Positions 1 to 64,000 of a stretch of 64,000 nt of DNA are shown here, one piece after another. Both the position numbers and the translations under genes were made by a program. The stretch is taken from the IMG/VR virus record IMGVR_UViG_3300045988_114702; one strand, written 5' to 3'. The stretch's first letter is position 1. The number at the start of each line of letters is the position of its first letter. Source of the DNA: a virus. The notes under the pieces were generated by a model. That model was given only the letters and a program-made list of their open reading frames with translations, did not search any database and was not told the DNA's origin.

Positions 1-83
1 ATTTTTTTGTGCTTACTGCAATCCCAGTAGTTCTTGCACCACCGACACTGACCATTGCACAGGAACGACAGATGCGCTTTCAT
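1..83 (-). CDS. Partial small Cys-rich protein (C-terminus beyond left edge)
   Basis: ATG at 83-81 follows an AAAGGAGGG RBS. It reads MKAHLSFLCNGQCRWCKNYWDCSKHKK and runs off the window. Confidence 0.3.
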   Translation of the reverse strand, partial: MKAHLSFLCNGQCRWCKNYWDCSKHKK

Positions 84-215
84 GTGCCCTCCTTTGCATT
101 TTTGACCTTCGGTCCAGCCATGTGGCTTACAGCCCAAGACCAACCCACCATAGGCAATGCAGCCACAATCAGGATGATTCCGGCCGCATCCACGACCATC
201 GGACTAAAGAAAATT

Positions 216-620
216 TCACGAATCAGATTCATTAGATTCCTCCGCATTCACTATAAGTCCCGAAATTCCAACGTTCTCTTTTGCATAGCCCACAGCTTCT
301 TCTGCGGATACTGCCCACACATAAGATTTTTTGAGCAGTTCCCTATTACTCACTGGGGATCTATATTCCACTTTGTACTTATGAACTATTTTCCACTGCC
401 GGCGAGGTGCCGATGTTCCCTGCCAATACGCTGCTACCAGTTTTTGCTCTTCTACGCATACCGGGCGCAGCATTCCAAAATCGGGGTGTTCATAAGCTAC
501 TTTCTGCAAGGCTTCTTCTACGGCTTTCGGAGTGTTTTCTCCACGAATCCATGCAGAAAACATACATTTTTCTGCCGTATCATTTTTTCTTGCTTCGATT
601 GCGACCTCATAGCACGGCAC
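216..620 (-). CDS. Hypothetical early protein (134 aa)
   Basis: ORF packed in the co-directional early operon. No motif recognised. Confidence 0.5.
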   Translation of the reverse strand: MPCYEVAIEARKNDTAEKCMFSAWIRGENTPKAVEEALQKVAYEHPDFGMLRPVCVEEQKLVAAYWQGTSAPRRQWKIVHKYKVEYRSPVSNRELLKKSYVWAVSAEEAVGYAKENVGISGLIVNAEESNESDS

Positions 621-626
621 CCTTAT

Positions 627-833
627 TCACTCCTTTCCTGCCCGCCGATTGAAGTACACCGCCGGCGAAACACCGCGTTCATCACAGTCCTTGTTGTTGA
701 AACTGACGATTGCACCGCAGTTTTTCTTATTGGTGCACCGAACGCATTTCATGCCCGTGACGCTCACGACTTCATAGGTCGGTGCACCGCAGAAAGGGCA
801 CTCCCGGCTCTTAGGTTCAATGTGTGCTTTCAT
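627..833 (-). CDS. Small zinc-ribbon-like protein (68 aa)
   Basis: Two Cys pairs: CPFCG and CVRCTNKKNCG. Confidence 0.5.
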   Translation of the reverse strand: MKAHIEPKSRECPFCGAPTYEVVSVTGMKCVRCTNKKNCGAIVSFNNKDCDERGVSPAVYFNRRAGKE

Positions 834-1020
834 TTTTCCGTTCCTCTTTGTTCCATTTTTTCAAGGGCGCATAGTATCCGCACATCACGCAACAGACAAT
901 TCTGCGATGCTGCCCTAACAGTACGATAAGTTTCGTCGTCGCGCTTCTAAACGGCTTGCCCCATGCCAAAAAGCCGCTCCCGCATTTAGGACACGGGAGA
1001 ACCGCACCTGTTTTCTCCAT
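817..1020 (-). CDS. Small zinc-ribbon-like protein (67 aa)
   Basis: CPKCGS and CCVMCG motifs. Short overlaps with both neighbours. Confidence 0.5.
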   Translation of the reverse strand: MEKTGAVLPCPKCGSGFLAWGKPFRSATTKLIVLLGQHRRIVCCVMCGYYAPLKKWNKEERKNESTH

Positions 1021-1331
1021 CAGGATCCTCCCCTGCGCACCGACTTCTTACCATTTCCGGCAAACTTGTCAGGCCGTTCGTCGCTCATGCCTCGGGCCAG
1101 CACCAGCGCTCGCTGGTCATTCGGCATCTGGTAGACACAGCCAGTCGGAATGTGCATATACAGATCATTCAGCACAGCGCAGGCAATTTCTGCCGTTTCG
1201 TACTGACCCAGACGATATACCGCGCCGCCACCCGTAGGAACCGCCTTGATTTCGTGTTCGGGGCTCACATACACGCTGGTGCACTGGGCAATGTTCGTGA
1301 CAGAGTCCCATTTTTTATTCATGACGTACAT
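1020..1331 (-). CDS. Hypothetical early protein
   Basis: ATG at 1331 (MYVMNKK) lies 6 nt after GGAGGA. An alternative ATG at 1322 forms an ATGA overlap with the upstream stop. Confidence 0.5.
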   Translation of the reverse strand: MYVMNKKWDSVTNIAQCTSVYVSPEHEIKAVPTGGGAVYRLGQYETAEIACAVLNDLYMHIPTGCVYQMPNDQRALVLARGMSDERPDKFAGNGKKSVRRGGS

Positions 1332-1879
1332 TCTGTATCCTCCACATAGCACCAGCTCTGGGGTGCCCTTTTGACTTTGAGCGGTTCAAAACAGCATCCC
1401 GTCTGTAACAGCCGCGTGTATGTTTCCAGCGGTTTCGGGTGGTCATAAATCTTCAATTCCGAAATATGCCACGCCCAGCCTTGACCGTGCAGATATTCCC
1501 ATATCTGATCTCTGTTCATGCACGCCTGCTGCTCAAAATCATCCGGGGTGTGATTCAGCGGGGCAACTTCATAGATTTTGTCGCAGACAAATTCGCCAAC
1601 GACCATCTGCGTTTTGCCACGAACACTGTCCGGCAGCAGCTTATCGAACTTTACAAATACAGGATTTCCATGGTGGATTTCACCATCCATCGTTTCTTCG
1701 CCGTCTTTGAAAATGGTGATAAGCCGTTGCGGTGCTTTTGTGCAGTAGATGTACACTTTGAACGGTTTTCCTTTTCCATAAAGATGCTTCGGATAATTTT
1801 TCCGAATCTCCATGGTTTTCTTGCCCTGCAAGATGAGGTCGCACCATTCCGGCCGGATGCTCAAAAGAACTGCTTTCAC
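1319..1879 (-). CDS. ASCH-domain-like protein
   Basis: The N-terminus MKAVLLSIRPEWCDLILQGKKTMEIRKNYP resembles the ASCH beta-barrel signature. Confidence 0.6.
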   Translation of the reverse strand: MKAVLLSIRPEWCDLILQGKKTMEIRKNYPKHLYGKGKPFKVYIYCTKAPQRLITIFKDGEETMDGEIHHGNPVFVKFDKLLPDSVRGKTQMVVGEFVCDKIYEVAPLNHTPDDFEQQACMNRDQIWEYLHGQGWAWHISELKIYDHPKPLETYTRLLQTGCCFEPLKVKRAPQSWCYVEDTECTS

Positions 1880-2121
1880 TTTCCGTCAACCTCCGCGCAC
1901 GCCCTGCGGCAGGGTTCGCACTTTTTGTACGGCTCTTCGAGCCAGCAGTTGAACAGCAGGCACTTCGGCTTCCTGTATTCAGGCGGAGCCTTGTTTCCGT
2001 GAGTTTGGGTGCGTAGTGCATAGTATTTGCATGCCTCTTTTCCCCAAAAGTCACCACCGAAGGTACACTTTTCACGCCCCGGTGAAACCTCATGCTCAAC
2101 CATGATTTTCTTATATGCCAT
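1876..2121 (-). CDS. Hypothetical Cys-rich protein (81 aa)
   Basis: ORF with several Cys (CLLFNC, CEPCRRAC). ATGA-type coupling to the next gene. Confidence 0.45.
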   Translation of the reverse strand: MAYKKIMVEHEVSPGREKCTFGGDFWGKEACKYYALRTQTHGNKAPPEYRKPKCLLFNCWLEEPYKKCEPCRRACAEVDGK

Positions 2122-2130
2122 CTCTTAGCC

Positions 2131-2442
2131 TCACACTTCCCAGTCTTCAGGACAGCCCAAAACACATTCGCCATCTCCGTTATCACTGGTCGGTCTATCA
2201 AAGCAGCAGCCCTCACAGCCATCAGTGCGAGATTTGCAATGGTTCCTTATGGCGATTGCCATATCAACGGGATCCACCAATAAAGCGCTATGTGCTTCCT
2301 CATCGGTACCCACCTTGCGCAGAATCTCGCAGGTCTCTTTCATGCCTTGCCGATTTTTGCAATGAATGACTACGTCGTAGGTGTCATCGTACAGCTCAAA
2401 TTCGCCATCATCATTGCGTATAAGTAAGATTTCTTTGCTCAT
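2131..2442 (-). CDS. Hypothetical protein (103 aa)
   Basis: ORF in the operon. The C-terminal part is Cys-rich (CEGCCFD, CVLGC). Confidence 0.45.
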   Translation of the reverse strand: MSKEILLIRNDDGEFELYDDTYDVVIHCKNRQGMKETCEILRKVGTDEEAHSALLVDPVDMAIAIRNHCKSRTDGCEGCCFDRPTSDNGDGECVLGCPEDWEV

Positions 2443-2855
2443 TGTTCATCCTCCAAATAGGGCTTTGGCGGTTTAGGAATCGGCATCCAAATAGGATATA
2501 TGTCCGGCGCCCTTTTTACATAAAGCCATCCCTTGTTTGTAACAAATCCTTCAAGGCTGGCATCCAAAACAAGAACATCACCATACTGGTTCCCGTCTTT
2601 TTCCACAGGTGGTTCCTCTTCGGTCTTACGCCAGCGCAGGCTATCTTCTTTTCTATGGTTCCAACTATCAGCCTCCTCCAGCGCAAGAGAAAACCCAAAT
2701 CCAAGCGGACACTTGGAATCATCCGGGTGCGCCCAATAGCCGCGCTCGATTTCTCCAATTTTCTTTCCATCGACCGTTGTGACCTCACGGGTACTAATAA
2801 AAGGCTTGAGCTTTACGCCACAGAACGGGCAAGGTTTTAACGTTTCTCTTGCCAT
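2439..2855 (-). CDS. Lar-like zinc-finger N-terminus plus DUF551-like C-terminus
   Basis: LKPCPFCG near the N-terminus resembles restriction-alleviation Lar. The C-terminal WMPIPKPP resembles DUF551. Confidence 0.45.
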   Translation of the reverse strand: MARETLKPCPFCGVKLKPFISTREVTTVDGKKIGEIERGYWAHPDDSKCPLGFGFSLALEEADSWNHRKEDSLRWRKTEEEPPVEKDGNQYGDVLVLDASLEGFVTNKGWLYVKRAPDIYPIWMPIPKPPKPYLEDEQ

Positions 2856-2858
2856 TGC

Positions 2859-3371
2859 TCATGCCCCCTTTGGAAGGAGTGTCATATCATAGCCACTTTC
2901 CACGAACTTCACGCAGAGGTCATGCTTAATTCCGTTGCCAAGATAGGTGTAGATGTCCGCCATTTCCTCCCACGTAAAATTCGTACCCAGCAGCTTGTTG
3001 ATGCCCTCAAAGTGGAGTTTTCTTTCCTTCGGAGAAATGCCCTTAATTGCTGTGCGCGTAAGCCACTCCAGAATTTTTGCTTTCAGCTGGGTTTCATCGC
3101 TCACATCTCCCAGCCTGAAACAGGAATTGCTTCTCAGGCTGAAAATGAGCTCATTTTGCATATTCACGAACGACTGCGGAAACGCCGCCTGAATTTTCCT
3201 CGCCCACATGGTATCGAAAATGTTGAACCTTTCTACACCGCCTGTGGCTTCCGGCTCTTCTTTGGCAAGATAATCAATTGTATTTTCGACATCTGCCAGC
3301 GTGTGAATATGTCCCAGTGAACCTTCCATGCTCAGCACGGCCTTCAGCTGGTCAGCGTTAAGTGTTCTCAT
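2859..3371 (-). CDS. Hypothetical protein (170 aa)
   Basis: ATG follows a AAAGGAGG RBS and forms an ATGA overlap with the upstream stop. Confidence 0.5.
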   Translation of the reverse strand: MRTLNADQLKAVLSMEGSLGHIHTLADVENTIDYLAKEEPEATGGVERFNIFDTMWARKIQAAFPQSFVNMQNELIFSLRSNSCFRLGDVSDETQLKAKILEWLTRTAIKGISPKERKLHFEGINKLLGTNFTWEEMADIYTYLGNGIKHDLCVKFVESGYDMTLLPKGA

Positions 3372-3784
3372 TTTTTCGCTACCTCCTTTGCAGGCGCAGG
3401 CATCTCAGCCCACGCAATGATGTGGCCTCCAATGCTCTCATAACTATCCAGCCATTCCCCGTCTGTCGTATGGGACGTGGTCGTATATCGCTCTCCACCG
3501 GGGAACTCGACAGTTACAAGCACTTCATCCGACATGGTTTCAAACATCCCAAACCTCCACTGCTCAGTGTCCTTGAACTTTGCAAACCAAGATTCATGCT
3601 CAGGCGGCTTCCCAGTGCGCCAGTTCAGGCAGCTTGCAGGGTCAACAGCAGGGGCATTCTGAATCATCTCCGCGATGGCATCAGCTGTGCTGCTGTGATG
3701 GCCAAGCGCAGAGCCATTCTGCAAGCCCATGCTTGAGACCTTGTCGTACAGATCATCTGCGTAAATCAGTTTTTTCTCACTCAT
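3368..3784 (-). CDS. DUF551-like protein
   Basis: Start MSEKKLIY at 3784 follows AAGGGGG. The C-terminus reads WAEMPAPAKE. Confidence 0.45.
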   Translation of the reverse strand: MSEKKLIYADDLYDKVSSMGLQNGSALGHHSSTADAIAEMIQNAPAVDPASCLNWRTGKPPEHESWFAKFKDTEQWRFGMFETMSDEVLVTVEFPGGERYTTTSHTTDGEWLDSYESIGGHIIAWAEMPAPAKEVAKK

Positions 3785-4248
3785 TTTTTTGCTACCCCCT
3801 TCGGCGGCAAAGGCATCCACCCAACCACGGGAGAATCCACACGGTTATTGTAAACGTCATCCGGGTTGAAATAACGATATTCCCACCAGCCTTTAGGGAT
3901 AAAGTAATCATCGCTTTCTTCATCGTAGGTTCCCCACTCGAAAATTTCTTCCCAGTAGAAAGCGCTCTTTTCGGACAAGACTGTGCCATCTTCGTAGTGA
4001 GCCGTCGTAATCCCATATCCACCGCAGGCGGTTTCAAACAGAATCAGCACATCCTCTTCGACTTTCGGGGGATTTGCTTCGGGATTTCGCCATTCCGGCC
4101 ACAGGCTTACCGTGGACGCAGCCGCCACTGTTTTCTGAGCGTCTTTATAAGCCGCGCTGGCCGCAGCACTGTGTCCCTGCATCAAGCATTCCTTGCGGAA
4201 GAACCTCGCCATCAGGTCATTAGCATCAATCGGCCTTTTCTCGGTCAT
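3781..4248 (-). CDS. DUF551-like protein
   Basis: The C-terminus reads GWMPLPPKGV. 155-aa ORF. Confidence 0.45.
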   Translation of the reverse strand: MTEKRPIDANDLMARFFRKECLMQGHSAAASAAYKDAQKTVAAASTVSLWPEWRNPEANPPKVEEDVLILFETACGGYGITTAHYEDGTVLSEKSAFYWEEIFEWGTYDEESDDYFIPKGWWEYRYFNPDDVYNNRVDSPVVGWMPLPPKGVAKK

Positions 4249-4573
4249 CGTTGCCGCCCTCCCTTACCTGTTTCATCAGCTCTGCAGCATTGATAACAAC
4301 GCCATCGGTTCTCTCATACACTGTGCGAGCCAGTTCTTTGCCTTTATCGTCAATAGTGCTCTCAAAGGCATTGGCGGTAACTCGTAGGGCTGCAATTACA
4401 AAGGGAAGATCAATGTAGCAGTAGTCCTGGGAAACTTTGCTAATTTTACCAACAATATCGGTGAGCGCTTCACCAATGACGTTGAACGCTTCATCCGTCT
4501 TTCCTGCCAGCAATGCAGCTGAAACCCGAACCGCATAGGGGATTTTCTTCTTATCCATCGTTTTCCTCCTCAT
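4226..4573 (-). CDS. Hypothetical protein
   Basis: 115-aa ORF in the operon. The start may be the internal MDKKK. Confidence 0.4.
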   Translation of the reverse strand: MRRKTMDKKKIPYAVRVSAALLAGKTDEAFNVIGEALTDIVGKISKVSQDYCYIDLPFVIAALRVTANAFESTIDDKGKELARTVYERTDGVVINAAELMKQVREGGNDDREKAD

Positions 4574-4802
4574 AAATGCCGAGCGTCATATCCAGTTCAT
4601 ACGGCGTATCTCCTGCGGCATCCCTATCCGGCTCAAGTTCTACGTTTAACGTCTTGTCCTTTACCGAGATGGTGAGTGCACCGTTATTGAGTTTCACAGT
4701 GAAACTATCGCCATCGTTCAGTTTTTTGCCATCAGCCGCGTACAGCTCAAACGCAGCCTTGACCACGTCATTTACGCTGTCCATCAGACCTCTTTCACCC
4801 AT
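4551..4802 (-). CDS. Hypothetical protein (83 aa)
   Basis: Acidic ORF in the operon. Confidence 0.4.
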   Translation of the reverse strand: MGERGLMDSVNDVVKAAFELYAADGKKLNDGDSFTVKLNNGALTISVKDKTLNVELEPDRDAAGDTPYELDMTLGIYEEENDG

Positions 4803-4980
4803 TAGAAATCACCTTCATCTTCACCACATTGAATTTTTCATACTCCGGGTAGCAAGCTCTGGCCATCGCCTTAGCTCGTACAGCAGCACGCCTAATGCCC
4901 TTTTCATCGACAACAACGCACGGCAGGAGCGCAGAGCCACGTTTCCCGGATGCTGCGATAAGCATCTCATACTTTGCCAT
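4795..4980 (-). CDS. Hypothetical protein (61 aa)
   Basis: ORF in the operon. Its start overlaps the stop of the upstream small ORF. Confidence 0.4.
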   Translation of the reverse strand: MAKYEMLIAASGKRGSALLPCVVVDEKGIRRAAVRAKAMARACYPEYEKFNVVKMKVISNG

Positions 4981-5113
4981 CGTCTCGTCCTTTCTCCGAT
5001 TTCGGCGGGTGTGCTTCGCTCTGGCGGTCTATATCACCATCCACGCAGCACGCCGCATAAATCAGAAGTGCAGCCATCACCGCCAGAACCACCAGCACAA
5101 TCCAAAGCCACAT
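4967..5113 (-). CDS. Small single-pass membrane protein (48 aa, not in ORF track)
   Basis: ATG at 5113 follows GGGAGGGTG. It reads MWLWIVLVVLAVMAALLIYAACC and then a polar tail. Confidence 0.35.
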   Translation of the reverse strand: MWLWIVLVVLAVMAALLIYAACCVDGDIDRQSEAHPPKSEKGRDDGKV

Positions 5114-5119
5114 TTTGCA

Positions 5120-5674
5120 TCACCCTCCCAGAAGATTTTTCATCATATACCCGGCCATAGCCTGTGCATATGCCTGTTTAGGAACGTCCGCCGCACCATT
5201 CTCTTCCAGCAGCTCTTTGATGCTGTGTTCGCGTCCTGCGCCATCAATGGCCCGAACTCTGGTACTGCCGCGATTGACCGTCACCGTTTTCTTATCGCGC
5301 GGGTGGATGCCGAACGGAAGCTGGAAACCTTTCTCAAACACCCAGAGGTGATAGCAGTCGCAGACGTCCACCAGCCGGTCCTGCGTTGGGAACACTTCGA
5401 CGGCAACTCGCTTCTCGCCGAACAGGTCGTTCTTAATTTCCATCTTGACGGCCCACGGGATATCCCCGCTGCCGTCACTCCGGCCAACGCCCTCTGCCGC
5501 CGTAATCGTGACGTGTTCGACCTTGCCCCATTCCGTGCGGAGCAAACGAGACATCACGCTGTACTTCTGGTCTTCGCTGATCCATGCCCGATCCATCTCC
5601 CTCATCCAGCCGTGATAAGGTACTCCCAGCTCTTCAGCTGCCTGTTTCGGGGTAATCGTCTCAATCCACTTCAT
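5120..5674 (-). CDS. Hypothetical phage protein (184 aa)
   Basis: Well-formed ORF. No motif recognised with confidence. Confidence 0.5.
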   Translation of the reverse strand: MKWIETITPKQAAEELGVPYHGWMREMDRAWISEDQKYSVMSRLLRTEWGKVEHVTITAAEGVGRSDGSGDIPWAVKMEIKNDLFGEKRVAVEVFPTQDRLVDVCDCYHLWVFEKGFQLPFGIHPRDKKTVTVNRGSTRVRAIDGAGREHSIKELLEENGAADVPKQAYAQAMAGYMMKNLLGG

Positions 5675-5678
5675 GTTA

Positions 5679-6119
5679 CTACTCCTTTCCAGTGCTCATG
5701 CCCATCAGCTCCGGCGTATCAACTACATTTCCAACCACCTTTGCGGTCAGAACCAGGCTTGCAAGACCATGCTCGACAAGCTCCTTTCGGTTCTCCGAAA
5801 ATTCCGCGTAGAAACCAATATGGCCTACGCCGTAGTCGATGTATTCGCCGTATCTTACGGCAAAAATCACATCTTTTCCGCATCGATCGTCTTCCAAAAT
5901 GTCCCCCTCAAAAACAGGTACCCCGTTTTCGTCCGTCAGAGTTGTGTTCATACCGATCGTAAAAGGCTTGACCAGATGGGCGTATGCCGGCTCTTGCTCG
6001 GAGTTGATGTACCAGCCCTCGCCCGGGCGGCTGTTTTTCACACCTGGGGAGCGAATCAGGAATCCTTCATGCCAAACGCCATCTGCAGACTGCCCGCGAA
6101 AAGTTCTATCCTGCATCAT
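5679..6119 (-). CDS. YopX-like protein
   Basis: The pattern FRG...GFLI...VFEGDIL...VRYGEY...GFY resembles the YopX family. Confidence 0.55.
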   Translation of the reverse strand: MMQDRTFRGQSADGVWHEGFLIRSPGVKNSRPGEGWYINSEQEPAYAHLVKPFTIGMNTTLTDENGVPVFEGDILEDDRCGKDVIFAVRYGEYIDYGVGHIGFYAEFSENRKELVEHGLASLVLTAKVVGNVVDTPELMGMSTGKE

Positions 6120-7201
6120 GCTTCACCCCTTACCTTAACGGGAAGCACCAGCGCTTCATACTGCGGTTCAATCAGCTTTACAGGGGACAGCGGCCCAACT
6201 ACCCATGCGCTGACTTCGTCCTCTTCCATCGACTTCAAAGCCTCGCTCAGGAATTCAAGGTTGAAGCCGATTCGCAAGGGGTCTTCCAACTTTCCGCTAA
6301 AGGAAAACTCCTCATTCATTTGCGCGATCGTGCTGCGCATTGATGCTCTGCCGGTGCCGCCGGGCTCCAGGTCCATTACCAGAACGCTCTTTTCTTTTGC
6401 GTCTGCAGACCGGGCCAGCTTGACGCGACCCAGAACGCCCAGCAGTTCTTTTCTGTCAAGCGCAATTCGGGTTCCTTCATTTCTCTGGGCCACAACCTTA
6501 CCATAGTCCAGAAACGGCTCCGCAATCAGGCGGGACTTCACCTCGAAATTGCTGTCACTGAAAACAGCCTTTTTCCGGTCACGCACAATTTCCACGCTAC
6601 CATCCATAGAAAGCGTATCAACTGCCTTTGCCGTGGCCGCAGGAAGCGTAAAGCGAAAATCACCATCAGCTGTGCAATTGATTCTGGCAATCGCCATCCG
6701 GTATCCATCCAGCGCACAGATTTCCAGCACATCCTCGCCTTTCCGAGAGAAGCACAGGCCACGGTGCGCAGGGTGTTTATCGTCCTTCGACACCGCATAG
6801 AGGACTTTGGAGATTGCCCAGCTTAAATCGTTGGCCCCCACGATACACCGCTTTGCATCATTGCCCGGGCCAGAAAACTCCGGGTAGTTCTCTGCCGGCG
6901 TTGTGTTCAGGCGTGCCCTGGCCGTGCCGGATTTCACGGTAAGGATTCCTTTATCGGCCTCGATGCTGATTTCCGGTGCTACCGTGCCGCTGATAAAATC
7001 AACACCGCGCGGTGGAACCACCACATCCTGCTCAACCGGCTTGGACAGACCAGCACGGACGCTCAGTTCCAGATTGGTGGCGTATGCATTGGAGCCGCTC
7101 AACAGGATTCCTGCATCATCGGTGCCCACCGCCCGAACCTCCGGCACCGCCGTGCGCAACTTGGAAAACAGCGCTCCAAGTTCGCTTCGCTCAAACTTCA
7201 T
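6116..7201 (-). CDS. dnaN: DNA polymerase III beta sliding clamp, phage-encoded
   Basis: About 360 aa with DnaN-like three-domain length and sequence character (MKFERSELGALFSKL...). ATG at 7201 follows AAAGGAGAAAAGGAAG. Confidence 0.75.
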   Translation of the reverse strand: MKFERSELGALFSKLRTAVPEVRAVGTDDAGILLSGSNAYATNLELSVRAGLSKPVEQDVVVPPRGVDFISGTVAPEISIEADKGILTVKSGTARARLNTTPAENYPEFSGPGNDAKRCIVGANDLSWAISKVLYAVSKDDKHPAHRGLCFSRKGEDVLEICALDGYRMAIARINCTADGDFRFTLPAATAKAVDTLSMDGSVEIVRDRKKAVFSDSNFEVKSRLIAEPFLDYGKVVAQRNEGTRIALDRKELLGVLGRVKLARSADAKEKSVLVMDLEPGGTGRASMRSTIAQMNEEFSFSGKLEDPLRIGFNLEFLSEALKSMEEDEVSAWVVGPLSPVKLIEPQYEALVLPVKVRGEA

Positions 7202-8180
7202 CTTCCTTTTCTCCTTTCTCAAAGTGCTTCATGCTGAATTTCACATAGCATTCAGGGCACATATAAGCCACCCGCTCCGGGTTATCACCACGCTTTCTGC
7301 GCAGGAGCAGGGCGTACATTTCTTTCATGGGCTGGTATTTGCCACAGACCGTGCAGTGCTCCCACAAACGACTTTTCTGCACATCAGATGGAATTCTCTG
7401 AAGGAGGGGCTGCGGCTTCTCTCGCCGCATACTCTGAACGCCAACCACGTTTTCCATGCTACTTCGCATGAACACCGGCGTTCCAGCTGCATCTGCCGAT
7501 GTCAGAATATCCTGTATCCATCCAGCCTTTGGAATAACCTTTCCGGCATTTTGGCCTGTCTCCGCTCCAATAACTGCCCATTTCAGCTTTCGGAACGTTT
7601 TTGTTGCATCGCCTTCAAACGGTCCGAGAAGCGGCTCTATGGCTACGAACGTATTATACTTTTCGTTTGCCCACACACTGTCTGACAGAATCGTTGCGGT
7701 AGAGCCGTACCAGAAATTGTTTTTCTGTGGAAGTGCCCCATGGTTTGCAAGGTTCTGATATCTCACCGGGTACTGCGTCAAGAAAATGTACTGGTGCTGG
7801 GGTGCCATTTCGGCCGCAGCGAATACCTGAAGAATCCAATCTTCCGGCACCCACGGACCAAACAAGTCGCCGTCCGTGCATACCATGATGGTTGAGCCCA
7901 CTTTGACCTTTTGTGGCCAATCCATGCGATACTTATGTATCGTGGGCATAAATCCGGTTGGGTTGTTCAGAAAGCGGTTATTTGTGGTTTCCCATGGAGC
8001 GTCCAGCTCAAAGAGGTTCGCTCCGACCTGCTGAACCTTCGGACGTTCTGCAAGATTTCGTCTCCAGTCGCTGGCAAAGCGTAAAGCGCTCTTTTTTGCG
8101 TAGCAATATCGGCAGTCTTTCAGACATCCTGTTACAGGATTCCATGCGTAATCCGCCAATTCGTTTTTTGTTCTGTTCAC
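7191..8180 (-). CDS. Phage Gp37/Gp68 family (DUF5131) protein
   Basis: The N-terminal WNPVTGCLKDCRYCYA motif is typical of this family. Confidence 0.7.
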   Translation of the reverse strand: MNRTKNELADYAWNPVTGCLKDCRYCYAKKSALRFASDWRRNLAERPKVQQVGANLFELDAPWETTNNRFLNNPTGFMPTIHKYRMDWPQKVKVGSTIMVCTDGDLFGPWVPEDWILQVFAAAEMAPQHQYIFLTQYPVRYQNLANHGALPQKNNFWYGSTATILSDSVWANEKYNTFVAIEPLLGPFEGDATKTFRKLKWAVIGAETGQNAGKVIPKAGWIQDILTSADAAGTPVFMRSSMENVVGVQSMRREKPQPLLQRIPSDVQKSRLWEHCTVCGKYQPMKEMYALLLRRKRGDNPERVAYMCPECYVKFSMKHFEKGEKEDEV

Positions 8181-8377
8181 CGATAGATCCTCCCCGACTG
8201 GCTGTCGATCAGGACAATGCGCTCTGCAATCTCAAACCCTGCGGCATCTGCCACATACCGCAGAACGTGAATAAGATCATGCACCCGTTTCTCGTCCTTC
8301 TGGATGTTATTTTCGGCACGCGCCCGGGTGGGGTCCGGCGCACCGCTGGGGTTGTGTCCTTTGCGGGTATCAGGCAT
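8177..8377 (-). CDS. Hypothetical protein (66 aa)
   Basis: ORF with operon coupling. Confidence 0.4.
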   Translation of the reverse strand: MPDTRKGHNPSGAPDPTRARAENNIQKDEKRVHDLIHVLRYVADAAGFEIAERIVLIDSQSGRIYR

Positions 8378-8564
8378 TGCTATCCCCCTTGTCCAGAATC
8401 ATATAGTACTCGTACTGGGTGCCCGGGTTGGCGTTTGGACGGCGGCGCACGATGTCAACCCGATACCCCGCTTTCAAGAGCAGCCGTCCCAACTCTAAGC
8501 GTTCATCTTCCGAGAGTCCTTTTGCCTTAGACGGCGCAAGGGAAAGTTCGATTTTAGCCAACAC
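8370..8564 (-). CDS. Hypothetical protein (64 aa)
   Basis: ORF with operon coupling. Confidence 0.4.
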   Translation of the reverse strand: MLAKIELSLAPSKAKGLSEDERLELGRLLLKAGYRVDIVRRRPNANPGTQYEYYMILDKGDSNA

Positions 8565-10749
8565 GCTTTTCCACCTCCATCAGGTCGTGCATCAGCTCGT
8601 CAACCAGCAACTTACCGGCATTCGCGCCTGTGCGAATAATGTTTCCATTTTCCTTTAACTCTGCAAACTCCTGTGCACGGATTTCTTTGGACTGCTTTGC
8701 AAAAGAAATTTCCGATGCTGTCATGCGCCCCTGCACCACCTGCTGCCATTCCTCGATGAATGGCTTGGCATCTTCCAGATCTGCATACTGGTCGTTGTTA
8801 TAGCTGCGTTTCTGCCGAACTGTACCGCCCGGCTCCACCTCCAAGGTGTACCACGGCGTATTGGGGTCAGACTTCTTTCGCAGGAAGAAAATGTAGCTTT
8901 CCCGAACAGAAATACGCTCAAAGTACCTAGTTCCACGCTGGATGCAGTGGTCAAGGAACTTGCTCTCCTGCAAAATGTCCTTTGCGCCCTCTGGCACCCG
9001 GATAATGTACTCCGCTCCATCGTACTCGTAGATTTTGCGGATCTTCTTGTAGATGTTTTCGATATGGAACTGCTTTTCCAGCTGTTCCGCTTCCTTTTCG
9101 ATAGAGCGTTTTGCACCTTTCATGACTTCCATCCGGTGCCGCTTATTGCGCTCCAGCACAAGATCATCATGCCGGCGCTTCAAGTCGAGCGGGAACATCA
9201 CGCTTTCAAGCTGCATATTCATCCCCACTTTTTCGGCCATGTCAAGGTAGTCCGACCAGTCCTGCGCAACTCTAAGTGCGATATGGCCGTTGTAGCTACC
9301 CGTGATTCGTCTTGTTTGCTGGCGGAGATATTTCAAGCTTCGCGTCATTCCGCTTTTCTGTAATGTCTTGGCCATTCCTGAAAGATTTCGGATGTTGGCC
9401 GTCATTGCCATGTTCTTGCCATTGATTGCGAGGCCGGCTTCTTTCCATTCCAGCGCATTATCCACCTCGCGGAACGACTTTTTGCTCTGCGAGACCACGG
9501 CCAGTTCCTGACGGTTTAAGCCAAACACACCGTAATAGGTCTCTGCGCGAAGATTGATGCGGGTGCTGTGTTCATATTCGTCGTACACCTGAGAGCACAG
9601 CGCATCAGCCCAGCCCGTTTTCACAAGGCTTTCGGCCATCGGATACCGATTCACGATTTCCCACTGACGAACCTCCCATGGAAAATTGAGATGATTGTCG
9701 TACTGGTACATCCATTCAGATTTCAGCACTTTCCGAACATCACTCTCAAATTGGTCAGTATGGGATGCCAATGTATACGGCTGATACGGACCAGAGGGGG
9801 CCGTCAGCATTGCGGATAACTTCGGGCGCTGGCACATAATATATTCCTCTTTTTCACTCCAGCTGCGTTTCCACTGCTTGATGGTCTTTCCGTCCGTCCA
9901 CCATATCCCCCGGCCATGAAATTCCAGTTCTGCCCGACGATTGCTGAAATCGAAATACACCAGATAGCGGCGAATCCAGACCCCATCTCCCTGCGGCTTG
10001 CTCCAAAGGAATGTCCTTGCGGCCCACAGCCTTTTGACCGAATAGCGGGTATTACGAACCTGCATTTTCTCCCCGCAGCACTCGCACACTGCCGTGCTCT
10101 TGTGCTTGAGCAGTTCTGACAGCGTATATTCGCCGCCACAACAATCGCACCTTACCCGCTGAATCGAGACCTTCTTCTCAACTCCACCGGGTTCGATTAC
10201 GTTCTGCTTGTCGTTGGTGACCCAGAGAAAGCCCGCATCACTGCACACTTTCAAAACCTGTTTTCCGAAATCCTCTGGCGGTTCCGGCAGATTCTCAAAG
10301 AGTTTCTGGGTTTCAGCCGCCTGCCGTGCATTACGCTCTTCACGCTTCTTTCTGGCATGAGCTGACAGCGCATCTTCTACAATGCCGACCAGATAACCCG
10401 GTCTGCGGTCATCAAAATAGTTTTGCAGAAGCTCCGACTCTCCCTTTGTTGCCGGCACTTCGGTCCTCCATGTCAAACACTGGCAAGGTCTGACCTCAAT
10501 TTCACGCGGCGAAAGTTCGCTCTTTTTCGGATTCTCGTTCCCACGAAGCTCCCCCGTCCAGTAACCTCCGAAAAAACGCCACACGACCAGCGGCTTTTCC
10601 TTTTTGTCCCAGACGGCCACCGTCAGCACCTTTCCCTTGATGTAGCGACCCACGCCCTGCCCCTCGGCAACTGACATACACAGCGCCGCATCCAACTCTG
10701 GCCGCTTCGGCTCCGGCGCATAAAGTTTCAATTCTTCAACCTTTTTCAT
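8554..10749 (-). CDS. Large PcfJ-like protein (731 aa)
   Basis: The C-terminal region LDHCIQRGTRYFERISVRESYIFFLRKK...WYTLEV resembles the PcfJ-like domain. An internal Cys cluster reads CDCCGG...CECCG. Confidence 0.5.
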   Translation of the reverse strand: MKKVEELKLYAPEPKRPELDAALCMSVAEGQGVGRYIKGKVLTVAVWDKKEKPLVVWRFFGGYWTGELRGNENPKKSELSPREIEVRPCQCLTWRTEVPATKGESELLQNYFDDRRPGYLVGIVEDALSAHARKKREERNARQAAETQKLFENLPEPPEDFGKQVLKVCSDAGFLWVTNDKQNVIEPGGVEKKVSIQRVRCDCCGGEYTLSELLKHKSTAVCECCGEKMQVRNTRYSVKRLWAARTFLWSKPQGDGVWIRRYLVYFDFSNRRAELEFHGRGIWWTDGKTIKQWKRSWSEKEEYIMCQRPKLSAMLTAPSGPYQPYTLASHTDQFESDVRKVLKSEWMYQYDNHLNFPWEVRQWEIVNRYPMAESLVKTGWADALCSQVYDEYEHSTRINLRAETYYGVFGLNRQELAVVSQSKKSFREVDNALEWKEAGLAINGKNMAMTANIRNLSGMAKTLQKSGMTRSLKYLRQQTRRITGSYNGHIALRVAQDWSDYLDMAEKVGMNMQLESVMFPLDLKRRHDDLVLERNKRHRMEVMKGAKRSIEKEAEQLEKQFHIENIYKKIRKIYEYDGAEYIIRVPEGAKDILQESKFLDHCIQRGTRYFERISVRESYIFFLRKKSDPNTPWYTLEVEPGGTVRQKRSYNNDQYADLEDAKPFIEEWQQVVQGRMTASEISFAKQSKEIRAQEFAELKENGNIIRTGANAGKLLVDELMHDLMEVEKRVG

Positions 10750-11284
10750 CGTGTGCCGCCTCCAAACTCTCCGACGTGTAATTTTTCCCGGGCAAAACCT
10801 TCACTCCATCGACCTGTTGAGCAATGCAAGCAAATTCGTTTTCTCCCCGGACGATGAAGCAGAGCCACTCGCCACGTGCACCAGCCAGTTCCTTGCCCTG
10901 ACCATACGCGATGTGGAACGGCCTCTTGAAGCAATCTTCGAATTTTTCTGCCGGATGCTCAAACGCATAATTTGCGTGCATAAGAAGGAACTCGTCTTCT
11001 TTCAGCCTGCGAAGCGGTACAATTTCGGTACAGCTGCTCCGCGTCCGGTAGTCATCCTCATCGATATCACCGCCAGCTGCGATGGCCCAGAACTCGTTTT
11101 TCCCGTCCCAAGCATACCAGTTAAGGCAGTCCAGCGGATCCAGACAGTAATGGAATCCCGTATTGGCGCATTTTGCCTTTTCGGTCTTGCTCACTTCGCC
11201 CGGCTGGTACTGATAGCTGCCATCGCCGAGCGTAGCAATCAGCCCCGGCTTGAATCCTTTGAATCCTAAAATCATCAGAGCCAC
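10736..11284 (-). CDS. Conserved hypothetical protein (FKGF...GFHYC..PLDC type)
   Basis: The N-terminus GFKGFKPGL...CANTGFHYCLDPLDCLNWY is a recurrent phage/ICE family signature that I cannot name reliably. Confidence 0.45.
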   Translation of the reverse strand: MALMILGFKGFKPGLIATLGDGSYQYQPGEVSKTEKAKCANTGFHYCLDPLDCLNWYAWDGKNEFWAIAAGGDIDEDDYRTRSSCTEIVPLRRLKEDEFLLMHANYAFEHPAEKFEDCFKRPFHIAYGQGKELAGARGEWLCFIVRGENEFACIAQQVDGVKVLPGKNYTSESLEAAHDEKG

Positions 11285-11823
11285 CCATCCAAGGAAAGCT
11301 GCATATCGTCTTCCGCAGGCGTTTCCTTCTTCTTTTTTGCCGGCTTTTTCGCATCCGTTTTCTTTTCTGCTTTGGACGCAGGCTTGGTTGTGTGAGCTGG
11401 TGCCGCCTGCTTCGGAACATTGGGGGATGCCTCTTCCGGTTTGACGGTGGCCGGAGCCTGCATCTCAGCTTCCGTAGGCGGTGCGCCAGTCAGTTTGATG
11501 TTCATGCTGAACGAAACCTCGGCATTCGGAAAGTAAAACTGCACGGCGCGGCGGTAGGTTTCGAGGTCGGACAGAACTTCGCCTGCGTTGTTGACAACAG
11601 CGGCGCAACATTCGGAGAACGTGCGCTGCGTATTGCAGACGACCTCTGCGAACCGCGGCTCCTGGTCTACAAAGCCAAGCAGTGTCCGCAGAACATAACT
11701 CTGCACGCTCTTTGCGGCACGACTGCCCTTGAACAGCTTGTCCTCAGCTTCCAGCTTTGCTTTTGCTTTAGCTCGCCAATCGACGAACTCAACTGTGGTT
11801 GTGGTGTGTGTGGTGGAATCCAT
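11275..11823 (-). CDS. PcfK-like / AcrIIA9-family-like protein with K/P-rich tail
   Basis: The N-terminal about 110 aa (AEDKLFKGSRAAKSVQSYVLRTL...YRRAVQFYFPNAEVSF) resembles the PcfK-like domain. A basic low-complexity tail ends in MQLSLDGWL. Confidence 0.5.
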   Translation of the reverse strand: MDSTTHTTTTVEFVDWRAKAKAKLEAEDKLFKGSRAAKSVQSYVLRTLLGFVDQEPRFAEVVCNTQRTFSECCAAVVNNAGEVLSDLETYRRAVQFYFPNAEVSFSMNIKLTGAPPTEAEMQAPATVKPEEASPNVPKQAAPAHTTKPASKAEKKTDAKKPAKKKKETPAEDDMQLSLDGWL

Positions 11824-11835
11824 ATTGTCCTCCTA

Positions 11836-12810
11836 TCAGAAAAAGCTAAGTTGCCCACCCTTGCCCTCGGAGAACACCGGTTCCTGTTCCGGCGCTCTTT
11901 GCGGCTTTTTAGCGGCTTTTGGCTTTTCCGTGTTCTTTGGTTTCTCGAGATTTTTAGGAGCTTCAGGGGATTTTTGTGGTTCGGATTTTGGCGCATCTGC
12001 GACACGCTCTTTCCTTATCGGTTGAGTGACCAGTTCCATCTGCGCCATAAAGATTCGATATTGCCAAACCGGGATCCTGAGCATCGGCGTATACCAGACG
12101 TTCCCTTTGTCAACTGGAAGCAGCCCCCTTTTGTCATAAGACACAGACGGGCTTGCAAGCGTATCACCGATGACGACATACCCCGGCATTCCAAGCAGAC
12201 TCATTTGCAGATAGCACATCATGCCCACGATGTAGTCAATGTCCTGCGCCACAAACAGTACATCCGTCTGATAATTGATGCCTTTCTTTCTGCATTCGTT
12301 TGCGAACGCCACCAGCAAGGCCCCAGCGCCGCAGGTCGGATCACAGACCGCAACCCATCCCCTATCTCCGATTTTCTGCTGAAACTCTTCTGCGGGGGTC
12401 GTTACTGCGGACATGAACTCACACAGGTGGTAGGGCGTAAAGAATTGTCCTGCATGGTCGTTTCCAAGCCCCAAGCACATATACAACTCGCCAAGGAAGT
12501 CCTGTTCCGGGTTGTCCTCTAGTGCCACGACCAACAAGGCCAGCATTTCCGTAAATGCTTCCATTTCCGGCCGCGTGTATTTTCCTGCGATTGATAAGTA
12601 CTGCTTCTCGCGTTCGTCAAAGTGGCTCTGATCTGTCGCATTGGACACCGCAATAGCACTCATGGTGATCCAATCGCTCCAGACCTGCCAGCGTGACCGA
12701 CCATTGCTCGAAAACACTTCAAACTTTTTTACAAGTTCCTTCTGTGCTTCACCCCGGACATGGCGAACATCACTCCCCATTGGAATCGCCCCCTTTGCCC
12801 TGCGGAACAT
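11836..12810 (-). CDS. N6-DNA-methylase-like protein lacking an obvious NPPY/F motif, with K/P-rich tail
   Basis: SAM motif VCDPTCGAGALLVAF and the following AQDID...GDTL block are present. No NPP[YF] was found. The tail ends in GGQLSFF. The start could be the internal M at 12780. Confidence 0.6.
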   Translation of the reverse strand: MFRRAKGAIPMGSDVRHVRGEAQKELVKKFEVFSSNGRSRWQVWSDWITMSAIAVSNATDQSHFDEREKQYLSIAGKYTRPEMEAFTEMLALLVVALEDNPEQDFLGELYMCLGLGNDHAGQFFTPYHLCEFMSAVTTPAEEFQQKIGDRGWVAVCDPTCGAGALLVAFANECRKKGINYQTDVLFVAQDIDYIVGMMCYLQMSLLGMPGYVVIGDTLASPSVSYDKRGLLPVDKGNVWYTPMLRIPVWQYRIFMAQMELVTQPIRKERVADAPKSEPQKSPEAPKNLEKPKNTEKPKAAKKPQRAPEQEPVFSEGKGGQLSFF

Positions 12811-13501
12811 CCTGTTTTTTGAACGGTCTTCTCTTTATTCGTCCAAGGCTGTCAGTAAGACCTAGAATGTTGTTTCCGCTCGGCGTTTCTCGGTCAACCC
12901 GATTTCCTTTATTTTTGATGTGAGTTTTTTCCCACTCTGCAAACGTTGTAACATGCTGCGCCGCCGCCTGATCGAGCAGGCGCTTAGCATAGCACCATGG
13001 GTGCTTCGCTTGGTGGCGCATCGCTTCTTCCAGCGTAGCAACCACCAAAGCGTCTTCCATCCCGGTCTCTCGCAAATCCCGAAATTCTGCTGCCATGTAG
13101 GGCGTAAGCATACTGTCGCATCCAGCCCAGACCCAGTAGCTTTCCGGGGTGTCATCAGGCGGGCCGGTTGATTTTTCTGGATTTTCCTCAGTTGTGGATT
13201 CTTCAAAACCCATTCGGTTTTCTGGGTTTTCTTGATTTTCTTTTGATTTGCGAGGTCTGCCACCTCTGGCACCGTTTGCCCTATTGGCAGCGGCCTGACG
13301 CTCGTATGCTTCATTGGAAGCATCGATTTTGGCTTTTATTGCCGCCCAAACAAAGCGCTCATTCCCCAGAAACTTCGGTTCTGAACCAGTTTCCTTGTAA
13401 TCCATCATAGCCCATAGAATTCGGCCCCGTTCCGCTTCATTGAACGGTTCTAGCAATGCTCTGTAATCCTTCACCCACAGTTTTATGTAATCATTCGCCA
13501 C
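12770..13501 (-). CDS. DnaD-domain replication/replisome-organiser-like protein
   Basis: GTG at 13501 follows GGAGGTGGA. The C-terminus LEEAMRHQAKHPWCYAKRLLDQAAAQHVTTFAEW resembles the DnaD/DnaB_2 domain. Confidence 0.55.
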   Translation of the reverse strand: MANDYIKLWVKDYRALLEPFNEAERGRILWAMMDYKETGSEPKFLGNERFVWAAIKAKIDASNEAYERQAAANRANGARGGRPRKSKENQENPENRMGFEESTTEENPEKSTGPPDDTPESYWVWAGCDSMLTPYMAAEFRDLRETGMEDALVVATLEEAMRHQAKHPWCYAKRLLDQAAAQHVTTFAEWEKTHIKNKGNRVDRETPSGNNILGLTDSLGRIKRRPFKKQDVPQGKGGDSNGE

Positions 13502-14159
13502 GCTCCACCTCCCCTTTCGGTTTTTGATTGAGCGAAAGCACTTTACATAGATGCCGATCCAGCTTGATGCCATAGATATGGTAATCAGCAAACAGGGCTT
13601 TTTCTCTGCGGTGCGCTTCTTCATGGTGCCGCCGACAAAGGGCTATCGCATTCAGCCCGACATGGACGATAGCTTCTCTATCTCGACCCATGCCCACGCG
13701 GTCAACATGGTGCACCTCTGCAGGCTGGTTGCAAATTGCACACCGGCGATTTTCAAGGCAAAGATACAGGTACTTGCCAATATCATCCGTCTGGGTGAGC
13801 AGGCTGTCCTTTGTGGGCACTCCCCAATGGAAGCAAAACTGAATCAGGTATGTAATAAACTCTCGGGCCGTGGTCATATCGCAATTCGAAAGGGAGAACC
13901 ACTCCCGCAGACAGCGGGAACAGAAATCCCATTCCAGATAAAGCCGAAGTTCTTCCGGCTCCTGCCCTGACCACAAAGAAATATCTCGGATAATAGCGAA
14001 AATCTTGCGGCGCTGGTCTGCGGAAATGGTTCGGCCATCATCCAGACGGACTTCTACCCGCCGGGGGCGCTTCTGCGCCAGAAACCGGCTGATGTCTACG
14101 TCGGGTTTCAGGACAAGCTTTCCGTTCTCCAGCTTCTCAATTTTCGCTGTCACAATCAT
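13491..14159 (-). CDS. Putative HNH nuclease (HNHc_6-like)
   Basis: Motif CAICNQPAEVHHVDRVGMGRDR...ALCRRHHEEAH. ATG at 14159 follows AAGGAGAA. Confidence 0.6.
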   Translation of the reverse strand: MIVTAKIEKLENGKLVLKPDVDISRFLAQKRPRRVEVRLDDGRTISADQRRKIFAIIRDISLWSGQEPEELRLYLEWDFCSRCLREWFSLSNCDMTTAREFITYLIQFCFHWGVPTKDSLLTQTDDIGKYLYLCLENRRCAICNQPAEVHHVDRVGMGRDREAIVHVGLNAIALCRRHHEEAHRREKALFADYHIYGIKLDRHLCKVLSLNQKPKGEVERGE

Positions 14160-14805
14160 GCGCGTTCTCCTTGTCCACATGGACGTGCATCGGAATATAA
14201 ACGCTGTTTGCTTTCATATTCCGTGCCAAAAAGTCATTGCATTTCGCTTCTGACAGGTGATTTCTGAGCACCTGCAGTTCGTAGGCATACTGCCCAGCTA
14301 CCTTTTTCTCTTGGATTTTGGCTTGTATATCTTCATCCCGGTAGTTCGATTCTATCAGATAAAGGTCATAGCCGATCGCCTGAATGCCATCCAAATTGTT
14401 AGTATCAGTGGCATAAATCACCTTGCCAGACGGAAAATGCACCTTATACCCACAGTTGGGTACGTTATGGGCTAGCATTACCGGAATCACATTGCACAGG
14501 CCGTACCCATACAACGTTCGCGGGGTCAGTACATCAATCTGACGCTCCGGCACCCCTGCAGCTATGAGCGGCGGCACCAGCCAGCGGCAACACCCGAAGC
14601 GGAGTGTCGGCCGCTCACTGGCAAGCCGCTTGATGGTTCGCTTCTGGAAGTGATCTGAGTGGATATGCGTCAGAAGCACAAGCTTCAGTCTCGGAACATA
14701 CGGCTCCAACGCCTTATACGGCACGCCGCAGTCTACCAGCACAAAATCTTCCAGAATCGTGGCGTTACCATCGCTGCCGGTGCTGATAATGTTGTACCTG
14801 ACCAT
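14137..14805 (-). CDS. MBL-fold metallo-hydrolase
   Basis: HxHxDH motif (LLTHIHSDHF). The size is typical of phage MBL proteins found next to RecT. Confidence 0.7.
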   Translation of the reverse strand: MVRYNIISTGSDGNATILEDFVLVDCGVPYKALEPYVPRLKLVLLTHIHSDHFQKRTIKRLASERPTLRFGCCRWLVPPLIAAGVPERQIDVLTPRTLYGYGLCNVIPVMLAHNVPNCGYKVHFPSGKVIYATDTNNLDGIQAIGYDLYLIESNYRDEDIQAKIQEKKVAGQYAYELQVLRNHLSEAKCNDFLARNMKANSVYIPMHVHVDKENAHDCDSEN

Positions 14806-15761
14806 CAGAGCGATGCCAGATCAACGGCTTCTTCCACCGCGTCCGCCTCCGGTTCCGGCAGATCCATGGTTTTTGCTGTCCGCTCAATCTTGGGCGGCTC
14901 GGCTTCGTTCTTCTGGCTCGGCTCTGCCGGATCCAGCACTTCAGGAAGAAGTTCGCCGCTTGCCACATCAGGCATCATTACTCGGCCATCCCGCTCGTAG
15001 GCGGTGGTCATTTCCACTGTCATAATGCCCCACTTGGAAATCAGCTGACGCAGCATTGTCTTTTTGGACATCGCGTCAAAATTCTTATACCAAAAGCTGG
15101 AGTACTTCCACAGTTCGTCCTGCGGGATTTCACCATTCAGCAGCTTCTGGTACGCCTTTGCGCTGAACGCCGGGCTGTACTTGTCGGCATGAGCCATCAT
15201 CTGGTCTGCTGTCCAGTACAGGGTTTTCTCGAAGCCGTTGATGTACTCAAAGTGGGCAATATAGCCCACGGTCGGCATCGATGCACGCTTCTCAAAATCT
15301 TCGATGAAGTGCATTTCATGGAATCGTTCTTCAAAGGGATCCCATCCGGTCAGCTCCCCGTTCTTCACTTCCAGCACGTTCAGGCGCTTGTACTGGCCCG
15401 TGCGCAAGGCCAGCTGGATATAACCCTTATATCCAAGCACAAACTGTGCTTTGACACTTGCAGGCTTAATCATCTGGCCATTCTTGTACTTTGCCTTGGA
15501 CTCGAAAGGAATCAGATAAAACTGGCCCAACTGTGGAGAGGGCTGCAGATTCAGGCTTTCGCCCAGCAATGCGCCAGCAAGGATCGTGCCTGCATCGCAC
15601 TTCTGCAATTCCGGATTGACAGCAACGGCGCTAGTGATATTGGCAATGAAGCGGGCGCCGCGCGCCGGATCGCCCAGCGTGTTATTTACGAGATTTTTGT
15701 ACATCGGAGTCTGGATTGCCTGCGAAAAGCGCATTTTCTGCGGCTGCATTGCTTTAGCCAT
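14805..15761 (-). CDS. recT: RecT-family single-strand annealing recombinase
   Basis: The N-terminal half (GDPARGARFIANITSAVAVNPELQKC...QFYLIPF) matches RecT family character. Confidence 0.8.
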   Translation of the reverse strand: MAKAMQPQKMRFSQAIQTPMYKNLVNNTLGDPARGARFIANITSAVAVNPELQKCDAGTILAGALLGESLNLQPSPQLGQFYLIPFESKAKYKNGQMIKPASVKAQFVLGYKGYIQLALRTGQYKRLNVLEVKNGELTGWDPFEERFHEMHFIEDFEKRASMPTVGYIAHFEYINGFEKTLYWTADQMMAHADKYSPAFSAKAYQKLLNGEIPQDELWKYSSFWYKNFDAMSKKTMLRQLISKWGIMTVEMTTAYERDGRVMMPDVASGELLPEVLDPAEPSQKNEAEPPKIERTAKTMDLPEPEADAVEEAVDLASL

Positions 15762-16737
15762 TGCTATTTACCTCCTGATTCTCAATGCCAATGGAATCCA
15801 TGTACTTCTGAATTTCATCGACTTTGTCATTTACGAAAGACTTTAGTTCCCGCAGCTGGGTCAGAGTGCCGCGGCACTGGAACGTGCGTCCCATAAAAGC
15901 AAACTTTGCATTCATGACCTGTTCCGTGCTCTCCTTCTGGGAGTCCTCAGTCTCCTGCTCGTCCATAACGGGCGGTTCGGTGCCCATGACCTGAGGCGCA
16001 GACAGTTCTTCCTCTGCCACATCCAGAACGGCCTTTTCTGCTTCTTGTGCCCGAAGCTGGGCTTCCAGACGCTGCTTGCGCTCGGCTTCTTCCCGGGCAA
16101 TACGGTCTTTGCGCTGGCTCACGCTGTTAATGGCAACAGCCAAACTTCCGCACAGCTTATACTCGGCCATGATCTCCGGGGCATTTTCCATGCCGTTGAT
16201 GCAGGCTACGTCAGCCGCAACCTTTTCCACATACTCCTTGACCTTGGCTTTCAGGGATTTCAGGCTTGCGGTCAATGTGACTGCAACGCCGACATCCTCA
16301 TAGGTGACCCACTCAACGCCGCTGGCCTTGACCATCTCAGCAAAGTAATCCTTGACCTTTTTTTCCTTGTCGGCTTTCAGTCCGGCTTCCACGTCCGTGA
16401 TTTTGCCCTTCAGTGCTTCATCTGCCGGACCGTACACGTCCGTAACGCATTCTTTGTAAACCTCGTCGAAGTCCTCAAACGGCTGCATGATCTGCTTCTT
16501 CACGGCCATGCGCCGGGCATCCAGATCCTTGCGGTCACGGTTCAGCGCCGCCCGGCGCTCCTTTACAACTTTGAGGGTTTCTTCCGTGCAGGCCAGCGAA
16601 AGCGCCTCCTTGACGGACTCCTGAGCCTGTGCTTTGATGCTGTGCAGCTGCTCCTTGATGATAGGAAGCTGCTGCACCACAATCAGACTATCTGCCAACG
16701 CCGTGGTCTGATTGGTGGTAGTAATTTCCTTTTCCAT
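15754..16737 (-). CDS. DUF1351-like protein (RecT-associated)
   Basis: ATG at 16737 follows AGGAGG. Coiled-coil-rich protein of about 327 aa in the usual position upstream of recT. Confidence 0.55.
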   Translation of the reverse strand: MEKEITTTNQTTALADSLIVVQQLPIIKEQLHSIKAQAQESVKEALSLACTEETLKVVKERRAALNRDRKDLDARRMAVKKQIMQPFEDFDEVYKECVTDVYGPADEALKGKITDVEAGLKADKEKKVKDYFAEMVKASGVEWVTYEDVGVAVTLTASLKSLKAKVKEYVEKVAADVACINGMENAPEIMAEYKLCGSLAVAINSVSQRKDRIAREEAERKQRLEAQLRAQEAEKAVLDVAEEELSAPQVMGTEPPVMDEQETEDSQKESTEQVMNAKFAFMGRTFQCRGTLTQLRELKSFVNDKVDEIQKYMDSIGIENQEVNSNG

Positions 16738-16910
16738 GTGTACCTCCTGATTCTCTGTATAGAAAAACGGCAGTAGGAATGCTCCTGACCGCCGCTTCGT
16801 ACCTGTTGAAAAAATCAACCGATTATGCTACAATATGGTTGTGTGTGGTGGAGACCTGCATTTTCCGGCTTGATGTTCCTGCATCAAGCGCCAACGGAAC
16901 GTGTGGGTCT

Positions 16911-17165
16911 CTATCCATTTGTAGCGCGCTGACCATTCTGGTCAGCGCTTTTTTCGTGTGCGGCGAGTATATCCCACACCGAGAGCTGCCCTACAATCTG
17001 GCGCTCAGCGGTGATTTTAGGCTGTGTGACAGTCCTGATTCTGCGGGGCTTTGCGGGTGCTCGGAGCCGTTTTCCGAACTCCTTGACGTAACACTTCGCG
17101 CCGTACCCCACTTCGATTGCCGCCGGATCTGTAATGACCCTGTGACACCGAGCGCACCTTGTCAT
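16911..17165 (-). CDS. Small CxxC protein (DUF6011-like)
   Basis: MTRCARCHRVITDPAAIEVGYGAKCY. Overlaps the 3' part of the neighbouring membrane-protein frame. Confidence 0.4.
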   Translation of the reverse strand: MTRCARCHRVITDPAAIEVGYGAKCYVKEFGKRLRAPAKPRRIRTVTQPKITAERQIVGQLSVWDILAAHEKSADQNGQRATNG

Positions 17166-17406
17166 TCTTCTTCTTTCCTCCAAAAAGCGCCTGCATCTGC
17201 AGTTCGTGCATCAGGCGGGACGCAATAATGATTGCACCAACAATGAGAATCCACTCCCCGCCAATTGCCCAGTAGCCGCGCCAGCGATATGTACTGGGCA
17301 GCTGCCACAAGGCCATAAGCCCACCGGAAATTACGCCGGCCAGCGTGTCCAGCAGTCCAACAACGACCCAGCCCGTCACGGTCAAATGCCTTTCTTTGCG
17401 TTTCAT
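17017..17406 (-). CDS. Membrane protein (2 TM) with basic tail
   Basis: ATG at 17406 follows AAGGGGG and forms an ATGA overlap. Two hydrophobic helices. The last about 50 codons overlap 16911-17165 in another frame. Confidence 0.45.
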   Translation of the reverse strand: MKRKERHLTVTGWVVVGLLDTLAGVISGGLMALWQLPSTYRWRGYWAIGGEWILIVGAIIIASRLMHELQMQALFGGKKKNDKVRSVSQGHYRSGGNRSGVRREVLRQGVRKTAPSTRKAPQNQDCHTA

Positions 17407-17714
17407 TTCAGGTTTGCCCCCTTCATGTAGGTTTCGATCAGTGCCCACTTGCGAACATCCATCGGCTGGTGAACAGCATCTTCCAGTGCTTCTTCGGTTC
17501 CGCAGCGGTCACAAATCGTGATGCCCGGAACTTGACGGGAAAGAGCATTGCTGTGCAAGCGCATCTTCATGGTCTGCTTTCCGCATCGAGGGCACGGAAG
17601 CACCTGCGCCATTTCGGCGGCAGCATCCTGCACATCCCGATATGTTGCAAAAACTTCGTCCAGCAGCATCCTCTCGGTGTGCGCCTGAATCATTTGCGCC
17701 ATCTTATGAAACAT
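17403..17714 (-). CDS. Zinc-ribbon protein (103 aa)
   Basis: CPRCGKQ...CDRCG motif. Confidence 0.45.
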   Translation of the reverse strand: MFHKMAQMIQAHTERMLLDEVFATYRDVQDAAAEMAQVLPCPRCGKQTMKMRLHSNALSRQVPGITICDRCGTEEALEDAVHQPMDVRKWALIETYMKGANLK

Positions 17715-18321
17715 CCCTTTCTCCTTCCAGCAGCCCTACCATTGCGTTCCACACCTTGTCCGTGTAGGCTGTGCTATATGTGCCAGCAGACCAAGCCTTT
17801 TTGGCTCCGGCTGTGCCAAGGTTATAGGCCATCAGAGCGCAATTCACATTGCCCTCGTACTCGCTGAGATACATACCCAGCATATAGCACCCAGCCTGAA
17901 TGTTCTGGTGGGCATCCAGCAGATCCGTTATGCCAAGTTTATCTTTGAGCCACCCGGCGTTTATGCTGTTTATCTGCATCAAGCCATAATCCCCGGTAGA
18001 GCTGCGCGCCGCCGGGGTAAAGCCGCTCTCGACCTGCATGACGGCATAAGCCAGTTCCAAGGGCACATCGTAGAGGTCGCACATTTTCTCCGTGTAGGAC
18101 TGTAGTTCCGCATCCAGCGGCACCTGATATGTAACCGGCTCATACGGAACCGGGTCCTGACGAACGCATTCAACCTGCTCGATCTCGGCCACCACCGGTA
18201 CCGTAACCAGCGTTTCAACCGGCGGCTTCTGCTGGAAAGCGAACGCCGCGGCGATGTTTCCGACCACCAGAAGCTGCGCCGCTGCCGCCGCTGCCAGCGG
18301 CACGAGCGTTTGTGCTTTCAT
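17704..18321 (-). CDS. Lytic transglycosylase (SLT domain) with N-terminal signal/TM
   Basis: VESGFTPAARSSTGDYGLMQINS matches the SLT catalytic region. MKAQTLVPLAAAAAAQLLVVGNIAAAFAF is a hydrophobic leader. Start uncertain (18321 or 18363). Confidence 0.7.
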   Translation of the reverse strand: MKAQTLVPLAAAAAAQLLVVGNIAAAFAFQQKPPVETLVTVPVVAEIEQVECVRQDPVPYEPVTYQVPLDAELQSYTEKMCDLYDVPLELAYAVMQVESGFTPAARSSTGDYGLMQINSINAGWLKDKLGITDLLDAHQNIQAGCYMLGMYLSEYEGNVNCALMAYNLGTAGAKKAWSAGTYSTAYTDKVWNAMVGLLEGERDVS

Positions 18322-18514
18322 CCTCCCGCACCTCCTCCAAAAGACCAAAACGTTCCATCGCATACCGCCGGGGCACCCGGCCAGGAAACGTGAGGTTTCC
18401 CCTTGCTTCCAGTTCCTGATTCATCTGCTGGATGTACTTATATGCTCGGGACTTGCCACAGCCAACCAGTTCCGCAACCTCTGCACAACCGATGAAATAC
18501 GACTCTTTGCTCAC
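18215..18514 (-). CDS. HTH DNA-binding protein (excisionase/MerR-like)
   Basis: GTG at 18514 follows AAGGGGGA and overlaps the upstream stop as GTGA. The HTH reads CAEVAELVGCGKSRAYKYIQQMN. Confidence 0.5.
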   Translation of the reverse strand: MSKESYFIGCAEVAELVGCGKSRAYKYIQQMNQELEARGNLTFPGRVPRRYAMERFGLLEEVREDESTNARAAGSGGSGAASGGRKHRRGVRFPAEAAG

Positions 18515-18960
18515 GACTGCCGTCCCCCTTTCGAAAAACGCATATTGTTCATTGCCACATTCAGGTCGTTGGCCAAACGCATGATTTCGTCCCATTCGGC
18601 TTGCTCGCTCTCAGCGATCTGGCCATCTGCGGCGATTTCTACCATTGCCTCCCGCTTTGCACAGAAGCGCTGAACCGCCGCCAGAACGCCCAGCACAGCT
18701 TCCGGCAGGTCTTTCAACTGGATCTCAGGCACGACCCGTTTGCCGAGATCTGATGTCAACCGCAGATGCTGCACGGCCAGATATGGGGCTTGATACACGT
18801 CACACATGGCGCTCGCTACATCGCTGGGCACTGGACGCTGGCTCTGCTCATAGTCCCGCAGGCTGTCAACCGACACGTTCAAAAGCTGCGATGCTTTTTC
18901 CTGCGTAAAACCAGCAGATTTCCGCGCATTTTTGTAAATATTCTGGCTTTCAATCGCCAT
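18511..18960 (-). CDS. XRE-family HTH regulator (149 aa)
   Basis: IYKNARKSAGFTQEKASQLLNVSVDSLRDYEQ is a classic XRE HTH. Confidence 0.65.
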   Translation of the reverse strand: MAIESQNIYKNARKSAGFTQEKASQLLNVSVDSLRDYEQSQRPVPSDVASAMCDVYQAPYLAVQHLRLTSDLGKRVVPEIQLKDLPEAVLGVLAAVQRFCAKREAMVEIAADGQIAESEQAEWDEIMRLANDLNVAMNNMRFSKGGRQS

Positions 18961-18999
18961 TTCTTCACGCCGTCCTTTCTGGTATACTTGAGATGTAGG

Positions 19000-19212
19000 T
19001 TAGCTCCGGTACGCCACCCCGCTGATGTTCAGGCACTTTTCGATTGCGCCCTGGACGTTCTCGGACGGCACCAGCACACCATTGACGACTTGGCTGATAT
19101 GCGAGCGAGAAAAGCCCGTTTCCTTTGCCAGTTCCGTAACGGTCATATCGTCATGGTCGATCATGGCCTTCTTGACAGCCACGCACCAATCCGGCATCGT
19201 AGTCTTTTTCAT
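19000..19212 (-). CDS. Cro-like HTH regulator, first gene of the early operon
   Basis: ATG at 19212 follows GGAAGGAG. The HTH reads MTVTELAKETGFSRSHISQVVNG. A palindromic operator lies immediately upstream. Confidence 0.65.
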   Translation of the reverse strand: MKKTTMPDWCVAVKKAMIDHDDMTVTELAKETGFSRSHISQVVNGVLVPSENVQGAIEKCLNISGVAYRS

Positions 19213-19240
19213 GCTTTTTCTCCTTCCTAACAAAGATTTA

Positions 19241-19269
19241 TCTAACAAGTGTATTGAACACTTGTTAGA
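19241..19269. promoter_or_regulatory. Palindromic operator TCTAACAAGTG-N7-CACTTGTTAGA
   Basis: Perfect 11-bp inverted arms sit 29 nt upstream of the cro-like start. An extra half-site CTAACAAAG lies at 19227-19235. Confidence 0.6.
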
Positions 19270-19298
19270 TTTCTGATAAAATGAAAGAGCCAGTACCC

Positions 19299-19497
19299 AC
19301 CATTCAACGCGTTCCCCTGTCGTTAAGCGAAGCTGTCATGGGAGCGGCGCTATAACTGCACAGCATCCAACTTGCGGCTGTTGTCCGCTATGCTTTGCAG
19401 CGGCGCTTGTCTTTAGGAGGTCAACGTTCATGGTTCGTATTGCGTGGTACGAATGAACCCCTTTGCTGAGAGGTTCTGGGGGAACGCGCTGAATGGT
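19299..19497. repeat. About 200-nt element closed by an 18-19 bp inverted repeat (candidate structured RNA or MITE)
   Basis: CCATTCAACGCGTTCCCC (19300-19317) pairs with GGGGAACGCGCTGAATGG (19479-19496) with one mismatch. Internal hairpins are present. Confidence 0.35.
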
Positions 19498-19520
19498 AAG
19501 CGCTGTACCCTTTCACTTAA

Positions 19521-19548
19521 CATTTGTTCTGTACAAGTGTATTATAAT
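19521..19548 (+). promoter_or_regulatory. Putative promoter/operator of the CI-like gene
   Basis: CATTTGT-N5-ACAAGTG palindrome (19521-19539) abuts TATAAT (19543-19548), 65 nt upstream of the CI-like ATG. Confidence 0.4.
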
Positions 19549-19612
19549 CCATCAATTGCAACGTTTCAAGCTGTTTGAGCATCAATTGATGGATTTTGTG
19601 AGGATACACAAA

Positions 19613-19924
19613 ATGACAACCGAAAATTTGTATGATTCTATCGCCCTTGCGGAAAACATCAAAATTCAGGCAAAGGCACGCAATATCCAGCTGAAGGATA
19701 TGTACGCCGAACTCGGAATGAGCAAAGGCGTTCTTTCCAACTTGCGAACCGGTCGCATGATTGCCGCCGACAGTCTGGCGCGCATCGCTGACTACTTGGA
19801 CTGCTCCATGGACTTCCTTATGGGGCGCACCGTTGACCCCGCTGTGCAGCGTATGGAGTTAACAGATGAAGAACGTCAAAAGGTTACGGATTTCATTCAG
19901 TTCATTCTGAGCCAACGGAAATAA
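19613..19924 (+). CDS. CI-like XRE repressor
   Basis: ATG at 19613 follows GAGGA. The HTH reads LKDMYAELGMSKGVLSNLRTGR. The C-terminus reads LDCSMDFLMGRTVDP. Divergent from the cro-like gene. Confidence 0.7.
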   Translation: MTTENLYDSIALAENIKIQAKARNIQLKDMYAELGMSKGVLSNLRTGRMIAADSLARIADYLDCSMDFLMGRTVDPAVQRMELTDEERQKVTDFIQFILSQRK

Positions 19925-19929
19925 TACTC

Positions 19930-19960
19930 AGAGCCGCTCCGATGGCTCTATTTTGCGTTT
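19930..19960 (+). terminator. Rho-independent terminator
   Basis: AGAGCC-N8-GGCTCT stem followed by a T-rich run ATTTTGCGTTTT. Confidence 0.5.
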
Positions 19961-20045
19961 TCTATTCTTCCGCAGGGAATTTGCCGTCCGATAGGATATG
20001 CGGCTCAAATCGCTTCTCTGTGGACATTTGTTCGATTTGGTGAAA

Positions 20046-20249
20046 TCAGCCATCAATGACGAAGTGCGCGCCCTCGGTGATAAGCACCGTACCGCGATGC
20101 TCGTCATTGACGATGGTTGTCCGTTTGCCGATGTACTCAGCTGGCAGTTCGCCCCGCTTCACTCGTTCAAGGTTGTACGGAGATGCTTCCCAACGTCCCT
20201 TGTAGGACTCTGGGATCTTGCGCCACTCCGCTTTTGTGTAGTGACGCAT
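20046..20249 (-). CDS. Hypothetical protein (about 67 aa)
   Basis: ATG at 20249 overlaps the upstream stop (TGATG) and follows GGGGG. The longer ORF extends to 20309. Confidence 0.4.
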   Translation of the reverse strand: MRHYTKAEWRKIPESYKGRWEASPYNLERVKRGELPAEYIGKRTTIVNDEHRGTVLITEGAHFVIDG

Positions 20250-20584
20250 CAGGTCTGCCCCCATTCTTCCCCATTCAGTTCCATCCAGCCGTAGGGGTCG
20301 CAGTACCACCAGCTGGATGCACCATCCTCGGTGAGCCGCACGATATCGGACACGCTCATGCTGTGGCCAGAGAAATCAACGGGTCGATTCGACCCGTTGA
20401 AGAGTGCGAACAGGCGAAGAAGCATCCTGACCACTTCCGGGACAGACGGAATCTCACCGCCATATACCCGGCGGTAGTTCTCCCGGTGGATGCCGCCCAG
20501 CTGTGCGGCCTGATCGGATGCCATGAACCGCAGTTTTACCTGCTCCATGGTGTCCTCTTTCAGCTGGTAGATCTCATACTTCAT
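20249..20584 (-). CDS. YodL-like domain protein
   Basis: MKYEIYQLKED...NYRRVYGGEI...FNGSNRPVDFSGHSMSVSDIV matches the YodL-like pattern. ATG follows GGAAAGGAAG. Confidence 0.55.
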   Translation of the reverse strand: MKYEIYQLKEDTMEQVKLRFMASDQAAQLGGIHRENYRRVYGGEIPSVPEVVRMLLRLFALFNGSNRPVDFSGHSMSVSDIVRLTEDGASSWWYCDPYGWMELNGEEWGQT

Positions 20585-20689
20585 GTGAATCTTCCTTTCC
20601 TTGGTTTGCGGTGTTGGTTCCCGCGACCATCTTCGTGATGCCACGAAAATGGTTTCGGCCGATACCGGCGGCCATCATCAGGCGGGGTC

Positions 20690-20914
20690 TTAGTGGTCCG
20701 GTCTTTCATCGCCCAGTGTCTCCCATGTCCCACCGGGGAGAAAGAACTCCGCTGTACGATCTTCAAGCGCAGCCACGAAGTTCTCCCACCTCGGCCAGCG
20801 GACTTCATAGCCGTTGACGATCATATACGTGAAGCCCTCGCTGCGGTACTTGCTCTCCAAATGGCTCTCTTCCAGCTGAAAAAGTGGAATGGACTTGTTT
20901 GCAATCTTTTTCAT
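20690..20914 (-). CDS. Hypothetical protein (74 aa)
   Basis: ORF in the operon. Confidence 0.4.
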   Translation of the reverse strand: MKKIANKSIPLFQLEESHLESKYRSEGFTYMIVNGYEVRWPRWENFVAALEDRTAEFFLPGGTWETLGDERPDH

Positions 20915-20934
20915 CGTTCAGACCTCCAATTTGA

Positions 20935-21327
20935 TTAAACGTCAAAGCTGACCGAATGATATGCGAACCAGTGCCCGCAGCGGCGGTGCAGCTTGTACCA
21001 GTTTGTGAAGCGCTGCCCAGAGCAGTCATAGGCCGTCGGGTAAAACTCGTAGTAGCGGTTTTCCCGGAACCACTCGGCCGCATCGGTCTTGCTGGCCTTG
21101 TCCAGCTCGTTCGGGAGCTGCACCAGCTCAATGTAGCCATCAATGCCGCGCTCCTCGATAATGCGGCTGTCAGGTGCCGGGCGGTTGTTGTAGTCCCGGA
21201 TCTCCTTCTTGATGCTGGCAATAAATGCGGCCATGCCGGACTTCTGTTCGGCGGTGGTGGTGTCCCGGATGAACGCCAGCAGGGTGTAAGCATCTCTCAG
21301 CTTCTCGGCGTCGGTGATCTTAAACAT
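20935..21327 (-). CDS. Hypothetical protein (about 130 aa)
   Basis: ATG at 21327 follows GGAGGACAAGACA. Confidence 0.45.
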   Translation of the reverse strand: MFKITDAEKLRDAYTLLAFIRDTTTAEQKSGMAAFIASIKKEIRDYNNRPAPDSRIIEERGIDGYIELVQLPNELDKASKTDAAEWFRENRYYEFYPTAYDCSGQRFTNWYKLHRRCGHWFAYHSVSFDV

Positions 21328-21348
21328 TGTCTTGTCCTCCAATATTGT

Positions 21349-21669
21349 TTAGAATTCGTTGAAGTCTCCAGCATCGAACAGCAGACCGCTTCTGAATTTC
21401 AGGCTGAGCTTGCTTTCAGGGGGCTTGCGCTTGAAAACAGGCTTTCCGTTCACCAACTCTGCATACACGGAAAAACTGCAGCGTGTACCTTGGAGAGTGA
21501 TGTAAACACCGTTCTGATAAGCACGGAGTTCGCCAAGTTCCAGTCCCCAAGAAGTGGTAAACTCAAGGTTTCGGCTCAACGCATTGTGGAGAGATGACTT
21601 CTTGTTGTCCGGCATCATCCTGAAAAGCTCCAGCGCTTGCTTCTCGCAGTGCACGTTTTTGATTTCCAT
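21349..21669 (-). CDS. Hypothetical protein (106 aa)
   Basis: ORF in the operon. Confidence 0.4.
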   Translation of the reverse strand: MEIKNVHCEKQALELFRMMPDNKKSSLHNALSRNLEFTTSWGLELGELRAYQNGVYITLQGTRCSFSVYAELVNGKPVFKRKPPESKLSLKFRSGLLFDAGDFNEF

Positions 21670-21672
21670 GGT

Positions 21673-21828
21673 TCAGCCCTCCTCAATGACCCATCCGGCA
21701 CAATAGCCGGGATCGCGAAGCCTTGCCTTTGCAAGTGCTTCATCGAACGTCCGGGCACGAACCCGGACAGGCGGCAGGTCGCCGCCCACGATTTCCCATG
21801 TAGCCATGGGTGCTACAAATCTCTCCAT
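21673..21828 (-). CDS. Small protein (51 aa, not in ORF track)
   Basis: ATG at 21828 follows GGAAAGGAAA. It reads MERFVAPMATWEIVGGDLPPVRVRARTFDEALAKARL. First gene downstream of operator B. Confidence 0.4.
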   Translation of the reverse strand: MERFVAPMATWEIVGGDLPPVRVRARTFDEALAKARLRDPGYCAGWVIEEG

Positions 21829-21845
21829 GTTGCGTTTCCTTTCCA

Positions 21846-21874
21846 TCTAACAGGTGAATGAATCACTTGTTAGA
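21846..21874. promoter_or_regulatory. Palindromic operator TCTAACAGGTG-N7-CACTTGTTAGA
   Basis: Near-identical copy of the 19241-19269 operator. Followed by two TCTCAT-N4-GTGAGA copies at 21885-21900 and 21915-21930. Confidence 0.55.
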
Positions 21875-21963
21875 TATATTATAATCTCATAAAAGTGAGA
21901 TAGCAATACAATATTCTCATTTTTGTGAGATTCATGCTTTTGCACAAAAAGGTGGTGTTCTAT

Positions 21964-22209
21964 TTGTTGTTTTGGGAACGTTTTTATCGGATGTGCGAAA
22001 TCCGCGGAACAAAGCCAAATCCGCTTGCCAAAGAGCTTGGCATCTCATCTGGAGCTGTCACGCGCTGGAAGAATGCAGAAGATCCTCCGTCTGGAAAAAC
22101 ACTCATGCTGCTTGCGGACAAACTGGACTGTTCCGTTGACTACCTGCTTGGCCGCACCGATGATCCTGTTCTTCATCAATTGGATTCGTCCTCGTCATCA
22201 GCCTTATAA
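21964..22209 (+). CDS. XRE-family repressor-like protein (paralog 2)
   Basis: TTG at 21964 lies 8 nt after AAGGTGG (the ORF is open from 21925). The HTH reads LAKELGISSGAVTRWKNA. The C-terminus reads LDCSVDYLLGRTDDP. Confidence 0.6.
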   Translation: MLFWERFYRMCEIRGTKPNPLAKELGISSGAVTRWKNAEDPPSGKTLMLLADKLDCSVDYLLGRTDDPVLHQLDSSSSSAL

Positions 22210-22245
22210 CGCGCGCCCGCGCGTGATGAAGACGATAGTCTTCAT
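22209..22245 (+). terminator. Tandem hairpins followed by a T-rich tract
   Basis: ACGCGCG-CC-CGCGCGT and ATGAAGAC-GATA-GTCTTCAT, followed by a long T/C-rich run. Confidence 0.45.
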
Positions 22246-22284
22246 ATCTTCTTATTCTTTTTCTTCTTCTTTTCTTAAGAAGAT

Positions 22285-22500
22285 GGGTTTTTTCGGTTTT
22301 TAAAAAACCCAATGGGTTTTCACGTTTCACACACATTTAGAAGAATCGTCGATTTATCAAGAACTACTTTGCATCCAATTTTGATATTTGACCTTCAAAT
22401 TTGACTTTTCGACCTTGAATTTCACTTTTATGTTCGTGTTTTTCAAAACCCAAAAAAGCGAACGTAACCGAAAAAACCCATTCGGTTTTTTCGGTTTTTG
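22285..22500. repeat. AT-rich repeat-dense non-coding region
   Basis: GGGTTTTTTCGGTT (22285-22298) and its reverse complement AACCGAAAAAACCC (22467-22480). Direct repeats TTTGACCTTCAAATTTGAC and TTTCGACCTTGAATTTCAC. Confidence 0.35.
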
Positions 22501-22513
22501 AGAAAGGTGGGGT

Positions 22514-22888
22514 TTACACCCCGCCAGGAACCACCTTGGAGATAACGAGCCTCCCGGCGAATCGCTGAAACTTTTCCGGCGAGCGAAACAGCTTCTCGAA
22601 ATAGGCTGCATCTTCTTCCCGCAGATCCGCGAAGTCCTCTGCCGAGAGCCCAACTACCAAGAACGTGCCGGCAATGATGTCGTAGGGCTTACCGTTCTTG
22701 TACAACGCTCGGTTCAGTTCAAGCCCGCAGCACTTGCCCTCCTCATTGCAGATCAGGCCGACCGGGCGGCGTTCATCCGGGTAAATCACCTCAATATAGC
22801 CGCCTACGAGGCTCTGCAGGCTTGCAAGTTCGTTGGCAACGTTAATGCGTTCCGGGGCTTTGCCCGGCTCAATTTTCAGTGCTTTCAT
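22514..22888 (-). CDS. DUF3846-like protein
   Basis: MKALKIEPGKAPERINV...LQSLVGGYIEVIYP...GLICNEEG pattern. Confidence 0.55.
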   Translation of the reverse strand: MKALKIEPGKAPERINVANELASLQSLVGGYIEVIYPDERRPVGLICNEEGKCCGLELNRALYKNGKPYDIIAGTFLVVGLSAEDFADLREEDAAYFEKLFRSPEKFQRFAGRLVISKVVPGGV

Positions 22889-22891
22889 GGC

Positions 22892-23125
22892 TTAATTCTC
22901 CTTTCTTGCTTTCAGCGGTTCGCCATTCCATGCCACGCAATACGGGTGTGCATCCAGATCAGTGCCGTGCATCCAGCCGCCCTGCACAGCCATTGCGGCT
23001 TCCACCCGGTACGATTCCCGGGTGCGGCTCCGCTTGACGTTCTTGTACAGAGCCCCACCGTGGGACTTCTGGAATGCTTTTGCTTCATCCTCGGTCTTAA
23101 AAAACTTGTTGCAATACATAGTCAA
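22892..23125 (-). CDS. Hypothetical protein (77 aa)
   Basis: ORF in the operon. Confidence 0.4.
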   Translation of the reverse strand: MTMYCNKFFKTEDEAKAFQKSHGGALYKNVKRSRTRESYRVEAAMAVQGGWMHGTDLDAHPYCVAWNGEPLKARKEN

Positions 23126-23171
23126 TCCTCCTGTGTTTCAAACGTGTTGGTTCCGGTCATGCTATTGTGGT

Positions 23172-23762
23172 TCAGTCCTCCTTTCTGTTCAGCTGGTACC
23201 CAGTGCCGCGATAGCTGATGATGTACCGGTAATCCGGCGTGCGGAACACCTCAATGCGGCTCTTATCCACGTTCTTGATGCCCAGTTTCCGGCGAATGAA
23301 CGGAACCGCGATCTTGATGGTTTTGGCGTTGGTCATGTCCTTGTTCCGGCGGTCAGGCCGCTGTGCATAGCGGCGCATCCGTACCTTGCTGACGGTCTCT
23401 GCATCCGCTGCGGTGCCATAGAACTTTTTGTAATCGCCGTAACCATTCACTTCGTAGTACCGCTGGATGCTGATTTGCTCCAGCCGGTCATTCCAGATGG
23501 TGTCTGCGTGGTTCTCATCGGCATCCGGGGAAACGTGCTCCTTCTCAAGAACGCGACCAGCGATCAGCTCCACACCCTGCTTGTCCCATCCCTCGGTGAA
23601 GGTCCGAAGCAGGACACGAACGACCTCAGCGCCATCCGTCAGGTCAATGTGGGCGATCTCGCCCTGACTGCCGCGCATCGTTGCGGTGTTGAAGTGATAG
23701 CCACGCTCCAGATACTTGTTCACTTCGGCTGTGAATACCTTGTTGATGTCTGCATACGTCAT
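23172..23762 (-). CDS. Hypothetical protein (about 196 aa)
   Basis: ATG at 23762 follows AAGGGGGA. Confidence 0.45.
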   Translation of the reverse strand: MTYADINKVFTAEVNKYLERGYHFNTATMRGSQGEIAHIDLTDGAEVVRVLLRTFTEGWDKQGVELIAGRVLEKEHVSPDADENHADTIWNDRLEQISIQRYYEVNGYGDYKKFYGTAADAETVSKVRMRRYAQRPDRRNKDMTNAKTIKIAVPFIRRKLGIKNVDKSRIEVFRTPDYRYIISYRGTGYQLNRKED

Positions 23763-23775
23763 AATCGAATCCCCC

Positions 23776-24015
23776 TTATCGAACAATTGTACAACCGGCG
23801 TATTTAAAGTTCTTTGCCGCCACTGCAACTTCGGACAGATGCTTTGCAAACTCTGCTACTCTCTCCGGGTTTGCTTCCGGGCAACTGGCCGAAATGCTAA
23901 TCTGCACCTTTTCGCCTGAAACCAAGCCAACTTCGATGCACTCATCCAGCGTGTCAATCTGCTTTGTGAAATCATGCATCGCCCGGCTCAATTCGCTGTA
24001 TTTTACTGTTCTCAT
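23776..24015 (-). CDS. Hypothetical protein (about 79 aa)
   Basis: ATG at 24015 follows GGAGGACAGGACA. First gene downstream of operator cluster C. Confidence 0.45.
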   Translation of the reverse strand: MRTVKYSELSRAMHDFTKQIDTLDECIEVGLVSGEKVQISISASCPEANPERVAEFAKHLSEVAVAAKNFKYAGCTIVR

Positions 24016-24042
24016 TGTCCTGTCCTCCATTGGCTCTTGCAA

Positions 24043-24122
24043 TCTAACAAATGTTTGATTGTGATTATATAATAATCCAACACTTGTTAGAGGACAAGAC
24101 CGCAAAGCAAACATTTGTTAGA
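24043..24122. promoter_or_regulatory. Operator half-site cluster (TCTAACAAATG, CACTTGTTAGA, CATTTGTTAGA)
   Basis: Half-sites at 24043-24053, 24081-24091 and 24112-24122, lying between divergent genes. Confidence 0.5.
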
Positions 24123-24168
24123 TTTCAGCACCGTGCACAAGATTCTTAGAAGAAAGCTGGTAAAACGT

Positions 24169-24516
24169 ATGACGGTTACAGTACAACGCATCGTCGATCT
24201 GACCGAACACTATGGCACATCAGGCGCTTTTATAGCGCGCCTATGTGGGAAAAGTCGTTCCCTGATTGCTGGTTGGAAGGACGGTAAGGCAACTCCAACG
24301 GATGCAGACCTTTCTATCATTGCGGACCTCTACGGGGTGTCCGTGGCCTACCTGCGCGGCGAGGTAGACGCCCCTGCATCAAACGTCAAAAATGCTATGC
24401 AGCAACAACTTATGGACAGTGTACAAGGCCTGACCGACGATGAAATGCGAAAGGTTATAGAATACGTTCGCTTCCTGAAATTTCTGGATGCAGAACAAAA
24501 GGCAGACCCCCAATAA
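24169..24516 (+). CDS. XRE-family repressor-like protein (paralog 3)
   Basis: The HTH reads SGAFIARLCGKSRSLIAGWKDG. The C-terminus reads YGVSVAYLRGEVDAP. The ORF is open from 24115 (TTG), so the start is uncertain. Confidence 0.55.
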   Translation: MTVTVQRIVDLTEHYGTSGAFIARLCGKSRSLIAGWKDGKATPTDADLSIIADLYGVSVAYLRGEVDAPASNVKNAMQQQLMDSVQGLTDDEMRKVIEYVRFLKFLDAEQKADPQ

Positions 24517-24543
24517 GGGAGCCTGCCCATGCTGAAGGATGCG

Positions 24544-24675
24544 TTACTGCTCCTTCAGCTGCCCGATGTACTCAAGCACCTGCCGGATCTGTTCAGGGGG
24601 TAAATCCTTGATTTCGTCCCGCAGAACTTCATCCAGCACTTCTCCGTGCTTCGGGTGTTCATCCGATGCTGCCAT
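24544..24675 (-). CDS. Possible small protein (43 aa, not in ORF track)
   Basis: ATG follows GGAAGGAG. It reads MAASDEHPKHGEVLDEVLRDEIKDLPPEQIRQVLEYIGQLKEQ. Confidence 0.25.
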   Translation of the reverse strand: MAASDEHPKHGEVLDEVLRDEIKDLPPEQIRQVLEYIGQLKEQ

Positions 24676-24804
24676 GTGCCATCACTCCTTCCCGGCTTAC
24701 AGATAGGCCATTGAAAGAGTATGACATCTGTACTTTGCATTTCCAGCTTTTGGAAACATATACCAATGCTCGTGATAAAATAACAGGAAAGGTTATGGTG
24801 TGAT

Positions 24805-25830
24805 ATGGGATTCAGGTATAGAAAAAGCATTCGGCTTGGTGGTGGGTTCCGCATCAATATTTCTGGTAGCGGTGTTGGATACTCATGGGGTGTTCCCGGG
24901 TATCGAATCACCAAAACAGCGAACGGAAAAATCCGGCAAACCGCCTCCATCCCGGGAACCGGACTGAGTTATTCGACCGAGGAATCCATTTATAAATCTG
25001 CACGAAAAAGCGCTCTAAAAGAAGAACCATATACAGATACGGAAGTTATTCAATCTACCGACCGCGCAGACTATAAAAATTCCGACTTCAAGGCGCTTAT
25101 GAAGCGAATCAACCGGGTTTGCTTTCTCAATAAAGCATCATTTATCGTTGGAGCTATCAGCCTGCTCGCTTTCATCGTTCTTCATACACCGCAGCGGCTT
25201 TTCCTGACCATTTTATCATTCATCATATTTCTCTATGCCCACTATATTGCTCCTGTAAATTTGGAATACGACTTCACCGATGAACAGTTTGATGCCTACG
25301 AAGAATGGTATAACGCTTGGCGTAAATTATTTGCCTGTGATGCCGTTTTCTATGTACCCGAAACCCACACCAACAGCAGCGCAAAAAAGAATGGCGGTGC
25401 CGAGAAAACCGTATCCGAAGAAAAAGCTCTCGGAATGCCTGCACTCCCCTATTTTCTCAGAACAAATGTGCCTGTTTTTTCGGCCGCTCTGAATAAGAAG
25501 GAGTCCATTTATATTTTCCCGGATAAGGTGTTCTATCTCCACAATAGCAAAATCAGCGCATACGACCTTTCGGAGGTCTCTTTCAATGTCGATTCTGTCA
25601 ACTGTGTCACGGATCAGGAGCATCTACCGGCGGATAGCAAGGTGGTCAAAGAAACTTGGCTCCGGGTCAATGCCGATGGTTCCCCCGACCGACGCTATAA
25701 GAACAACAAGAAATGCCTTGTCTGCGAATACGGCAGGCTGCGCATCCGCTCTGACAGCGGACTAAATATTTATTTTCTGCTTAGCAATTCCGACAACGTA
25801 GACCAGTTCAAGGCAATTCTTCCACAATAA
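24805..25830 (+). CDS. DUF4236-domain membrane protein (lysogeny-side accessory gene)
   Basis: The N-terminus MGFRYRKSIRLGGGFRINISGSGVGYSWGVPGYR matches the DUF4236 pattern. Two central hydrophobic helices. Confidence 0.6.
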   Translation: MGFRYRKSIRLGGGFRINISGSGVGYSWGVPGYRITKTANGKIRQTASIPGTGLSYSTEESIYKSARKSALKEEPYTDTEVIQSTDRADYKNSDFKALMKRINRVCFLNKASFIVGAISLLAFIVLHTPQRLFLTILSFIIFLYAHYIAPVNLEYDFTDEQFDAYEEWYNAWRKLFACDAVFYVPETHTNSSAKKNGGAEKTVSEEKALGMPALPYFLRTNVPVFSAALNKKESIYIFPDKVFYLHNSKISAYDLSEVSFNVDSVNCVTDQEHLPADSKVVKETWLRVNADGSPDRRYKNNKKCLVCEYGRLRIRSDSGLNIYFLLSNSDNVDQFKAILPQ

Positions 25831-25837
25831 AAAAAGA

Positions 25838-25870
25838 CCCCGGCCATTATAAAAATGGTCGGGGATTTAT
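25838..25870 (+). terminator. Rho-independent terminator
   Basis: CCCCGGCCAT-N7-ATGGTCGGGG followed by ATTTAT. Confidence 0.5.
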
Positions 25871-25893
25871 AAACTCTTCAGGAGGTATATTCG

Positions 25894-27006
25894 ATGCCCT
25901 GCTATAAAGACGAAAAAACGGGAACTTGGTATTGCCAGTTTCGATATACTGATTTCACCGGAGCGCAGAAGCAGAAGCGCAAGCGCGGCTTCAAAACCCG
26001 CCGCGAAGCGCAGGAGTGGGAGCGGGAATTTCATCTGCAGAAAGCCAAAAGCTGTGATATGACACTTGCCAGCTTTGTGGAGTTATACTTCAACGACCGG
26101 GAGCATCATGTCCGTGGCACCACAATGGACACTAAGCGAAATATTTTTGACACCAAAATTGTTCCGCTTCTCGGAAACCGGAAAATGAACGAAATCACAG
26201 CCCTGGACATTCGAGACTGGCAACAGCGGGTCAAGGAGATGGGCGAAGCCACTGGTCTGCCTTATGCGGAAACGTATCTCTATACCATTCATGCACAGTT
26301 GACTGCCCTCTTTAACTATGCCCAGACATTCTACGGTCTGCAATTCAATCCGTGCGATGCAGCCGGCTACATGGGGTCCTCTATCGCCGGTGAAATGCTT
26401 ATCATCACAAAAGACCAGTACGAGATTTTACGAAAAGAATTTCGCAATGAGGCCTATCTTCTGGCATTTGATATTCTATTCTGGACAGGATGCCGTGAAG
26501 GTGAAATGTTGGCGCTGCTGCCGAAAGACCTGACTGATGATGACCAGTTGCGAATCTATAAAACTTATCACCGGAAAAAGGGTCAAGACATTCTCGGCCC
26601 CACCAAGAATAGCAAAAAGGGCGGCAACAGAAATGTGCCTATCCCCCATTGGCTGGCAGAAGAATTTCGTACCTACTGTTCTAAACTATACGGCCTGACC
26701 CCAGATGACCGGGTATTTTACATGACCTGTACAGCCCTCAACAAAGAATTGACCCGCTGCACCCAGATAACCTATCTGCCGGACATTCGTGTCCACGATC
26801 TTCGGCACAGCCACGTTTCTCTCTGTATCGAACTTGGGTACTCTATTGTTCTGGTGGCCAAGCGGATAGGGGATACTGTTCCTGTTGTCATGCGGACATA
26901 CGCCCATCTGTACCCCAATAAGCAGCAGGAACTCGTGTCAAGGCTGGAAACTCTCAGTACTTCCTCTTCCTCCAAGGATGAATCCGATTTGATGCCACTC
27001 GTCTAA
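25894..27006 (+). CDS. int: Tyrosine recombinase / phage integrase
   Basis: The N-terminus YKDEKTGTWYCQFRY... is an integrase arm-binding-type domain. The C-terminal HDLRHSH and RTYAHLY carry catalytic His/Tyr motifs. AGGAGG RBS. Confidence 0.85.
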   Translation: MPCYKDEKTGTWYCQFRYTDFTGAQKQKRKRGFKTRREAQEWEREFHLQKAKSCDMTLASFVELYFNDREHHVRGTTMDTKRNIFDTKIVPLLGNRKMNEITALDIRDWQQRVKEMGEATGLPYAETYLYTIHAQLTALFNYAQTFYGLQFNPCDAAGYMGSSIAGEMLIITKDQYEILRKEFRNEAYLLAFDILFWTGCREGEMLALLPKDLTDDDQLRIYKTYHRKKGQDILGPTKNSKKGGNRNVPIPHWLAEEFRTYCSKLYGLTPDDRVFYMTCTALNKELTRCTQITYLPDIRVHDLRHSHVSLCIELGYSIVLVAKRIGDTVPVVMRTYAHLYPNKQQELVSRLETLSTSSSSKDESDLMPLV

Positions 27007-27018
27007 GCCGAAAACGAA

Positions 27019-27380
27019 TGATGTCACAGCTCGTTTTTTGATGTCACGATGTCACAAAAGCCCCAGAAAGTTTCGATTTCTCGTTACTTTCCGGGGCTTT
27101 CAAATTATTCTCCGATAATAAACCGCGCTACCATTTCCGGCACATCCAGCAGGTGCTTTTTGCCACAGATGATGTCAAAATGATGTCAGAAGTCGATTTT
27201 TGCTCATTTTTCAATCGTAGACACGTTTATTTTTTAGATATTCCATTATTCGAGCTCGATTCCGGAAAGTAGGTTTTTGGTTACACCAAGTCCATTTTTC
27301 CGGTTTTGGCGTGCATAAATTCCGTTGCTTCCATTGTGTGTTTTTGAGTGCACAATGGATTGCTGTCAAATTGATGTCAC
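27019..27380 (+). promoter_or_regulatory. Putative attP region with six direct GATGTCA repeats
   Basis: GATGTCA at 27020, 27040, 27048, 27171, 27182 and 27373, all in the same orientation. Also CCATTGTG-N12-CACAATGG at 27331-27358. Confidence 0.45.
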
Positions 27381-27501
27381 GGGTCTTTGACTATCTATCA
27401 AGTGGTTCATTCAGGTGTTAGATACATTATTATAATACACCTGTTTGCAAGAAGCGTCAATGGGCATAGAAAAAGAGGACAGCTTTACGCTGTCCCCTCT
27501 C

Positions 27502-27774
27502 TCACTCGCCGTCTTTTCTTTGGCCTGTCACAGGCTTTTCAAAGCCGGTCCGGTTTCGCACCCTCGGCTCAGGATTCGGTTCCCGAACCAGTATCTCAGT
27601 CGGGCTGCAGTCCAGCGCTTCGCAGATGAGGTCTAAATGGTTCAGATTCATCCGCTCGGCGATTTCGTTGTAGTAGTCGCTGATTGTAGTGGGGCGAATG
27701 CCCGTGGCGCGTGCCAGATCTGCTTGCGTCCATTTCAGCTCGCCTAGCTTCTTGGACAGTAAAATTCTAATCAT
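27502..27774 (-). CDS. XRE-family HTH regulator (90 aa)
   Basis: LKWTQADLARATGIRPTTISDYYN is an XRE HTH. A TGTTAGA motif lies upstream at 27833-27839. Confidence 0.65.
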   Translation of the reverse strand: MIRILLSKKLGELKWTQADLARATGIRPTTISDYYNEIAERMNLNHLDLICEALDCSPTEILVREPNPEPRVRNRTGFEKPVTGQRKDGE

Positions 27775-27868
27775 ATTCTCGCTCGCTCCTTACAATAAAA
27801 GATAACTTTTTCCACTGGAAAAGTCAGGAAAATGTTAGATTATCACGAATCTTGTTATTTTTTATCGT

Positions 27869-27932
27869 AAAAAAGCAAAAAAACACCCCCGTTACCCACT
27901 TCGACTTATAGTCTGATGGGTAACGGGGGTGT
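27869..27932 (-). terminator. Strong rho-independent terminator ending the late/lysis operon
   Basis: Perfect 16-bp stem ACACCCCCGTTACCCA/TGGGTAACGGGGGTGT, followed on the minus strand by TTTTTTTGCTTTTT. Confidence 0.65.
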
Positions 27933-27934
27933 AA

Positions 27935-28327
27935 TCATTTGCTCCGAGTATTCAGGTCGGCAAGCTGGCGTTGGTCGGATTCCCTATATCGCTCATCCAC
28001 ACCTTCCAGATGTGCAAGGCTTCTTTTCAGTTCTCCATTCCAATAAATCTGACCCGTTTCGGTCTCCATTCGCTCAATGCCGGCACAAATGCAGGATAGC
28101 AGGTCAAATGTAGCCTTTCGGCTGTCCATCTGCAAAATATACCGTTCTCGGCGCCGCTCATCGTCCTTTTCGCGTTTCTTTGCGGCACGATCAGCAGCTC
28201 CCTTGATAAGGATTTGATTCACAGCAAAACTAATCGCTCCACCCAGAAGTGTTCCAAGAAAAGCAACTACCGCTAAAAGCCACGCCGGAACGGCGACAGT
28301 GACTGTTTCAGCTGTCTCTGCAAGCAC
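27935..28327 (-). CDS. Membrane-anchored coiled-coil protein (lysis-associated?)
   Basis: N-terminal TM (VAVPAWLLAVVAFLGTLLGGAISFAV) followed by a charged helical region. Last gene before the terminator. Confidence 0.45.
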   Translation of the reverse strand: MLAETAETVTVAVPAWLLAVVAFLGTLLGGAISFAVNQILIKGAADRAAKKREKDDERRRERYILQMDSRKATFDLLSCICAGIERMETETGQIYWNGELKRSLAHLEGVDERYRESDQRQLADLNTRSK

Positions 28328-28416
28328 CTACATCCTCCTTTCAGTCCTCCGGCTGTGTCAGCAATTCGATCCATCTCGTTACGGGAAGACGATCCAAGAG
28401 CCAATCCACAAGCCGC

Positions 28417-28725
28417 TTAAGCATTCTTCAGCACCTCCAGCCCAGACTTTGCAGCGTTAAACGATGTCTGGACTGCTTTGCGAATTAAGTCGTCCGTCAC
28501 AAGGAAGCGAATCGGTGCAGGCACCTTTTCGCGCAGCCAAGACACAACAACCGCAAGGCGCGCCTCGCCCAGTTTGGTACCAACGAACTCCTTCTCCGCT
28601 TTGGAGATAGCATCGATTGCCCACTCGATCAGAAGCGCCTTATAGCCGAAGCGAATCGCCACGACGGACAGAACTGCCATAATCAGAATCACGATACAGG
28701 CGGTAACAATATTCATAACGCTCAT
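28417..28725 (-). CDS. Holin-like protein (LL-H-type architecture)
   Basis: 102 aa with an N-terminal TM (NIVTACIVILIMAVLSVVAI) and an amphipathic tail. Immediately downstream of the endolysin. Confidence 0.5.
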   Translation of the reverse strand: MSVMNIVTACIVILIMAVLSVVAIRFGYKALLIEWAIDAISKAEKEFVGTKLGEARLAVVVSWLREKVPAPIRFLVTDDLIRKAVQTSFNAAKSGLEVLKNA

Positions 28726-28744
28726 AGATTATAACCCCTTTCTC

Positions 28745-29470
28745 TCAAAGCTGCTTAGCGAGAGCCGCCTTTGTCTTTGCTCCAGCAATGCCATCAACTG
28801 TCAGACCGTGAGCACTCTGGAACTCCTTGACTGTTTTTTCGGTATTCGCCCCGAAGATACCGTCCTTGTCGATTCCCAGTGCACCCTGCAGCACCGAATT
28901 GTACAAGCGCTGTGGGAAGCCGCTGGTGGACTTTTTCAGGTTGCTGGGTCCGAAAAGTTCTGCGACCCAGTTGGACGTGTATGCAGTAGAGCCTGCCACA
29001 TTCGGGATGCCTGCGTACTGATGCACCGATACATACCCAGTAGAAATATCGTTGATGCGAATTTCCCAATGCAGGTGACTTCCGGTGCTGTGGCCGGTGC
29101 TGCCCTCAACACCAATCAGATCTCCCGGTTTCAGCTTCTGCCCGACGGCCACGTTGATTTTGGACAGATGCCCAAAATACATATAGTAGGCAGTGCTGCC
29201 GATACGAACCACAACACGCTGGCCAAAACCTTTCTTCGGAAGCGTTGCACACTCCCATCCAGCACGAATAACCGTACCGTAAACCGGGCAATAGATGCTT
29301 TTGTCTCCAATGCCCACGAGATCATATCCTTGGTGATATGTACCGTTTGCTCGCAGGTTTCGGTATGCCTGCGACACTCTGAAAGTGCCCTTATACGGAG
29401 AAATCAAAAAATCCACCTCTATTCCAAACAAAAAAGCCGCGCTGACCATCAGCACGGCTTCTCTCAACAC
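28745..29470 (-). CDS. Endolysin: M23 peptidase plus PG_binding_1 domain
   Basis: M23 motifs HQGYDL and GSTGHSTGSHLHWEIR. The C-terminus reads GIFGANTEKTVKEFQSAHGLTVDGIAGAKT. Start uncertain (GTG 29470, ATG 29449, or a downstream TTG after GAGGTGGA). Confidence 0.75.
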   Translation of the reverse strand: MLREAVLMVSAAFLFGIEVDFLISPYKGTFRVSQAYRNLRANGTYHQGYDLVGIGDKSIYCPVYGTVIRAGWECATLPKKGFGQRVVVRIGSTAYYMYFGHLSKINVAVGQKLKPGDLIGVEGSTGHSTGSHLHWEIRINDISTGYVSVHQYAGIPNVAGSTAYTSNWVAELFGPSNLKKSTSGFPQRLYNSVLQGALGIDKDGIFGANTEKTVKEFQSAHGLTVDGIAGAKTKAALAKQL

Positions 29471-29635
29471 TTTATAGCATCGTATTCGGCTTGCAGGATT
29501 GCTCTCTGCTCACCATAATTTTCAGGCTCTTCTCCTGTTTCAGCTGAAATGTCCTCCCAGCAATCCAGAAGATGAACCGCCGATGCTAACAAAACTTCGA
29601 GCTTTTGTTCTCGGCTCAAATAAAAGCACCTTCCA

Positions 29636-29776
29636 TCAGGATTCCTTCGGTCGCGGACCGCAGATACGCAAGGCCTGCGCCTTGGTCAGCTCGCCCTCGT
29701 CAACCTTTTCCCACACGCCTGCAGCGGTGATCTTCTTCATGCGGTACATAGTGCGATAAAACTGTTCCTTGCCCAT
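29636..29776 (-). CDS. XkdX-like small protein (46 aa, not in ORF track)
   Basis: TAATG overlap with the upstream stop. MGKEQFYRTMYRMKKITAAGVWEKVDEGELTKAQALRICG resembles the XkdX family. Confidence 0.5.
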   Translation of the reverse strand: MGKEQFYRTMYRMKKITAAGVWEKVDEGELTKAQALRICGPRPKES

Positions 29777-30108
29777 TACAGCTCACCTCCCATAAACAGA
29801 GTTTCCAGCACGCTCACACGCTCTTCCAGAGAGGGCGCAGCTTCATCAGCGGTCGTCCATGCTTCTGCATAGACCCACCAATCATCAGCCGCCGCCGTGA
29901 TGCTTTCCACGGTTTCCTCTGCATAATCGGAACCCAACTTGCAAAGAGCCGTGGTGCACTCCCACGAAGTACCGCCCTGCTCTCCTTCGGGAGCCTCGGT
30001 TCGTACCTCATGAGCGTCCTTACGCAGGTACAGCCAAGCCGTACCGTCCGGCAGTTTTTCCAGCGTTACCGCCTGCGGATTATGGTCAAGGTTCTCGGTA
30101 AAAATCAT
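29776..30108 (-). CDS. Acidic hypothetical protein in the XkdW position
   Basis: 110 aa. Forms an ATGA overlap with the RT stop and is followed by the XkdX-like ORF. Confidence 0.45.
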   Translation of the reverse strand: MIFTENLDHNPQAVTLEKLPDGTAWLYLRKDAHEVRTEAPEGEQGGTSWECTTALCKLGSDYAEETVESITAAADDWWVYAEAWTTADEAAPSLEERVSVLETLFMGGEL

Positions 30109-31349
30109 GCTGCTATCCTCACTTTCTTCATTGCATTTCTTTGTGTCGTTACGCGGATTGCTACTTTTGCGGCCGTGAACAGCTTTTTCTGTTTTAGGGC
30201 TTCGCTGATTGCACGAGATTTTGTCCAGTCAAAATAGCCGTTATAGCTGACCAGCTTGTATGACCGCCAGACCGGCACATATCCATTTCGTGAAACATCA
30301 GCCTTGGCTCGAATGTACTGCCGCCGAGCCCTCAGAAAAATTCTGGGGCGTATCGTGGTGTAGGTACGGTGCATCACATAGCCAGCCATATCCAAACCCG
30401 GGCATCCTTTTGCCGCTCCCGTTAGGTGTCTGCGTTGATGCTCTTCAGCGGCGCTAAGAAAGTCCACACGAACCCACTCGTTTTTTATTGTCAATCCCAG
30501 TTCGGTCAGCGCCCACTTAGTCAATTTTCGGGCTGCACTCTGTATGTCAGCCCATCGTCGGCCAAACAAAACAAGGTCATCCATATAGCTACCGCTGCGG
30601 ATCACGAATCGCGTGGATGCTCCACGGCGAATCTTTGCATAACTCATGACCTTGACCAGCATATAGCTGGCAACAAGGTTAAAAAGCCACGCTTCAAGAT
30701 AGCCGCCGATAAGCAATCCCTCACCCGGAGCCATTGCTAAAAGACATTTGACAACAGCCAGAAGCCATGTTGCTCCCGGGATTTCTTTCTGCAGGATCTT
30801 CATCACAAGTTCCTGTTTTGTGTGGGCGTATGCCCCCTGCACATCCAGCTTTATTGCATACTGTATGCCAAGACTTTTTCTGCGAAGCCAACGCTCGACT
30901 TGACGCTTCAAAGCGATTTGTCCCTTGCCGGGAATACTGGCAAATTGATACGGCAACAGTTTTGCCTGAAGCAACGGGCGAAGTCCAAGTACCGCCAAAT
31001 GCCCAAAAGCTTGGTGCATTGGACAGCAGTTAGACAGTTCCCGCCGTTTCATGCTGATTCCATCAATTCTGTAGAACACGCTCACAGGGTCAAGATCAAG
31101 GTCGTCTGTTTCTCCGTCCAACAAATCTTCTATCCGTTGCTCCATTTCAAGAGCAATCCCATTTACGGCTTCTAAACGCGGGTTCCAGTCGTTTACGCGG
31201 GCGGCGCTCGATAGTTGTGCACGGCTTACACCTCCATATTTTTCCACCGTAGCGAGGTAATCCCGGCGGAACCATTTCTTATCAAAAGCTTCAAGGACAG
31301 CACGCTCGCACATTTCATGATTGAGCGACAAGTACCTCTTTGTTTTCAT
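30105..31349 (-). CDS. Reverse transcriptase (DGR-type by context)
   Basis: YMDDLVLFG catalytic box, and upstream RT motifs (RRELSNCCPMHQAFGHLA...ASIPGKG). ATG at 31349 follows GGAGG (the ORF is open to TTG at 31382). Confidence 0.85.
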   Translation of the reverse strand: MKTKRYLSLNHEMCERAVLEAFDKKWFRRDYLATVEKYGGVSRAQLSSAARVNDWNPRLEAVNGIALEMEQRIEDLLDGETDDLDLDPVSVFYRIDGISMKRRELSNCCPMHQAFGHLAVLGLRPLLQAKLLPYQFASIPGKGQIALKRQVERWLRRKSLGIQYAIKLDVQGAYAHTKQELVMKILQKEIPGATWLLAVVKCLLAMAPGEGLLIGGYLEAWLFNLVASYMLVKVMSYAKIRRGASTRFVIRSGSYMDDLVLFGRRWADIQSAARKLTKWALTELGLTIKNEWVRVDFLSAAEEHQRRHLTGAAKGCPGLDMAGYVMHRTYTTIRPRIFLRARRQYIRAKADVSRNGYVPVWRSYKLVSYNGYFDWTKSRAISEALKQKKLFTAAKVAIRVTTQRNAMKKVRIAA

Positions 31350-31592
31350 ATCCTTAAAGCCTCCAAACTTGCTGATGTTCAACGGATTTCGGTTGCCGTT
31401 TCAGGCCTTAAATCAGGCAAAACGGATTTCTACTACTCACCGCCACGCAGTCCCAAAAACTGCGGCCACGCTCTCACCAATGCGTCCGTATATCTCGAAA
31501 CGCTCAGCTACATGGTGTCGGTATAACATGATCTTAGTGGTCAAGCCACAGGCGCAATGAAACGCTTATGCCCTTTTGAGGGCTATTTATCA

Positions 31593-31742
31593 TCAGCATT
31601 CCGGGGCACGCCGTTCCAGCTCGAGTTCGCCGGGGAATTGTTGCCATTCGCGCAAGGCAGGCCGCAGTTAGCACCGTCATTCAGGTTGCCACCGCGCCAC
31701 GGGGCGTACAGACCCGCCGAACTGGGCGAAATAAACGCAGCC
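31593..31742 (-). repeat. DGR template repeat (TR)
   Basis: Non-coding copy of VR. 22 of its 24 coding-sense adenines differ in VR. The ORF-track entry 31583-31804 is its pseudo-translation. Confidence 0.85.
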
Positions 31743-31772
31743 ACACGCCGCTTCATTGCTCCATAAAATAAT

Positions 31773-31808
31773 CGGCTTGCGCCGATGGTAAACCATCGGC
31801 GCAAGCTG
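31773..31808 (-). terminator. GC-rich hairpin (14-bp perfect stem) with T-rich trail on the minus strand
   Basis: GCTTGCGCCGATGG-TAAA-CCATCGGCGCAAGC, followed on the minus strand by GATTATTTTAT. Confidence 0.5.
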
Positions 31809-31827
31809 GGAAACGTGAACAGGGATT

Positions 31828-31863
31828 AGGGGGTTACACCCCCTCTATGTGCCTACGGCACAT
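31828..31863 (-). promoter_or_regulatory. Two tandem 7-bp hairpins with identical triloops just 3' of the VR gene stop
   Basis: AGGGGGT-TAC-ACCCCCT (31828-31844) and ATGTGCC-TAC-GGCACAT (31847-31863). Confidence 0.45.
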
Positions 31864-31865
31864 AT

Positions 31866-33593
31866 TCACCCTCTCTTTTTGCCCGAGCCAGCAAGCCGGG
31901 GCACGCCGCACCAGCCCGAGAACGCCGGGGAAACGCCGCCAAACGCGCAAGGCAGGCCGCAGCAAGCACCGCCATACAGGTAGCCACCGCACCAAGGGGC
32001 GCACAGACCCGCCGAACCGGGCGAAACAAACGCAGCCCGTACATAGGTGGAACCGCTGCCATTGAACTTTTCATACATCATGGCTTCCGTACCCAACTTG
32101 CCCAGCTTACGGATATAGTGCCACGACCAAGTCGCCTTGTCGTTCAGGTCGAAGGAGCCGGTCTGGGCATAGTCCGAGGAGATAGAACCAACCTGCTTCT
32201 CACCGCTCTTGCAGGAGAACACGTCATAGTGCCAGTGGTCATCGTCCACGATGCTGGCTTTCCACAGAGGGTCAAGCTGTTCCGTATAAGCGCCGATCTG
32301 CATCTCGATGCCGGCCACACGGTACGGATATTTTCCGTTCGTCAGATTACCCCGACATCCATCGCTATGTCCCTGCACGCCCTCTGTTGTGCCGGACTCC
32401 CACGGCATAGTAGATACCAGCATCGTGGTCGTAGTGTCGATAGGAGAATCCAACTCAAGGTTCAGAGCCACATACTCGGTCTCGCTCACGGTCACATTGG
32501 TAATGCTGGAAATCTTGGCCCAGTTGAAAATATTGTGATTATAGTCCGTGTTGCGGTCCGTTCCCGTATTCTCGCCACGCTCACCCATGCAAACAGCAGA
32601 GCCCACAAGGAAATTTGCCCCCTGCGCTTTCGTCACGAGCACTCGCTTTACTCCCGTTTCCGCCACAGCAGGGCTGTACTGGTAATTATAGACAGTGCAG
32701 CCCTCCAGCTTGCCGCTGTTGCTCAGCGTCCAATGGCGCAGCCGCCACTGCGCCAGAACATACTGCTGGTCGCAGTCAGTCCACAGGGCATCATAAGCGG
32801 TGATTTTACGAGCCAGAGGGATAGCAGCGTTGGCGCTTGTCCACGGCATCGGGGGCAGTCCAGCACCGCTGGTCATTCCACCCTTGGAATTTTTGCCGCC
32901 AAGGAAAGCCGGGTGCCATGTCAGCCAGCGGCGACTCTTATCAGGGGCCACATCGCCAGCCATAGGATCATAGCCGCCGCCCTCGAAGGTGCGGAAAGAG
33001 TTATACAGGTATGCGCCATCCTCCCACTCCTTCAGCATCAAGGACAGAGCGAAGCAGTAAACGGGTGCGGTTTCGCCGGAAAGATCAAACCCGGTTTCAC
33101 CCTCAACTGCCAGCACGTTCATCGTGCCATCTTCCAAGGACAGCGCATTGGCGCGAATGTACCATGTGAAAGGATCCTCTTCCGACCAGTCTGCGGTTTC
33201 CGGGCTGGTGTCAGTCAGAAGCGGAGCCGCTTCACGCCCGTCTGCCAGATCATCCAGCGGGGTGCCGGTGTAATCACCACTCACATCATCACTGTAGAAG
33301 CGAACGGTGTAGGTTTTGCTGCGAGCGCTCTCTGCGAGCATTTTCGCAAAGCGTTCCAGGCGCTGATACTTCGTCACGCCATCACCGGCAGACAGCGGCC
33401 ACCAGCTCCAGAAGATTTCTGTGGTATTTTTGCCATCCAGCAGACCGCGGAATGTTGCATCCACGAATTCTGCGCCGGCAGTACCGGCAGCAATGCCTGC
33501 CAAAATGTCATTTTGGCGTTTCATCTGAGCGGCCAGTTCCAGACCGGTTTCATCGCTCATAGGATGATTGATAAGTTCCCATGTGTCACCCAT
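31866..33593 (-). CDS. DGR target protein (putative receptor-binding fibre protein with variable C-terminus)
   Basis: 575 aa located in the fibre locus. The last about 50 codons are the VR (...CAPWCGGYLYGGACCGLPCAFGGVSPAFSGWCGVPRL...). Confidence 0.8.
   Translation of the reverse strand: MGDTWELINHPMSDETGLELAAQMKRQNDILAGIAAGTAGAEFVDATFRGLLDGKNTTEIFWSWWPLSAGDGVTKYQRLERFAKMLAESARSKTYTVRFYSDDVSGDYTGTPLDDLADGREAAPLLTDTSPETADWSEEDPFTWYIRANALSLEDGTMNVLAVEGETGFDLSGETAPVYCFALSLMLKEWEDGAYLYNSFRTFEGGGYDPMAGDVAPDKSRRWLTWHPAFLGGKNSKGGMTSGAGLPPMPWTSANAAIPLARKITAYDALWTDCDQQYVLAQWRLRHWTLSNSGKLEGCTVYNYQYSPAVAETGVKRVLVTKAQGANFLVGSAVCMGERGENTGTDRNTDYNHNIFNWAKISSITNVTVSETEYVALNLELDSPIDTTTTMLVSTMPWESGTTEGVQGHSDGCRGNLTNGKYPYRVAGIEMQIGAYTEQLDPLWKASIVDDDHWHYDVFSCKSGEKQVGSISSDYAQTGSFDLNDKATWSWHYIRKLGKLGTEAMMYEKFNGSGSTYVRAAFVSPGSAGLCAPWCGGYLYGGACCGLPCAFGGVSPAFSGWCGVPRLAGSGKKRG
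31888..32037 (-). repeat. DGR variable repeat (VR)
   Basis: Aligns to TR at an offset of 295 nt. There are 24 mismatches, 22 of them at TR adenines. Confidence 0.85.
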
Positions 33594-33608
33594 TTCTTAT
33601 ACCCCCTT

Positions 33609-33872
33609 TTAGGTGCTTTTCTTGATGAAAAACGACAGTCGGCCGCTCTCGTCCGGGCCAAGTGCATAGCTTGCAGAAGCAGCGCTTGCCGCAGCCTGCT
33701 GGGCCGCAGCTGTCGTCTTGTTCAACAGATCCTTCGATGTCTCGGCAGCGGCCTTGCTGGTCTCTGCACTATCTTTCGCCGCATCCGCAACAGCTTTTGT
33801 CTGACTATACAGTTCATCCAATTTTGCTGCTGATTTCCTGCGAGCGATTGCGTAGGTCAAAATATCAATCAT
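33609..33872 (-). CDS. Small Ala/Ser-rich fibre-associated protein
   Basis: 87 aa. The C-terminus YALGPDESGRLSFFIKKST is shared with 34139-34726. Confidence 0.45.
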   Translation of the reverse strand: MIDILTYAIARRKSAAKLDELYSQTKAVADAAKDSAETSKAAAETSKDLLNKTTAAAQQAAASAASASYALGPDESGRLSFFIKKST

Positions 33873-33884
33873 ACGCCACCATCC

Positions 33885-34061
33885 TTACATCGGGTAGAAC
33901 TTCCCGGTAGAATCGGCTATGTAGATATTGCCTGTGTGGATAACCAGTGCTTGCGCCCCCATCGGTGCAGATTTGATATTCTGCAGGTCTGCTTCATCGT
34001 CGCAGTAGTACACCGTGGCCGGCTGGGCTGCGGTGCCATACTGCTGCATAACTTTGAACAT
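33885..34061 (-). CDS. Hypothetical small protein
   Basis: The likely start is MFKVMQQYG. The ORF is open to 34088. Confidence 0.35.
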   Translation of the reverse strand: MFKVMQQYGTAAQPATVYYCDDEADLQNIKSAPMGAQALVIHTGNIYIADSTGKFYPM

Positions 34062-34138
34062 AGAAACTCCTTTCCAGATTATAGCCATGCAACATCTGTA
34101 AATCTGATTTTTGTTAGAAAATCACGGATTCCGTGATT

Positions 34139-34726
34139 TTAACTGCTCCTGCGAACAAAAAAGGAGAAACGGCCATCGGCATCCGGTCCGAATGCAAAAT
34201 TGATAGATGCCGCCGATCCCGCCACCTGATTGGCAATGTCCGCCGTCCGGTTCATGTAGTTCAGCGCATTTCCTTCGGATGTTCGAGCGTCTGCCGCGCT
34301 ATCCCTCGATGCACGCTCGCTTGCCGCCGCAGAAGACGCATTTTCCGTGGAGATTCTTTCGGACTTACTGGCCGCGATTGCGCTGGCATTCGCGGCAGAT
34401 GCACTCTGCGCTGCGGCCTGCTCTGAAGCGCTGGTATTGGCTACCAGCCGCTTGATTTCTTCGACGTTTTTCAGAATTGCATCTGCCACATCATCGCGGA
34501 TTGCGTAGAGCAACCGCCATTCATCAGCTCCATCCAAAACGTACTGTGCTGCCATTTCGATGCAGTATGCTTGACTGGCCGGCTTTGCGAATTTCTTGAC
34601 CTTGTACGATGAACCTGTGCTTTTGCTCGTAGGCAGTCCTTTGACATCTTCCATCGTGTCCACATAGAATGAGTACCACGCTTCGGTCTCAGTTTCCAGC
34701 AGGGTACTCGCAATCAGAATCGCCAT
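34139..34726 (-). CDS. Ala/Ser-rich fibre-associated protein
   Basis: 195 aa. The coiled A/S-rich middle and the C-terminus FAFGPDADGRFSFFVRRSS are paralogous to 33609-33872. Confidence 0.45.
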   Translation of the reverse strand: MAILIASTLLETETEAWYSFYVDTMEDVKGLPTSKSTGSSYKVKKFAKPASQAYCIEMAAQYVLDGADEWRLLYAIRDDVADAILKNVEEIKRLVANTSASEQAAAQSASAANASAIAASKSERISTENASSAAASERASRDSAADARTSEGNALNYMNRTADIANQVAGSAASINFAFGPDADGRFSFFVRRSS

Positions 34727-34737
34727 ACATTCTCCTT

Positions 34738-36078
34738 TCAGCCGATTCCATTTTCATCAGCGAATTTCAGAAGGGCTGCTCTTTCGATTTTAAGAAACTC
34801 TTCATAGTCGGCAGCGGGAAGTATCTCGAGAGCATCATCTTTTGGCAGTTCAGCCTTGATGGGAAGGCAATCCCCTATTTCGATGTACCGCCGGTTGTGA
34901 TAGTATGCGCTTGCAAGAACGCGGGCTTTATGAACCCAGCAGATGCCCGTAAAGCGTTTATTGGCTGTGCCGTACATCTCATAGTTCAAACCGGAACACC
35001 AGCCACAGCCGGCAGATACAGGGCAGTCAATACACTTCTGCTCAGACTGTGAGGTGAGGGTAATCGCATCGAGTTCTGCTTTAGCCTTGCGTTGGGAATC
35101 AGTGGTATACAGACCATCATAGACGCTGCCGAAGCGAACTTTCTTCGACTTTTCCTCGCCAATACTAATGGGTGCGTATCGAATGCAGGGGTACGCAGAT
35201 CCATCAGGAGCAAACGATAGCATAGAGCCCGTGCCACCACAAAAGTTGTGATTGTCTTTAGCTCTCCCCCCTAAGAGGCTGTCAAAAATTGTGACCAGCA
35301 CATCCAGCCTATTGTTCACAATGTAGTTAGCCACAATTTTCAATTGGCTGTACAAAACATAGCCATCTGACGGATTATAAAGAGGCTCATAAGCATAGTT
35401 ACAGGCAATGCTGTCGCATCCCTCATTCAGCATCATTATGATGCTATCTGCGATATACTTGAACGAACCGGGAACAAAAGTCATTTTCGTTGAACCGTTC
35501 CAGCCGTACTTTTTACTGTCCTGAAACGCTTTCCACGCCTTTGCGAAGCTTCCGTTTCCATGTTCATCAAGTCGGTACATATCATGAAGCTCCTGCACGC
35601 CGTCAATACTGACGGTAACGGACATCATTTCATGATATTTCTCAAAAAGGTGCTGCGCTTCAGGACTGAACCACAGCTGACCGTTTGTGGCAAACGAAAT
35701 TCTGGTAAACGGCGCAAGAGGGATACTGCGTTTCCAGCATTGCTCAAACCAGTAATCGCAGATGTATTCAATCAAGGGGGCTTCCAGCAAAGGCTCTCCC
35801 CCGATAAAGTCAAGAACAACGGCTTTTGTGTCTTGGTTGACGAAGTCAGAGGTGTTCTGCTTATACAGATCCAGCAGATAATCAACGATTCTTTTGCCGG
35901 TTTCGGGAGTCATACTCTCCGCTCCTTTGTGATGCTCGTAGCAATACGAACACCTGAGATTGCACCCGCTGGTCACCTGAAATGTAACATTGCGACAAGC
36001 ACTTCGCGTTTCAGGTAAATCACGGCAGTACAGTCTCTGGACAGAGTTTCCGTAATCCTCAAACCGTTTGCTTTTCAA
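34738..36078 (-). CDS. Radical SAM enzyme with C-terminal SPASM domain (peptide/protein maturase-like)
   Basis: CNLRCSYC (CX3CX2C). SPASM-type CGGTGSMLSFAPDGSAYPC and CIDCPVSAGCGWC. TTG at 36078 lies 9 nt after GGAGG (the ORF is open to GTG at 36132). Confidence 0.8.
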   Translation of the reverse strand: MKSKRFEDYGNSVQRLYCRDLPETRSACRNVTFQVTSGCNLRCSYCYEHHKGAESMTPETGKRIVDYLLDLYKQNTSDFVNQDTKAVVLDFIGGEPLLEAPLIEYICDYWFEQCWKRSIPLAPFTRISFATNGQLWFSPEAQHLFEKYHEMMSVTVSIDGVQELHDMYRLDEHGNGSFAKAWKAFQDSKKYGWNGSTKMTFVPGSFKYIADSIIMMLNEGCDSIACNYAYEPLYNPSDGYVLYSQLKIVANYIVNNRLDVLVTIFDSLLGGRAKDNHNFCGGTGSMLSFAPDGSAYPCIRYAPISIGEEKSKKVRFGSVYDGLYTTDSQRKAKAELDAITLTSQSEQKCIDCPVSAGCGWCSGLNYEMYGTANKRFTGICWVHKARVLASAYYHNRRYIEIGDCLPIKAELPKDDALEILPAADYEEFLKIERAALLKFADENGIG

Positions 36079-36361
36079 ACAACTGCACCTCCTTCCGTCC
36101 AAAGTCAAATTGGTATCCGTTGAAAGGTTCACTGCTCAAATCGATGTGGTTTTTCAGTACCGCGTTCTGCGCCATCTGCAGTTTCATGTGGGCCATACGG
36201 CACAGTTCCGCATAGTGCATGATAATTTCCTTTGTATCGGAGTTTGCTTTGGCGTTCAGTTGGCGGTTGAGTACTGCCATAATTTTTTCGTATGAATCAA
36301 CCTCATAAAATGCCCGTTCCACAGTCTCGCTTTCGACTTGGGACAGTTCAATAATCTTCAT
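36059..36361 (-). CDS. Small helical protein of the radical-SAM cassette
   Basis: 100 aa lying between the Cys-repeat gene and the maturase. Possibly the accessory protein of CXXX-repeat systems. Confidence 0.45.
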   Translation of the reverse strand: MKIIELSQVESETVERAFYEVDSYEKIMAVLNRQLNAKANSDTKEIIMHYAELCRMAHMKLQMAQNAVLKNHIDLSSEPFNGYQFDFGRKEVQLFEKQTV

Positions 36362-36375
36362 GTTGGCATCCTTTC

Positions 36376-36960
36376 TCAGCAGGCATCAATCTTGGGAAGT
36401 CGCCCCACGATCTGAGTATACCGGGCCCGAATTTTGTTCATGGCTCCCATTGCAGAAGTAAGTGCCCGAAGATTTTCATTGAAGTTCAGCCGAAGGTAAT
36501 CGGTTAAAGTACGAAGAACGTACCACATCGCAAAGATATCTGCATCCTCAGAGCAGGCATATTCCCCGGCACTCCGCAGTGTATCTCCACATTTCAGCTG
36601 CTTAGTGACAGGATTTGCGGAAAAATTGAACGTCCGTGCTGCCAAACCAAGGGCCAGAAGTTTTTTGCGCTCTTCGGACGCGCTCTCAATTTTGCAAGCC
36701 TCCAGCGCCGAATCGATTACAGTCAAACAGTAGATAAACCAGTTATCAAAATCCGTTGCATCAAGAGCGCAAAGGGCTCCAACATAACTAAGGCACCAAA
36801 GCAGCTTGTCTTCTCCATTGGGTGTTGCAGAAAGAAGCACATCCCAGTCCTCTGTATTTACCGGTTCCTGCTGAAGTAGTTTGATAAGCGGCAGATTGCG
36901 GAGGTATGATGCATCAACATCAGCATCAGCATTTTTTGCATAACGAACAGTCATTTCCAT
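36376..36960 (-). CDS. Hypothetical helical protein of the radical-SAM cassette
   Basis: 194 aa. No motif recognised. Confidence 0.45.
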   Translation of the reverse strand: MEMTVRYAKNADADVDASYLRNLPLIKLLQQEPVNTEDWDVLLSATPNGEDKLLWCLSYVGALCALDATDFDNWFIYCLTVIDSALEACKIESASEERKKLLALGLAARTFNFSANPVTKQLKCGDTLRSAGEYACSEDADIFAMWYVLRTLTDYLRLNFNENLRALTSAMGAMNKIRARYTQIVGRLPKIDAC

Positions 36961-36972
36961 ATCATTCTCCTA

Positions 36973-38076
36973 TTACCACAAAAGTCCTCCAGAACAATTT
37001 CCTCCACAACTCCCGCTGCAGCTACCACTACAGCTACCACTGCAGGAGCCAGAGCAACCGTCGCAACTGGTATCGCAACTGCTCGTACAGCGCTCGCCGC
37101 AGTGCGAATTGCATGAACCCTTGCAACTATTAGAACAGCCCGATTCACAGTTCAAAAGGCAACCTGAACCCGTGCAGGTTTCCTGACAGTCACTAGCGCA
37201 ATAGCTTTTGCAGTTCGTGGTACAGTTACTTGCACAGTCGTCTGCGCAATTTGCGCTACAGCTTCCCTCACAAGTACTTGAACATCCATCACAACTACCA
37301 GAACATCCTCCCTTGCAGGATGTCTTGCAATTGTTAGTGCAGTTATCCGCACACGTCTTTGTACAGCTTCCTGTGCAACTACCAGTACAAGTGCCTACGC
37401 ACGTTCCAGCGCATGTACCTGTGCAACCGCCAGCACAACTTCCCCCGCAGTCATTGGCACACGTCTTCGTACAGGTTCCTGTGCAGGTGCCGGTACAGCT
37501 GCCAGTACAGGTGCCTGTACAGGTGCTGGTACAGTCGTTGGCGCACGACTTAGTGCAGGAACCCGTGCAAGTCCCTGTGCAAGTGCTCACACAAGAGCCG
37601 GTGCATGAGCCGGTGCAATCATTGGCACAGCTTTTTGTGCACGAGCCGGTACAGCCTCCCGTACATGAGCCGGTACAGCTGGAACAGGCTGAATAGCAAC
37701 CCGTAGTGCAGAGCCCCGAGCAAGCCCCGCCGCAGCCGCTGGATGTTGCAGTTTCAGAAATCGCGCTCAATTGGCTAAGCAGTGCAGCCGCCCGGGTGAG
37801 CACATCTGCAGCGACCTTGGAGCCGTTTTCCGGTGTGATAGCGCTTCCGGTAATCGCCGAGATAGGCTGTGTAATTTTCTGGATGTGCTCATTGGTAATT
37901 TGCCTACCGGCCGCAGGGACGACAGAAAAAGAACTGATATAAGCCGCCATGCTTCCAACGCTCTGGCCCTGTCCTGTCCCTTCGCTTTTTCCGCGACGAT
38001 TAAGTTCAGCGTCCAGCTGTTTTTTAAGTTCTGTGTAGTCGGCCGAGTAAACCTTTGTGCTTCTTTGAGCCATCAC
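36973..38076 (-). CDS. CXXX-repeat protein (367 aa, 63 Cys)
   Basis: A 114-aa ordinary N-terminus is followed by 63 Cys spaced CX3 almost without interruption (CTGSCTGSCTKSCANDC...). The ATG overlaps the tail-fibre stop. Confidence 0.7.
   Translation of the reverse strand: MMAQRSTKVYSADYTELKKQLDAELNRRGKSEGTGQGQSVGSMAAYISSFSVVPAAGRQITNEHIQKITQPISAITGSAITPENGSKVAADVLTRAAALLSQLSAISETATSSGCGGACSGLCTTGCYSACSSCTGSCTGGCTGSCTKSCANDCTGSCTGSCVSTCTGTCTGSCTKSCANDCTSTCTGTCTGSCTGTCTGTCTKTCANDCGGSCAGGCTGTCAGTCVGTCTGSCTGSCTKTCADNCTNNCKTSCKGGCSGSCDGCSSTCEGSCSANCADDCASNCTTNCKSYCASDCQETCTGSGCLLNCESGCSNSCKGSCNSHCGERCTSSCDTSCDGCSGSCSGSCSGSCSGSCGGNCSGGLLW
36994..37734 (-). repeat. 12-nt-periodic coding tandem repeat (TGY-NNN-NNN-NNN)n
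   Basis: This is the DNA encoding the CXXX tract. It also produces spurious VQLPVQ-type ORFs on the opposite strand. Confidence 0.7.
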
Positions 38077-39104
38077 ACACCACCTACTCTCACCTTCACA
38101 AGCCGCAGATCCGTGCGGTTATCACCCTCACAGGCGTATCCCACAATTTTGTTCGCCGGGTACGATTCGCACGAGCCGACCGCGCGCCCAACGCCGGGCG
38201 CGCTGGACAGAACGATGTAATCGCCCGTATGGACAGGTCCAACCACTTTCGTGTGAACACGTCCTGCTAAGGACACCGGAATAAAATCGGGCAGGTTTTC
38301 CTCAAGGAAATCCTGCCCTTCAACCACTTTATTTCCACCAATGAGCATAGCGTACTCATCCGTGTGGATGCCTGCGATACGGCTAGATAGGTTCGTGGCC
38401 TTGATATACCGTTCCATCTGGCTCCCAGTATCCAGAGCGATAATATCACCGGGTTCGGTCTGCTCGCCACGCGGCATGAGCTCCGCATAGTCGTTGTAGA
38501 CCGCATCGTAGACACGCTGCGCGGAAATATCACCTGACACCGACAAAGACTTAAAGTGTGCATCACCTGCGGATGTCACATAATGTACCGTGCCGTTTGC
38601 AAAATACACCGTTCCGGTGAACGTGCCGCCCACATTGCGCATTGCGCCAAGGTTTTTGCAGGCATCAGCGGAGGTGCCAGAACCTGTACCACCGCGTTCA
38701 ATCGGAAGGTTCCCGCTTGTAATCTGGCTTGCAGAATGTTCATGCGTAGACGGTGCAAAAGCATTCGCGTGTTTACCATCAACCGTATCGGCATCACAGC
38801 CTTCCATCAGCCCGTATGCAGCCAGCAGGGCCACAATCTGTTTCGCCGTAAAATCGCTCTTAGGCAACGCGCTGTTTGCCGTTCCCTTAACGGTAGACAG
38901 GTCGGAAATGGCCTGATTCAGCAGGGCACTCAAAATATATGTAACCATGTTGAACTGCTGGCTTGTCGGCTTTCCGTTCAAACCGCCGACAATAGAAGCC
39001 CAGCCGCCTTTCCAATCCTCCAACGAAATGTCTTGCTTCACGCCAGACACAGAAAACGCCGCAGTTGCATAATCTTCAAGCGCTCCTGCACGACCTTCTG
39101 CCAT
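38073..39104 (-). CDS. Tail fibre protein
   Basis: DADTVDGKHANAFAPSTHEHSASQITSGNLPIERGGTGSGTSADACKNLG is a widespread phage fibre motif. It follows the baseplate genes. Confidence 0.7.
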   Translation of the reverse strand: MAEGRAGALEDYATAAFSVSGVKQDISLEDWKGGWASIVGGLNGKPTSQQFNMVTYILSALLNQAISDLSTVKGTANSALPKSDFTAKQIVALLAAYGLMEGCDADTVDGKHANAFAPSTHEHSASQITSGNLPIERGGTGSGTSADACKNLGAMRNVGGTFTGTVYFANGTVHYVTSAGDAHFKSLSVSGDISAQRVYDAVYNDYAELMPRGEQTEPGDIIALDTGSQMERYIKATNLSSRIAGIHTDEYAMLIGGNKVVEGQDFLEENLPDFIPVSLAGRVHTKVVGPVHTGDYIVLSSAPGVGRAVGSCESYPANKIVGYACEGDNRTDLRLVKVRVGGV

Positions 39105-39120
39105 AATAAATCACCCCCAG

Positions 39121-39702
39121 TTAATTGATGGACTGTGCAAACATTCCCTCGCCGAAACCTGCAACTCGCGGATTGAGATCCACAAATCCAAAGGTTTCTG
39201 CGTCCTCGGTCGAGCAATCCACGCGAACTTTTACTCCGGCCGGGCGTACAATAAGGTCATGCGTTCCCAAAATAGACATGACCATATCAGAAAACGGTGC
39301 CGAAATCGAAAGGAAGATTGTCGCCGGAACATCTCGGCGTTCACTATAAACCACCTGCGTTGCTCCGAAGATGATTTTGGTTGCTTCAATGATTTCATCC
39401 GGCGTACAGCGGCAGGAATTGACAAAAGCCTTATACTTCAGGCAGACGCGATAAATATCGTCATTATCCGCAAGTTCTCGGCTTCCAATCATTGCTCCAG
39501 CCTGCTGGCGGGTCAAGCAGACCAGCTGTCCAAGCCGGTCAAGCCAAACACCTGTGCAGCTATCAAAATTGTTCAGATTTTCCAGACCGCCCAGAAACAG
39601 AGAGGCGTTTTCATATTCCGGCGCAACGGCCCAGATGATGCCATCAAGGTTTGACATTTTTTCAACGCTGAGAGGTGTTTCTTTCAGAACTTCGTAGCCC
39701 AT
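39121..39702 (-). CDS. Baseplate/tail protein (P2 gpI / YmfQ-like)
   Basis: ATG at 39702 (TAATG overlap). Lies downstream of the baseplate J gene. Call based on weak similarity by eye. Confidence 0.45.
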   Translation of the reverse strand: MGYEVLKETPLSVEKMSNLDGIIWAVAPEYENASLFLGGLENLNNFDSCTGVWLDRLGQLVCLTRQQAGAMIGSRELADNDDIYRVCLKYKAFVNSCRCTPDEIIEATKIIFGATQVVYSERRDVPATIFLSISAPFSDMVMSILGTHDLIVRPAGVKVRVDCSTEDAETFGFVDLNPRVAGFGEGMFAQSIN

Positions 39703-39935
39703 TAGGATACCCCTTTGCTGGAAAACTGCAAAATCCATTTCCCGGCTGAGTTCTTTCGATAGATTGCAGGCGGGGTTATAATTCTGGCAATGCTTCCCAT
39801 TTCGCAATCTTCTGGTAAATCCTTCAGATCATCTACGGTATCGCAAATATAGTCTCCCAGTTTGCTCTCTTCGTAAGACTCCAGTTGAAACTGCATCGGC
39901 AGTTTGCCATACATTTCCTTATAAGCGTCAATCAT
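39702..39935 (-). CDS. Hypothetical small tail protein (77 aa)
   Basis: ORF between baseplate J and the gpI-like gene. Confidence 0.4.
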   Translation of the reverse strand: MIDAYKEMYGKLPMQFQLESYEESKLGDYICDTVDDLKDLPEDCEMGSIARIITPPAIYRKNSAGKWILQFSSKGVS

Positions 39936-41446
39936 GCTTTCACCACCCGGATGCCGCTCATGCTAAGAACCGGCTGTTGGTTGATTTCAACCGGGACAAT
40001 GCCTGTCAGCATAGAATTATCGGCAACTCCTTCAATGTCCGGTTTTTCGCTCAATAAGCCTCGGATTTCGACATAATCAACGCCGGACACGCTTTCCATG
40101 ATGGGGCGGATGAACGTTTGCAGGCGAATTGTTGTGCCTGCTGAAAGAATTTCTTCCATCAGCAGGGACTTGATTCTCGCCGCATAATCATCGTCCAGCC
40201 CGCCAGAACTCGTAACCGTAACAGAGAGCAGCAGATAAACGTCATTCACTCGAGTAAATTCCAGATACTGCCGATTGCCGTTAATGTCGGTAGCGTAAGC
40301 ATAATGCTTCCCGTATGCACGAATGCCGCCCGCTTTGTTTTTCCAGATGATGTTGGCCACATCTTCATCGCTGCCGCCCTGGACAACAATTTCAATGCTA
40401 TGCGGAGGTCTGCCCGCCGCATCGGTCGTATCGTTGTAGTTCTCGTATCCAGCCGCAAAGGTCACACCATCCACATCGCTGTACAGCAAGGAAACGATGC
40501 TTGCGACTGTGCCGGTGCCGCGGCTTGCAACACGGTTTGTGTAACTCGTTCTGGCCTCGGCATCCGTCTGGGTTAGTCGGCCCTTTATCGGCGCGATATC
40601 ATTGGTGCAGGCTGTCCAGCCATCCACAGTAGTGACAATCTGCGTAATAACACCATCAGCCAACACATAGCTGCCATATTCCGCGCTTTCAAACTGGATA
40701 TTGCTGGTCACTTCCGTAACCGTAATGTACTTGCACAACGTTGCCGAAAAGCTGTCAGCGGCGCCCGATGCAGTCAAAACGATTGAATGTTCTCCTTGAT
40801 CGTCAGTTTCGTCCGAAACAGCAATGCCGAACTTTACCAAGGCATCAAAGGACTGGACAGCCGCAAGCATCTGCGAGTACGCATCGTCATACGAGGACAC
40901 GGTCATTTTCTTTGTGACGCTGGAACTTTCTGCATAGGTTCCAACTTCTCCGCTTGTCGCATTGCGAGAAACGCCAAAATCAAACGTAAAGGTTCCTGCA
41001 ATGCTTTCAATCGGACGAATCGCCAGCTTTCTCCAGTTTGCGCTGGAGATTATGGATGCACTGACCGCCTGAAAAGTACGTTGCGGTCTGCTGCTCGACT
41101 GAATCAAAGCGCCAACCGGAATGACCGTTCCCTCTTGGCCAGTACAAGAGATAAAATACTTAGTTTTGGCCTGTCCAATGCGGCTCACCCCGCCCACCTG
41201 CATCACGTTATCTAACGCAACGCCGCAGGCCGTATTGGGGAAAAGCTGCTGATATGCAGCAGCATAAGCCTCCCAGAGTTCTGCCGGGGCATCCGCAAAA
41301 ATTGTAAACAAGACGTTCATCACGCTTTGCGGGTTCTCCGATGGGTCAACTCCGACCTCGTCTTTAAACCTTTTGCAGATGTCGGTGTAAATTTCATCCA
41401 GTCGGCGCATTTGAAAGCCCTTATCCGTCACTCCGTAGTCCGACAT
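39932..41446 (-). CDS. Baseplate J-like protein
   Basis: 504 aa. The N-terminus (GFQMRRLDEIYTDICKRFKDEVG...) and position are typical of the Baseplate_J/gp47/XkdT family. Confidence 0.7.
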   Translation of the reverse strand: MSDYGVTDKGFQMRRLDEIYTDICKRFKDEVGVDPSENPQSVMNVLFTIFADAPAELWEAYAAAYQQLFPNTACGVALDNVMQVGGVSRIGQAKTKYFISCTGQEGTVIPVGALIQSSSRPQRTFQAVSASIISSANWRKLAIRPIESIAGTFTFDFGVSRNATSGEVGTYAESSSVTKKMTVSSYDDAYSQMLAAVQSFDALVKFGIAVSDETDDQGEHSIVLTASGAADSFSATLCKYITVTEVTSNIQFESAEYGSYVLADGVITQIVTTVDGWTACTNDIAPIKGRLTQTDAEARTSYTNRVASRGTGTVASIVSLLYSDVDGVTFAAGYENYNDTTDAAGRPPHSIEIVVQGGSDEDVANIIWKNKAGGIRAYGKHYAYATDINGNRQYLEFTRVNDVYLLLSVTVTSSGGLDDDYAARIKSLLMEEILSAGTTIRLQTFIRPIMESVSGVDYVEIRGLLSEKPDIEGVADNSMLTGIVPVEINQQPVLSMSGIRVVKA

Positions 41447-41801
41447 GGGACAGTTCCACCTCGCTTTCTATTTCTCCTTCGGTGGTGGTCGCGGTAAAAG
41501 ACGCTCGGAGCGTTCTGGTCTTTGCATCCTTTATAAGGTTGATGGTGCCCACCCCTGTTACGCCATCAACAGCAAGGATTTGGTCTCGCAGGGCCTTCTC
41601 GATCAAGGCTCGATTCGGAACCTTCACAAGGATTGTTTCAAAGTAAGGCGTGCCCATAGCGGTATTGAACACCCATTCTCCTTTGATCCAGCGCAGACGA
41701 ATTTGCACACCCTGCCGAACGGCATCGATGATTTCAAAATCGCCGGTTTCGTTGATGTATAAATCACCATCAGCAGCAAGCGCAAGGTCTTTCAATGCCA
41801 T
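41421..41801 (-). CDS. Baseplate wedge protein (gpW/gp25- or XkdS-like)
   Basis: 126 aa. DGDLYINETGDFEIIDAVRQGVQIRLRWIKGEW pattern. Confidence 0.55.
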   Translation of the reverse strand: MALKDLALAADGDLYINETGDFEIIDAVRQGVQIRLRWIKGEWVFNTAMGTPYFETILVKVPNRALIEKALRDQILAVDGVTGVGTINLIKDAKTRTLRASFTATTTEGEIESEVELSHVGLRSDG

Positions 41802-42496
41802 TACTGCGGACCTCCTGTCTTTCCGTGTACGCCAGCATGGGTATGCGTATTCATTACGATGCCACCAAGTACCAGCGTGCCAGAAATGTTCACGTTTCCT
41901 TGCACCTGAATGTTGCCTTTGATTTCCGTATTGCCGGTAACATCAAGCAACGGAGTGGTAATTTTGGTACTGCCATCCGTCACCTCGATGTTAGAACCGC
42001 CTCTTTGAACAAAGACGGAACTGTCTTTCAAGGTTATGGTTGTGTCTTGCTTTTTCAGTTCGATGCAGTCTTTCTTGACCGTGATGGTCGCAGTCGGCGC
42101 AAAAACAACTGCTGCGTCCTCACTTCCGGCACGCTTAACCTGCTCGCTAGACGATGCAGGCAAGCCCGGCAGCAAGGTTGCGTTGGATAAGTCCCACTTC
42201 AAGTCCGTTCCAGAGCCGCCCTCTCCAAAAATAGCCACACATCCATCCCCGGAATGCACAGGAAAGGCAAACCCGATTGTGCCGCCTGCTCCGGTAGGCA
42301 TCAGGATAGCCGTGCCCGAAATTTTAGGGTAGGGTACTTCCCTATCATCATCGGTCGTTACTTTCAAATCCGGCGTTAGTTCAGCAGTGAAATTTTCGGA
42401 CACGTTACCAACCTTAGCAGGTGCCGAGGTGTGGATATTATCCCTCATGTACTGGTCGATGATGCTCACGACTGCATCGCGGAAGTCCTGATCCAC
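41801..42496 (-). CDS. Baseplate spike/central hub (gpV/Mu gp45-like)
   Basis: The C-terminus GNIQVQGNVNISGTLVLGGIVMNTHTHAGVHGKTGGP is typical of gpV-type spikes. Confidence 0.6.
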   Translation of the reverse strand: MDQDFRDAVVSIIDQYMRDNIHTSAPAKVGNVSENFTAELTPDLKVTTDDDREVPYPKISGTAILMPTGAGGTIGFAFPVHSGDGCVAIFGEGGSGTDLKWDLSNATLLPGLPASSSEQVKRAGSEDAAVVFAPTATITVKKDCIELKKQDTTITLKDSSVFVQRGGSNIEVTDGSTKITTPLLDVTGNTEIKGNIQVQGNVNISGTLVLGGIVMNTHTHAGVHGKTGGPQ

Positions 42497-42497
42497 G

Positions 42498-43394
42498 CTA
42501 TTTCACCTCCACAAATTGCCCAACGCATTGCCAATCGTCGCCCTCCGTATCGCCAATGAACCTGATTTTTGACGCCCGGTAGTTTCCCTTATCCTCTCGG
42601 GATTCTACTTTCACATAATCGTCAATCTGAATATGGCCATTCAGGCAATACGTAACCTCAATGCCTTTCTTGGCCTTTCTTTTGGTCGTATTGGAACTCG
42701 CGTTCTTACTCGTTGAAGATTTGCTGCTGGTCGATGCGGATTCAAAGAAAGGCTTCGGTGAACCGATCATGCCGGAATCGGCCGAAAGGACATAAGCCGC
42801 CATCGTTAGCGGTTCATCCAGTGCGCATATCTGAATAATACCATTCTGAACACTCCAGCGAAGTTTGCTTCTGTCGCACAGCCGCCCGATAAGCGTCTTT
42901 CCTGTGCCAACAAAAGCAAAATTCTTAAAGTCGATCATTTTGGCCTTGGGGGAAAGTTTGACTTCACATCCCATTTCCTGGGCAACATCCCTGACGATTT
43001 TTTCTCCGTTCACAACGCCCGAATAACTCAGGCTCACCGTTGTATCTCGTGCGGATGTAAAGCTGTCCACAAACTCAATTGTGGTCTGCCGGTTCGCTCC
43101 GTTTGTTTCCGTTTCAAAGCACGTCAAAGAACCGCCCATAATAACGGGCAGGTCATCACCATATCCAGCGCGCAGCTCAATCAGGCAATCTTCCTGCTCC
43201 AAAAGGCGCAAGGTTTCATCTGCCAGATTCCAAAGTGTGATTTTCCCCGTATTAGAACTTGAACTATCACCAATTTCACAGGAAAAGGAACATCGGATAG
43301 CCCTCTTCGTTTTTTCGTTGGGTTTTCCGATTTCACGACCGACAGAATTATTTTTCCCAATTCTTACTCGGTACTGTCTATCCCAGATATCCAT
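42498..43394 (-). CDS. Tail/baseplate hub protein (gpD/XkdQ-like)
   Basis: 298 aa. Call based on position between the tape measure and the spike. Confidence 0.4.
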   Translation of the reverse strand: MDIWDRQYRVRIGKNNSVGREIGKPNEKTKRAIRCSFSCEIGDSSSSNTGKITLWNLADETLRLLEQEDCLIELRAGYGDDLPVIMGGSLTCFETETNGANRQTTIEFVDSFTSARDTTVSLSYSGVVNGEKIVRDVAQEMGCEVKLSPKAKMIDFKNFAFVGTGKTLIGRLCDRSKLRWSVQNGIIQICALDEPLTMAAYVLSADSGMIGSPKPFFESASTSSKSSTSKNASSNTTKRKAKKGIEVTYCLNGHIQIDDYVKVESREDKGNYRASKIRFIGDTEGDDWQCVGQFVEVK

Positions 43395-43397
43395 CTG

Positions 43398-43730
43398 TCA
43401 CACTCCAAGCTGTCTTGCAGGAAGGTATAGCAGTTTCGCCTTTCCGTCCACAAAATCGTTGCGGCCAATTGTTTCCTGCTCCGTTTCAACGCCAAGGACG
43501 CCCGGCGGGCCTCCTTGGGTTTGATAGTAGAAATTCCAAATTGTCCCCGGCACGAGCCTCGCCATGCCGAGGATAATATTCATTTCTGCATCGTAGATGC
43601 TAAGCATCCAAAAACCGCCGTATGCGTTCCATGTCAGCCGAAGATTGTAATATACTTCGTCAAGGTTCACGCGCATAATGGAATCGTTTCGGTCTGGTAC
43701 AGAGATCTCATAGTATTCCAAATCCATCAT
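43398..43730 (-). CDS. Hypothetical tail protein (110 aa)
   Basis: ORF in the tail operon. Confidence 0.4.
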   Translation of the reverse strand: MMDLEYYEISVPDRNDSIMRVNLDEVYYNLRLTWNAYGGFWMLSIYDAEMNIILGMARLVPGTIWNFYYQTQGGPPGVLGVETEQETIGRNDFVDGKAKLLYLPARQLGV

Positions 43731-43737
43731 CTATACC

Positions 43738-44301
43738 TCACTTAAACAATCCAATGGCTTTTGCCCCAGAACAAAGAATGCTGCTGCGGGAAGAAGATTT
43801 TCCGCTATCGGAAGATTTTGCTGTGGAGGTGCTCTTCTGGCTCGCGCCAGTATTCTTTTTAGACGTTCCCCCTCGAGCATACTTTATGCTGATATTGGCA
43901 GTTTCTGTCGAATTGATAGACACCTGCTTCAACTTCAGTTCAATACGCTCGCTGTTGCTTTCCTCTTTGGGGAACGTCACACTTTCGATGCAGACGTTCT
44001 CATAGCTATCGCCTCCGGCCGTAAAGGTCATTGGCATTCTTTTTTCCCACAGCTGACGCAGTTCTTCTACTGCGCTTTGCACCCGGCTCGATGATGCCGG
44101 GTGCCGGTCCGCCCATGTAATCGGCGCGTTAGAAATCACAGCTGTGACATCAAGCGTCACCGCTTCCAGACAGATGTGGTCACTGGCGCTATATCCTTCT
44201 TCCGTTGCATAGCCCGGGATCTTGCTGGACAATGTTTCCGGGCGTTTGATGATAGCGTCAAACTCAAAATCTCCAAGTCGAGCGGGCTGTGTCGCTTCCA
44301 T
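43738..44301 (-). CDS. Hypothetical tail protein with Ser-rich tail (187 aa)
   Basis: ORF directly downstream of the tape measure gene. Confidence 0.4.
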   Translation of the reverse strand: MEATQPARLGDFEFDAIIKRPETLSSKIPGYATEEGYSASDHICLEAVTLDVTAVISNAPITWADRHPASSSRVQSAVEELRQLWEKRMPMTFTAGGDSYENVCIESVTFPKEESNSERIELKLKQVSINSTETANISIKYARGGTSKKNTGASQKSTSTAKSSDSGKSSSRSSILCSGAKAIGLFK

Positions 44302-44307
44302 CAGGCA

Positions 44308-46242
44308 TCACCTCCCGTAATTAAGCGCATGCGCCAAATCTTTCGTAGATTGCGAGGACTGCGAACTCACGGTAGACTGCAGTTTGGATGCGGCATTGCG
44401 ATCAGACACTTGGAACGTGTAGCTTTGTCGGTTTTCCTGTTTTACAGTGATGTTTTTGGTGTTCGTGGTTTGAGCAATCGGCCGCTGTGATGCCGTTGTT
44501 GTAGACACCGGCCTTCCTCCCGAAATAAACGCGCTGGCGGCGTTTCTGCTTGCAGCAGTACTCCCAGAAGAAGTCTGCACCCCTGTCGGCGAATTTCCAC
44601 TGCTTGTGCGGCCGCTGCCGCCAGAGGGCTTCCCGCCTCCCATACCGCTAAAGCCAGACGGGTTCTTGTCAGAACCGTCCCCTCCATCAGAATCATCGGA
44701 GCCATCGTCGTTTCCGCCGGTAAAGAAATTCTTCACGCCGTTCCACAGGTTCTTGGCCCAGGTGATTTTATCGCCGAACCAGTCAAAGAATCCCTTCAGC
44801 CAATCCCAGATTGCCTGTGCGCTTTCTTTCAGCGGTTCCCAGGTTTCGCCAAAAGCAGCCCGTCCCAGGCCATTCAGGATGTCAAGAAAATCCTGCCACA
44901 GTTCCTTGCAGCCGGTCAGGAATTGCGTCCAATCACCGGTCTGAAAGCCTGTAATCAAGCCAGCCAGAAGATCAAACAGGTGCCCGCCCAGCGTGATGAT
45001 GTCTGCGGTCAGGTCAACCAGTCCTTGCCACAGGGCTTGCAAGACAACTAGAATCGTGCCTTTGTGCTCCTCCCAGAACTGACCCAGTGAATCAAGAGCA
45101 TCTCGGCCAAATTGCTTTGCTCCCTCAAAGAATGCGCTGATTTTCTCTCGCAATGCATCAACGTCAACACCAGCTTCGCTCAGGAGCCGGCCAAAGACGC
45201 TGTCGCCGCCTTGCAGGAAGGTGAAAACATCTTCCAGCACAAGGAACAGCAAAAGCCATTTTGCGGCCGCAAGGGCAGTTTGCAGATTAAATCCTTGCAG
45301 GAGTTTCACCGCGCCTGCCAAAAAAGACAGAATCTTGCTTCCATTGGTGGCAAGGAATAGAGCCGTTGCGACCATCACGATCAGCTTCAGCAGCTGTTCC
45401 ACGCCGCCAAGTTTCTCGGCAATATTTTTCAGCCACGAAGTCAGCCGTTGTGCTTTTCCTATCAGGAAATCGCTTATGGTTTTTATTGTTTTGCCAATAC
45501 TGGTTGTGATGCCAAGCATGTCATCTGCGCCTGCAAGCCAAAGCCCCCACTGATTTCTGACATAAGTAAGAGCGTCCCCGATGCCGAAACCGAGTTCATT
45601 AAAGTTCTTTTGAATGTCGCTTTCCGCCGCAAAGAACGCTTCTTTCAGTTGCTTTGCGGAAAGTTTTCCGCTCTCTGCCAGATTTTGGAGTTGCTTTTCG
45701 GACACTCCCATTGCAGACGAAATGGCTTTCACCACCTCTGGGGCAGCTGTTTTTAAGTTGGAAAAGCTAGATTTGTCCAGCTTGCCCGAAGACATAGCCT
45801 TTTGCAGTACACTCATGGTGTTGTCAAGATTTGCTTCTCTGCCGGAGCCTTTTTCCAGCTTTTCGACAAGCGAAACAAACTTCACAGCATCATCAACTGG
45901 GAACAGCTTACTGTTCAGCTGCACCAGCTTTGTCACATCTCCGGCCATGACCCCGTATTCTTCACGGCAATCCTGAGCCCCTTTCAGAATCTTCTGCTGG
46001 ATATCCGCTTGGTCTCCCATCTCGCGGGTTGCCCCGCGGATGGTATCGTTGATACTGCCAAATTCCTCTGCAAGACTAGCAAGCTTAGTAAAGGAAAAGC
46101 CGATGCCGATTGCGCCAAGTGCTTTAGCTGCAAAGCCTTTTACTTCGTTGATAGCGCTTTTTGCGTCATCAACAGAGCTTTTATCGACCTTGAACAGAAT
46201 TTGATTGACGAACTTTCCGATTACAGTTTCCTTCGCCGCCAC
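44308..46242 (-). CDS. Tail tape measure protein
   Basis: 644 aa, helical, with hydrophobic central segments and a Gly/Ser-rich C-terminal region. GTG start directly after the chaperone region. Confidence 0.75.
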   Translation of the reverse strand: MAAKETVIGKFVNQILFKVDKSSVDDAKSAINEVKGFAAKALGAIGIGFSFTKLASLAEEFGSINDTIRGATREMGDQADIQQKILKGAQDCREEYGVMAGDVTKLVQLNSKLFPVDDAVKFVSLVEKLEKGSGREANLDNTMSVLQKAMSSGKLDKSSFSNLKTAAPEVVKAISSAMGVSEKQLQNLAESGKLSAKQLKEAFFAAESDIQKNFNELGFGIGDALTYVRNQWGLWLAGADDMLGITTSIGKTIKTISDFLIGKAQRLTSWLKNIAEKLGGVEQLLKLIVMVATALFLATNGSKILSFLAGAVKLLQGFNLQTALAAAKWLLLFLVLEDVFTFLQGGDSVFGRLLSEAGVDVDALREKISAFFEGAKQFGRDALDSLGQFWEEHKGTILVVLQALWQGLVDLTADIITLGGHLFDLLAGLITGFQTGDWTQFLTGCKELWQDFLDILNGLGRAAFGETWEPLKESAQAIWDWLKGFFDWFGDKITWAKNLWNGVKNFFTGGNDDGSDDSDGGDGSDKNPSGFSGMGGGKPSGGSGRTSSGNSPTGVQTSSGSTAASRNAASAFISGGRPVSTTTASQRPIAQTTNTKNITVKQENRQSYTFQVSDRNAASKLQSTVSSQSSQSTKDLAHALNYGR

Positions 46243-46509
46243 TTATGTATCCCCCCTTCTGTCCTCTTGGCTTTTGGCGTACTCAATGTCCCGCTGCATC
46301 ATAATCAGGTCGTAGAGTTTTAGCATTTCATCCAGATTATAAACATAGGTCAGTTCGTACATCGAAGCCACCCGCTCACGAATCAGGGTATACATAATCC
46401 ATTCAAGGTTCGTTACTCTGTCGTTGTCGAACTCTCCGTATTGTTCGAGCTGCCCGCATGGCGCACTTTGAAAAGGCGTCCAAAGAGGGTGCTCGCATCG
46501 CTGAAAAAA
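46243..46509 (-). CDS. -1 frame extension of the tail assembly chaperone (gpGT-like product)
   Basis: The -1 frame is open without stops from the slippery site to a TAA at 46243-46245. Confidence 0.45.
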   Translation of the reverse strand, partial: FFQRCEHPLWTPFQSAPCGQLEQYGEFDNDRVTNLEWIMYTLIRERVASMYELTYVYNLDEMLKLYDLIMMQRDIEYAKSQEDRRGDT

Positions 46510-46928
46510 CCGCTGAAGTTCAGACGGATAACTTCAGCGCAAAGGATAAGCATACCAGCAAGGTACTGACAGAAGATTTCGTCATAAGCATCTTCATTCA
46601 TAACTTCATAAACCCCATTTTCGGGATTCAGAACGCGCACATTGCTGTGGCTCAGCAGAAGTTCATTTACCAGCTTACTCAATGTTCTTCCATCAATGCG
46701 GCCAAGCGCCTTGACCAGCGAATCCTTGTCCATGTCCATCCCGTCAAACATTTCCATGTGAATGGCATCCTTATCGTTGCTTGCAACCGAAACGGTGCCC
46801 AGGATAGGCAGGATGATGGATGCGACATCGCCAAAGATGTAGGTAGCATCCCTTGCGCCAAACGGGCGAATCTTAAACTGGTATTCACCAACCGTAATGT
46901 CGCGCATTTCCATGCGTTTCATTTTCAT
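46413..46928 (-). CDS. Tail assembly chaperone (gpG-like)
   Basis: ATG at 46928 follows AAAGGAAGGAA. Lies between the tube and tape measure genes. Confidence 0.55.
   Translation of the reverse strand: MKMKRMEMRDITVGEYQFKIRPFGARDATYIFGDVASIILPILGTVSVASNDKDAIHMEMFDGMDMDKDSLVKALGRIDGRTLSKLVNELLLSHSNVRVLNPENGVYEVMNEDAYDEIFCQYLAGMLILCAEVIRLNFSGFFSDASTLFGRLFKVRHAGSSNNTESSTTTE
46503..46509 (-). promoter_or_regulatory. Slippery heptamer T TTT TTC (programmed -1 frameshift site)
   Basis: In-frame X XXY YYZ arrangement (ggT TTT TTC) within the chaperone gene. Confidence 0.5.
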
Positions 46929-46944
46929 ATCAGGTTCCTTCCTT

Positions 46945-47370
46945 TCAGTTCTTCGGTTCCATCTTACCAACAGCCCGCAGCGTCCACTCCTGGCTCTGGC
47001 CGGTCTTGCCATAAGCACACGGGGCAGGCTTGGAAACCCATGCCTTGGACGCTGTGAAGTCCGGGTTAGAGCCCAGATCCTTGACCTGCATATTGAAAAG
47101 GCCGTTGCCCGGGGTCTGCTTGTTATTGTTGTACTGCTTCAGCAGCCAGTTGTTTGTTTTGGAACCGTACTGCAGGACCAGCTTGATTTCGTAGCGAGGA
47201 TCATCCGGAATCGAAATGACCACTTCGCCATCTGCGCCGGCTTCATCTGTCACACCATCGCCCTGCGGAGTGATGGTGATAAAACCATCTTCCGTAAAGC
47301 CCGATGCGATATGAATGCCCATAGTGCATAAAACGTTTTTCGGGGAATAGACAGTTACATCTCCACGCAT
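46945..47370 (-). CDS. Tail tube protein (DUF3277-like)
   Basis: 141 aa. VYSPKNVLCTMGIHIASGFTEDGFITITPQGD pattern. Follows the sheath-like gene. Confidence 0.55.
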   Translation of the reverse strand: MRGDVTVYSPKNVLCTMGIHIASGFTEDGFITITPQGDGVTDEAGADGEVVISIPDDPRYEIKLVLQYGSKTNNWLLKQYNNNKQTPGNGLFNMQVKDLGSNPDFTASKAWVSKPAPCAYGKTGQSQEWTLRAVGKMEPKN

Positions 47371-47387
47371 TTAGCGGTGCTCCTTTC

Positions 47388-48431
47388 TCAGTAATTCAGT
47401 GTGCCGCCAATTTTTGCGGCGATCAGTGCGCCCGCCAGCTGCGCAGTCCACGTCACACCGGTAAGGCGGCGGCTCTTGCGGGTTGCGGCATCCAGGTCGG
47501 CCGCACGCGGCACCGTGACAGTATAGGCGCGGGATGCTTCTCCATCATCAGAGGAAGCATCCTGCACAATGCCACCAGCACGCACGCCCTCTTCCAGGGC
47601 ATCAATAACAGCATTCTGTACCAGCGCGATGCCCTGGTCGGTGTAGGGCACCTTGGGCAGTCCTAGGAGCAGGTTCAGCACCTTGGACTGAATCTCGGTC
47701 TTCAGCCAGTCACGGAAGCGGATGGTGTCAATCCATTCGCCGCCGCTCACCTTGCCGCCCTGCACCATGGCCTTGCTGCCAACGGTCGTATAGTACGAAA
47801 TATTGCGTGCTTCCAGGCTTGCAATATCCGTAGTGGACAGACCCTGCGCAGACACCATGGAAAGCGACTTGAAGCACCACTGCTCACTGCCCGGGTCATA
47901 GGAAAGGAACCGGGCAGCGTAGGCGCAGTTCACACAGTCATTCTCTGCGGTCGCATGAATCACTGCGGTGCGCAGCATAGCATCCGATACCGGAGAGGAC
48001 GAAATACCAGTAGTTTCGCAGACGCAGAGTTTTTCATTTGCTTCTGTCCAGTCCGCGATGCTCTGGTAAAAGTCCTCCTTGATGCCCGCCGGGCAGATGC
48101 AGTACCAGCCCGGCATACCAATGGCCCGGTCAAGGGTCACATCCACCTTTTCGGTGGAACCGCTGGACAACTTCTGCACCGCAATCATGACTGCAGGCGG
48201 CTTCGGCGACTGGCCAAACACCTTGCTGGCCGCGATGTACACAGGATCATCAGACGTAAAGCCGGCCCCTTTGAGGTCCTGCAGACTGGCATAGCCCGCC
48301 ACATCAGGCGTAACACGACCGCCGGGCGTTTTCGGCAGCGGGCCCATGATAAGAATGGTATCGTAGCCGCCATCGATGGACATCGCCTCAGAAATCTGGA
48401 TATTGACCTCAACGATTTTGTCGATATTCAC
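47388..48431 (-). CDS. Tail sheath-like / major tail protein (DUF3383-like)
   Basis: 347 aa. The N-terminus reads IVEVNIQISEAMSIDGGYDTILIMGP. Paired with the DUF3277-like tube gene. Confidence 0.55.
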   Translation of the reverse strand: MNIDKIVEVNIQISEAMSIDGGYDTILIMGPLPKTPGGRVTPDVAGYASLQDLKGAGFTSDDPVYIAASKVFGQSPKPPAVMIAVQKLSSGSTEKVDVTLDRAIGMPGWYCICPAGIKEDFYQSIADWTEANEKLCVCETTGISSSPVSDAMLRTAVIHATAENDCVNCAYAARFLSYDPGSEQWCFKSLSMVSAQGLSTTDIASLEARNISYYTTVGSKAMVQGGKVSGGEWIDTIRFRDWLKTEIQSKVLNLLLGLPKVPYTDQGIALVQNAVIDALEEGVRAGGIVQDASSDDGEASRAYTVTVPRAADLDAATRKSRRLTGVTWTAQLAGALIAAKIGGTLNY

Positions 48432-48446
48432 GTTGCTTTCACTCCT

Positions 48447-49037
48447 TTACTCATCTTCAAATTTCTTCTCGACTTCAACCTCATCAAACCATCCGGCTTT
48501 CATGTCCGCGACCGTTTTGGATGCCGCGCTGGCATGGTCTTCCGAATATTCTCCGTCAGCCGGAGCCAAAGCAGCGTACTCCTTCGTACTCTGCACAAAG
48601 TCCACATAAAAGGAACAGCGCGCCCTCTCTACGCCGGGCGCGCTGTTGTGGATTGCTTCAGGTGATCCGTCTGCGCATACCGTGATGTTCATGGCGCGCA
48701 TTTTGTCACCCGCGTATTGGCTGTCAAAGAACTGAACAGCCTGCTCAAGGTCATCTACGGCCGTTGACAAACCAACCTTTTTCACCCCGGCGGCGTGCTC
48801 TGTCTTGCTCTCGGTGACCAGTTCAGCAGAAAACGGAATGTGCTTGCTTTTTTCCTGCCAAAGAATACCGTCCTCGATACGCTCAAACGAACCAACCTGG
48901 TCGATGCGTTCAAAATCCAGAACGACATACGGGAGTGGTGGGCGCACGGAATTGGGATAGCTGTAAATCACCGTGCAATGGGGGTACAGTTCCACAAACA
49001 TGAGCCGAACCTTCTCACGACACTCAGCTGGTGTCAT
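48447..49037 (-). CDS. Neck/tail-completion protein (hypothetical)
   Basis: ATG at 49037 follows AAAGGGGAGAA. Confidence 0.4.
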   Translation of the reverse strand: MTPAECREKVRLMFVELYPHCTVIYSYPNSVRPPLPYVVLDFERIDQVGSFERIEDGILWQEKSKHIPFSAELVTESKTEHAAGVKKVGLSTAVDDLEQAVQFFDSQYAGDKMRAMNITVCADGSPEAIHNSAPGVERARCSFYVDFVQSTKEYAALAPADGEYSEDHASAASKTVADMKAGWFDEVEVEKKFEDE

Positions 49038-49386
49038 TGGCGTTCTCCCCTTTCTCGCCCTCAACGGCTTCAAACTCCGATATCCAGTGCTTCAGGATTG
49101 TATTTCCCCAGTAGATGGACGATTTACAGGCGTACCACTGCCCCATGTAAAGCAGGCGGTCACCGGTCATTTGCTTATCCGGTTCCGTAGGAAAAAGCTG
49201 GACATCGCTATACACGGTCAGAATGCCGGTCGTAGAACGGCCGGAAGCATCATCCTGATTGCGGCGCGTTTTGGCCTGTACATCAAGCGGAAGCTGCATA
49301 TCCGAGTAAGTTGTTTCGGCCGTGCCACTGTCCCACCTGGTGCCCTTATAGCGGCGCACGGTGTACATCTGCTTAAAGATGTTCAT
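49024..49386 (-). CDS. Hypothetical head-tail joining protein (120 aa)
   Basis: ORF in the neck module. Confidence 0.4.
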   Translation of the reverse strand: MNIFKQMYTVRRYKGTRWDSGTAETTYSDMQLPLDVQAKTRRNQDDASGRSTTGILTVYSDVQLFPTEPDKQMTGDRLLYMGQWYACKSSIYWGNTILKHWISEFEAVEGEKGENANDTS

Positions 49387-49913
49387 TTCTTTCCTTTCGT
49401 GATAACGTACTGGCAGTTCTGACGCAAAGCACCCGTATCAATCAGGGGTTTCGTGGAACTTTTGCCCTCAATATGTACAGGCACCGGGCCTTTCTTTCCG
49501 TATTCATTCATCATCCAGCCGCCCTCGATGGTAATGGGTGCATTGGGGGCCCATTCCTCATCCTTGATTGCATCCTGAATCATGGACTTTGCCTGCGAAC
49601 CTATCGCATTGGCAACTTCATCAGCTGTTTCCAGAGAGGACAATGCCTGCTGCGAAAACTCTGACAGTTCTTCCGAGTGCTTCTTAATGGTGTCCATAAA
49701 AGGGCGGGCTGGAATCATCACAGAACCATCTTTGTGGAGGGTTCCGTAGTGGTTCCAGTAGGCAACCTCGGCCAGCGATGTTTCATCGTCAGCCGCCTTT
49801 TGATCCGCCTGATACCCAACCTCTATGGTCACATCGGCCAGTTCATTCAGGCGTTCCATCGCCGCTCTGCCCTCCGGGGTCAGGTCAAGACCAATGTCTC
49901 CAACTACCGCCAT
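49383..49913 (-). CDS. HK97 gp10-like head-tail joining protein
   Basis: The C-terminal KPLIDTGALRQN motif is typical of the gp10 family. Confidence 0.5.
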   Translation of the reverse strand: MAVVGDIGLDLTPEGRAAMERLNELADVTIEVGYQADQKAADDETSLAEVAYWNHYGTLHKDGSVMIPARPFMDTIKKHSEELSEFSQQALSSLETADEVANAIGSQAKSMIQDAIKDEEWAPNAPITIEGGWMMNEYGKKGPVPVHIEGKSSTKPLIDTGALRQNCQYVITKGKK

Positions 49914-49926
49914 AGGGTGGGCCTCC

Positions 49927-50310
49927 TTATCGAATCATGATGGGCACGATATGTCGGTTTCGAACCGAAATAAACTGCAAGCCGTAGGAAGTAAGCTGAT
50001 ATTCAGCATCTCCGGTAGTCCCGGCAGTGCTAGTAGCAAAGGAAATGCTCACTCCACCTTCGGATACGCTGGCAAGCCGCCCGGTGTTCGCAATGGTTCC
50101 AAGAGAACTGTCACCATTGCCTGCCATTTTCATAGCATGACACACCAAAAGCGCCACAGCCAGATTATAGTCCGCTCCAAATTTTTTCTGCGAAATAACC
50201 GGTGCTTGCAGACCAATCCAGAACGAAATGTCTTCGTCCGACATGGTCTTAAACTCGGTGCCCACCATCTTTACGATTTTGGTAATGGCAGCGATATCAG
50301 GCGCATCCAT
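49927..50310 (-). CDS. DUF4054-like head-tail adaptor
   Basis: 127 aa. The ISFWIGLQAPVISQKKFGADYNLAVALLVCHAM pattern resembles DUF4054. Confidence 0.5.
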   Translation of the reverse strand: MDAPDIAAITKIVKMVGTEFKTMSDEDISFWIGLQAPVISQKKFGADYNLAVALLVCHAMKMAGNGDSSLGTIANTGRLASVSEGGVSISFATSTAGTTGDAEYQLTSYGLQFISVRNRHIVPIMIR

Positions 50311-50522
50311 CAGGACTCAGCCTCTGCCGAAGCATCGGAAGCGGGCTCCGGCTCAGCCTTGGCCTTGCGTGCCTTCTTCTCCTGTACCTCCTGCACATAG
50401 CCCATATCAATGTAGAAAGGCACCGCATCCTCACAGGCTGCGTCAATGTCCGCGGTATCGCCCGGCAGCAAGGACACGCCGCCGATGCAGATAGGCTTTA
50501 CAGAAATGTTTTTGATCTTCAT
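50310..50522 (-). CDS. Hypothetical head protein (70 aa)
   Basis: ORF directly downstream of the capsid gene. Confidence 0.4.
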   Translation of the reverse strand: MKIKNISVKPICIGGVSLLPGDTADIDAACEDAVPFYIDMGYVQEVQEKKARKAKAEPEPASDASAEAES

Positions 50523-50537
50523 GATGTTGCTCCTTTC

Positions 50538-51602
50538 TTACAGGCCATAGACCAGGCAGGCAGACAGAGGATAAGGAATAGCCATGCCTGCATCGCGCCC
50601 TTCGCAGTTGATGACAATTTCCAGATTACGATCCTGCGGCGCGTGCTGCAGGAATGCCATAGGCACATCATGGTACATCTTTTCAGCGTCCTTGGTGTAC
50701 AGCAGGCCGATGTTCTTACCCGTGGTGTTGTAGTCCGTATTGCCCTTGGACAGTTCGCCAGCAACCTCCCAGTTGGTAATCTGGGGAGTATGGTCCTTGA
50801 TGTAGGACAGCACAGATTCACCGGTGCCATCAATGCGGCGCAGGTTCAGGCTGGTGTAGAGGTCATTGGGCATGACCCAGGAATCCGGGTGCTCCACACT
50901 CTGGGTCAGGGTGTCAATGTAGTTCAGAATGCCGGCAATGTCTGCGGCGATTTCATCGGCCGTTTTGCTTGCCCAGTCAGACTTGCCGCTGGCACCGTTC
51001 TGGAGGGTGTAGATGGGGATATTATTGTCGGAGGACAGCACGCCGATGATGCCGGTCTTTGCATCGCCGTTCCAGATCAGGTGATTCACCTTCACATCAT
51101 ACACGCGGCGGGCGGCTTCTGCACGGGCGGAGTCCAGAGACTTCATGATGCCCAGAACGGCATTGCGGCGGCAGGCGCGCAGTTCCTGCACATTGTAACC
51201 GTAGCTGTCACCGATGTTGACGATTTCAGCACGATGGGGAGTGCCCTTCACATCAACGCGGGGCAGGTCTGAAGCATAGTTGGCGATGATGTCAGCAAAG
51301 CCCACAGGCTCATAGGAGTAGTACTCGATGTAGGCCGCGCCCTCATCGGTATCGCTGGTCTGCGGGAAGATTTTCAGGCCAGACAGTTCCGGAAACTCCT
51401 TGTCATACGCCTTGGTCTTAACGTGAGCCAGCTGCTTGGCAAAGAAGATGCCTGCATTGTCAGCGGCATCCAGACGAAGCGCTGCGCCAGGGAAAGGATT
51501 CTTATACGCCTGATTGATAAGCGAAGAGCATTTGCCGGACAGGGCAACGCGGTCTTCCTCGCTGTAGCCATTGGCGGGGTCAAAGGGATTAAACTTAGCC
51601 AT
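50538..51602 (-). CDS. Major capsid protein (DUF2184-like)
   Basis: 354 aa. The N-terminus reads MAKFNPFDPANGYSEED...FFAKQLAHVKTKAYDKEFPEL. Flanked by the scaffold and decoration genes. Confidence 0.7.
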   Translation of the reverse strand: MAKFNPFDPANGYSEEDRVALSGKCSSLINQAYKNPFPGAALRLDAADNAGIFFAKQLAHVKTKAYDKEFPELSGLKIFPQTSDTDEGAAYIEYYSYEPVGFADIIANYASDLPRVDVKGTPHRAEIVNIGDSYGYNVQELRACRRNAVLGIMKSLDSARAEAARRVYDVKVNHLIWNGDAKTGIIGVLSSDNNIPIYTLQNGASGKSDWASKTADEIAADIAGILNYIDTLTQSVEHPDSWVMPNDLYTSLNLRRIDGTGESVLSYIKDHTPQITNWEVAGELSKGNTDYNTTGKNIGLLYTKDAEKMYHDVPMAFLQHAPQDRNLEIVINCEGRDAGMAIPYPLSACLVYGL

Positions 51603-51615
51603 AGGTTATACCTCC

Positions 51616-52104
51616 TTAGAGCTGCTCTACGAACTGGGCGGGTGCGATGCCGTTCTGTGCCGCACCGATGAAGCGGGCCTTAACGGCCAGGTTGGTGCCC
51701 TTGATCGGAGTGAACTTGCCGGCATCATCACCGGTAATCACCAGATACACCGGCTGGCCATAGGCGGGTTCCACAGAATCAACCAGCTGCACCCACAGCT
51801 TGCCGGACTGGCAAACGTCCAGGATCTGGCCCTTGCGCAGGAGCACGGCACCATCATCGTCCATTTCGGTATTGGCGCTGTACATCACAACGCCTTCAAA
51901 CTTATCGGCAGTTGCGCCGGTAGCCGGCAGGGCAATATCCTTGCCCGGCTCGGTGCCCTGCACAACGCCGCAGCCGAAGAACAGCTTGCCATCCTCTGCA
52001 CCATTCCGGCGGGTGACTGCATCGTAATTCGCACGGTCATAAAGCAGGCCGGGCATACCGCGGCTAGGCTCGCCGTAGTTCATCTGTACTGCCATATTGC
52101 TCAT
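51616..52104 (-). CDS. Putative capsid decoration/cement protein
   Basis: 162-aa beta-rich ORF between the scaffold and capsid genes. Confidence 0.4.
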   Translation of the reverse strand: MSNMAVQMNYGEPSRGMPGLLYDRANYDAVTRRNGAEDGKLFFGCGVVQGTEPGKDIALPATGATADKFEGVVMYSANTEMDDDGAVLLRKGQILDVCQSGKLWVQLVDSVEPAYGQPVYLVITGDDAGKFTPIKGTNLAVKARFIGAAQNGIAPAQFVEQL

Positions 52105-52107
52105 AGC

Positions 52108-53478
52108 TTAGTCCTCCTTCTCGCCAGCATGACGCTGGATCATACGATCGCGGGCCTCGTCAGGGTTGTTCTTCTTGCCCACATTGCGGACTGCCGCATT
52201 TGCGGAATCAGCATTGAACACCTGACGACGCTGGTCTGCCACAGTCTTGCGACCATTGATTTTACCCTTTGCGATATCAAAAGCCGCGTTGATGTAGGCT
52301 TTGCTCTTGCCATCCAGACGCATACCCGGAATAACGGCATGAACGACCTTTTTCTTTGCCTGCATTACCGGCATGGACTCCATGCCATCCAGATGCAGCT
52401 TATCGCCCAGCCGACACAGTTCCACACGCTGGCTGACCTGCGCGGCAATGGATGCGGCGCTGTCATGGTTCAGCTGGTTGCTGGAATCGTCCGAGGTATC
52501 ATCCTCATCTTCGGTAGGCTTGGTGTCGTCCTCTGCAGCATCAGCGCGGGCATTTGCGGCATCCAGCATAGACAGCAGGGTGTTGATGTCCGCTTTAGCC
52601 TGACCGTCCTCCATGGCATCACGGCGGGCAGTAATCTCTGCCAGCGCATCGGGCTTTGTAGGATCATCCTCGCCATCATCCTCGGTGGGCTTTGCAGGCT
52701 CACCGCCTGCTGCCGGGTCATTTTCATCGTCAGCAGTAGCGCCGCCGGCTGTTGCCGCCATGTACGCCTTGATTGCTGCCTGAATGCCAACGGGGTCAAG
52801 GCCGGGAGCCGCAGGGGGACCGCCCGCATCCTCGCCATCATCAGTGGTAGGCTTCGTAGTGTCCACGGTGGTATCATCGTCCTGAGTGGGGTTGTTCATC
52901 TTTTCGTTCTCATCCATAGGGGTCATACCTCCATTGTTATCTTGGCTGTCCATATTCAGGCGGGCATCATCACCGGCACGGGCGACAGCAACCAGTGCCA
53001 GATGATTGACACGGATATGGGTCTGGATTGCATCATACGGCTCTCCGTTCCATTCTCCGGGTTCCATGATAAGGTCCTGATAATACCCAACAGACAGTTC
53101 CCGCAGACCGGATGCCTTTACCGCATCCGGGTCGTCAATGACGATTTTTGCACGAACGGTTTCTCCGTCCTGCTGTCCAGGGGTCAGGATTGTTCCCACT
53201 CTCTCCCGGCGGGCATTGTCCTTGTCGATTACCTGCGCATCGTGGGTTATGATGATGGGTTTTCCCTCATAGCTTGCAAGGCTTTCCGGGGCAAACACAT
53301 CTTCCGGCCTGCGCAATTCTCGACGCTCCGAGCCATCTTCCAGCGTGTACTTGAAGATGCCCGTGCGGGTCAGGATGGGGTTATCATAAAAATATCCCTC
53401 GGTGCTGTAATGCTCATCGACAGGCACACTGTCTGTCCGCATTTCGCTCCGAAGGACTAGCGGCGGATTCTGTTTCAT
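52108..53478 (-). CDS. DUF2213-like scaffolding protein with acidic repeat region
   Basis: The N-terminal half ends in ...LSVGYYQDL...IRVNHLALVAVARAGDDARL (DUF2213 pattern). The middle is Asp/Glu/Thr/Pro-rich. Confidence 0.55.
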   Translation of the reverse strand: MKQNPPLVLRSEMRTDSVPVDEHYSTEGYFYDNPILTRTGIFKYTLEDGSERRELRRPEDVFAPESLASYEGKPIIITHDAQVIDKDNARRERVGTILTPGQQDGETVRAKIVIDDPDAVKASGLRELSVGYYQDLIMEPGEWNGEPYDAIQTHIRVNHLALVAVARAGDDARLNMDSQDNNGGMTPMDENEKMNNPTQDDDTTVDTTKPTTDDGEDAGGPPAAPGLDPVGIQAAIKAYMAATAGGATADDENDPAAGGEPAKPTEDDGEDDPTKPDALAEITARRDAMEDGQAKADINTLLSMLDAANARADAAEDDTKPTEDEDDTSDDSSNQLNHDSAASIAAQVSQRVELCRLGDKLHLDGMESMPVMQAKKKVVHAVIPGMRLDGKSKAYINAAFDIAKGKINGRKTVADQRRQVFNADSANAAVRNVGKKNNPDEARDRMIQRHAGEKED

Positions 53479-54395
53479 TGTTTCTTCTCCTTAAAGGCTG
53501 CAGAATTCAGCCTATCGAAGTTAAAGACAGGTTTTGCAACACAGCGGCACTGGTAGTCCTCTCCGGGATTGCAATGCCGCCCGCTATACACTTTGCCGTG
53601 CTTTGTCATGTACCACATGGCCGGCGGATCGTCATAACGGAATTTCTGGCCATCAAGTTCACGGTGGCATTCGCGCACACGTTCATCACCTGATGAACTC
53701 CAGATATATTCCTCTACCCCAGCGGATTCCTGCCTTGTGCGGGTCAGATTCGCGCTCAGGGTGCCCACCTGGTCACGCGCAAGAAGATTGGCTTTCGACT
53801 TGGTCACATCAAACCGGCGTTGAATTTCATTGGAAATCGCCGCCGGGGTGCGGCCTTTTGCAAAACCCTCAATAATGACGTTCTCCATATCATCGAAGCA
53901 GTCGCTTTCAATGCTGGTAATGAAGCTGACATTTTGCTCAACCCATCTTTTAAGCATCAGGTCGTATCTTTCGCCGAGAAAGAAGTCGTCATGGATATCC
54001 ACTCCCAGCGTGGCGCGCACGCTGCGCTGCCATTCTTTGAGTTGCCGCCGGTCGGTGTAGTCAGCGCACCGGCGAACATCCCGTTCCAACGGATCGGTTT
54101 TCAGCCGCCGACTGAGCCGGTCACGCATAATGCGGAACCTGCTCTGGATGCGGCGAACCATGTCGCTGTATCCATCATGTCTGATGCTGTCGGAGCCGGT
54201 TTTCTGTTCTTCCGCAACGATAGCCAGAATTTCAGGCATGGATTCTCGCACAATCTTCTGCAGTTCTTTCAACCGCCGATTTTCGATTGCGCGCATCTTG
54301 CTTTCTGCCCACTGCGGATACTCCGGCTCGATCTTTGATTTTTTCATCATTGAAGAGCGCCCGGTCATGCCGGGCCCATTATTCTTCACAGGCAT
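53475..54395 (-). CDS. Head morphogenesis protein (SPP1 gp7 / Mu F-like)
   Basis: WSSSGDERVRECHRELDGQKF...GRHCNPGEDYQCRCVAKP is a MuF domain signature. ATG at 54395 follows AAAGAGG (a GTG at 54401 is also possible). Confidence 0.75.
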   Translation of the reverse strand: MPVKNNGPGMTGRSSMMKKSKIEPEYPQWAESKMRAIENRRLKELQKIVRESMPEILAIVAEEQKTGSDSIRHDGYSDMVRRIQSRFRIMRDRLSRRLKTDPLERDVRRCADYTDRRQLKEWQRSVRATLGVDIHDDFFLGERYDLMLKRWVEQNVSFITSIESDCFDDMENVIIEGFAKGRTPAAISNEIQRRFDVTKSKANLLARDQVGTLSANLTRTRQESAGVEEYIWSSSGDERVRECHRELDGQKFRYDDPPAMWYMTKHGKVYSGRHCNPGEDYQCRCVAKPVFNFDRLNSAAFKEKKQ

Positions 54396-54442
54396 ATCCA
54401 CCTCTTTATCTTTCCGGGAACCATTTTCCCTTTGCAGACATC

Positions 54443-54481
54443 AAAAAGACCCTGCATCTCCACCTTGATGCAGGGTCTTTG
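54443..54481 (-). terminator. Hairpin terminator downstream of the tRNA cluster
   Basis: AAAGACCCTGCATC-N8-GATGCAGGGTCTTT, with a T-run on the minus strand. Confidence 0.5.
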
Positions 54482-54681
54482 TTCTTATGGCATGCAGCGC
54501 TTGAATTTTTGACCTTTTGCTTACAGCGCGCATCCGTCCAAGTGCGAAGCGGAAGGAACGCGGTTTATGGCTCCGCGCCGGCTCTGTCATGGAACAGGCC
54601 GGAACACTTCGCAGCGGTCTGTTGGGAGCAGGGTCGGTGCTCCCTCATGCCATCGAGGTGCCGATTACGGTGTACGGCGGG

Positions 54682-54758
54682 TGGTGCTGGAGGTGGGGAT
54701 TGAACCCACAGCCTGACGGTTACAAATCGCCTGCTCTGTCCTATTGAGCTACACCAGC
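54682..54758 (-). tRNA. tRNA-Thr (anticodon UGU), CCA encoded
   Basis: Manual cloverleaf: acceptor GCTGGTG/CTCCAGC (one T-T mismatch), D arm GCTC/GAGC, anticodon loop TTTGTAA, T arm GTGGG-TTCAATC-CCCAC. Confidence 0.7.
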
Positions 54759-54765
54759 GTAAAAG

Positions 54766-54838
54766 CCGAGGGTACCGGGCTCGAACCGGCGGTCTGGGAG
54801 TCAAAGGCCCATGCCTTATCCAACTTGGCCAACCCTCG
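54766..54838 (-). tRNA. tRNA-Gln (anticodon UUG), no encoded CCA
   Basis: Acceptor CGAGGGT/ACCCTCG, anticodon arm TGGGC-CTTTGAC-TCCCA, T loop TTCGAGC. Resembles Firmicutes tRNA-Gln. Confidence 0.65.
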
Positions 54839-54841
54839 ATA

Positions 54842-54917
54842 TGGAGCAGTCAACGGGGCTTGAACCCGCGGCATCCTGCTTGGAGGGCAGGCGCTCTACC
54901 AACTGAGCTATGACTGC
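54842..54917 (-). tRNA. tRNA-Gly-like (anticodon UCC) with unusual C at position 33, CCA encoded
   Basis: Acceptor GCAGTCA/TGACTGC, discriminator T, anticodon arm CCTGC-CCTCCAA-GCAGG, T arm GCGGG-TTCAAGC-CCCGT. Confidence 0.6.
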
Positions 54918-54982
54918 AAACAAAAAGAGCCTTTGCGAGGGACGCTTTCACGTCACCTGCAAAGGCTCTCAACGCCAATATT

Positions 54983-55180
54983 TTAGTCAAACACCTTTTT
55001 GCCTTCGGCAAACTTCTTTTTAGCTTCGTTCAGGCTGATGCGGTTATAACCGCCGCGATAATCAGGATCCGCTCTCTGCACGCCATCATTTACCCAGCCG
55101 CACACGGGGCATTCCTCAAAATCGTTGTCTTCATCAAAGCTATGCTGCCCACATACCGGGCAGAGGATTTTCTCAGTCAT
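54983..55180 (-). CDS. CPCC-family cysteine-rich small protein
   Basis: MTEKILCPVCGQHSFDEDNDFEECPVCGWVNDGVQ. ATG follows GGAAGGAA. Confidence 0.5.
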   Translation of the reverse strand: MTEKILCPVCGQHSFDEDNDFEECPVCGWVNDGVQRADPDYRGGYNRISLNEAKKKFAEGKKVFD

Positions 55181-57512
55181 CTTCGATTCCTTCCAATTCA
55201 AGCTGACGTTTATAGTAATCTTCCCCATCGTCAGGCTTGAACATCGTTCTTACGCCCTTCTCTGGGGAACCTTTTGCAAAGTCATTTTTCTTCGCGTCAT
55301 ACCGGCACACAAGGCCATCTTTTGTCTTGTAGCCTTTTATACCGTTTCCGCACGGGCTTTCCAAAAGTTGAACCGCCCGCTTTTCGTACTGCTCCTTTGT
55401 TGTAATGCCATCGGGAGCGTACTCAGCGGCGTGGGTTCTTCCATTCTGCCAGTGGTTGTTCAGTTTCTGCTTGTTGGGGAAACCTTTCACCTTGAAAATG
55501 TTCGCGCCTTTTGCCGAAACTGCGTTAGAATTTATTTTAGCATGACTTTGAGAATCATTCAAGTCTTTTGATGAATTTTCCTCGCTCGATACATCTTTTG
55601 ATGATGTAGAACCGCCAGAACTGGAGAACTTTCCATCTTCATCGCGGTTGTGCTTGCTCTCGTCAAAATCATCCAGTGTAATGCCCAGCCGGTCAAGGTA
55701 TTCTTTCACGCTTCTGAGAAACGGTTCAAACACAAGTCCACCGGGCACATCCTGTTTCAAAATCTGTTCAGGGGGCATCCATGTAGCCGTGAACATCTCC
55801 TTTTGGTCACACCGAGGAACGCCATCGAAGCCATTGACGAGATAGATCTGAACGGGAAGCACCTCATCCGGCTTGCCCTTGCAGTTGCCGAGATAGGTAA
55901 TATCTCCCACGTCAATATTGAACTCTTCCTTTGCTTCCCGGCGGAATGCCACGCTCGGCGTTTCCCCGGGTTCGATGTGACCGCCGGGGCCGCACCAGCC
56001 TTGCCCATCGGAGCGTTGGCCGCAGAGGATTTTTCCATCATTCAGAACGAAGCCGGCAACATAACCGCAGTCACCTTCATCCGTAACCAGGTTGCCTGCC
56101 GCAGGCGGGTTCTGCGGATTGGTCGGCTGGGGAACGTCAGCCTCGCCCAAGCCCCAGTCCTGATTAACATCTGCTTCCGTGATGATGTTTTCAGGGTCAA
56201 ACTGTTCATCCTGCGCCAAGGACTGGCGAACCTCGGGGATTTCCAAAATACCAGCCGTAACGTATGTAGATACAGTCTGTGCTCTGGTAAGCTGGGCCGC
56301 GGCATTTGCCTGGTCCTGCGTAGCCTTTTCATCATCAGACAGGCTCCATGCGCTCTTGTAGGTGATAGTGTACTCCGGCACCTCTTTGATTTCGCCGTTC
56401 CACACCATTCCGCGCAGAATCAGTTCGACCAGCGTGCGGGTGTTGTCCCGGAGGTCGCCAGACTGGATGCCGGACACGGCTTCCTTATAGTTCTCCATGT
56501 CCCCTTCGCCGGTGGCATTTTCACCCGCTGGGGAACGGCCAAAGAGCCTAGTCTGCGGGATATGGCTCACAGCAGACAGCATTGCGCAGGCATTGTCCAG
56601 AATGTCCTTAACACCAGCCACAGACAGGGATTGAATGCCCACATCCTCGCCATCTGCATCAATAAAGACCATGTTCAACAGATTACGGGCAAGGTCAAGC
56701 ATCTCCATACGCTGAAGAACCGTATCGTCACCGTCTACTGTAGACAGGACATTTGCGAGATTCTTCATTTTGTATGTCACCATTGACAGCCGTTCCAGCA
56801 AGCGAATGGAGTAGCCCGGACCGATGCAGGCGTTGCGAAGTTCTTCGCGGATGTGCATATACTCCGGAATGCCCCATGTACGGTAGAGGTTGGCCATCGT
56901 GGAGCCTTCGGGGATCTCCCCGTTATGGAATATCAGGCAGCGGGAAGAATGCACCACATAGCTGCCGTACACGCTGTTCACCTGGTAAAACTCCGGGATG
57001 CCCGTACCGCCTTTGCGGTAGTTTTCATCGTCAGGGTTGTTCTCATAGCCGTTGATCCACAGCGGGAACACCTCGTTGCGGCCGTAAACCAGCAATTCTG
57101 CCACGCCGTGAACATCCCGCCAGTTCAGCGGATCCTGAAGAAGTCTGCCATCGTCCACCAGCATAACAACAGCGGAGCCACCGAACAGACGCGCCCATTT
57201 CAGCGCCTTTGCAAGTTTGCTTTGGTAGTGAATGGTCTGCAGGTGGTCATCCAGCCGCTTTTGTAGGTCTTTATCCTTGATACCCAGGTCAATGCCATTC
57301 TTGGTGGCATCATCCGCTGGGGCATCAATGATGGTCGAAAACAGACCATTTCCTGCATAAAGGTCGGCCAGTTCCGCGTCTGTCACAGCAGCACCAGTTG
57401 CCCACTGGTAATACTCGGTGCTATCGTGCTGGGTGCCATACTTGTTCAGGACGTTGTAATAGCCATCGAGGCGAAGTTGTGGTTTGATTTTACCGGCAAT
57501 AACTTTTTTCAC
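55173..57512 (-). CDS. Portal protein (DUF1073-like) fused to a Nudix hydrolase domain and a C-terminal module
   Basis: N-terminal about 440 aa are portal-like. Nudix box GGHIEPGETPSVAFRREAKEEFNI at aa 509-532 (about 55698-56072). A Ser-rich linker and a 115-aa C-terminal domain follow. Confidence 0.7.
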   Translation of the reverse strand: MKKVIAGKIKPQLRLDGYYNVLNKYGTQHDSTEYYQWATGAAVTDAELADLYAGNGLFSTIIDAPADDATKNGIDLGIKDKDLQKRLDDHLQTIHYQSKLAKALKWARLFGGSAVVMLVDDGRLLQDPLNWRDVHGVAELLVYGRNEVFPLWINGYENNPDDENYRKGGTGIPEFYQVNSVYGSYVVHSSRCLIFHNGEIPEGSTMANLYRTWGIPEYMHIREELRNACIGPGYSIRLLERLSMVTYKMKNLANVLSTVDGDDTVLQRMEMLDLARNLLNMVFIDADGEDVGIQSLSVAGVKDILDNACAMLSAVSHIPQTRLFGRSPAGENATGEGDMENYKEAVSGIQSGDLRDNTRTLVELILRGMVWNGEIKEVPEYTITYKSAWSLSDDEKATQDQANAAAQLTRAQTVSTYVTAGILEIPEVRQSLAQDEQFDPENIITEADVNQDWGLGEADVPQPTNPQNPPAAGNLVTDEGDCGYVAGFVLNDGKILCGQRSDGQGWCGPGGHIEPGETPSVAFRREAKEEFNIDVGDITYLGNCKGKPDEVLPVQIYLVNGFDGVPRCDQKEMFTATWMPPEQILKQDVPGGLVFEPFLRSVKEYLDRLGITLDDFDESKHNRDEDGKFSSSGGSTSSKDVSSEENSSKDLNDSQSHAKINSNAVSAKGANIFKVKGFPNKQKLNNHWQNGRTHAAEYAPDGITTKEQYEKRAVQLLESPCGNGIKGYKTKDGLVCRYDAKKNDFAKGSPEKGVRTMFKPDDGEDYYKRQLELEGIEDD

Positions 57513-57531
57513 CTTTTCTCCTTTCCGGCTA

Positions 57532-58929
57532 TCATATCAGACTGCGCACATCAAAGATGCCGCCCTCATACAGCGCAAGAGCTACCGCGTCAGCGCGGTC
57601 AGGACTGGTCAGGCCGCGCTTCTTCAAGGCATCCTTGCCTTCAAGTTTCAGCTTCAGTGGTGTGCCCGCGAAGATGTATTTACGGGTGGTAAGTTGTCCT
57701 ATCAGGGTTGAATCGTTCGGGATATGTAGGGTGCCTGCCGTGGCCATATCCCGTAGGACTGCCCACATCCACGTTGCGATATCTGCATAGCGCCCGGCGG
57801 CTTCCTTGTCCGGCACGGCGCTGGAGAAGTTCACCGGCACGACCATCAGCTTGGTTAGCTTCTGCCGAATCTTTTCTCGGTTGAGAATGTCGGTCACGCC
57901 GCCGCCAACGCCGGTGTCATCAATGACCGCATAAATCAGGCCGCGGTACTGCGGATACGCTGCACGCAGGGCTTTATATATCGCAATGATATCATCTGCC
58001 GTAGCGTACAGGTCTTGACCGTGGCGTGTGACCAGCTTTTGGATATCTCCATCAATGTTCTGTGCAATGGCCGTATCATCGTTGCCAAAGCGGGCAACGT
58101 CACACCCGATGGATATCCGGGCTGGAGAACAATGTTCCAGAGGTTCAGTATTGACAGCCTTTGTGGCGAGTGCCATCGGAATAAAGACATCGTCCTCATT
58201 CTCCGGGAACTCTCCGTCAACACGGACACGGACTACATTGCTGTTCTTGCCGAACTTCCGCTCCAAGTCAGCGATATTCTGCTTATTCGTGCGGGGGCTG
58301 TCCCTGCTGGACACCTTCATACAGTAGTAGGACTGGGCGTCCACGGTATGCGAATCGTGGAATGTGCCAGTGTTCTGCGTTGGGTTTCCGCACATCAGTA
58401 AGCGGTTGTTATCGCCGGAAAGCGTGCCCTGTATAGCCTCCATGATGGGGTCAGCAACACCAGATGCCTCATCCACCACGAAAAGCATATTGTCTTCGTG
58501 GAAGCCCTGCATATTCTCCGGCTTGGTGGCTGTTCGAGCCACGGCGAACCAGCGTTTCTCATGTCCTCTCATGTAAACACGAGTCTTTGTCCATACAAGC
58601 ATAGCCTGCAAGACAGGGCTGCGTTCCTGCCACTTGGCAATCTCGGCCCAGAGGACATCATTTAACTGCTGACGAGTCGGAGCCGTGCACACCACGCGTG
58701 GATACGGGAAGCAGGACAGAAACCAAAGGACTAGGTTCGCTTCAAAAGCAGTCTTGCCAACGCCCTGTCCTGAGCGAATTGAAACCTTGCGGTGTTGTGC
58801 AATAGCTGTGGCGGCTTCTTTTTGCCACGGATCAGGCGCAAAGCCAGTCACCTCCGCAAAGAATTTGCAGGGATTTTTGCGGTACAAGGGCACCCGCCGG
58901 GCAAAGACTTCACGTTGCTTCATCGCCAT
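57532..58929 (-). CDS. terL: Terminase large subunit
   Basis: Walker A-like SGQGVGKT, plus a nuclease-half pattern with acidic residues. ATG at 58929 follows GGAGGG (the ORF is open to 58974). Confidence 0.8.
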   Translation of the reverse strand: MAMKQREVFARRVPLYRKNPCKFFAEVTGFAPDPWQKEAATAIAQHRKVSIRSGQGVGKTAFEANLVLWFLSCFPYPRVVCTAPTRQQLNDVLWAEIAKWQERSPVLQAMLVWTKTRVYMRGHEKRWFAVARTATKPENMQGFHEDNMLFVVDEASGVADPIMEAIQGTLSGDNNRLLMCGNPTQNTGTFHDSHTVDAQSYYCMKVSSRDSPRTNKQNIADLERKFGKNSNVVRVRVDGEFPENEDDVFIPMALATKAVNTEPLEHCSPARISIGCDVARFGNDDTAIAQNIDGDIQKLVTRHGQDLYATADDIIAIYKALRAAYPQYRGLIYAVIDDTGVGGGVTDILNREKIRQKLTKLMVVPVNFSSAVPDKEAAGRYADIATWMWAVLRDMATAGTLHIPNDSTLIGQLTTRKYIFAGTPLKLKLEGKDALKKRGLTSPDRADAVALALYEGGIFDVRSLI

Positions 58930-59752
58930 CGTCTGCGCCCTCCGATTCCGCATCCGCGGCTTCAACGGCCGCAACCCAATCGTCTACCAACTCGTTCTTG
59001 CCGCTGTTGCTCATTCTGCGCAGGTCGGCAAGCTGTTGTATCACCTTGGACTTCTGGCGCTGTACATCGGTCAATAGCCGCTCTAAGCGTTCCACGATAA
59101 GGTAGCTTGATTCAATGGTGGTTGATGTTTCTACGGTGGTGCCGGGGAGCCTTTCTTCCCGACTGACTTTGGCATCTATCCGCTCAATGTAGACCTCCTT
59201 GTCGTGGGCCTCTTTTTCCTTATCCTCATCCAAGCGGGTAAACGACCGGCTGGACTTGGATGTGTGCACCGACTGGATGTGCTGCTTTTTTTCCTGGACT
59301 GCGGAAATGCGCTGAAGCAGAAAAGCCTCCCGGGCAGTCAGCAGTTGAAGTTCCTGTATCAGCAGATCTTCTGCATCCACATCCTTCGTGCAGTCCTGAA
59401 TGGCTTTTTGGTTTTCCTCTGAAAAAGAGCCAAACATCACCGCAGACCAGCCACCGTGTTTCAAGGCATTCTGGTTACCCGGCGGCGCGCCTCCATGGTT
59501 GCCAACTGCATTGACATTACCCAGCGGTGCACCCGGCTTTGGCTTGCCATCCTGCGGGGCTTTCTGGGTGCATTTGGAAGATGCACCCTTGGGGTGCGGC
59601 GGGGTGCGTTTCTTGGGTGCACCCTTTTGTGCATCCCAATAGCGCTTCTTCCACGATTTCACAGTGTTCGGCGATACGTCCAGCTTCTTTGCGATTTCGG
59701 TGCATCCCATCCCTTTCTTATAAAGGGTGAACGCCTTATCTCGCTTTTCCAT
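58910..59752 (-). CDS. terS: Terminase small subunit (N-terminal HTH)
   Basis: MEKRDKAFTLYKKGMGCTEIAKKLDVSPNTVKSWKKRYW. Immediately upstream of terL and overlapping it. Confidence 0.6.
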   Translation of the reverse strand: MEKRDKAFTLYKKGMGCTEIAKKLDVSPNTVKSWKKRYWDAQKGAPKKRTPPHPKGASSKCTQKAPQDGKPKPGAPLGNVNAVGNHGGAPPGNQNALKHGGWSAVMFGSFSEENQKAIQDCTKDVDAEDLLIQELQLLTAREAFLLQRISAVQEKKQHIQSVHTSKSSRSFTRLDEDKEKEAHDKEVYIERIDAKVSREERLPGTTVETSTTIESSYLIVERLERLLTDVQRQKSKVIQQLADLRRMSNSGKNELVDDWVAAVEAADAESEGADDGDEAT

Positions 59753-59865
59753 CTACATCGCCACCACTATCCTTCTTCATTTTCTGTCCCGGTATCTACC
59801 CGGGCTGTTGTGTTGTTCCGAAGAAAAAGCGCCGACCCTTTGTAGAGCCGGCGCCGCGTCCCCTC

Positions 59866-60327
59866 TCACACGACCTTTGCGAGAGCGGTTTTAGAGATCA
59901 TCAGGTTTCCCAGTTCCACGGCCAGGAATGTGCCCGCGAACAGGCCAGCACTTGTCAGCCAGAACGGCGCGCCGACCATCATAGACAGCTCCACACCGAT
60001 GAACAGAGCCACGGACAGGGAGAGAATAACCGCTTTCCACAGAATCCCCAGCTTTTTCCACGGCCCCCAGACCACCAGTGCGTATGCAGTCCCCTCAGCC
60101 AACAGACCAAAGAGCACATCGACCGGGCCGAAAGGACTCGTTGCGTTTGCGATTGCAATTCCCAACAGCACCGCCGGGGCATACCGTTTATCCTTGAACG
60201 GGAGCGCACACAGCATATTGGCCACGCGGAACTGCACAGCTCCCCAGGACAGCGGGTTCAGGGTAGTTAATGCGACATACAGAGCCGCGACAACTGCAGT
60301 TTGGCAGAGGGCTTTGGTGTTTTTCAT
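59866..60327 (-). CDS. queT: QueT-like queuosine-precursor transporter (membrane)
   Basis: The five-to-six TM pattern and the N-terminus TKALCQTAVVAALYVALTTLNPLSWGAVQFRVANML resemble the QueT family. Confidence 0.55.
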   Translation of the reverse strand: MKNTKALCQTAVVAALYVALTTLNPLSWGAVQFRVANMLCALPFKDKRYAPAVLLGIAIANATSPFGPVDVLFGLLAEGTAYALVVWGPWKKLGILWKAVILSLSVALFIGVELSMMVGAPFWLTSAGLFAGTFLAVELGNLMISKTALAKVV

Positions 60328-60341
60328 GTTCCCTGTCCCCC

Positions 60342-60653
60342 TCATACCATAACGACCACATTACCGTGGGGTGCGTCATTCACCGCGGATTCGACCATGA
60401 TCCAGCTGGGGTGCACTTCCTCAACCAGCTTTTTCTTCAGCTTGCTGGCCGCTTCCTCGATGACCAGGCTTTCACCTTCCAGACATTCGCGGATGAACTT
60501 GTCGATCTCGCAGTAGTCCGGGATAATCTCTGCCGGCTCCATGGTCACGGTAAATTCATTGGTGTAGTCTGCCTTTCCGATGGGGCAGAAGCACCGGCAT
60601 TTCTGCTTGTAGACGATTTTTCGCACGCCGTAGCGATTTTCAAACTTAGCCAT
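60342..60653 (-). CDS. QueF-like T-fold protein (preQ0 reductase-like)
   Basis: CFCPIGKADY aligns by eye with the QueF catalytic CPxTGQPDF. The later IEE aligns with the QueF FHE. ATG follows AAGGAGAAG. Confidence 0.45.
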   Translation of the reverse strand: MAKFENRYGVRKIVYKQKCRCFCPIGKADYTNEFTVTMEPAEIIPDYCEIDKFIRECLEGESLVIEEAASKLKKKLVEEVHPSWIMVESAVNDAPHGNVVVMV

Positions 60654-61512
60654 TGTTTTCTTCTCCTTTCGGCTTCTGAACGATGAACAGCAGTTCTTTT
60701 GCCTCACGCGGGAACGGAATCGCCATAAAGGCTGTGAGGAATGCAGACGGGACATAGGCTTTCATGCGGGTGTAGAAGTCCCGCAGTGCCGGTTCCTGCT
60801 TGGAATAGAACTCGTCCATCTCCCGGACGCTGGTGACCAGACCAACCTCCTGCACAATGCTGAATCCGATTTCGGCCAGCTTGGCTTTCAGTTCATCGTA
60901 GCCCCACTCATAGACATGAGCGCGGTACTGGGTCTGATACCCATTGCCCGGGGTGTTCGGACAGGAGAGAAACATCTTTGCACCCGGCTTCATCACCTTG
61001 TAGCATTCTGCAAGGCTTTTTGCGCCGTCCGTAGGGTGCATATGCTCAATGGCAGAGGTGTAAATCACAAAATCGGCAAACCCCGCCGGGATGACTTTCG
61101 ACATCTCAGCAACGTTGCCCAGCTTCCAACCCACCCGGAACGGGTAGTAGGAAGTCAGATCTTTAGGTTCAAGGTTCTTTGCGGTTGCGCCGCGCATAGC
61201 CTCTTTGATGTTCGCTTTGCTGATGTCTACGCCGGTATAGGATGCAATATCCTTTGCGTAGTAGCGCAGCAGCGGGAGCATCAGAGAGCGGCCGCAGCAC
61301 ACATCCAGCACGTTCATGCCCTTTTTCGCCATGTGGGCGGCGGCAAGGTGCTGGATATAGTTCATTACGTCCAGATTGGTGAAGAAACCGTCTCTGAACT
61401 GCATATAAAAATTCCGCATCTGGTAGGTGGTGCAGAGAATTTTTTCTCTGTCCATGCCATCCTCAACGCGGTATACGATATCTTTATCCACGCCATTTTC
61501 CTTTCGTATCAA
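60646..61512 (-). CDS. Class I SAM-dependent methyltransferase
   Basis: Motif I VLDVCCGRSLM and the later VIYTSAIEHM. Start uncertain (TTG 61512, GTG 61491 or ATG 61455). Confidence 0.65.
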   Translation of the reverse strand: MIRKENGVDKDIVYRVEDGMDREKILCTTYQMRNFYMQFRDGFFTNLDVMNYIQHLAAAHMAKKGMNVLDVCCGRSLMLPLLRYYAKDIASYTGVDISKANIKEAMRGATAKNLEPKDLTSYYPFRVGWKLGNVAEMSKVIPAGFADFVIYTSAIEHMHPTDGAKSLAECYKVMKPGAKMFLSCPNTPGNGYQTQYRAHVYEWGYDELKAKLAEIGFSIVQEVGLVTSVREMDEFYSKQEPALRDFYTRMKAYVPSAFLTAFMAIPFPREAKELLFIVQKPKGEENNG

Positions 61513-62233
61513 GGTACTTCTGGTATTTGATCCACTCTTTCAGCGCATACTCTCGGCGAATCCGGTAGTCTGCGCCTATCATGCCCTTCGGGGGTCTGAC
61601 CACAACCATTTCTGAGCCGTTGAAGTAGGACAAGCCGCCAAAATTGACCTGTGTAGTCCATGTGGTGCTATCCACGCTATAAAAGCCAAAGTCAACCGCG
61701 TCCTTTTTGGTGTAGCCCAGACCGTGCACCCGCACCCCGCAGGCGTTCGCATACTGCACCAGCCGTTTGATGTAGCCGTACTCGCTGGGCTGAATGTGCT
61801 TGATTGCGAAGCCGCCGATGCCGATATAGGGATAGTCCCTGCACAGGCGCTTGAACTCGTCAAGGCCGCGGGAGCGGTGCCAGACGGGAATGCTCTGCTT
61901 GCCCGTTTCGGCTTCAAGGCGGGTTCTCATGCGCTTTACCGCATCATAACCTACGATGATATCTACGTCCAACTCGAAGAAGTGTTGCACGTTGTGGCGG
62001 TTGATGAAGCCGATATACCTGCTCAGGTACCCGTCCCAATCCACTGGCTTTGATGAAGCCTCTACCCCGTGCATAAACGTGAATGCCCCGCTGTCGAGCA
62101 GGAACATCTTCCACTTCGGCATTTCCTCGACCTGCCACGGCTTGATATAGAAAAAGCTCTCCAGAACGTACTCCGGCCTGTTTTCCCGCACGATTTTCTC
62201 TGACGGGAATGTTCCCGCCAAACACAGCCTCAT
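61484..62233 (-). CDS. TGT-superfamily / DpdA-like putative DNA transglycosylase
   Basis: LLDSGAFT, ELDV, IGIGG, VHGLG and SVDSTTW blocks resemble TIM-barrel TGT/DpdA motifs. Confidence 0.45.
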   Translation of the reverse strand: MRLCLAGTFPSEKIVRENRPEYVLESFFYIKPWQVEEMPKWKMFLLDSGAFTFMHGVEASSKPVDWDGYLSRYIGFINRHNVQHFFELDVDIIVGYDAVKRMRTRLEAETGKQSIPVWHRSRGLDEFKRLCRDYPYIGIGGFAIKHIQPSEYGYIKRLVQYANACGVRVHGLGYTKKDAVDFGFYSVDSTTWTTQVNFGGLSYFNGSEMVVVRPPKGMIGADYRIRREYALKEWIKYQKYLDTKGKWRG

Positions 62234-62817
62234 GTTTCAAACCATTCTCCGCAGTGCGGGCACTGGATAAGCTTAGAGCCGCTCTGTTGCGCCGTAGCGG
62301 GCTGAAAAGGTGCAGGCTGTCCAGATTGCTGGCTTTCGGGGTCCGGGCCTGTATCGGTCGCTTTGGGCGGCTGTTGGGCAGGCTCCGTGAAAAACTCCTC
62401 AAAATCAGAATCGTCCACATCCCGGAGCAGACCATCAAGTTCCACTTCGCTGAAGCCAGTGCTGCTCAGATCTACATCCAGCGCCTGCAATGCATCCATT
62501 TCGGCGCGGAGCACATCATCATTCCAAGAGGATGCCTCTGCCACCTTGTTGTCTGCAATGCGGTATGCCTTAATCTGCGCGTCCGTCAGGTCATCGACCC
62601 GGATGCAGGGCACTTTGTCCATGCCCAGCCGTTTTGCGGCCTCATAGCGGGTGTGTCCGGCAATGATCGTGCCTTTTCCATCAATCAAGATGGGCACCCG
62701 GAATCCAAATTCCTTGATGCTTTGGGCTACCGGACCAACGGCTGCTTCGTTGTTTCTGGGGTTGTTCTCATAGGGATGGATCTGCGAAATATCCTGATAC
62801 ACTACTTGCTGATTCAT
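62230..62817 (-). CDS. ParB-like N-terminal (nuclease/Srx) domain protein
   Basis: ISQIHPYENNPRNN...IIAGHTRYEAAKRLG is a ParB N-terminal signature. C-terminal CPHCG. ATG follows AAGGGAGAAAAA. Confidence 0.65.
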   Translation of the reverse strand: MNQQVVYQDISQIHPYENNPRNNEAAVGPVAQSIKEFGFRVPILIDGKGTIIAGHTRYEAAKRLGMDKVPCIRVDDLTDAQIKAYRIADNKVAEASSWNDDVLRAEMDALQALDVDLSSTGFSEVELDGLLRDVDDSDFEEFFTEPAQQPPKATDTGPDPESQQSGQPAPFQPATAQQSGSKLIQCPHCGEWFET

Positions 62818-63011
62818 TTTTTCTCCCTTCTTTGCTTTTCCGCTGGCGTTGCGGAACAAATTAGGGAGCGGCGGTATCTTTCCTCCTTTCTGGGCATAAA
62901 AATACCCGTCCGGTGGCGAAACCGGGCGGGCAATGCGCTATGATTAGAATTTTACGGTATTATTGTACCACTTTTGCCGTGACGCGTCCATGACATCTTT
63001 TTGACATCGGA

Positions 63012-63587
63012 CTAAGACATTTCCAATGCGTCGATACCAAACATCAGCATCGAGATTTTATCCACTGCTGCATCATGGTCACGGTAAACCTGCCGGGCGC
63101 TCACGTTTTCCTGCATCGCGATCTGCTCCACAGGCTTGGCAGTCTCGTCAATGTACATGGCCTTGATGATGCGCAGGCCCCGCTTCAGAGCTTCATTGTC
63201 GCTCTGGGCGCAGTAGGTTTCGTACAGGCCAAGCATTGCATCGATATGGCGAATCATGATTTTAGTGCGCCGGCAGCTGTTGCGGATGGATTCAACCGTA
63301 ATGGCATTGTTCCGCTGGAGCATCATGTCCAGCAGTTCCAGTGCGGTTTCTTCCTCCTGACCATCATGTTCGCCAGCCTCGTCCGTATAGACCGCACCCG
63401 TGCAATGTTTTTTGAACATCCGGTAGTTCTTCAGGAGCAACTTCGTGTTCCGCAACCGGCGGTCACACCGGCCTGCGGCTTTACGGGCCTGCTCGGCCAC
63501 AACTTCCTTTGCACCCTCGCGGGCAGCTTTGCGGGCAGTTTCTTCGATGAACGCCATCATATCTTCCGGGATAGTCATTTTGCGCAT
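63012..63587 (-). CDS. ArpU/RinA-like late transcriptional regulator (sigma region-4-like)
   Basis: LLLKNYRMFKKH and the C-terminal IAMQENVSARQVYRDHDAAVDKISMLMFG HTH. Lies upstream of the packaging genes. Confidence 0.45.
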   Translation of the reverse strand: MRKMTIPEDMMAFIEETARKAAREGAKEVVAEQARKAAGRCDRRLRNTKLLLKNYRMFKKHCTGAVYTDEAGEHDGQEEETALELLDMMLQRNNAITVESIRNSCRRTKIMIRHIDAMLGLYETYCAQSDNEALKRGLRIIKAMYIDETAKPVEQIAMQENVSARQVYRDHDAAVDKISMLMFGIDALEMS

Positions 63588-63679
63588 CCTCCTGTTCTAC
63601 GTTGCCAAAATCCATCAATTTAGGTATAATAGAATTGCTTTTCTCGGGGGATTGCGCAAGCAGTCCTCTTTTTGTTTGC

Positions 63680-63988
63680 TCAAATTGCGCTCATGCGGCG
63701 GGAAATTTCGCTCTGGCTCAAAACGGCCAGCGGCTGGCGGGTAATGCCGCGCTCTGCTGCCATCTTAGCCGATACGGCCTCCATTGCCCGCAGCATATCT
63801 GCCCTCTGGGCTTCTGCGGAGCCGCCGGGCAGGATATGATCTTTGCTTTCCCGCATATCGTTGATTTTGAGTTCTTCCTGCAAAGCCTGTTCCGAACAGC
63901 GGCGAAGCAGTTCCATTGCATAGGCTTCACCGTCCTGCTCTACCCATCCGATGTACTGCCGGTAGTTATCCAGCGTTTCCTGTTTCAA
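63680..63988 (-). CDS. Hypothetical protein (102 aa)
   Basis: ORF near the right edge. No motif recognised. Confidence 0.35.
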   Translation of the reverse strand: MKQETLDNYRQYIGWVEQDGEAYAMELLRRCSEQALQEELKINDMRESKDHILPGGSAEAQRADMLRAMEAVSAKMAAERGITRQPLAVLSQSEISRRMSAI

Positions 63989-64000
63989 GCGGGCAAGCCG

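What the first reader, a model, noticed from the sequence alone, without database searches (positions are those of the whole stretch)
55173..57512. Portal protein carrying a C-terminal Nudix hydrolase and a further 115-aa module
The first about 440 aa look like a DUF1073-type portal. After a Pro/Gln-rich linker there is a complete Nudix box (GGHIEPGETPSVAFRREAKEEFNI, aa 509-532; domain at about 55698-56072). Next comes a Ser-rich linker, then a basic C-terminal domain (NHWQNGRTHAAEY...TKEQYEKRAVQLL...GYKTKDGLVCRYD...GVRTMFKPDDGEDYY). That domain reminds me of the small toxin/effector modules appended to MuF and portal proteins in temperate Firmicutes phages.

A portal fusion would place up to 12 copies of an enzyme inside the capsid, for delivery or exposure at DNA ejection. 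Nudix enzymes hydrolyse ADP-ribose-type and other nucleotide-diphosphate signals and RNA caps. It is therefore a candidate pre-packaged anti-defence or host-takeover activity.
Basis: partly seen in the sequence, partly recalled or inferred. Interest (0 to 1): 0.65.

Follow-up and report, generated by a model that had tools for sequence, protein, structure and literature searches.

The report
Phage portal carrying Nudix and toxin
A temperate Faecalibacterium phage has welded two cargo domains onto its portal protein, a Nudix hydrolase and a bacterial-warfare-type toxin whose antidote gene lies immediately downstream, so the virus particle probably carries ready-made enzymes into the next cell.

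Summary
ORF 55173..57512(-) encodes a 779-aa protein with three parts: a PF06381 portal, an intact Nudix domain, and a 115-aa C-terminal module. The parts are joined by two disordered linkers.

The fusion is not an artefact. In IMG/VR, 58 of 59 complete loci keep all three parts in one frame, and each domain has dN/dS of about 0.03-0.10. Split versions are a minority.

The new result concerns the C-terminal module.
- It is homologous to the toxin chain of the solved E. coli CdiA-CT/CdiI complex 8EY4. Its fold is colicin-D-like (BECR RNase fold).
- The 65-aa Cys_rich_CPCC gene overlapping the portal stop codon (54983..55180) is homologous to that complex's immunity chain (E=1e-16).
- CPCC follows the module in 79 of 79 loci.
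- A 98%-identical backbone carries a different tail, and L082/L083 pair such a tail with a different downstream gene.
- The same module sits on other portals, MuF and prohead-protease proteins.

So this is a portal-anchored polymorphic toxin/immunity system with a Nudix co-cargo. The kind is already predicted in the literature (MuF toxins; portal-PBECR and portal-Nudix polyvalent proteins). Still untested: the Nudix substrate, RNase activity and virion delivery.

The parts
55173..57512 (-). Whole ORF: portal-Nudix-toxin fusion protein, 779 aa, GTG start, TGA stop at 55173-55175
   Evidence: ORF; phrog_15528 matches aa 2-779; one open frame in 58 of 59 complete IMG/VR loci
56295..57374 (-). Portal domain (Pfam Phage_portal_3 / DUF1073, aa 47-406; folded region about aa 40-445)
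   Evidence: E=1.1e-68; Foldseek prob 1.0 to the portals of phages Pam3, E217, FCWL1, T1, Pa193, XM1, all about 370-440 aa and lacking such an extension; dN/dS 0.055-0.07
56070..56162 (-). Linker 1, Pro/Gln-rich, aa 451-481, predicted disordered
   Evidence: pLDDT below 50 over aa 451-481; evolves faster than the domains
55683..56069 (-). Nudix hydrolase domain, aa 482-610; Nudix box at aa 511-533 (nt 55914-55982)
   Evidence: PF00293, E=5.4e-17; BdRppH 3EES, E=3.5e-12; MutT/MTH1/NudG/ADPRase at 1e-5 to 1e-7; structural matches to BdRppH, Thermus ADPRase, Ndx1, MutT; Nudix box intact in 71 of 71 variants and dN/dS 0.03-0.08
55524..55682 (-). Linker 2, aa 611-663. It contains the conserved junction motif DDFDESKHNRDEDGKF (aa 614-629, nt 55626-55673), followed by a Ser/Gly-rich stretch. 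The recombination breakpoint for tail swapping lies here, and so do the lesions in the split variants.
   Evidence: pLDDT below 50 over aa 611-663; four different lesions in L002-L005; the motif is kept while the tail changes; P0036 is 98.4% identical to aa 626 and then diverges; motif variants counted
55176..55520 (-). C-terminal toxin module, aa 665-779: CdiA-CT(8EY4)-like, colicin-D-like BECR fold. Conserved residues are H687, H694, E697, R737, T756 and K759.
   Evidence: pLDDT 87, pTM 0.81; 8ey4_A E=3.7e-4, prob 1.0, TM 0.75; colicin D 1v74/5znm/1tfk/1tfo prob 0.80-0.87; profile vs 8ey4_A, E=2.9e-5; invariant residues; 928 representative clusters, match always at the extreme C-terminus; dN/dS 0.04-0.10
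54983..55180 (-). Cognate immunity gene: 65-aa Cys_rich_CPCC zinc-ribbon protein. Its ATG overlaps the portal stop codon (ATGACTGA), and a GGAAGGA Shine-Dalgarno-like sequence sits 6-7 nt upstream. The mechanical ORF list starts it at 55228 (81 aa), but relatives use the 65-aa start.
   Evidence: PF14206, E=1.1e-16; 8ey4_I and 8ey3_A, the immunity chain, E=1.2e-16; present directly downstream in 79 of 79 loci with a complete module; sequence of the overlap; 65-aa gene calls in relatives; FP_Brigit gp31 is a homologue, E=2e-16

Best explanation
This is a portal-anchored polymorphic toxin/immunity system with a second enzymatic cargo, carried by a temperate Faecalibacterium phage.

Shown here:
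- The portal gene is extended by a MutT/RppH-like Nudix hydrolase, attached through a disordered linker.
- A second linker begins with a conserved 'ESKH.RDE.G(K/R)F' motif and leads to a ~115-aa toxin domain.
- The toxin domain is homologous to an E. coli contact-dependent-inhibition toxin (CdiA-CT, PDB 8EY4).
- The next gene is translationally coupled by an 8-nt overlap. It encodes the matching CPCC zinc-ribbon immunity protein.
- Near-identical phages swap the tail (98.4%-identical backbone, P0036), and in L082/L083 of the same lineage the downstream gene is swapped with it.
- The same toxin plus CPCC cassette sits on other portal families, on MuF-like and prohead-protease-like head proteins, or stands alone.

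Inferred:
- The toxin is a metal-independent RNase of the colicin-D/BECR type, probably cutting tRNA or another translation RNA.
- Portal C-termini face the capsid interior. Up to twelve copies of Nudix plus toxin would therefore be enclosed in every head.
- The cargo is freed at the flexible linkers, perhaps by the head protease, and leaves with the DNA into the newly infected cell. There it would help host shut-off or counter-defence.
- The CPCC protein protects the producing cell during late gene expression. It would also protect lysogens from toxin delivered by incoming sister virions.
For: Fusion real and selected:
- 58 of 59 complete IMG/VR loci are in one frame.
- dN/dS is 0.03-0.10 for each of the three domains.
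- The Nudix box and the toxin motif are intact in every variant.
- Protein clusters with this backbone hold 2,729 and 6,415 member sequences.

Toxin identity:
- The module model is confident.
- Foldseek top hit is 8ey4_A (prob 1.0), followed by the colicin D tRNase.
- A sequence profile reaches 8ey4_A at E=2.9e-5, with shared HW..H..E[FY] and RTMFKPE.G.EY motifs.
- H..E and T..K fit the colicin D clade signature listed in PMC3482391.

Immunity:
- CPCC matches chain I of 8EY4 at E=1.2e-16.
- CPCC is adjacent to the module in 79 of 79 loci.
- The start/stop overlap is 8 nt.

Polymorphism:
- L082/L083 have the same backbone and junction, a different tail and a different acidic downstream ORF.
- P0036 is 98.4% identical to aa 626 and then carries a different tail.
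- There are at least 3-4 tail types on the portal-Nudix backbone.

Carriers are head-interior proteins:
- Phage_portal 11, Phage_portal_3 7, MuF 2, VG15 1 and Peptidase_S78_2 1, plus DUF2213.

Other support:
- Beads-on-a-string architecture.
- Temperate lifestyle and Faecalibacterium host.
- Precedent: MuF toxins with adjacent immunity genes (PMC5576092, PMC11699363); predicted packaged portal-PBECR and portal-Nudix fusions (PMC5512222, PMC9503650).
Against: - No experiment or virion proteome is available, so packaging, cleavage and ejection are all inferred.
- A cargo covalently attached to all twelve portal subunits cannot leave unless it is cleaved. No protease site was identified. The junction motif occurs only once in the window and in only about a fifth of the family members that could be scored.
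- The activity of the 8EY4 toxin is not documented in the searchable literature.
- Similarity to colicin D is only moderate (TM 0.45-0.5, E about 0.04-0.08).
- No Pfam BECR, colicin D or Ntox model is matched.
- R737 is not conserved in 8EY4.
- A minority of relatives carry the toxin as a separate ORF, so the covalent link is not indispensable.
- A phage that needs host translation would have to limit a tRNase's action.
Confidence: 0.6

Rival explanations
1. The Nudix domain is the main point. On this view it is a pre-packaged anti-defence enzyme that destroys ADP-ribose-derived or other nucleotide immune signals (Thoeris/CBASS-type), or NAD caps, as soon as the DNA enters. The C-terminal module would be secondary.
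For: - The Nudix domain is present on nearly the whole portal_3 backbone family, including tail-less forms of 600-650 aa.
- Catalytic residues are intact in 71 of 71 variants and dN/dS is 0.03-0.08.
- PMC9503650 proposes exactly this role for Nudix domains fused to MuF, portal or head protease.
- Thermus ADPR pyrophosphatase is among the structural matches.
- A Pro lies 15-16 residues after the box, as in the ADPRase signature (seen in the sequence; own knowledge of Dunn et al. 1999).
Against: - The best sequence and structure matches are BdRppH (RNA pyrophosphohydrolase/GTPase), MutT, NudG and MTH1.
- No ADPR-specific accessory domain is present.
- No Macro, NADAR or NAD-salvage partner lies near the gene.
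- The substrate cannot be read from the sequence.
- This reading does not conflict with the toxin reading, because both cargos may act.
Confidence: 0.3
2. The toxin/immunity pair works inside the producer or lysogen rather than being delivered by the virion. It would act as an addiction or stabilisation module, or as a toxin released at lysis. The fusion to the portal would only be a convenient way to express it late.
For: - The module plus CPCC persists as a stand-alone pair in prophage remnants and between lysogeny and packaging modules (L006-L013).
- Split variants keep an intact toxin ORF with its own ATG.
- Toxin-antitoxin-like overlapping gene pairs are typical of addiction modules.
Against: - In the 31 longer family members the N-terminal partners are almost exclusively head-interior proteins: portals, MuF, VG15, prohead protease and DUF2213. 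That pattern points to capsid targeting rather than expression convenience.
- The toxin has no receptor-binding or translocation domain for uptake from outside.
- Late structural genes are silent in lysogens, so a portal-fused toxin cannot enforce prophage maintenance.
Confidence: 0.12
3. The C-terminal module is a catalytically inert nucleic-acid-binding domain with a structural role at the portal, for example holding the DNA end or RNA. An inactive PBECR domain was proposed for phage Mu gp30 in the same way.
For: - PMC5512222 notes an inactive PBECR domain in Mu MuF.
- The module is basic and sits where the packaged DNA end lies.
- RNase activity is unproven.
Against: - Two invariant histidines plus Thr/Lys are kept across 31 very diverse members.
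- A dedicated immunity homologue is kept next to the module in 79 of 79 loci.
- The homologous domain is a growth-inhibition toxin crystallised with that immunity protein.
- Near-identical phages replace the module with unrelated tails, which argues against a structural requirement.
Confidence: 0.06
4. The fusion is an assembly or frameshift artefact, or it depends on programmed recoding, and the true products are separate proteins.
For: - Protein-database hits to the module were all short proteins.
- L002-L005 and L080 have separate ORFs.
- The F. prausnitzii strain 2 prophage has portal and Nudix in different frames.
Against: - 58 of 59 complete IMG/VR loci, two Faecalibacterium MAGs and FP_Brigit are in one frame.
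- Full-length clusters hold thousands of member sequences.
- The split cases carry four different lesions (a 20-nt deletion, a TAG stop, a 1-nt deletion and a 4-nt duplication). No single recoding signal can explain these, and removing each lesion restores one frame.
- The short-protein bias came from how the word-based search and exact-protein look-up select their hits.
Confidence: 0.02

Closest known systems
MuF polymorphic toxins of temperate phages (Jamet et al. 2017, PMC5576092; Apk2 and Bxa, PMC11699363, PMC10083569)
   Same: - A conserved head-protein domain lies at the N-terminus and a variable toxin at the C-terminus.
- One or more small immunity genes follow directly downstream.
- They are found in temperate phages of gut Firmicutes/Bacteroidetes and sit in the packaging/head-morphogenesis module.
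- The anchor is proposed to target the toxin to the capsid.
   Different: - The anchor here is the portal itself (PF06381), not MuF. This phage's MuF gene (53475..54401) is separate and has no tail.
- The copy number would be 12 per virion rather than the 1-2 reported for SPP1 gp7.
- A second enzyme (Nudix) is inserted between the anchor and the toxin.
- The toxin family differs: it is CdiA-CT 8EY4-like, not an ART or a (p)ppApp synthetase.
Polyvalent proteins with portal fusions (Iyer et al. 2017, PMC5512222) and Nudix fused to MuF/Portal/head protease (Iyer et al. 2022, PMC9503650)
   Same: - Several effector domains share one polypeptide with a virion structural domain.
- BECR-fold RNase (PBECR), 2H and InPase fused to portal, and Nudix fused to portal, are explicitly described.
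- These are predicted to be packaged and injected.
   Different: - Those papers treat the two fusions separately and do not describe a cognate immunity gene or tail swapping on a portal.
- The module here matches no Pfam PBECR model.
- The Nudix was assigned there to a T4 NudE-like clade, which could not be verified here.
CdiA-CT/CdiI toxin-immunity complex of E. coli O32:H37 (PDB 8EY4; immunity protein alone 8EY3)
   Same: - Both partners are homologous: toxin at profile E=2.9e-5 and Foldseek prob 1.0, immunity at E=1.2e-16 with about 50% identity over 54 residues.
- The gene order is the same, with the toxin C-terminal domain followed by the immunity gene.
   Different: - Delivery differs. 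In E. coli the toxin follows a VENN motif on a type V secreted CdiA filament. Here it follows a portal-Nudix and a different junction motif.
- The host is a Gram-positive-type Clostridia member.
- R737, invariant in the phage family, is Tyr in 8EY4.
Colicin D tRNase domain with ImmD (PDB 1V74, 1TFK/1TFO, 5ZNM)
   Same: - Same BECR alpha+beta fold: N-terminal helices followed by a four-stranded sheet.
- H-x-x-E and T-x-x-K motifs lie in positions matching the clade signature Hxx[ED] ... [TS]xxK (PMC3482391).
   Different: - There is only fold-level similarity (TM 0.45-0.5, 10-14% identity).
- The immunity protein is unrelated (CPCC zinc ribbon versus ImmD).
- The RNA target is unknown here.
Faecalibacterium phage FP_Brigit gp30 'portal protein' plus gp31 (NC_047909)
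   Same: - It has the same three-part architecture (828 aa, 37% identity over aa 7-759) and the same junction motif (DHPRDENGQF).
- The tail is homologous (E=7e-17) and a CPCC homologue overlaps the stop codon (E=2e-16).
   Different: - It is annotated only as portal and hypothetical protein.
- It belongs to a different genus-level lineage.
- No tRNA trio lies downstream.
Phage T4 Alt and internal proteins; P22 and T7 ejection proteins (own knowledge)
   Same: Enzymes or proteins are enclosed in the head and injected with the DNA to act before phage gene expression.
   Different: Those are separate proteins targeted by a capsid-targeting sequence or assembled as a core. They are not C-terminal extensions of the portal.

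Membership tests
Phage portal protein, Phage_portal_3 (PF06381, ex-DUF1073) | Match to the family profile above the curated threshold over nearly its whole length | tested here: met
   232 bits against a cut-off of 33.8, profile positions 2-354 of 357
Phage portal protein, Phage_portal_3 (PF06381, ex-DUF1073) | Portal fold, and gene position between the large terminase and the head morphogenesis/capsid genes | tested here: met
   Foldseek prob 1.0 to the Pam3, E217, Pa193, T1 and XM1 portals. TerL at 57532-58974 upstream; MuF, DUF2213 and capsid genes downstream.
Phage portal protein, Phage_portal_3 (PF06381, ex-DUF1073) | Dodecameric ring at one capsid vertex, with the C-terminus facing the capsid interior | not testable with these tools
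   Inferred from solved portals of the same family (own knowledge). No multimer modelling or virion data are available.
Nudix hydrolase superfamily (PF00293) | Nudix box G-x5-E-x7-R-E-U-x-E-E-x-G-U with the metal-binding Glu residues and Arg | tested here: met
   G511, E517, R525, E526, E529 and E530 are present, and the penultimate G is N532. The box is intact in 71 of 71 relatives.
Nudix hydrolase superfamily (PF00293) | Profile match above threshold, and Nudix fold | tested here: met
   62.5 bits against a cut-off of 21.1. TM 0.65-0.75 (normalised on the target) to BdRppH, Thermus ADPRase, Ndx1 and MutT.
   Top hits are BdRppH (3.5e-12), then MutT/MTH1/NudG and Thermus ADPRase, all at 1e-5 to 1e-7. 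All NCBIfam equivalog scores are far below their cut-offs. T4 NudE itself was not among the tblastn hits in phages.
Polymorphic toxin systems (Zhang et al. 2012) | A conserved N-terminal trafficking part with variable C-terminal toxin domains exchanged by recombination | tested here: met
   A 98.4%-identical backbone carries a different tail (P0036). L082/L083 show the same. At least 3-4 tail types occur on the portal-Nudix backbone.
Polymorphic toxin systems (Zhang et al. 2012) | A cognate immunity gene immediately downstream that co-varies with the toxin domain | tested here: met
   CPCC follows the module in 79 of 79 loci. The alternative tail is followed by a different acidic 96-aa ORF.
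Polymorphic toxin systems (Zhang et al. 2012) | The same toxin domain is used by different delivery systems | tested here: met
   It is found on CdiA in E. coli (8EY4, 'PT-VENN domain-containing protein'). It is also found on PF04860 portals, PF06381 portals, MuF, VG15, Peptidase_S78_2 and DUF2213 proteins.
Polymorphic toxin systems (Zhang et al. 2012) | Growth inhibition by the C-terminal domain and neutralisation by the immunity protein | not testable with these tools
   This needs expression experiments. Only homology to a crystallised toxin-immunity complex is available.
Contact-dependent inhibition (CdiA/CdiB/CdiI) system | The toxin follows a VENN (PT-VENN) motif at the end of a filamentous CdiA exoprotein, with CdiB encoded nearby | tested here: not met
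   The N-terminal part is a portal plus Nudix. There is no VENN motif; the junction is DDFDESKHNRDEDGKF. The neighbours are phage head genes. Only the toxin/immunity cassette is shared.
CdiA-CT(8EY4)/CPCC toxin-immunity pair family | Homology of both partners, and their adjacency | tested here: met
   Toxin: E=3.7e-4, prob 1.0, TM 0.75 on target, 26% identity; E=2.9e-5. Immunity: (E=1.2e-16). The start/stop overlap is 8 nt.
BECR-fold RNases (colicin D clade; PBECR1-5, Colicin_D and Ntox Pfam families) | Alpha+beta fold with N-terminal helix or helices and a four-stranded antiparallel sheet resembling colicin D | tested here: met
   (helices H27-36, H41-47 and H52-64, then four strands). (colicin D chains at prob 0.80-0.87, TM 0.40-0.51). 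The support is moderate.
BECR-fold RNases (colicin D clade; PBECR1-5, Colicin_D and Ntox Pfam families) | Sequence match to one of the curated family models | tested here: not met
   No Pfam hit at E up to 10 for the module or for any of its 22 homologues. No NCBIfam hit. The family is not represented in these libraries.
BECR-fold RNases (colicin D clade; PBECR1-5, Colicin_D and Ntox Pfam families) | Catalytic signature Hxx[ED] in the N-terminal helix and [ST]/[TS]xxK in the last strand; RNA cleavage | tested here: inconclusive
   H694-x-x-E697 and T756-x-x-K759 are present and (nearly) invariant. They fit the signature quoted in PMC3482391. No residue-level superposition on colicin D was possible, and activity is untested.
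MuF polymorphic toxins (Jamet et al. 2017) | An N-terminal MuF domain (PF04233/PF06152 or MuF3/4) | tested here: not met
   The protein has no MuF domain. MuF is a separate 308-aa gene without a toxin tail. This protein works like a MuF toxin but is not a member of that family.
Polyvalent proteins (Iyer et al. 2017) | Two or more distinct effector domains in one polypeptide of a phage or mobile element, often with a virion structural domain | tested here: met
   Portal, Nudix and toxin are in one ORF. Longer relatives add an ADP-ribosyltransferase (P0118, 1,342 aa).

The most novel reading that the evidence does not exclude
Portals, rather than MuF, may be a major and so far unstudied delivery platform for polymorphic toxins in gut Clostridia phages.
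- Every virion of a very abundant Faecalibacterium prophage lineage would carry twelve copies of an RNase toxin plus a Nudix enzyme.
- Tail/immunity swapping between 98-99% identical prophages would set up strain-level incompatibility. Lysogens expressing the matching CPCC immunity would survive incoming virions, while non-immune Faecalibacterium strains would be intoxicated or taken over.
- The two cargos might cooperate: a Nudix acting as an RppH-like trigger of mRNA decay, and the toxin cutting tRNA.
- The conserved junction motif could be a capsid-targeting or release signal shared by many head-anchored effectors.
Probability: 0.25. Interest if true: 0.7.

Novelty: new member of a known kind. 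Interest (0 to 1): 0.45.

Why it matters
[quoted passage not shown] Protein clusters with this portal-Nudix backbone hold thousands of member sequences in public metagenomes.

Head-anchored toxins (the MuF toxins) are known from genomics. Two have been shown to be toxic, but their biological role and their delivery remain unproven.

This case offers a well-defined test system:
- The anchor is the portal itself, so stoichiometry and position in the virion are fixed.
- The toxin/immunity pair has a solved homologous complex (8EY4) to guide mutations.
- A cultured relative (FP_Brigit) carries the same arrangement.
- Natural variants exist with swapped tails, split genes or no tail.

Showing that the cargo is in the virion and enters the cell would establish portals as effector-delivery devices. 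It would also explain part of the strain-level phage-host specificity in the gut.

The work also gives a function to the widespread Cys_rich_CPCC (PF14206) domain in phages: an immunity protein.

Tried and rejected
1. Artefact or frameshift. The first protein search returned only short module proteins, and four relatives had split genes. DNA-level sampling then showed 58 of 59 complete loci in one frame. The split cases carry four unrelated lesions, so both an artefact and programmed recoding are rejected.

2. tRNA link. I tested whether the Gly/Gln/Thr tRNA trio next to the cassette co-varies with the toxin type, as replacement tRNAs for a tRNase would. The same trio is present with the alternative tail, and it is absent from other module-bearing phages. 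Rejected.

3. Curated family for the module. Pfam, NCBIfam and PADLOC gave nothing, even at E=10 across 22 homologues. Only PHROGs matched: phrog_15528 and, weakly, a minor head protein family.

4. Junction motif as a general head-protease site. The motif occurs only once in a real ORF of the window. It is found in only 8 of the 40 family members that could be scored, and my regex missed many members. Its role is left unexplained.

5. Literature on 8EY4 and on PF14206. One unrelated paper was found for each, so the toxin's biochemical activity could not be taken from the literature.

6. Nudix substrate assignment from nearest relatives. The result is ambiguous.

7. T7 Gp8-type portal moonlighting against the stringent response (PMC13483052). 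That mechanism uses the portal ring surface, not an appended enzyme. It is not relevant here.

Full report
**1. The observation**

The minus-strand ORF 55173..57512 (GTG start, 779 aa) is present as described.
- Pfam places Phage_portal_3 (PF06381, the former DUF1073) at aa 47-406 (E=1.1e-68) and NUDIX at aa 486-588 (E=5.4e-17).
It reads G511-x5-E517-x7-R525-E526-A-x-E529-E530-x-N-I, so every catalytic residue is there.
- A full-length AlphaFold model built on 26 homologues shows three folded units: about aa 40-445, aa 482-610 and aa 680-775. They are separated by two stretches with pLDDT below 50, at aa 451-481 and aa 611-663.

The gene sits in a standard packaging/head module.
- Upstream are the small terminase (58910-59752) and the large terminase (57532-58974).
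- Downstream are a small CPCC gene, three tRNAs, a tail-less MuF gene (53475-54401), a DUF2213 protein and the capsid genes.

**2. Is the fusion real?**

The first protein search with the C-terminal 117 aa returned only short proteins of 99-199 aa. In four near-identical relatives (L002-L005) the portal-Nudix ORF and a 148-aa module ORF were called separately.
- The four loci carry four different lesions within about 40 nt of linker 2: a 20-nt deletion, a GGA-AAG to GGG-TAG stop, a 1-nt deletion and a 4-nt AAGC duplication. Without each lesion the frame is continuous.
- Looking up contigs by the exact 148-aa protein necessarily selects contigs with a lesion just upstream of its ATG, so that sample was biased.
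- An unbiased DNA-level scan of IMG/VR with the Nudix-plus-module segment gave 75 loci. Of the 59 with complete portal, Nudix and module, 58 have all three in one open frame of 786-795 codons. They fall into two sub-lineages, at 96-100% and about 86% identity.
- Two Faecalibacterium MAGs are also fused, as is the cultured phage FP_Brigit (828 aa, 37% identity over aa 7-759).
- phrog_15528 matches the protein end to end.
- Full-length database clusters hold 2,729 and 6,415 member sequences.
- Pairwise dN/dS between sub-lineages is 0.055-0.07 for the portal, 0.03-0.08 for the Nudix and 0.04-0.10 for the module. The linkers evolve faster.

The fusion is therefore genuine and each part is under purifying selection. 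Split versions are a real but minor polymorphism. The F. prausnitzii strain 2 chromosome is one such case; there the portal and Nudix frames differ.

**3. What the C-terminal module is**

- The module alone, modelled with 21 homologues, has pLDDT 87 and pTM 0.81. It has three N-terminal helices, a four-stranded antiparallel sheet and a C-terminal helix.
- Against the PDB the top match is chain A of 8EY4, described as 'Contact-dependent growth inhibition toxin-immunity protein complex from E. coli O32:H37' (E=3.7e-4, prob 1.00, TM 0.75 on the target, 26% identity). Next come five chains of the colicin D tRNase domain (prob 0.80-0.87).
- A sequence profile of the module reaches the same chain, named 'PT-VENN domain-containing protein', at E=2.9e-5. 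The aligned motifs are HW..(K/R).H..E[FY] and RTMFKPE.G.EY.
- Across 31 very diverse family members H687, H694, Y709, G727 and R737 are invariant, and T756 and K759 are nearly so.
- H694-x-x-E697 and T756-x-x-K759 fit the colicin D clade signature 'Hxx[ED] ... [TS]xxK' given by Zhang et al. 2012 (PMC3482391). I could not superpose residues, so this is an inference.
- No Pfam, NCBIfam or PADLOC model covers the module.

**4. The missed partner**

- The small gene after the portal encodes a 65-aa Cys_rich_CPCC zinc-ribbon protein (PF14206, E=1.1e-16).
- Its ATG at 55180 overlaps the portal stop codon (ATGACTGA), and a GGAAGGA sequence lies just upstream.
- It matches chain I of 8EY4, and 8EY3, at E=1.2e-16. 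Chain I is the immunity protein of the same complex whose toxin matches the module.
- In all 79 fetched loci with a complete module and enough downstream sequence, a CPCC homologue starts within a few bases of the module's end. The same holds in the bacterial-genome loci wherever sequence is available.
- FP_Brigit gp31 is also a CPCC homologue (E=2e-16).

Both halves of a crystallised toxin-immunity pair are thus present, in the same order, at the end of a portal gene.

**5. Polymorphic behaviour**

- L082/L083 belong to the same phage lineage (portal 87% and Nudix about 81% identical). They keep the junction 'LDDYDESKHSRDEKGRFSSTGGSSGS'. After it they carry an unrelated basic tail followed by an unrelated acidic 96-aa ORF instead of CPCC.
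- P0036 is 98.4% identical to the window protein over aa 1-626 and then switches to that other tail.
- Among the 120 best full-length homologue clusters, 37 carry this module. These include portals only about 40% identical and long forms of 875-1,342 aa, one with an ADP-ribosyltransferase domain. Another 40 carry the basic tail, 3 carry a third tail, a few are singletons and about 36 have no tail.
- Conversely, the module family has 928 representative clusters at E<=1e-3 in 1.84 billion proteins, and the match is always at the extreme C-terminus.
- Of 31 longer members, the N-terminal domains are Phage_portal (11), Phage_portal_3 (7, of which 6 have NUDIX), Phage_Mu_F (2), VG15 (1) and Peptidase_S78_2 (1). 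A DUF2213 carrier was also seen.
- Stand-alone module plus CPCC pairs occur in a Ruminococcus flavefaciens prophage whose own portal carries Ntox50. They also occur in a prophage remnant that retains a truncated Brigit-like Nudix.

These are the defining behaviours of polymorphic toxin systems: a conserved trafficking part, exchangeable C-terminal toxins, a co-varying immunity gene, and the same toxin used by several delivery systems. All the carriers are proteins that reside inside the procapsid.

**6. The Nudix domain**

- It is intact and conserved in 71 of 71 variants.
- The nearest solved relative is the Bdellovibrio RNA pyrophosphohydrolase BdRppH (E=3.5e-12, 33% identity). MutT, MTH1, NudG, Thermus ADPR pyrophosphatase and Ap6A hydrolase follow at similar, weaker levels.
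- All NCBIfam equivalog scores are far below their cut-offs.
- The substrate cannot be assigned. It is no better supported than an RppH/MutT-like activity.

**7. Mechanism**

Shown: the architecture, the homologies, the linkage, the swapping, the selection, the temperate lifestyle (tyrosine integrase at 25894-27006) and the Faecalibacterium host.

Inferred:
- Portal C-termini lie in the crown, facing the capsid interior (established for solved portals; own knowledge). The nearest solved portals (Pam3, E217, Pa193, T1, XM1) are 370-440 aa and lack the extension. The roughly 340 extra residues per subunit would therefore sit inside the head, at up to 12 copies.
- Release would need cleavage in the flexible linkers. 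The conserved junction motif is a candidate site or signal, but nothing here shows this.
- After ejection the RNase toxin and the Nudix would act before phage gene expression.
- CPCC would protect the producer late in infection. It would also protect lysogens against incoming sister virions.

I put about 0.9 on the toxin/immunity identity, about 0.6 on RNase activity and about 0.5 on virion delivery.

**8. Comparison with what is known**

- Functionally this is closest to the MuF polymorphic toxins (Jamet et al. 2017, PMC5576092; Apk2 and Bxa, PMC11699363). It is not a member of that family, because it has no MuF domain.
- It fits the definition of a polyvalent protein. Iyer et al. 2017 (PMC5512222) already list PBECR-, 2H- and InPase-portal fusions, and Iyer et al. 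2022 list Nudix-portal fusions. The general idea is therefore published, but only computationally.
- What I did not find in the literature searched:
  - the link to the solved 8EY4 pair;
  - the role of PF14206 as the immunity partner in phages;
  - the combination of Nudix and toxin on one portal with tail/immunity swapping between 98%-identical prophages;
  - the predominance of portals among carriers of this toxin.
- It is not a CDI system: there is no VENN motif, no CdiA filament and no CdiB.

**9. Verdict**

This is a new member of a known kind. Interest is moderate (0.45). The kind is predicted but experimentally unproven, and this example is abundant in the human gut. It also has a cultured relative and a structural template, which makes the delivery question directly testable.

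Noticed in passing
window 30105-33593 (minus strand): A diversity-generating retroelement.
- A reverse-transcriptase-like ORF lies at 30105..31382 (RVT_1, E=4.6e-5).
- A 149-nt repeat pair is present. The template-like copy is at 31594-31742 and the variable copy is at 31889-32037, at the 3' end of the 575-aa ORF 31866..33593. The copies are 85% identical.
- Almost all mismatches fall at adenines of the template copy.
- The target is probably a receptor-binding protein.
   Followed up: partly
L002-L005, L080 (junction about 5940-6010 in L002-L005); L091: A minority of near-identical relatives have the toxin module as a separate ORF with its own ATG.
- Four different lesions lie in the same ~40 nt of linker 2: a 20-nt deletion, a TAG stop, a 1-nt deletion and a 4-nt duplication.
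- The F. prausnitzii strain 2 prophage has portal and Nudix in different frames.
- Part of the clustering is ascertainment bias.
- Whether uncoupling is selected for (for example in decaying prophages) is open.
   Followed up: partly
window 55626-55673; also FP_Brigit gp30, L092, L096, L102, L105, P0013, P0020, P0024, P0025, P0159, P0248, P0288: A short motif recurs just upstream of the toxin module, in portal fusions and in stand-alone toxins alike.
- Its forms include [ED]xxH(P/N/K)RDxxG(K/R)F, the variants ELRYNxNHDEKGRF and W(I/V)TxNG(K/R)H(I/V)xIG. Each is followed by a Gly/Ser stretch.
- It marks the recombination breakpoint for tail swapping.
- Its function is unknown (cleavage site, capsid-targeting signal or only a recombination scar). 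I did not find it described in the papers read.
   Followed up: partly
L082 4400-5420, L083; proteins P0036, P0038-P0075: An alternative C-terminal tail of about 115 aa occurs on the same portal-Nudix backbone.
- It is very basic (sequence '...ARILKARDARMKQKTKYAPSKQRK...GFGGADVKSR...').
- It is followed by an acidic 96-aa ORF and a YjcQ-like gene.
- Neither the tail nor the acidic ORF has a Pfam match.
- This is presumably a second, uncharacterised toxin/immunity pair. A third tail type (P0123) and a fourth (P0131) also exist.
   Followed up: partly
window 54682-54917 (minus strand): Three tRNA genes (Gly-UCC, Gln-UUG, Thr-UGU) lie between the immunity gene and MuF. They are conserved in this phage lineage whichever tail is present, and absent from other module-bearing phages. 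There is thus no sign that they compensate for the toxin.
   Followed up: yes
window 59866-61512 (minus strand): A QueT-family queuosine-precursor transporter (59866..60345) and a SAM-dependent methyltransferase (60646..61512) lie directly upstream of the small terminase. They are conserved in relatives. This may relate to 7-deazaguanine or another DNA modification by the phage.
   Followed up: no
L010-L013 (Ruminococcus flavefaciens prophage), 5738-10800: In this prophage the PF04860 portal carries an Ntox50 toxin domain at its C-terminus and is followed by small ORFs, including a 'Sequestin' family protein. A stand-alone copy of the present module plus CPCC sits between the CI-like repressor and the large terminase. 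One prophage thus holds two head-associated toxin cassettes.
   Followed up: no
L006-L009, 5709-7095: This looks like a prophage remnant. It holds a 105-aa truncated Brigit-like Nudix fragment, then the module as a 195-aa ORF, then two tandem CPCC genes. It lies next to a 937-aa NAGPA-domain protein and an LPD3 polyvalent protein. The toxin/immunity pair outlives the portal, and the immunity gene is duplicated.
   Followed up: partly
proteins P0114 (1,162 aa) and P0118 (1,342 aa): Distant relatives of the same portal family carry an additional ADP-ribosyltransferase domain (PF03496) together with the Nudix and the same toxin module. That makes three cargo domains on one portal.
   Followed up: no
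window 25894-27006 (plus strand) and 24805-25830: A tyrosine integrase with an Arm-DNA-binding domain, and a neighbouring DUF4236 protein, are on the opposite strand in a low-GC stretch (46%). This marks the lysogeny module or a prophage end inside the window.
   Followed up: no

Follow-up and report, generated by a model that had tools for sequence, protein, structure and literature searches.

Five overlapping minus-strand genes in a 64,000-nucleotide stretch of viral DNA, which we analyzed as a whole and call the window, would together feed 7-deazaguanine modification of phage DNA wholly by salvage, with a precursor being imported, tailored by a T-fold protein and a methyltransferase, and inserted by the transglycosylase DpdA. 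We give this reading a probability of about 0.55. DpdA-based 7-deazaguanine modification of DNA is an established anti-restriction strategy, and few tailoring enzymes are known (QueF, Gat-QueC, ArcS2, DpdC, DpdL, DpdM and DpdN). The kind of system is already known; this set of enzymes is new. Gene order links the T-fold family to DpdA and to two transporters unrelated to each other; the family is a strong candidate for a missing enzyme and may point to a new DNA base. The phage would carry a hypermodified genome in a host unable to synthesize the precursor, and salvage in such an auxotroph implies that the phage would compete for the gut's queuosine-precursor micronutrients with bacteria and, in the end, the human host.

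A five-gene operon around DpdA

The four ORFs described in the earlier note (encoding a DpdA-like protein, a SAM methyltransferase, a T-fold protein and QueT) are all present on the minus strand between 59866 and 62233, and ORF calls, profile matches and the fold model agree on what they encode (Table 1). Because their order is kept across 77 related loci, they are not chance ORFs. The operon has a fifth member beyond those four, a ParB-like gene joined to dpdA by an ATGA overlap. All neighboring genes overlap by 4–8 nucleotides (in order, the start/stop overlaps are ATGA, GTGGATAA, ATGGCTAA and ATGA), an arrangement in which the five genes are predicted to be translationally coupled, and a strong predicted terminator ends the operon after queT. 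For the methyltransferase we used the GTG start, which matches that of 99%-identical homologues; QueT, if started from a downstream ATG, would have 153 amino acids.

Table 1. Genes and putative signals of the operon, with window coordinates.
Feature	Position	Strand	Basis
ParB N-terminal-domain protein	62230–62859 (TTG start, 209 aa); likelier ATG at 62817 (195 aa)	minus	PF02195, E 1.6e-7; phrog_620, E 1.1e-62
DpdA, 9g-type DNA guanine transglycosylase, 249 aa	61484–62233	minus	phrog_887, E 1.8e-53; homology to 9g DpdA
Class I SAM-dependent methyltransferase, 281 aa	60646–61491 from GTG start; longest ORF to 61512	minus	Pfam Methyltransf_23/11/25/31
QueF-L-like T-fold protein, 103 aa	60342–60653	minus	AlphaFold2 pLDDT 90.9; Foldseek top match 5jyx (QueF-L)
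QueT, ECF-type queuosine-precursor transporter S-component, 159 aa	59866–60345	minus	PF06177, E 1.7e-27; phrog_27044, E 6.7e-67
Promoter-like site (TGGACG, 17 nt, TACAAT, with TG), upstream of ParB-like gene	62962–62990	minus	Consensus scan, weak pattern match only
Intrinsic-terminator-like hairpin (12 pairs, 8 G-C, T-run), directly after queT and before terS	59828–59855	minus	

As the earlier note had supposed, the TGT-like protein is related to DpdA, both by its PHROG profile match and by direct comparison with DpdA of Enterobacteria phage 9g (BLASTP, 29% identity over 200 amino acids, E = 2e-14; tblastn, E = 8e-8), and the gene identities likewise support a module centered on DpdA and of the 7-deazaguanine type. 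The window protein contains FLLDSGAFTF, VHGLG and SVDSTTW, and shares with the 9g enzyme the elements LDSGAF, P-W/F-H, VHG-G and DS(T/S)xW. Five residues (D47, D91, H119, H170 and D188) are invariant among nine DpdA homologues, that of Streptococcus phage Dp-1 included; D47 (in LDSGAF), D91, H119 and D188 (in DSTT) are common to the window and 9g proteins, and we infer that these four are equivalent to Asp95, Asp130, His181 and Asp256 of the Salmonella Montevideo enzyme (PMC10164549). No match to the window DpdA was found in Pfam (PF01702 included), NCBIfam, PADLOC or the PDB sequences, and the DpdA alignment profile detected no relatives by sequence in the PDB.

The ParB-like gene lies upstream of that for DpdA in 73 of the 77 loci, and likewise in Fusobacterium phage phiFN37 and two further loci (L007 and L011). 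Its product carries GHTRYEA, a motif of the GxxRxxA type, and is roughly half as large as DpdB, the ParB-superfamily NTPase known to pair with DpdA (PMC10164549); none of the DpdB models matched it. By analogy, it may be an NTPase that partners DpdA as DpdB does. The bacterial Dpd system of S. Montevideo (DpdA/DpdB/DpdC) resembles the window module in combining a transglycosylase with a ParB-superfamily protein; there a separate enzyme tailors preQ0, and some dpd clusters embed yhhQ (PMC10164549, PMC5699537). It differs in that the window's ParB-like protein is much smaller and that the window module has neither DpdC nor restriction genes.

These observations also bear on whether the module might instead serve tRNA queuosine, raising Q-tRNA levels to help phage translation instead of modifying DNA, as was historically proposed for phages Dp-1 and Rosebush (PMC5699537) and as the PHROG and GenBank label 'queuine tRNA-ribosyltransferase' would imply. 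We regard this as very improbable, because the window enzyme groups with 9g-type DpdA and not with bacterial TGT, lacking any PF01702 match; its coupling to a ParB-like protein resembles the DpdA/DpdB pair (PMC10164549); the tRNAs of the window (Thr, Gln and Gly) include none of the Q family; and all DpdA phages tested modify their DNA (PMC6884629, PMC10516641).

Host and precursor supply

The phage carrying the module is a temperate Faecalibacterium phage. An integrase ORF, recognized by a Pfam match at 25894–27006, indicates the temperate lifestyle, and metagenome-assembled genomes of Faecalibacterium encode T-fold proteins 100% and 96% identical to that of the window. Queuosine synthesis was scored absent in five of five F. 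prausnitzii genomes, making the species a predicted auxotroph (PMC6593275), and its own queT is under the control of a preQ1-III riboswitch (PMC11625349).

The match of the window transporter to PF06177 scores 96.9 bits (gathering cut-off 33.7) and spans profile positions 1–136 of 141, and the protein is homologous to the QueT of phage Dp-1 (E = 3.8e-20). Homology searches with it reached phage-type QueTs only, with no link to the riboswitch-controlled QueT of the host. At gathering or E-value thresholds, no preQ1 riboswitch was detected inside the operon or upstream of it, and Pfam scans of the window revealed no ECF A or T component. We searched for FolE, QueD, QueE and QueC using Pfam (on the minus-strand ORFs of 1–24 kb and the integrase ORF) as well as phmmer and small HMMs (on all six frames of the window) and found none in the window, in keeping with the statement of the earlier note that genes for de novo preQ0 synthesis are missing from it. 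The sole QueE-like candidate, a weak QueE-HMM match at 34738–36132, was a radical SAM/SPASM peptide maturase and not QueE.

Among the 77 related loci, DpdA and the T-fold protein are present in all 77, the methyltransferase in 76, QueT in 74 and YhhQ in 2, and QueD, QueE and FolE in none; phages of at least three different backbones carry the module. In related modules the non-homologous transporter YhhQ/Vut_1 takes the place of QueT. In the related gut phage MT835752, QueC-QueD-QueE-FolE occupy the same slot between ParB-DpdA and TerS, and in phiFN37 that slot holds a DpdC-like DUF6884 protein and YhhQ. These swaps of slot and transporter indicate that the parts of the module belong to one pathway. 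The exchange of QueT for YhhQ, the synthesis genes found in the same slot, the auxotrophy of the host and the absence of de novo genes from the window make precursor import through a phage-encoded transporter, as the earlier note had it, well supported. To call this supply route unusual was an overstatement, since salvage had been proposed before for DpdA-only phages and for YhhQ-encoding phages (PMC6884629, PMC5699537), and the QueT of Dp-1 was already annotated beside DpdA.

With phage 9g (Queuovirinae) the window shares a homologous DpdA and, as far as the window's side can be inferred, a strategy of inserting a 7-deazaguanine, tailoring the nitrile and gaining protection from restriction. 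Phage 9g, however, combines DpdA and Gat-QueC with FolE, QueD and QueE, makes preQ0 de novo and has dG+ in its DNA, whereas the window lacks synthesis genes and encodes a transporter, a SAM methyltransferase and a T-fold protein resembling QueF-L. Dp-1, which also has a Firmicute host, likewise encodes QueT, homologous to that of the window, by DpdA, but its operon (QueF-QueC-QueD-QueE-FolE-QueT-DpdA) comprises the full de novo pathway with a canonical NADPH-motif QueF, its DNA contains dPreQ1, its DpdA is of another clade without a direct match to the window DpdA, and it has no methyltransferase. The closest architecture is that of phiFN37 (ParB-DpdA-DUF6884-YhhQ, known from annotation only), in which DpdA is 38% identical to the window enzyme, ParB lies upstream, a tailoring gene is followed by a transporter and no de novo genes are nearby; there the tailoring enzyme is DpdC-like (predicted product dADG), the transporter is YhhQ, and both the T-fold protein and the methyltransferase are absent.

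A T-fold family close to QueF-L and its methyltransferase partner

Judged by profiles and the fold model, the T-fold protein founds a family of its own, closest to archaeal QueF-L and comprising 209 unannotated clusters at 50% identity. The top Foldseek match of its model aligned with TM scores of 0.85/0.85, an rmsd of 1.5 and 22% identity, and the fit to QueF (4f8b) was poorer (TMq 0.77); a family profile likewise matched QueF-L in the PDB over the full length (E = 2.9e-4) with the cysteines aligned. The single sequence matched nothing in Pfam, NCBIfam, PHROG, PADLOC or the PDB, and tblastn with four diverse members against 50,697 GenBank phage records gave no match. Comparison of the family with single Dp-1 QueF and FolE sequences by hhalign gave low probabilities (30% and 7%), and scans of viral contigs with single distant members recovered 0–1 loci each.

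The earlier note had read this protein as QueF-like, with 104 amino acids, and invoked the reduction of preQ0 to preQ1 by QueF. Its CPIGKADY motif is present in a protein of 103 amino acids, and the T-fold and the aligned cysteine bear out part of the comparison: the conserved residues of the family are C23, G26, Y30, D46, Y47, E66 and H96, the catalytic-type cysteine (kept in 94 of 95 members) aligns with Cys21 of QueF-L and with the cysteine of QueF's CPKTGQPD, and the glutamate, which like H96 is kept in 95 of 95, aligns in the profile alignment with Glu63 of QueF-L, the glutamate of the conserved His-Glu pair. The rest of the comparison fails. The family has Ile, Val or Leu in place of the histidine that both QueF and QueF-L conserve before this glutamate, and so keeps only the glutamate of the pair; where those enzymes have the aspartate general acid/base, seven residues after the cysteine (Asp28 of QueF-L), 85 of 95 members have Tyr (Tyr30); the N-terminal extension of QueF is lacking; and the NADPH motif E(S/L)K(S/A)hK(L/Y)(Y/F/W) occurs in 0 of 95 members, its two lysine positions aligning with C/I/L and D/E/Q, whereas Dp-1 QueF, our positive control, has ESKSLKLY. 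With archaeal QueF-L, the non-reducing archaeosine synthase of Pyrobaculum calidifontis (5jyx/5k0p), the family shares a unimodular T-fold of about 100 amino acids, the aligned Cys and Glu and the lack of an NADPH motif, but it has Tyr for Asp28, Ile for the histidine before Glu and an invariant His96 and D46-Y47 of its own, and it is acidic (median net charge −6, median pI 4.9) and found in a DNA-modification context, unlike QueF-L in its tRNA context. QueF-L turns preQ0 carried in a nucleic acid, together with ammonium, into the amidine. The acidity of the window's family favors a free base as substrate and argues weakly against direct binding of nucleic acid, and loss of the aspartate and histidine would allow either a different chemistry or mere binding of a base.

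The family is linked to DpdA and a transporter well beyond close relatives of the window. For distant members (28–44% identity) the T-fold gene adjoins YhhQ in six of the seven loci with readable flanks, and DpdA is present in five of the five loci long enough to show it; several representatives lay on contigs too short for context. In locus L083 the T-fold gene is one gene (QueC) away from YhhQ.

The methyltransferase has a Rossmann-type model (AlphaFold2 pLDDT 87.3) whose nearest Foldseek neighbors (natural-product methyltransferases, ToxA and cap guanine-N7 methyltransferases) are generic class I folds with TM scores of about 0.5, and its sequence retrieved no relatives from the PDB. Like DpdM, which methylates dPreQ1, it is tied to a DpdA module (PMC10516641), but DpdM is a metal-binding DUF3109 protein with a CxxxCxxCC motif, and on sequence grounds the window enzyme is not DpdM; nor did Pfam detect DUF3109 in the ORFs of ~1–24 kb, 25.9–27.0 kb, part of 28.7–41.4 kb and 58.9–62.9 kb. 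Homologues of 381–426 amino acids that looked like methyltransferase/T-fold fusions were rejected as chimeric or frameshifted calls.

Candidate routes to the DNA base

In the pathway that we favor, QueT, powered by the energizing ECF module of the host and escaping the host's preQ1-riboswitch control, would import preQ0, preQ1 or both, 7-deazaguanine bases that the host, being auxotrophic for queuosine, is unable to make. The acidic T-fold protein would capture or process this base without NADPH, using its conserved cysteine (thioimide-type chemistry) and glutamate; the methyltransferase would methylate the imported base or the T-fold product; and DpdA, probably aided by the ParB-like NTPase, would exchange guanines of the phage DNA for the tailored base, which would protect the DNA from restriction. 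As for the chemistry, we tentatively prefer an NADPH-independent, amidine- or amide-type conversion of the preQ0 nitrile and then a methylation. On the same doubtful footing stands a broader possibility, that the family forms, within the QueF superfamily, a third branch with a function of its own, neither nitrile reductase nor archaeosine synthase, which with the methyltransferase makes a DNA base beyond the eight known (for example one bearing at C7 an amidine, amide or ester that is methylated), built in Faecalibacterium prophages wholly from a micronutrient scavenged in the gut. The final base may be new; were this third-branch possibility true, prophages of a commensal that ranks among the most abundant in humans would be building it. 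Both the generic fold of the methyltransferase and its dispensability in other modules (L080, L082, L083, L085 and L087) count against our explanation, as do the loss of the aspartate and histidine from the T-fold protein and the empty Pfam, NCBIfam, PADLOC and PDB searches with DpdA.

The route of the earlier note, from preQ0 through preQ1 to methyl-preQ1, would make the T-fold protein a QueF analogue and the methyltransferase an N-methylating, non-orthologous substitute for DpdM, with DpdA installing (m)dPreQ1. It draws support from four loci (L083, L082, L080 and L085) that join the T-fold gene with a canonical QueC (SGGxDS, Cys cluster) and a transporter, mirroring the bacterial CDG-salvage set of QueC, QueF and TGT (PMC6593275); in L082 an ADH-type oxidoreductase adjoins QueC, and the DpdA of L083 shares 48% identity with its counterpart in Dp-1, which has dPreQ1 in its DNA (PMC6884629). 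A T-fold protein in QueF's place beside QueC and a Dp-1-like DpdA favors a reductase-like role, against our preferred chemistry, and mdPreQ1 is known in phages (PMC10516641). Yet the NADPH motif, present in every validated phage QueF (PMC10516641), is missing from the family, as are QueF's Asp and His, and the structure is nearer to QueF-L. We therefore consider this route unlikely and methyl-preQ1 only one of several possible products.

Less likely again, in our judgment, is the import of preQ1 followed by its methylation or direct insertion. The T-fold protein would then not be a nitrile enzyme; it would serve as carrier or trap for the base by the transporter and pass it on, or it would catalyze an unrelated reaction. 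PreQ1 is the form that Faecalibacterium normally salvages, and QueT is reported in a review to transport preQ1 only (PMC11625349); if so, a T-fold enzyme directed at the nitrile would be without a substrate, which counts against our preferred chemistry. The T-fold gene is also the steadiest neighbor of the transporter gene, the family is acidic and free of a cofactor motif, and QueF-L forms with free preQ0 a thioimide that is stable and does not react (PMC5485725), showing that proteins of this sort are able to hold the base. A pure preQ1 carrier, however, has no obvious need of a covalent cysteine, the conservation of Cys, Glu, His, Asp and Tyr in nearly all members points to catalysis, and transporters of the YhhQ type, with which distant members are partnered, import preQ0 as well (PMC11130926).

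The module also occurs in a cultured strain, F. prausnitzii strain 2 (complete genome NZ_CP186691.1, around 2.34–2.36 Mb), whose chromosome encodes a T-fold protein 67% identical to that of the window and which thus provides a testable system.

A five-gene operon around DpdA

Reading the ORFs of the window recovered the four consecutive minus-strand genes that the earlier note had placed at 59866–62233 and interpreted as a putative 7-deazaguanine DNA-modification module supplied by precursor import, but a ParB N-domain gene belongs to the unit as well. Because this gene lies next to dpdA, all the genes are joined by head-to-tail overlaps (ATGA, GTGGATAA, ATGGCTAA and ATGA), and a hairpin with a T-run follows queT, we regard the operon as comprising five genes rather than four. 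A promoter-like site lies upstream of the ParB gene.

Features of the window and of related phage loci
Feature	Coordinates	Strand	Details
ParB N-domain gene	62230–62859	-	directly upstream of dpdA
DpdA-like protein	61484–62233	-	249 aa
Class I SAM methyltransferase	start GTG 61491	-	281 aa
T-fold protein	60342–60653	-	103 aa
QueT	59866–60345	-	PF06177
Hairpin and T-run	59855–59828		12 pairs, G+C-rich; 3′ of queT
Tyrosine integrase	25894–27006	+	Arm DNA-binding domain; mid-window
Cys-rich ORF	36973–38076	-	367 aa, 63 cysteines, long CxxxC repeats (CTGSCTGSCTKSCANDC...); late/tail gene block
Radical SAM/SPASM peptide maturase	34738–36132	-	464 aa; 'CXXX-repeat target' family (TIGR04115, E 9.8e-88; phrog_1802)
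Diversity-generating retroelement	30105–33593	-
Its reverse transcriptase	30105–31382		RVT_1, phrog_1423
Template repeat	31594–31742		149 nt
Variable repeat	31889–32037		in 3′ end of the 575-aa ORF
575-aa ORF	31866–33593
Portal protein	55173–57512	-	779 aa, long C-terminal extension
DUF5131 / 'radical SAM mobile pair protein A'-like protein	7191–8180	-	CxxxCxxC motif (GCLKDCRYCYA)
Three tRNA genes	54682–54917	-	Thr-UGU, Gln-UUG, Gly-UCC
N6-adenine DNA methyltransferase-like gene	11836–12810	-	PF02384, E 3.4e-7
ParB-DpdA slot in MT835752.1 (L007, gut phage)	3018–8279		QueC-QueD-QueE-FolE between ParB-DpdA and TerS-TerL
ParB-DpdA slot in phiFN37 (L006, oral phage)	5456–7765		DUF6884/DpdC-like protein and YhhQ
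Oxidoreductase in L082	3201–3980		zinc-type alcohol-dehydrogenase family; beside QueC

The window DpdA had no match in Pfam or NCBIfam and matched phrog_887 ('queuine tRNA-ribosyltransferase') at E 1.8e-53. Phage 9g DpdA, which aligned with it at 29% identity across 200 residues (E 2e-14), shares the FLLDSGAFTF, VHGLG and SVDSTTW motifs, and in an alignment of nine homologues reaching to Streptococcus phage Dp-1, residues D47, D91, H119, H170 and D188 were invariant. The TGT/DpdA active site, as described for Salmonella DpdA, consists of three Asp and one His (PMC10164549), which the invariant Asp and His residues would fit if, as we infer, they occupy the equivalent positions. In the bacterial Dpd system DpdA also requires a ParB-superfamily ATPase, DpdB (PMC10164549). 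In the phage, the ParB-like protein, with its GxxRxxA-type motif, stood alongside DpdA in 73 of the 77 loci that contained a close relative of the T-fold protein; because DpdB models do not match it, we infer only by analogy that it may serve the phage DpdA as DpdB would.

The methyltransferase matched Methyltransf_23/11/25/31 (Pfam) and is of the class I SAM type. It is not DpdM, the dPreQ1 methyltransferase, in whose place it stands. Its GTG start is the one used by 99%-identical homologues, and its AlphaFold2 model (pLDDT 87.3) loosely resembled small-molecule methyltransferases, ToxA and cap guanine-N7 methyltransferases (TM ~0.5).

A T-fold family resembling QueF-L

The earlier note had described the small protein as a 104-aa QueF-like T-fold protein and pointed to the reduction of preQ0 by QueF. 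Its T-fold and its likeness to the QueF superfamily held up, its length is one residue shorter, and a QueF step was not supported: the NADPH motif, retained in all validated phage QueF proteins (PMC10516641), was absent from all 95 diverse family members that we aligned. The AlphaFold2 model (pLDDT 90.9), a beta-beta-alpha-alpha-beta-beta T-fold, found its best PDB match in archaeosine synthase QueF-L (5jyx; TM 0.85 both ways, rmsd 1.5 Å, 22% identity), followed by GTP cyclohydrolase I domains and then unimodular QueF (TMq 0.77). When 1.84 billion representatives were searched with a profile, a family of 209 clusters emerged (E ≤ 1e-3), nearly all 100–110 aa long. The family is acidic (median net charge -6, median pI 4.9), and tblastn of four diverse members against 50,697 phage records returned no match.

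The family profile matched QueF-L over its full length (E 2.9e-4). Among the 95 members E66 and H96 were invariant, C23 (94/95), G26, D46, Y47 and N6 were nearly so, and Y30 was present in 85. C23 aligned with Cys21 of QueF-L and E66 with Glu63, the Glu of its His-Glu pair, while Tyr30 took the position of the general acid/base Asp28 and an Ile that of the pair's His (residue roles from PMC5485725). Because no phage QueF aligned with QueF-L in the earlier study (PMC10516641), the family is the first from phages to fall with QueF-L, but with an active-site constellation of its own.

Linkage, precursor supply and proposed mechanism

DpdA was present in all 77 loci, the methyltransferase in 76, QueT in 74 and YhhQ in 2, with QueD, QueE and FolE in none, and at least three different structural backbones host the module. 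In locus L011 (radical SAM-ParB-DpdA-methyltransferase-T-fold-YhhQ), the unrelated queuosine-precursor transporter YhhQ (Vut_1) stands in for the ECF component QueT. Loci with distant T-fold members were arranged as YhhQ-QueC-T-fold-DpdA (L083), YhhQ-T-fold-DpdA-QueC (L082), DpdA-QueC-T-fold-YhhQ (L080), ParB-DpdA-QueC-T-fold-YhhQ (L085) and DpdA-YhhQ-T-fold (L087), with T-fold adjoining YhhQ on the short contigs L086 and L088; their QueC proteins are canonical. From these arrangements, DpdA, a transporter and the T-fold protein form the constant core, to which the methyltransferase or QueC is variably added. The oxidoreductase of L082, found in this locus only, could be a source of reductant in trans.

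Two DpdA clades accompany the family, the short clade of the window and a Dp-1-like clade (the L083 protein is 48% identical to that of Dp-1). Three short-clade DpdAs, 36–38% identical to the window's, keep different companions: de novo genes in MT835752.1, a DpdC-like protein and YhhQ in phiFN37, where dADG is predicted to be made from salvaged preQ0, and the methyltransferase, T-fold protein and QueT in the window. A modular 'supply plus tailoring' slot would produce such a pattern of swaps.

The earlier note's statement that the window lacks FolE, QueD, QueE and QueC was borne out by Pfam (minus-strand ORFs of 1–24 kb, the integrase ORF and ten late-region ORFs) and, in six frames of the window, by phmmer and small HMMs from Dp-1 and other phage enzymes. 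The single weak QueE-like match proved to be the radical SAM/SPASM peptide maturase. QueT matched PF06177 far above the cut-off. A well-supported reading is that a 7-deazaguanine base would be imported and tailored, and that DpdA would then insert the tailored base into DNA.

Because the T-fold protein keeps the Cys and Glu, has QueC partners and folds like QueF-L, preQ0 is its putative substrate, and its chemistry would be NADPH-independent and of the thioimide type. Its lack of the Asp and His, its acidic surface and the ever-adjacent transporter suggest that it acts on the free base, and would also be compatible with new chemistry or with a role as carrier. A reductase-like role is kept alive by the T-fold gene replacing QueF in Dp-1-like contexts. 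As to the imported form, QueT is reported to carry only preQ1 (PMC11625349), which cuts against preQ0 in Faecalibacterium.

The tyrosine integrase shows that the phage is temperate; the window contains no host genes, its relatives lie on contigs of 55–64 kb, and it appears to be a ~60-kb temperate phage genome in excised permutation. Its only DNA match among the 50,697 phage records was the terminase of Faecalibacterium phage Roos. Faecalibacterium MAGs hold T-fold proteins 100% and 96% identical to the window's, and the complete chromosome of F. prausnitzii strain 2 encodes a relative (67% identity). F. prausnitzii was a queuosine non-producer in five of five genomes (Rodionov et al., PMC6593275), and the type case of control by a preQ1-III riboswitch is this species' own queT (PMC11625349). 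The phage operon yielded no riboswitch.

Phage DpdA-based 7-deazaguanine modification is a known kind of system, salvage has already been proposed for DpdA-only phages and phages encoding YhhQ (PMC6884629, PMC5699537), and Dp-1, like the window, carries QueT. The novelty lies in the T-fold family with its strict linkage, in a class I methyltransferase where DpdM would stand, and in the occurrence of the module in prophages of a gut commensal predicted to be auxotrophic for queuosine; in the literature searched for DpdA with QueT, or for Faecalibacterium phages with 7-deazaguanine, we found no account of this module.

Other features of the window

The N6-adenine methyltransferase-like gene suggests a second, ordinary DNA-methylation defence. 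None of the three tRNAs belongs to the queuosine-modified GUN-anticodon set. The DUF5131-like gene adjoins that of the DNA polymerase III beta clamp; the radical SAM gene directly upstream of ParB-DpdA in L011 is a different one. The portal ORF contains a NUDIX-like motif (GPGGHIEPGETPSVAFRREAKEEF), and its equivalent in the relatives L001–L004 is annotated Phage_portal_3 plus NUDIX. Within the retroelement the template repeat matches the variable repeat, with 21 of 23 mismatches at template adenines. The peptide maturase gene lies ~840 bases downstream of the Cys-rich ORF, with two small ORFs between, and a structural-region protein of the phage may be cross-linked by this RiPP-type maturase.
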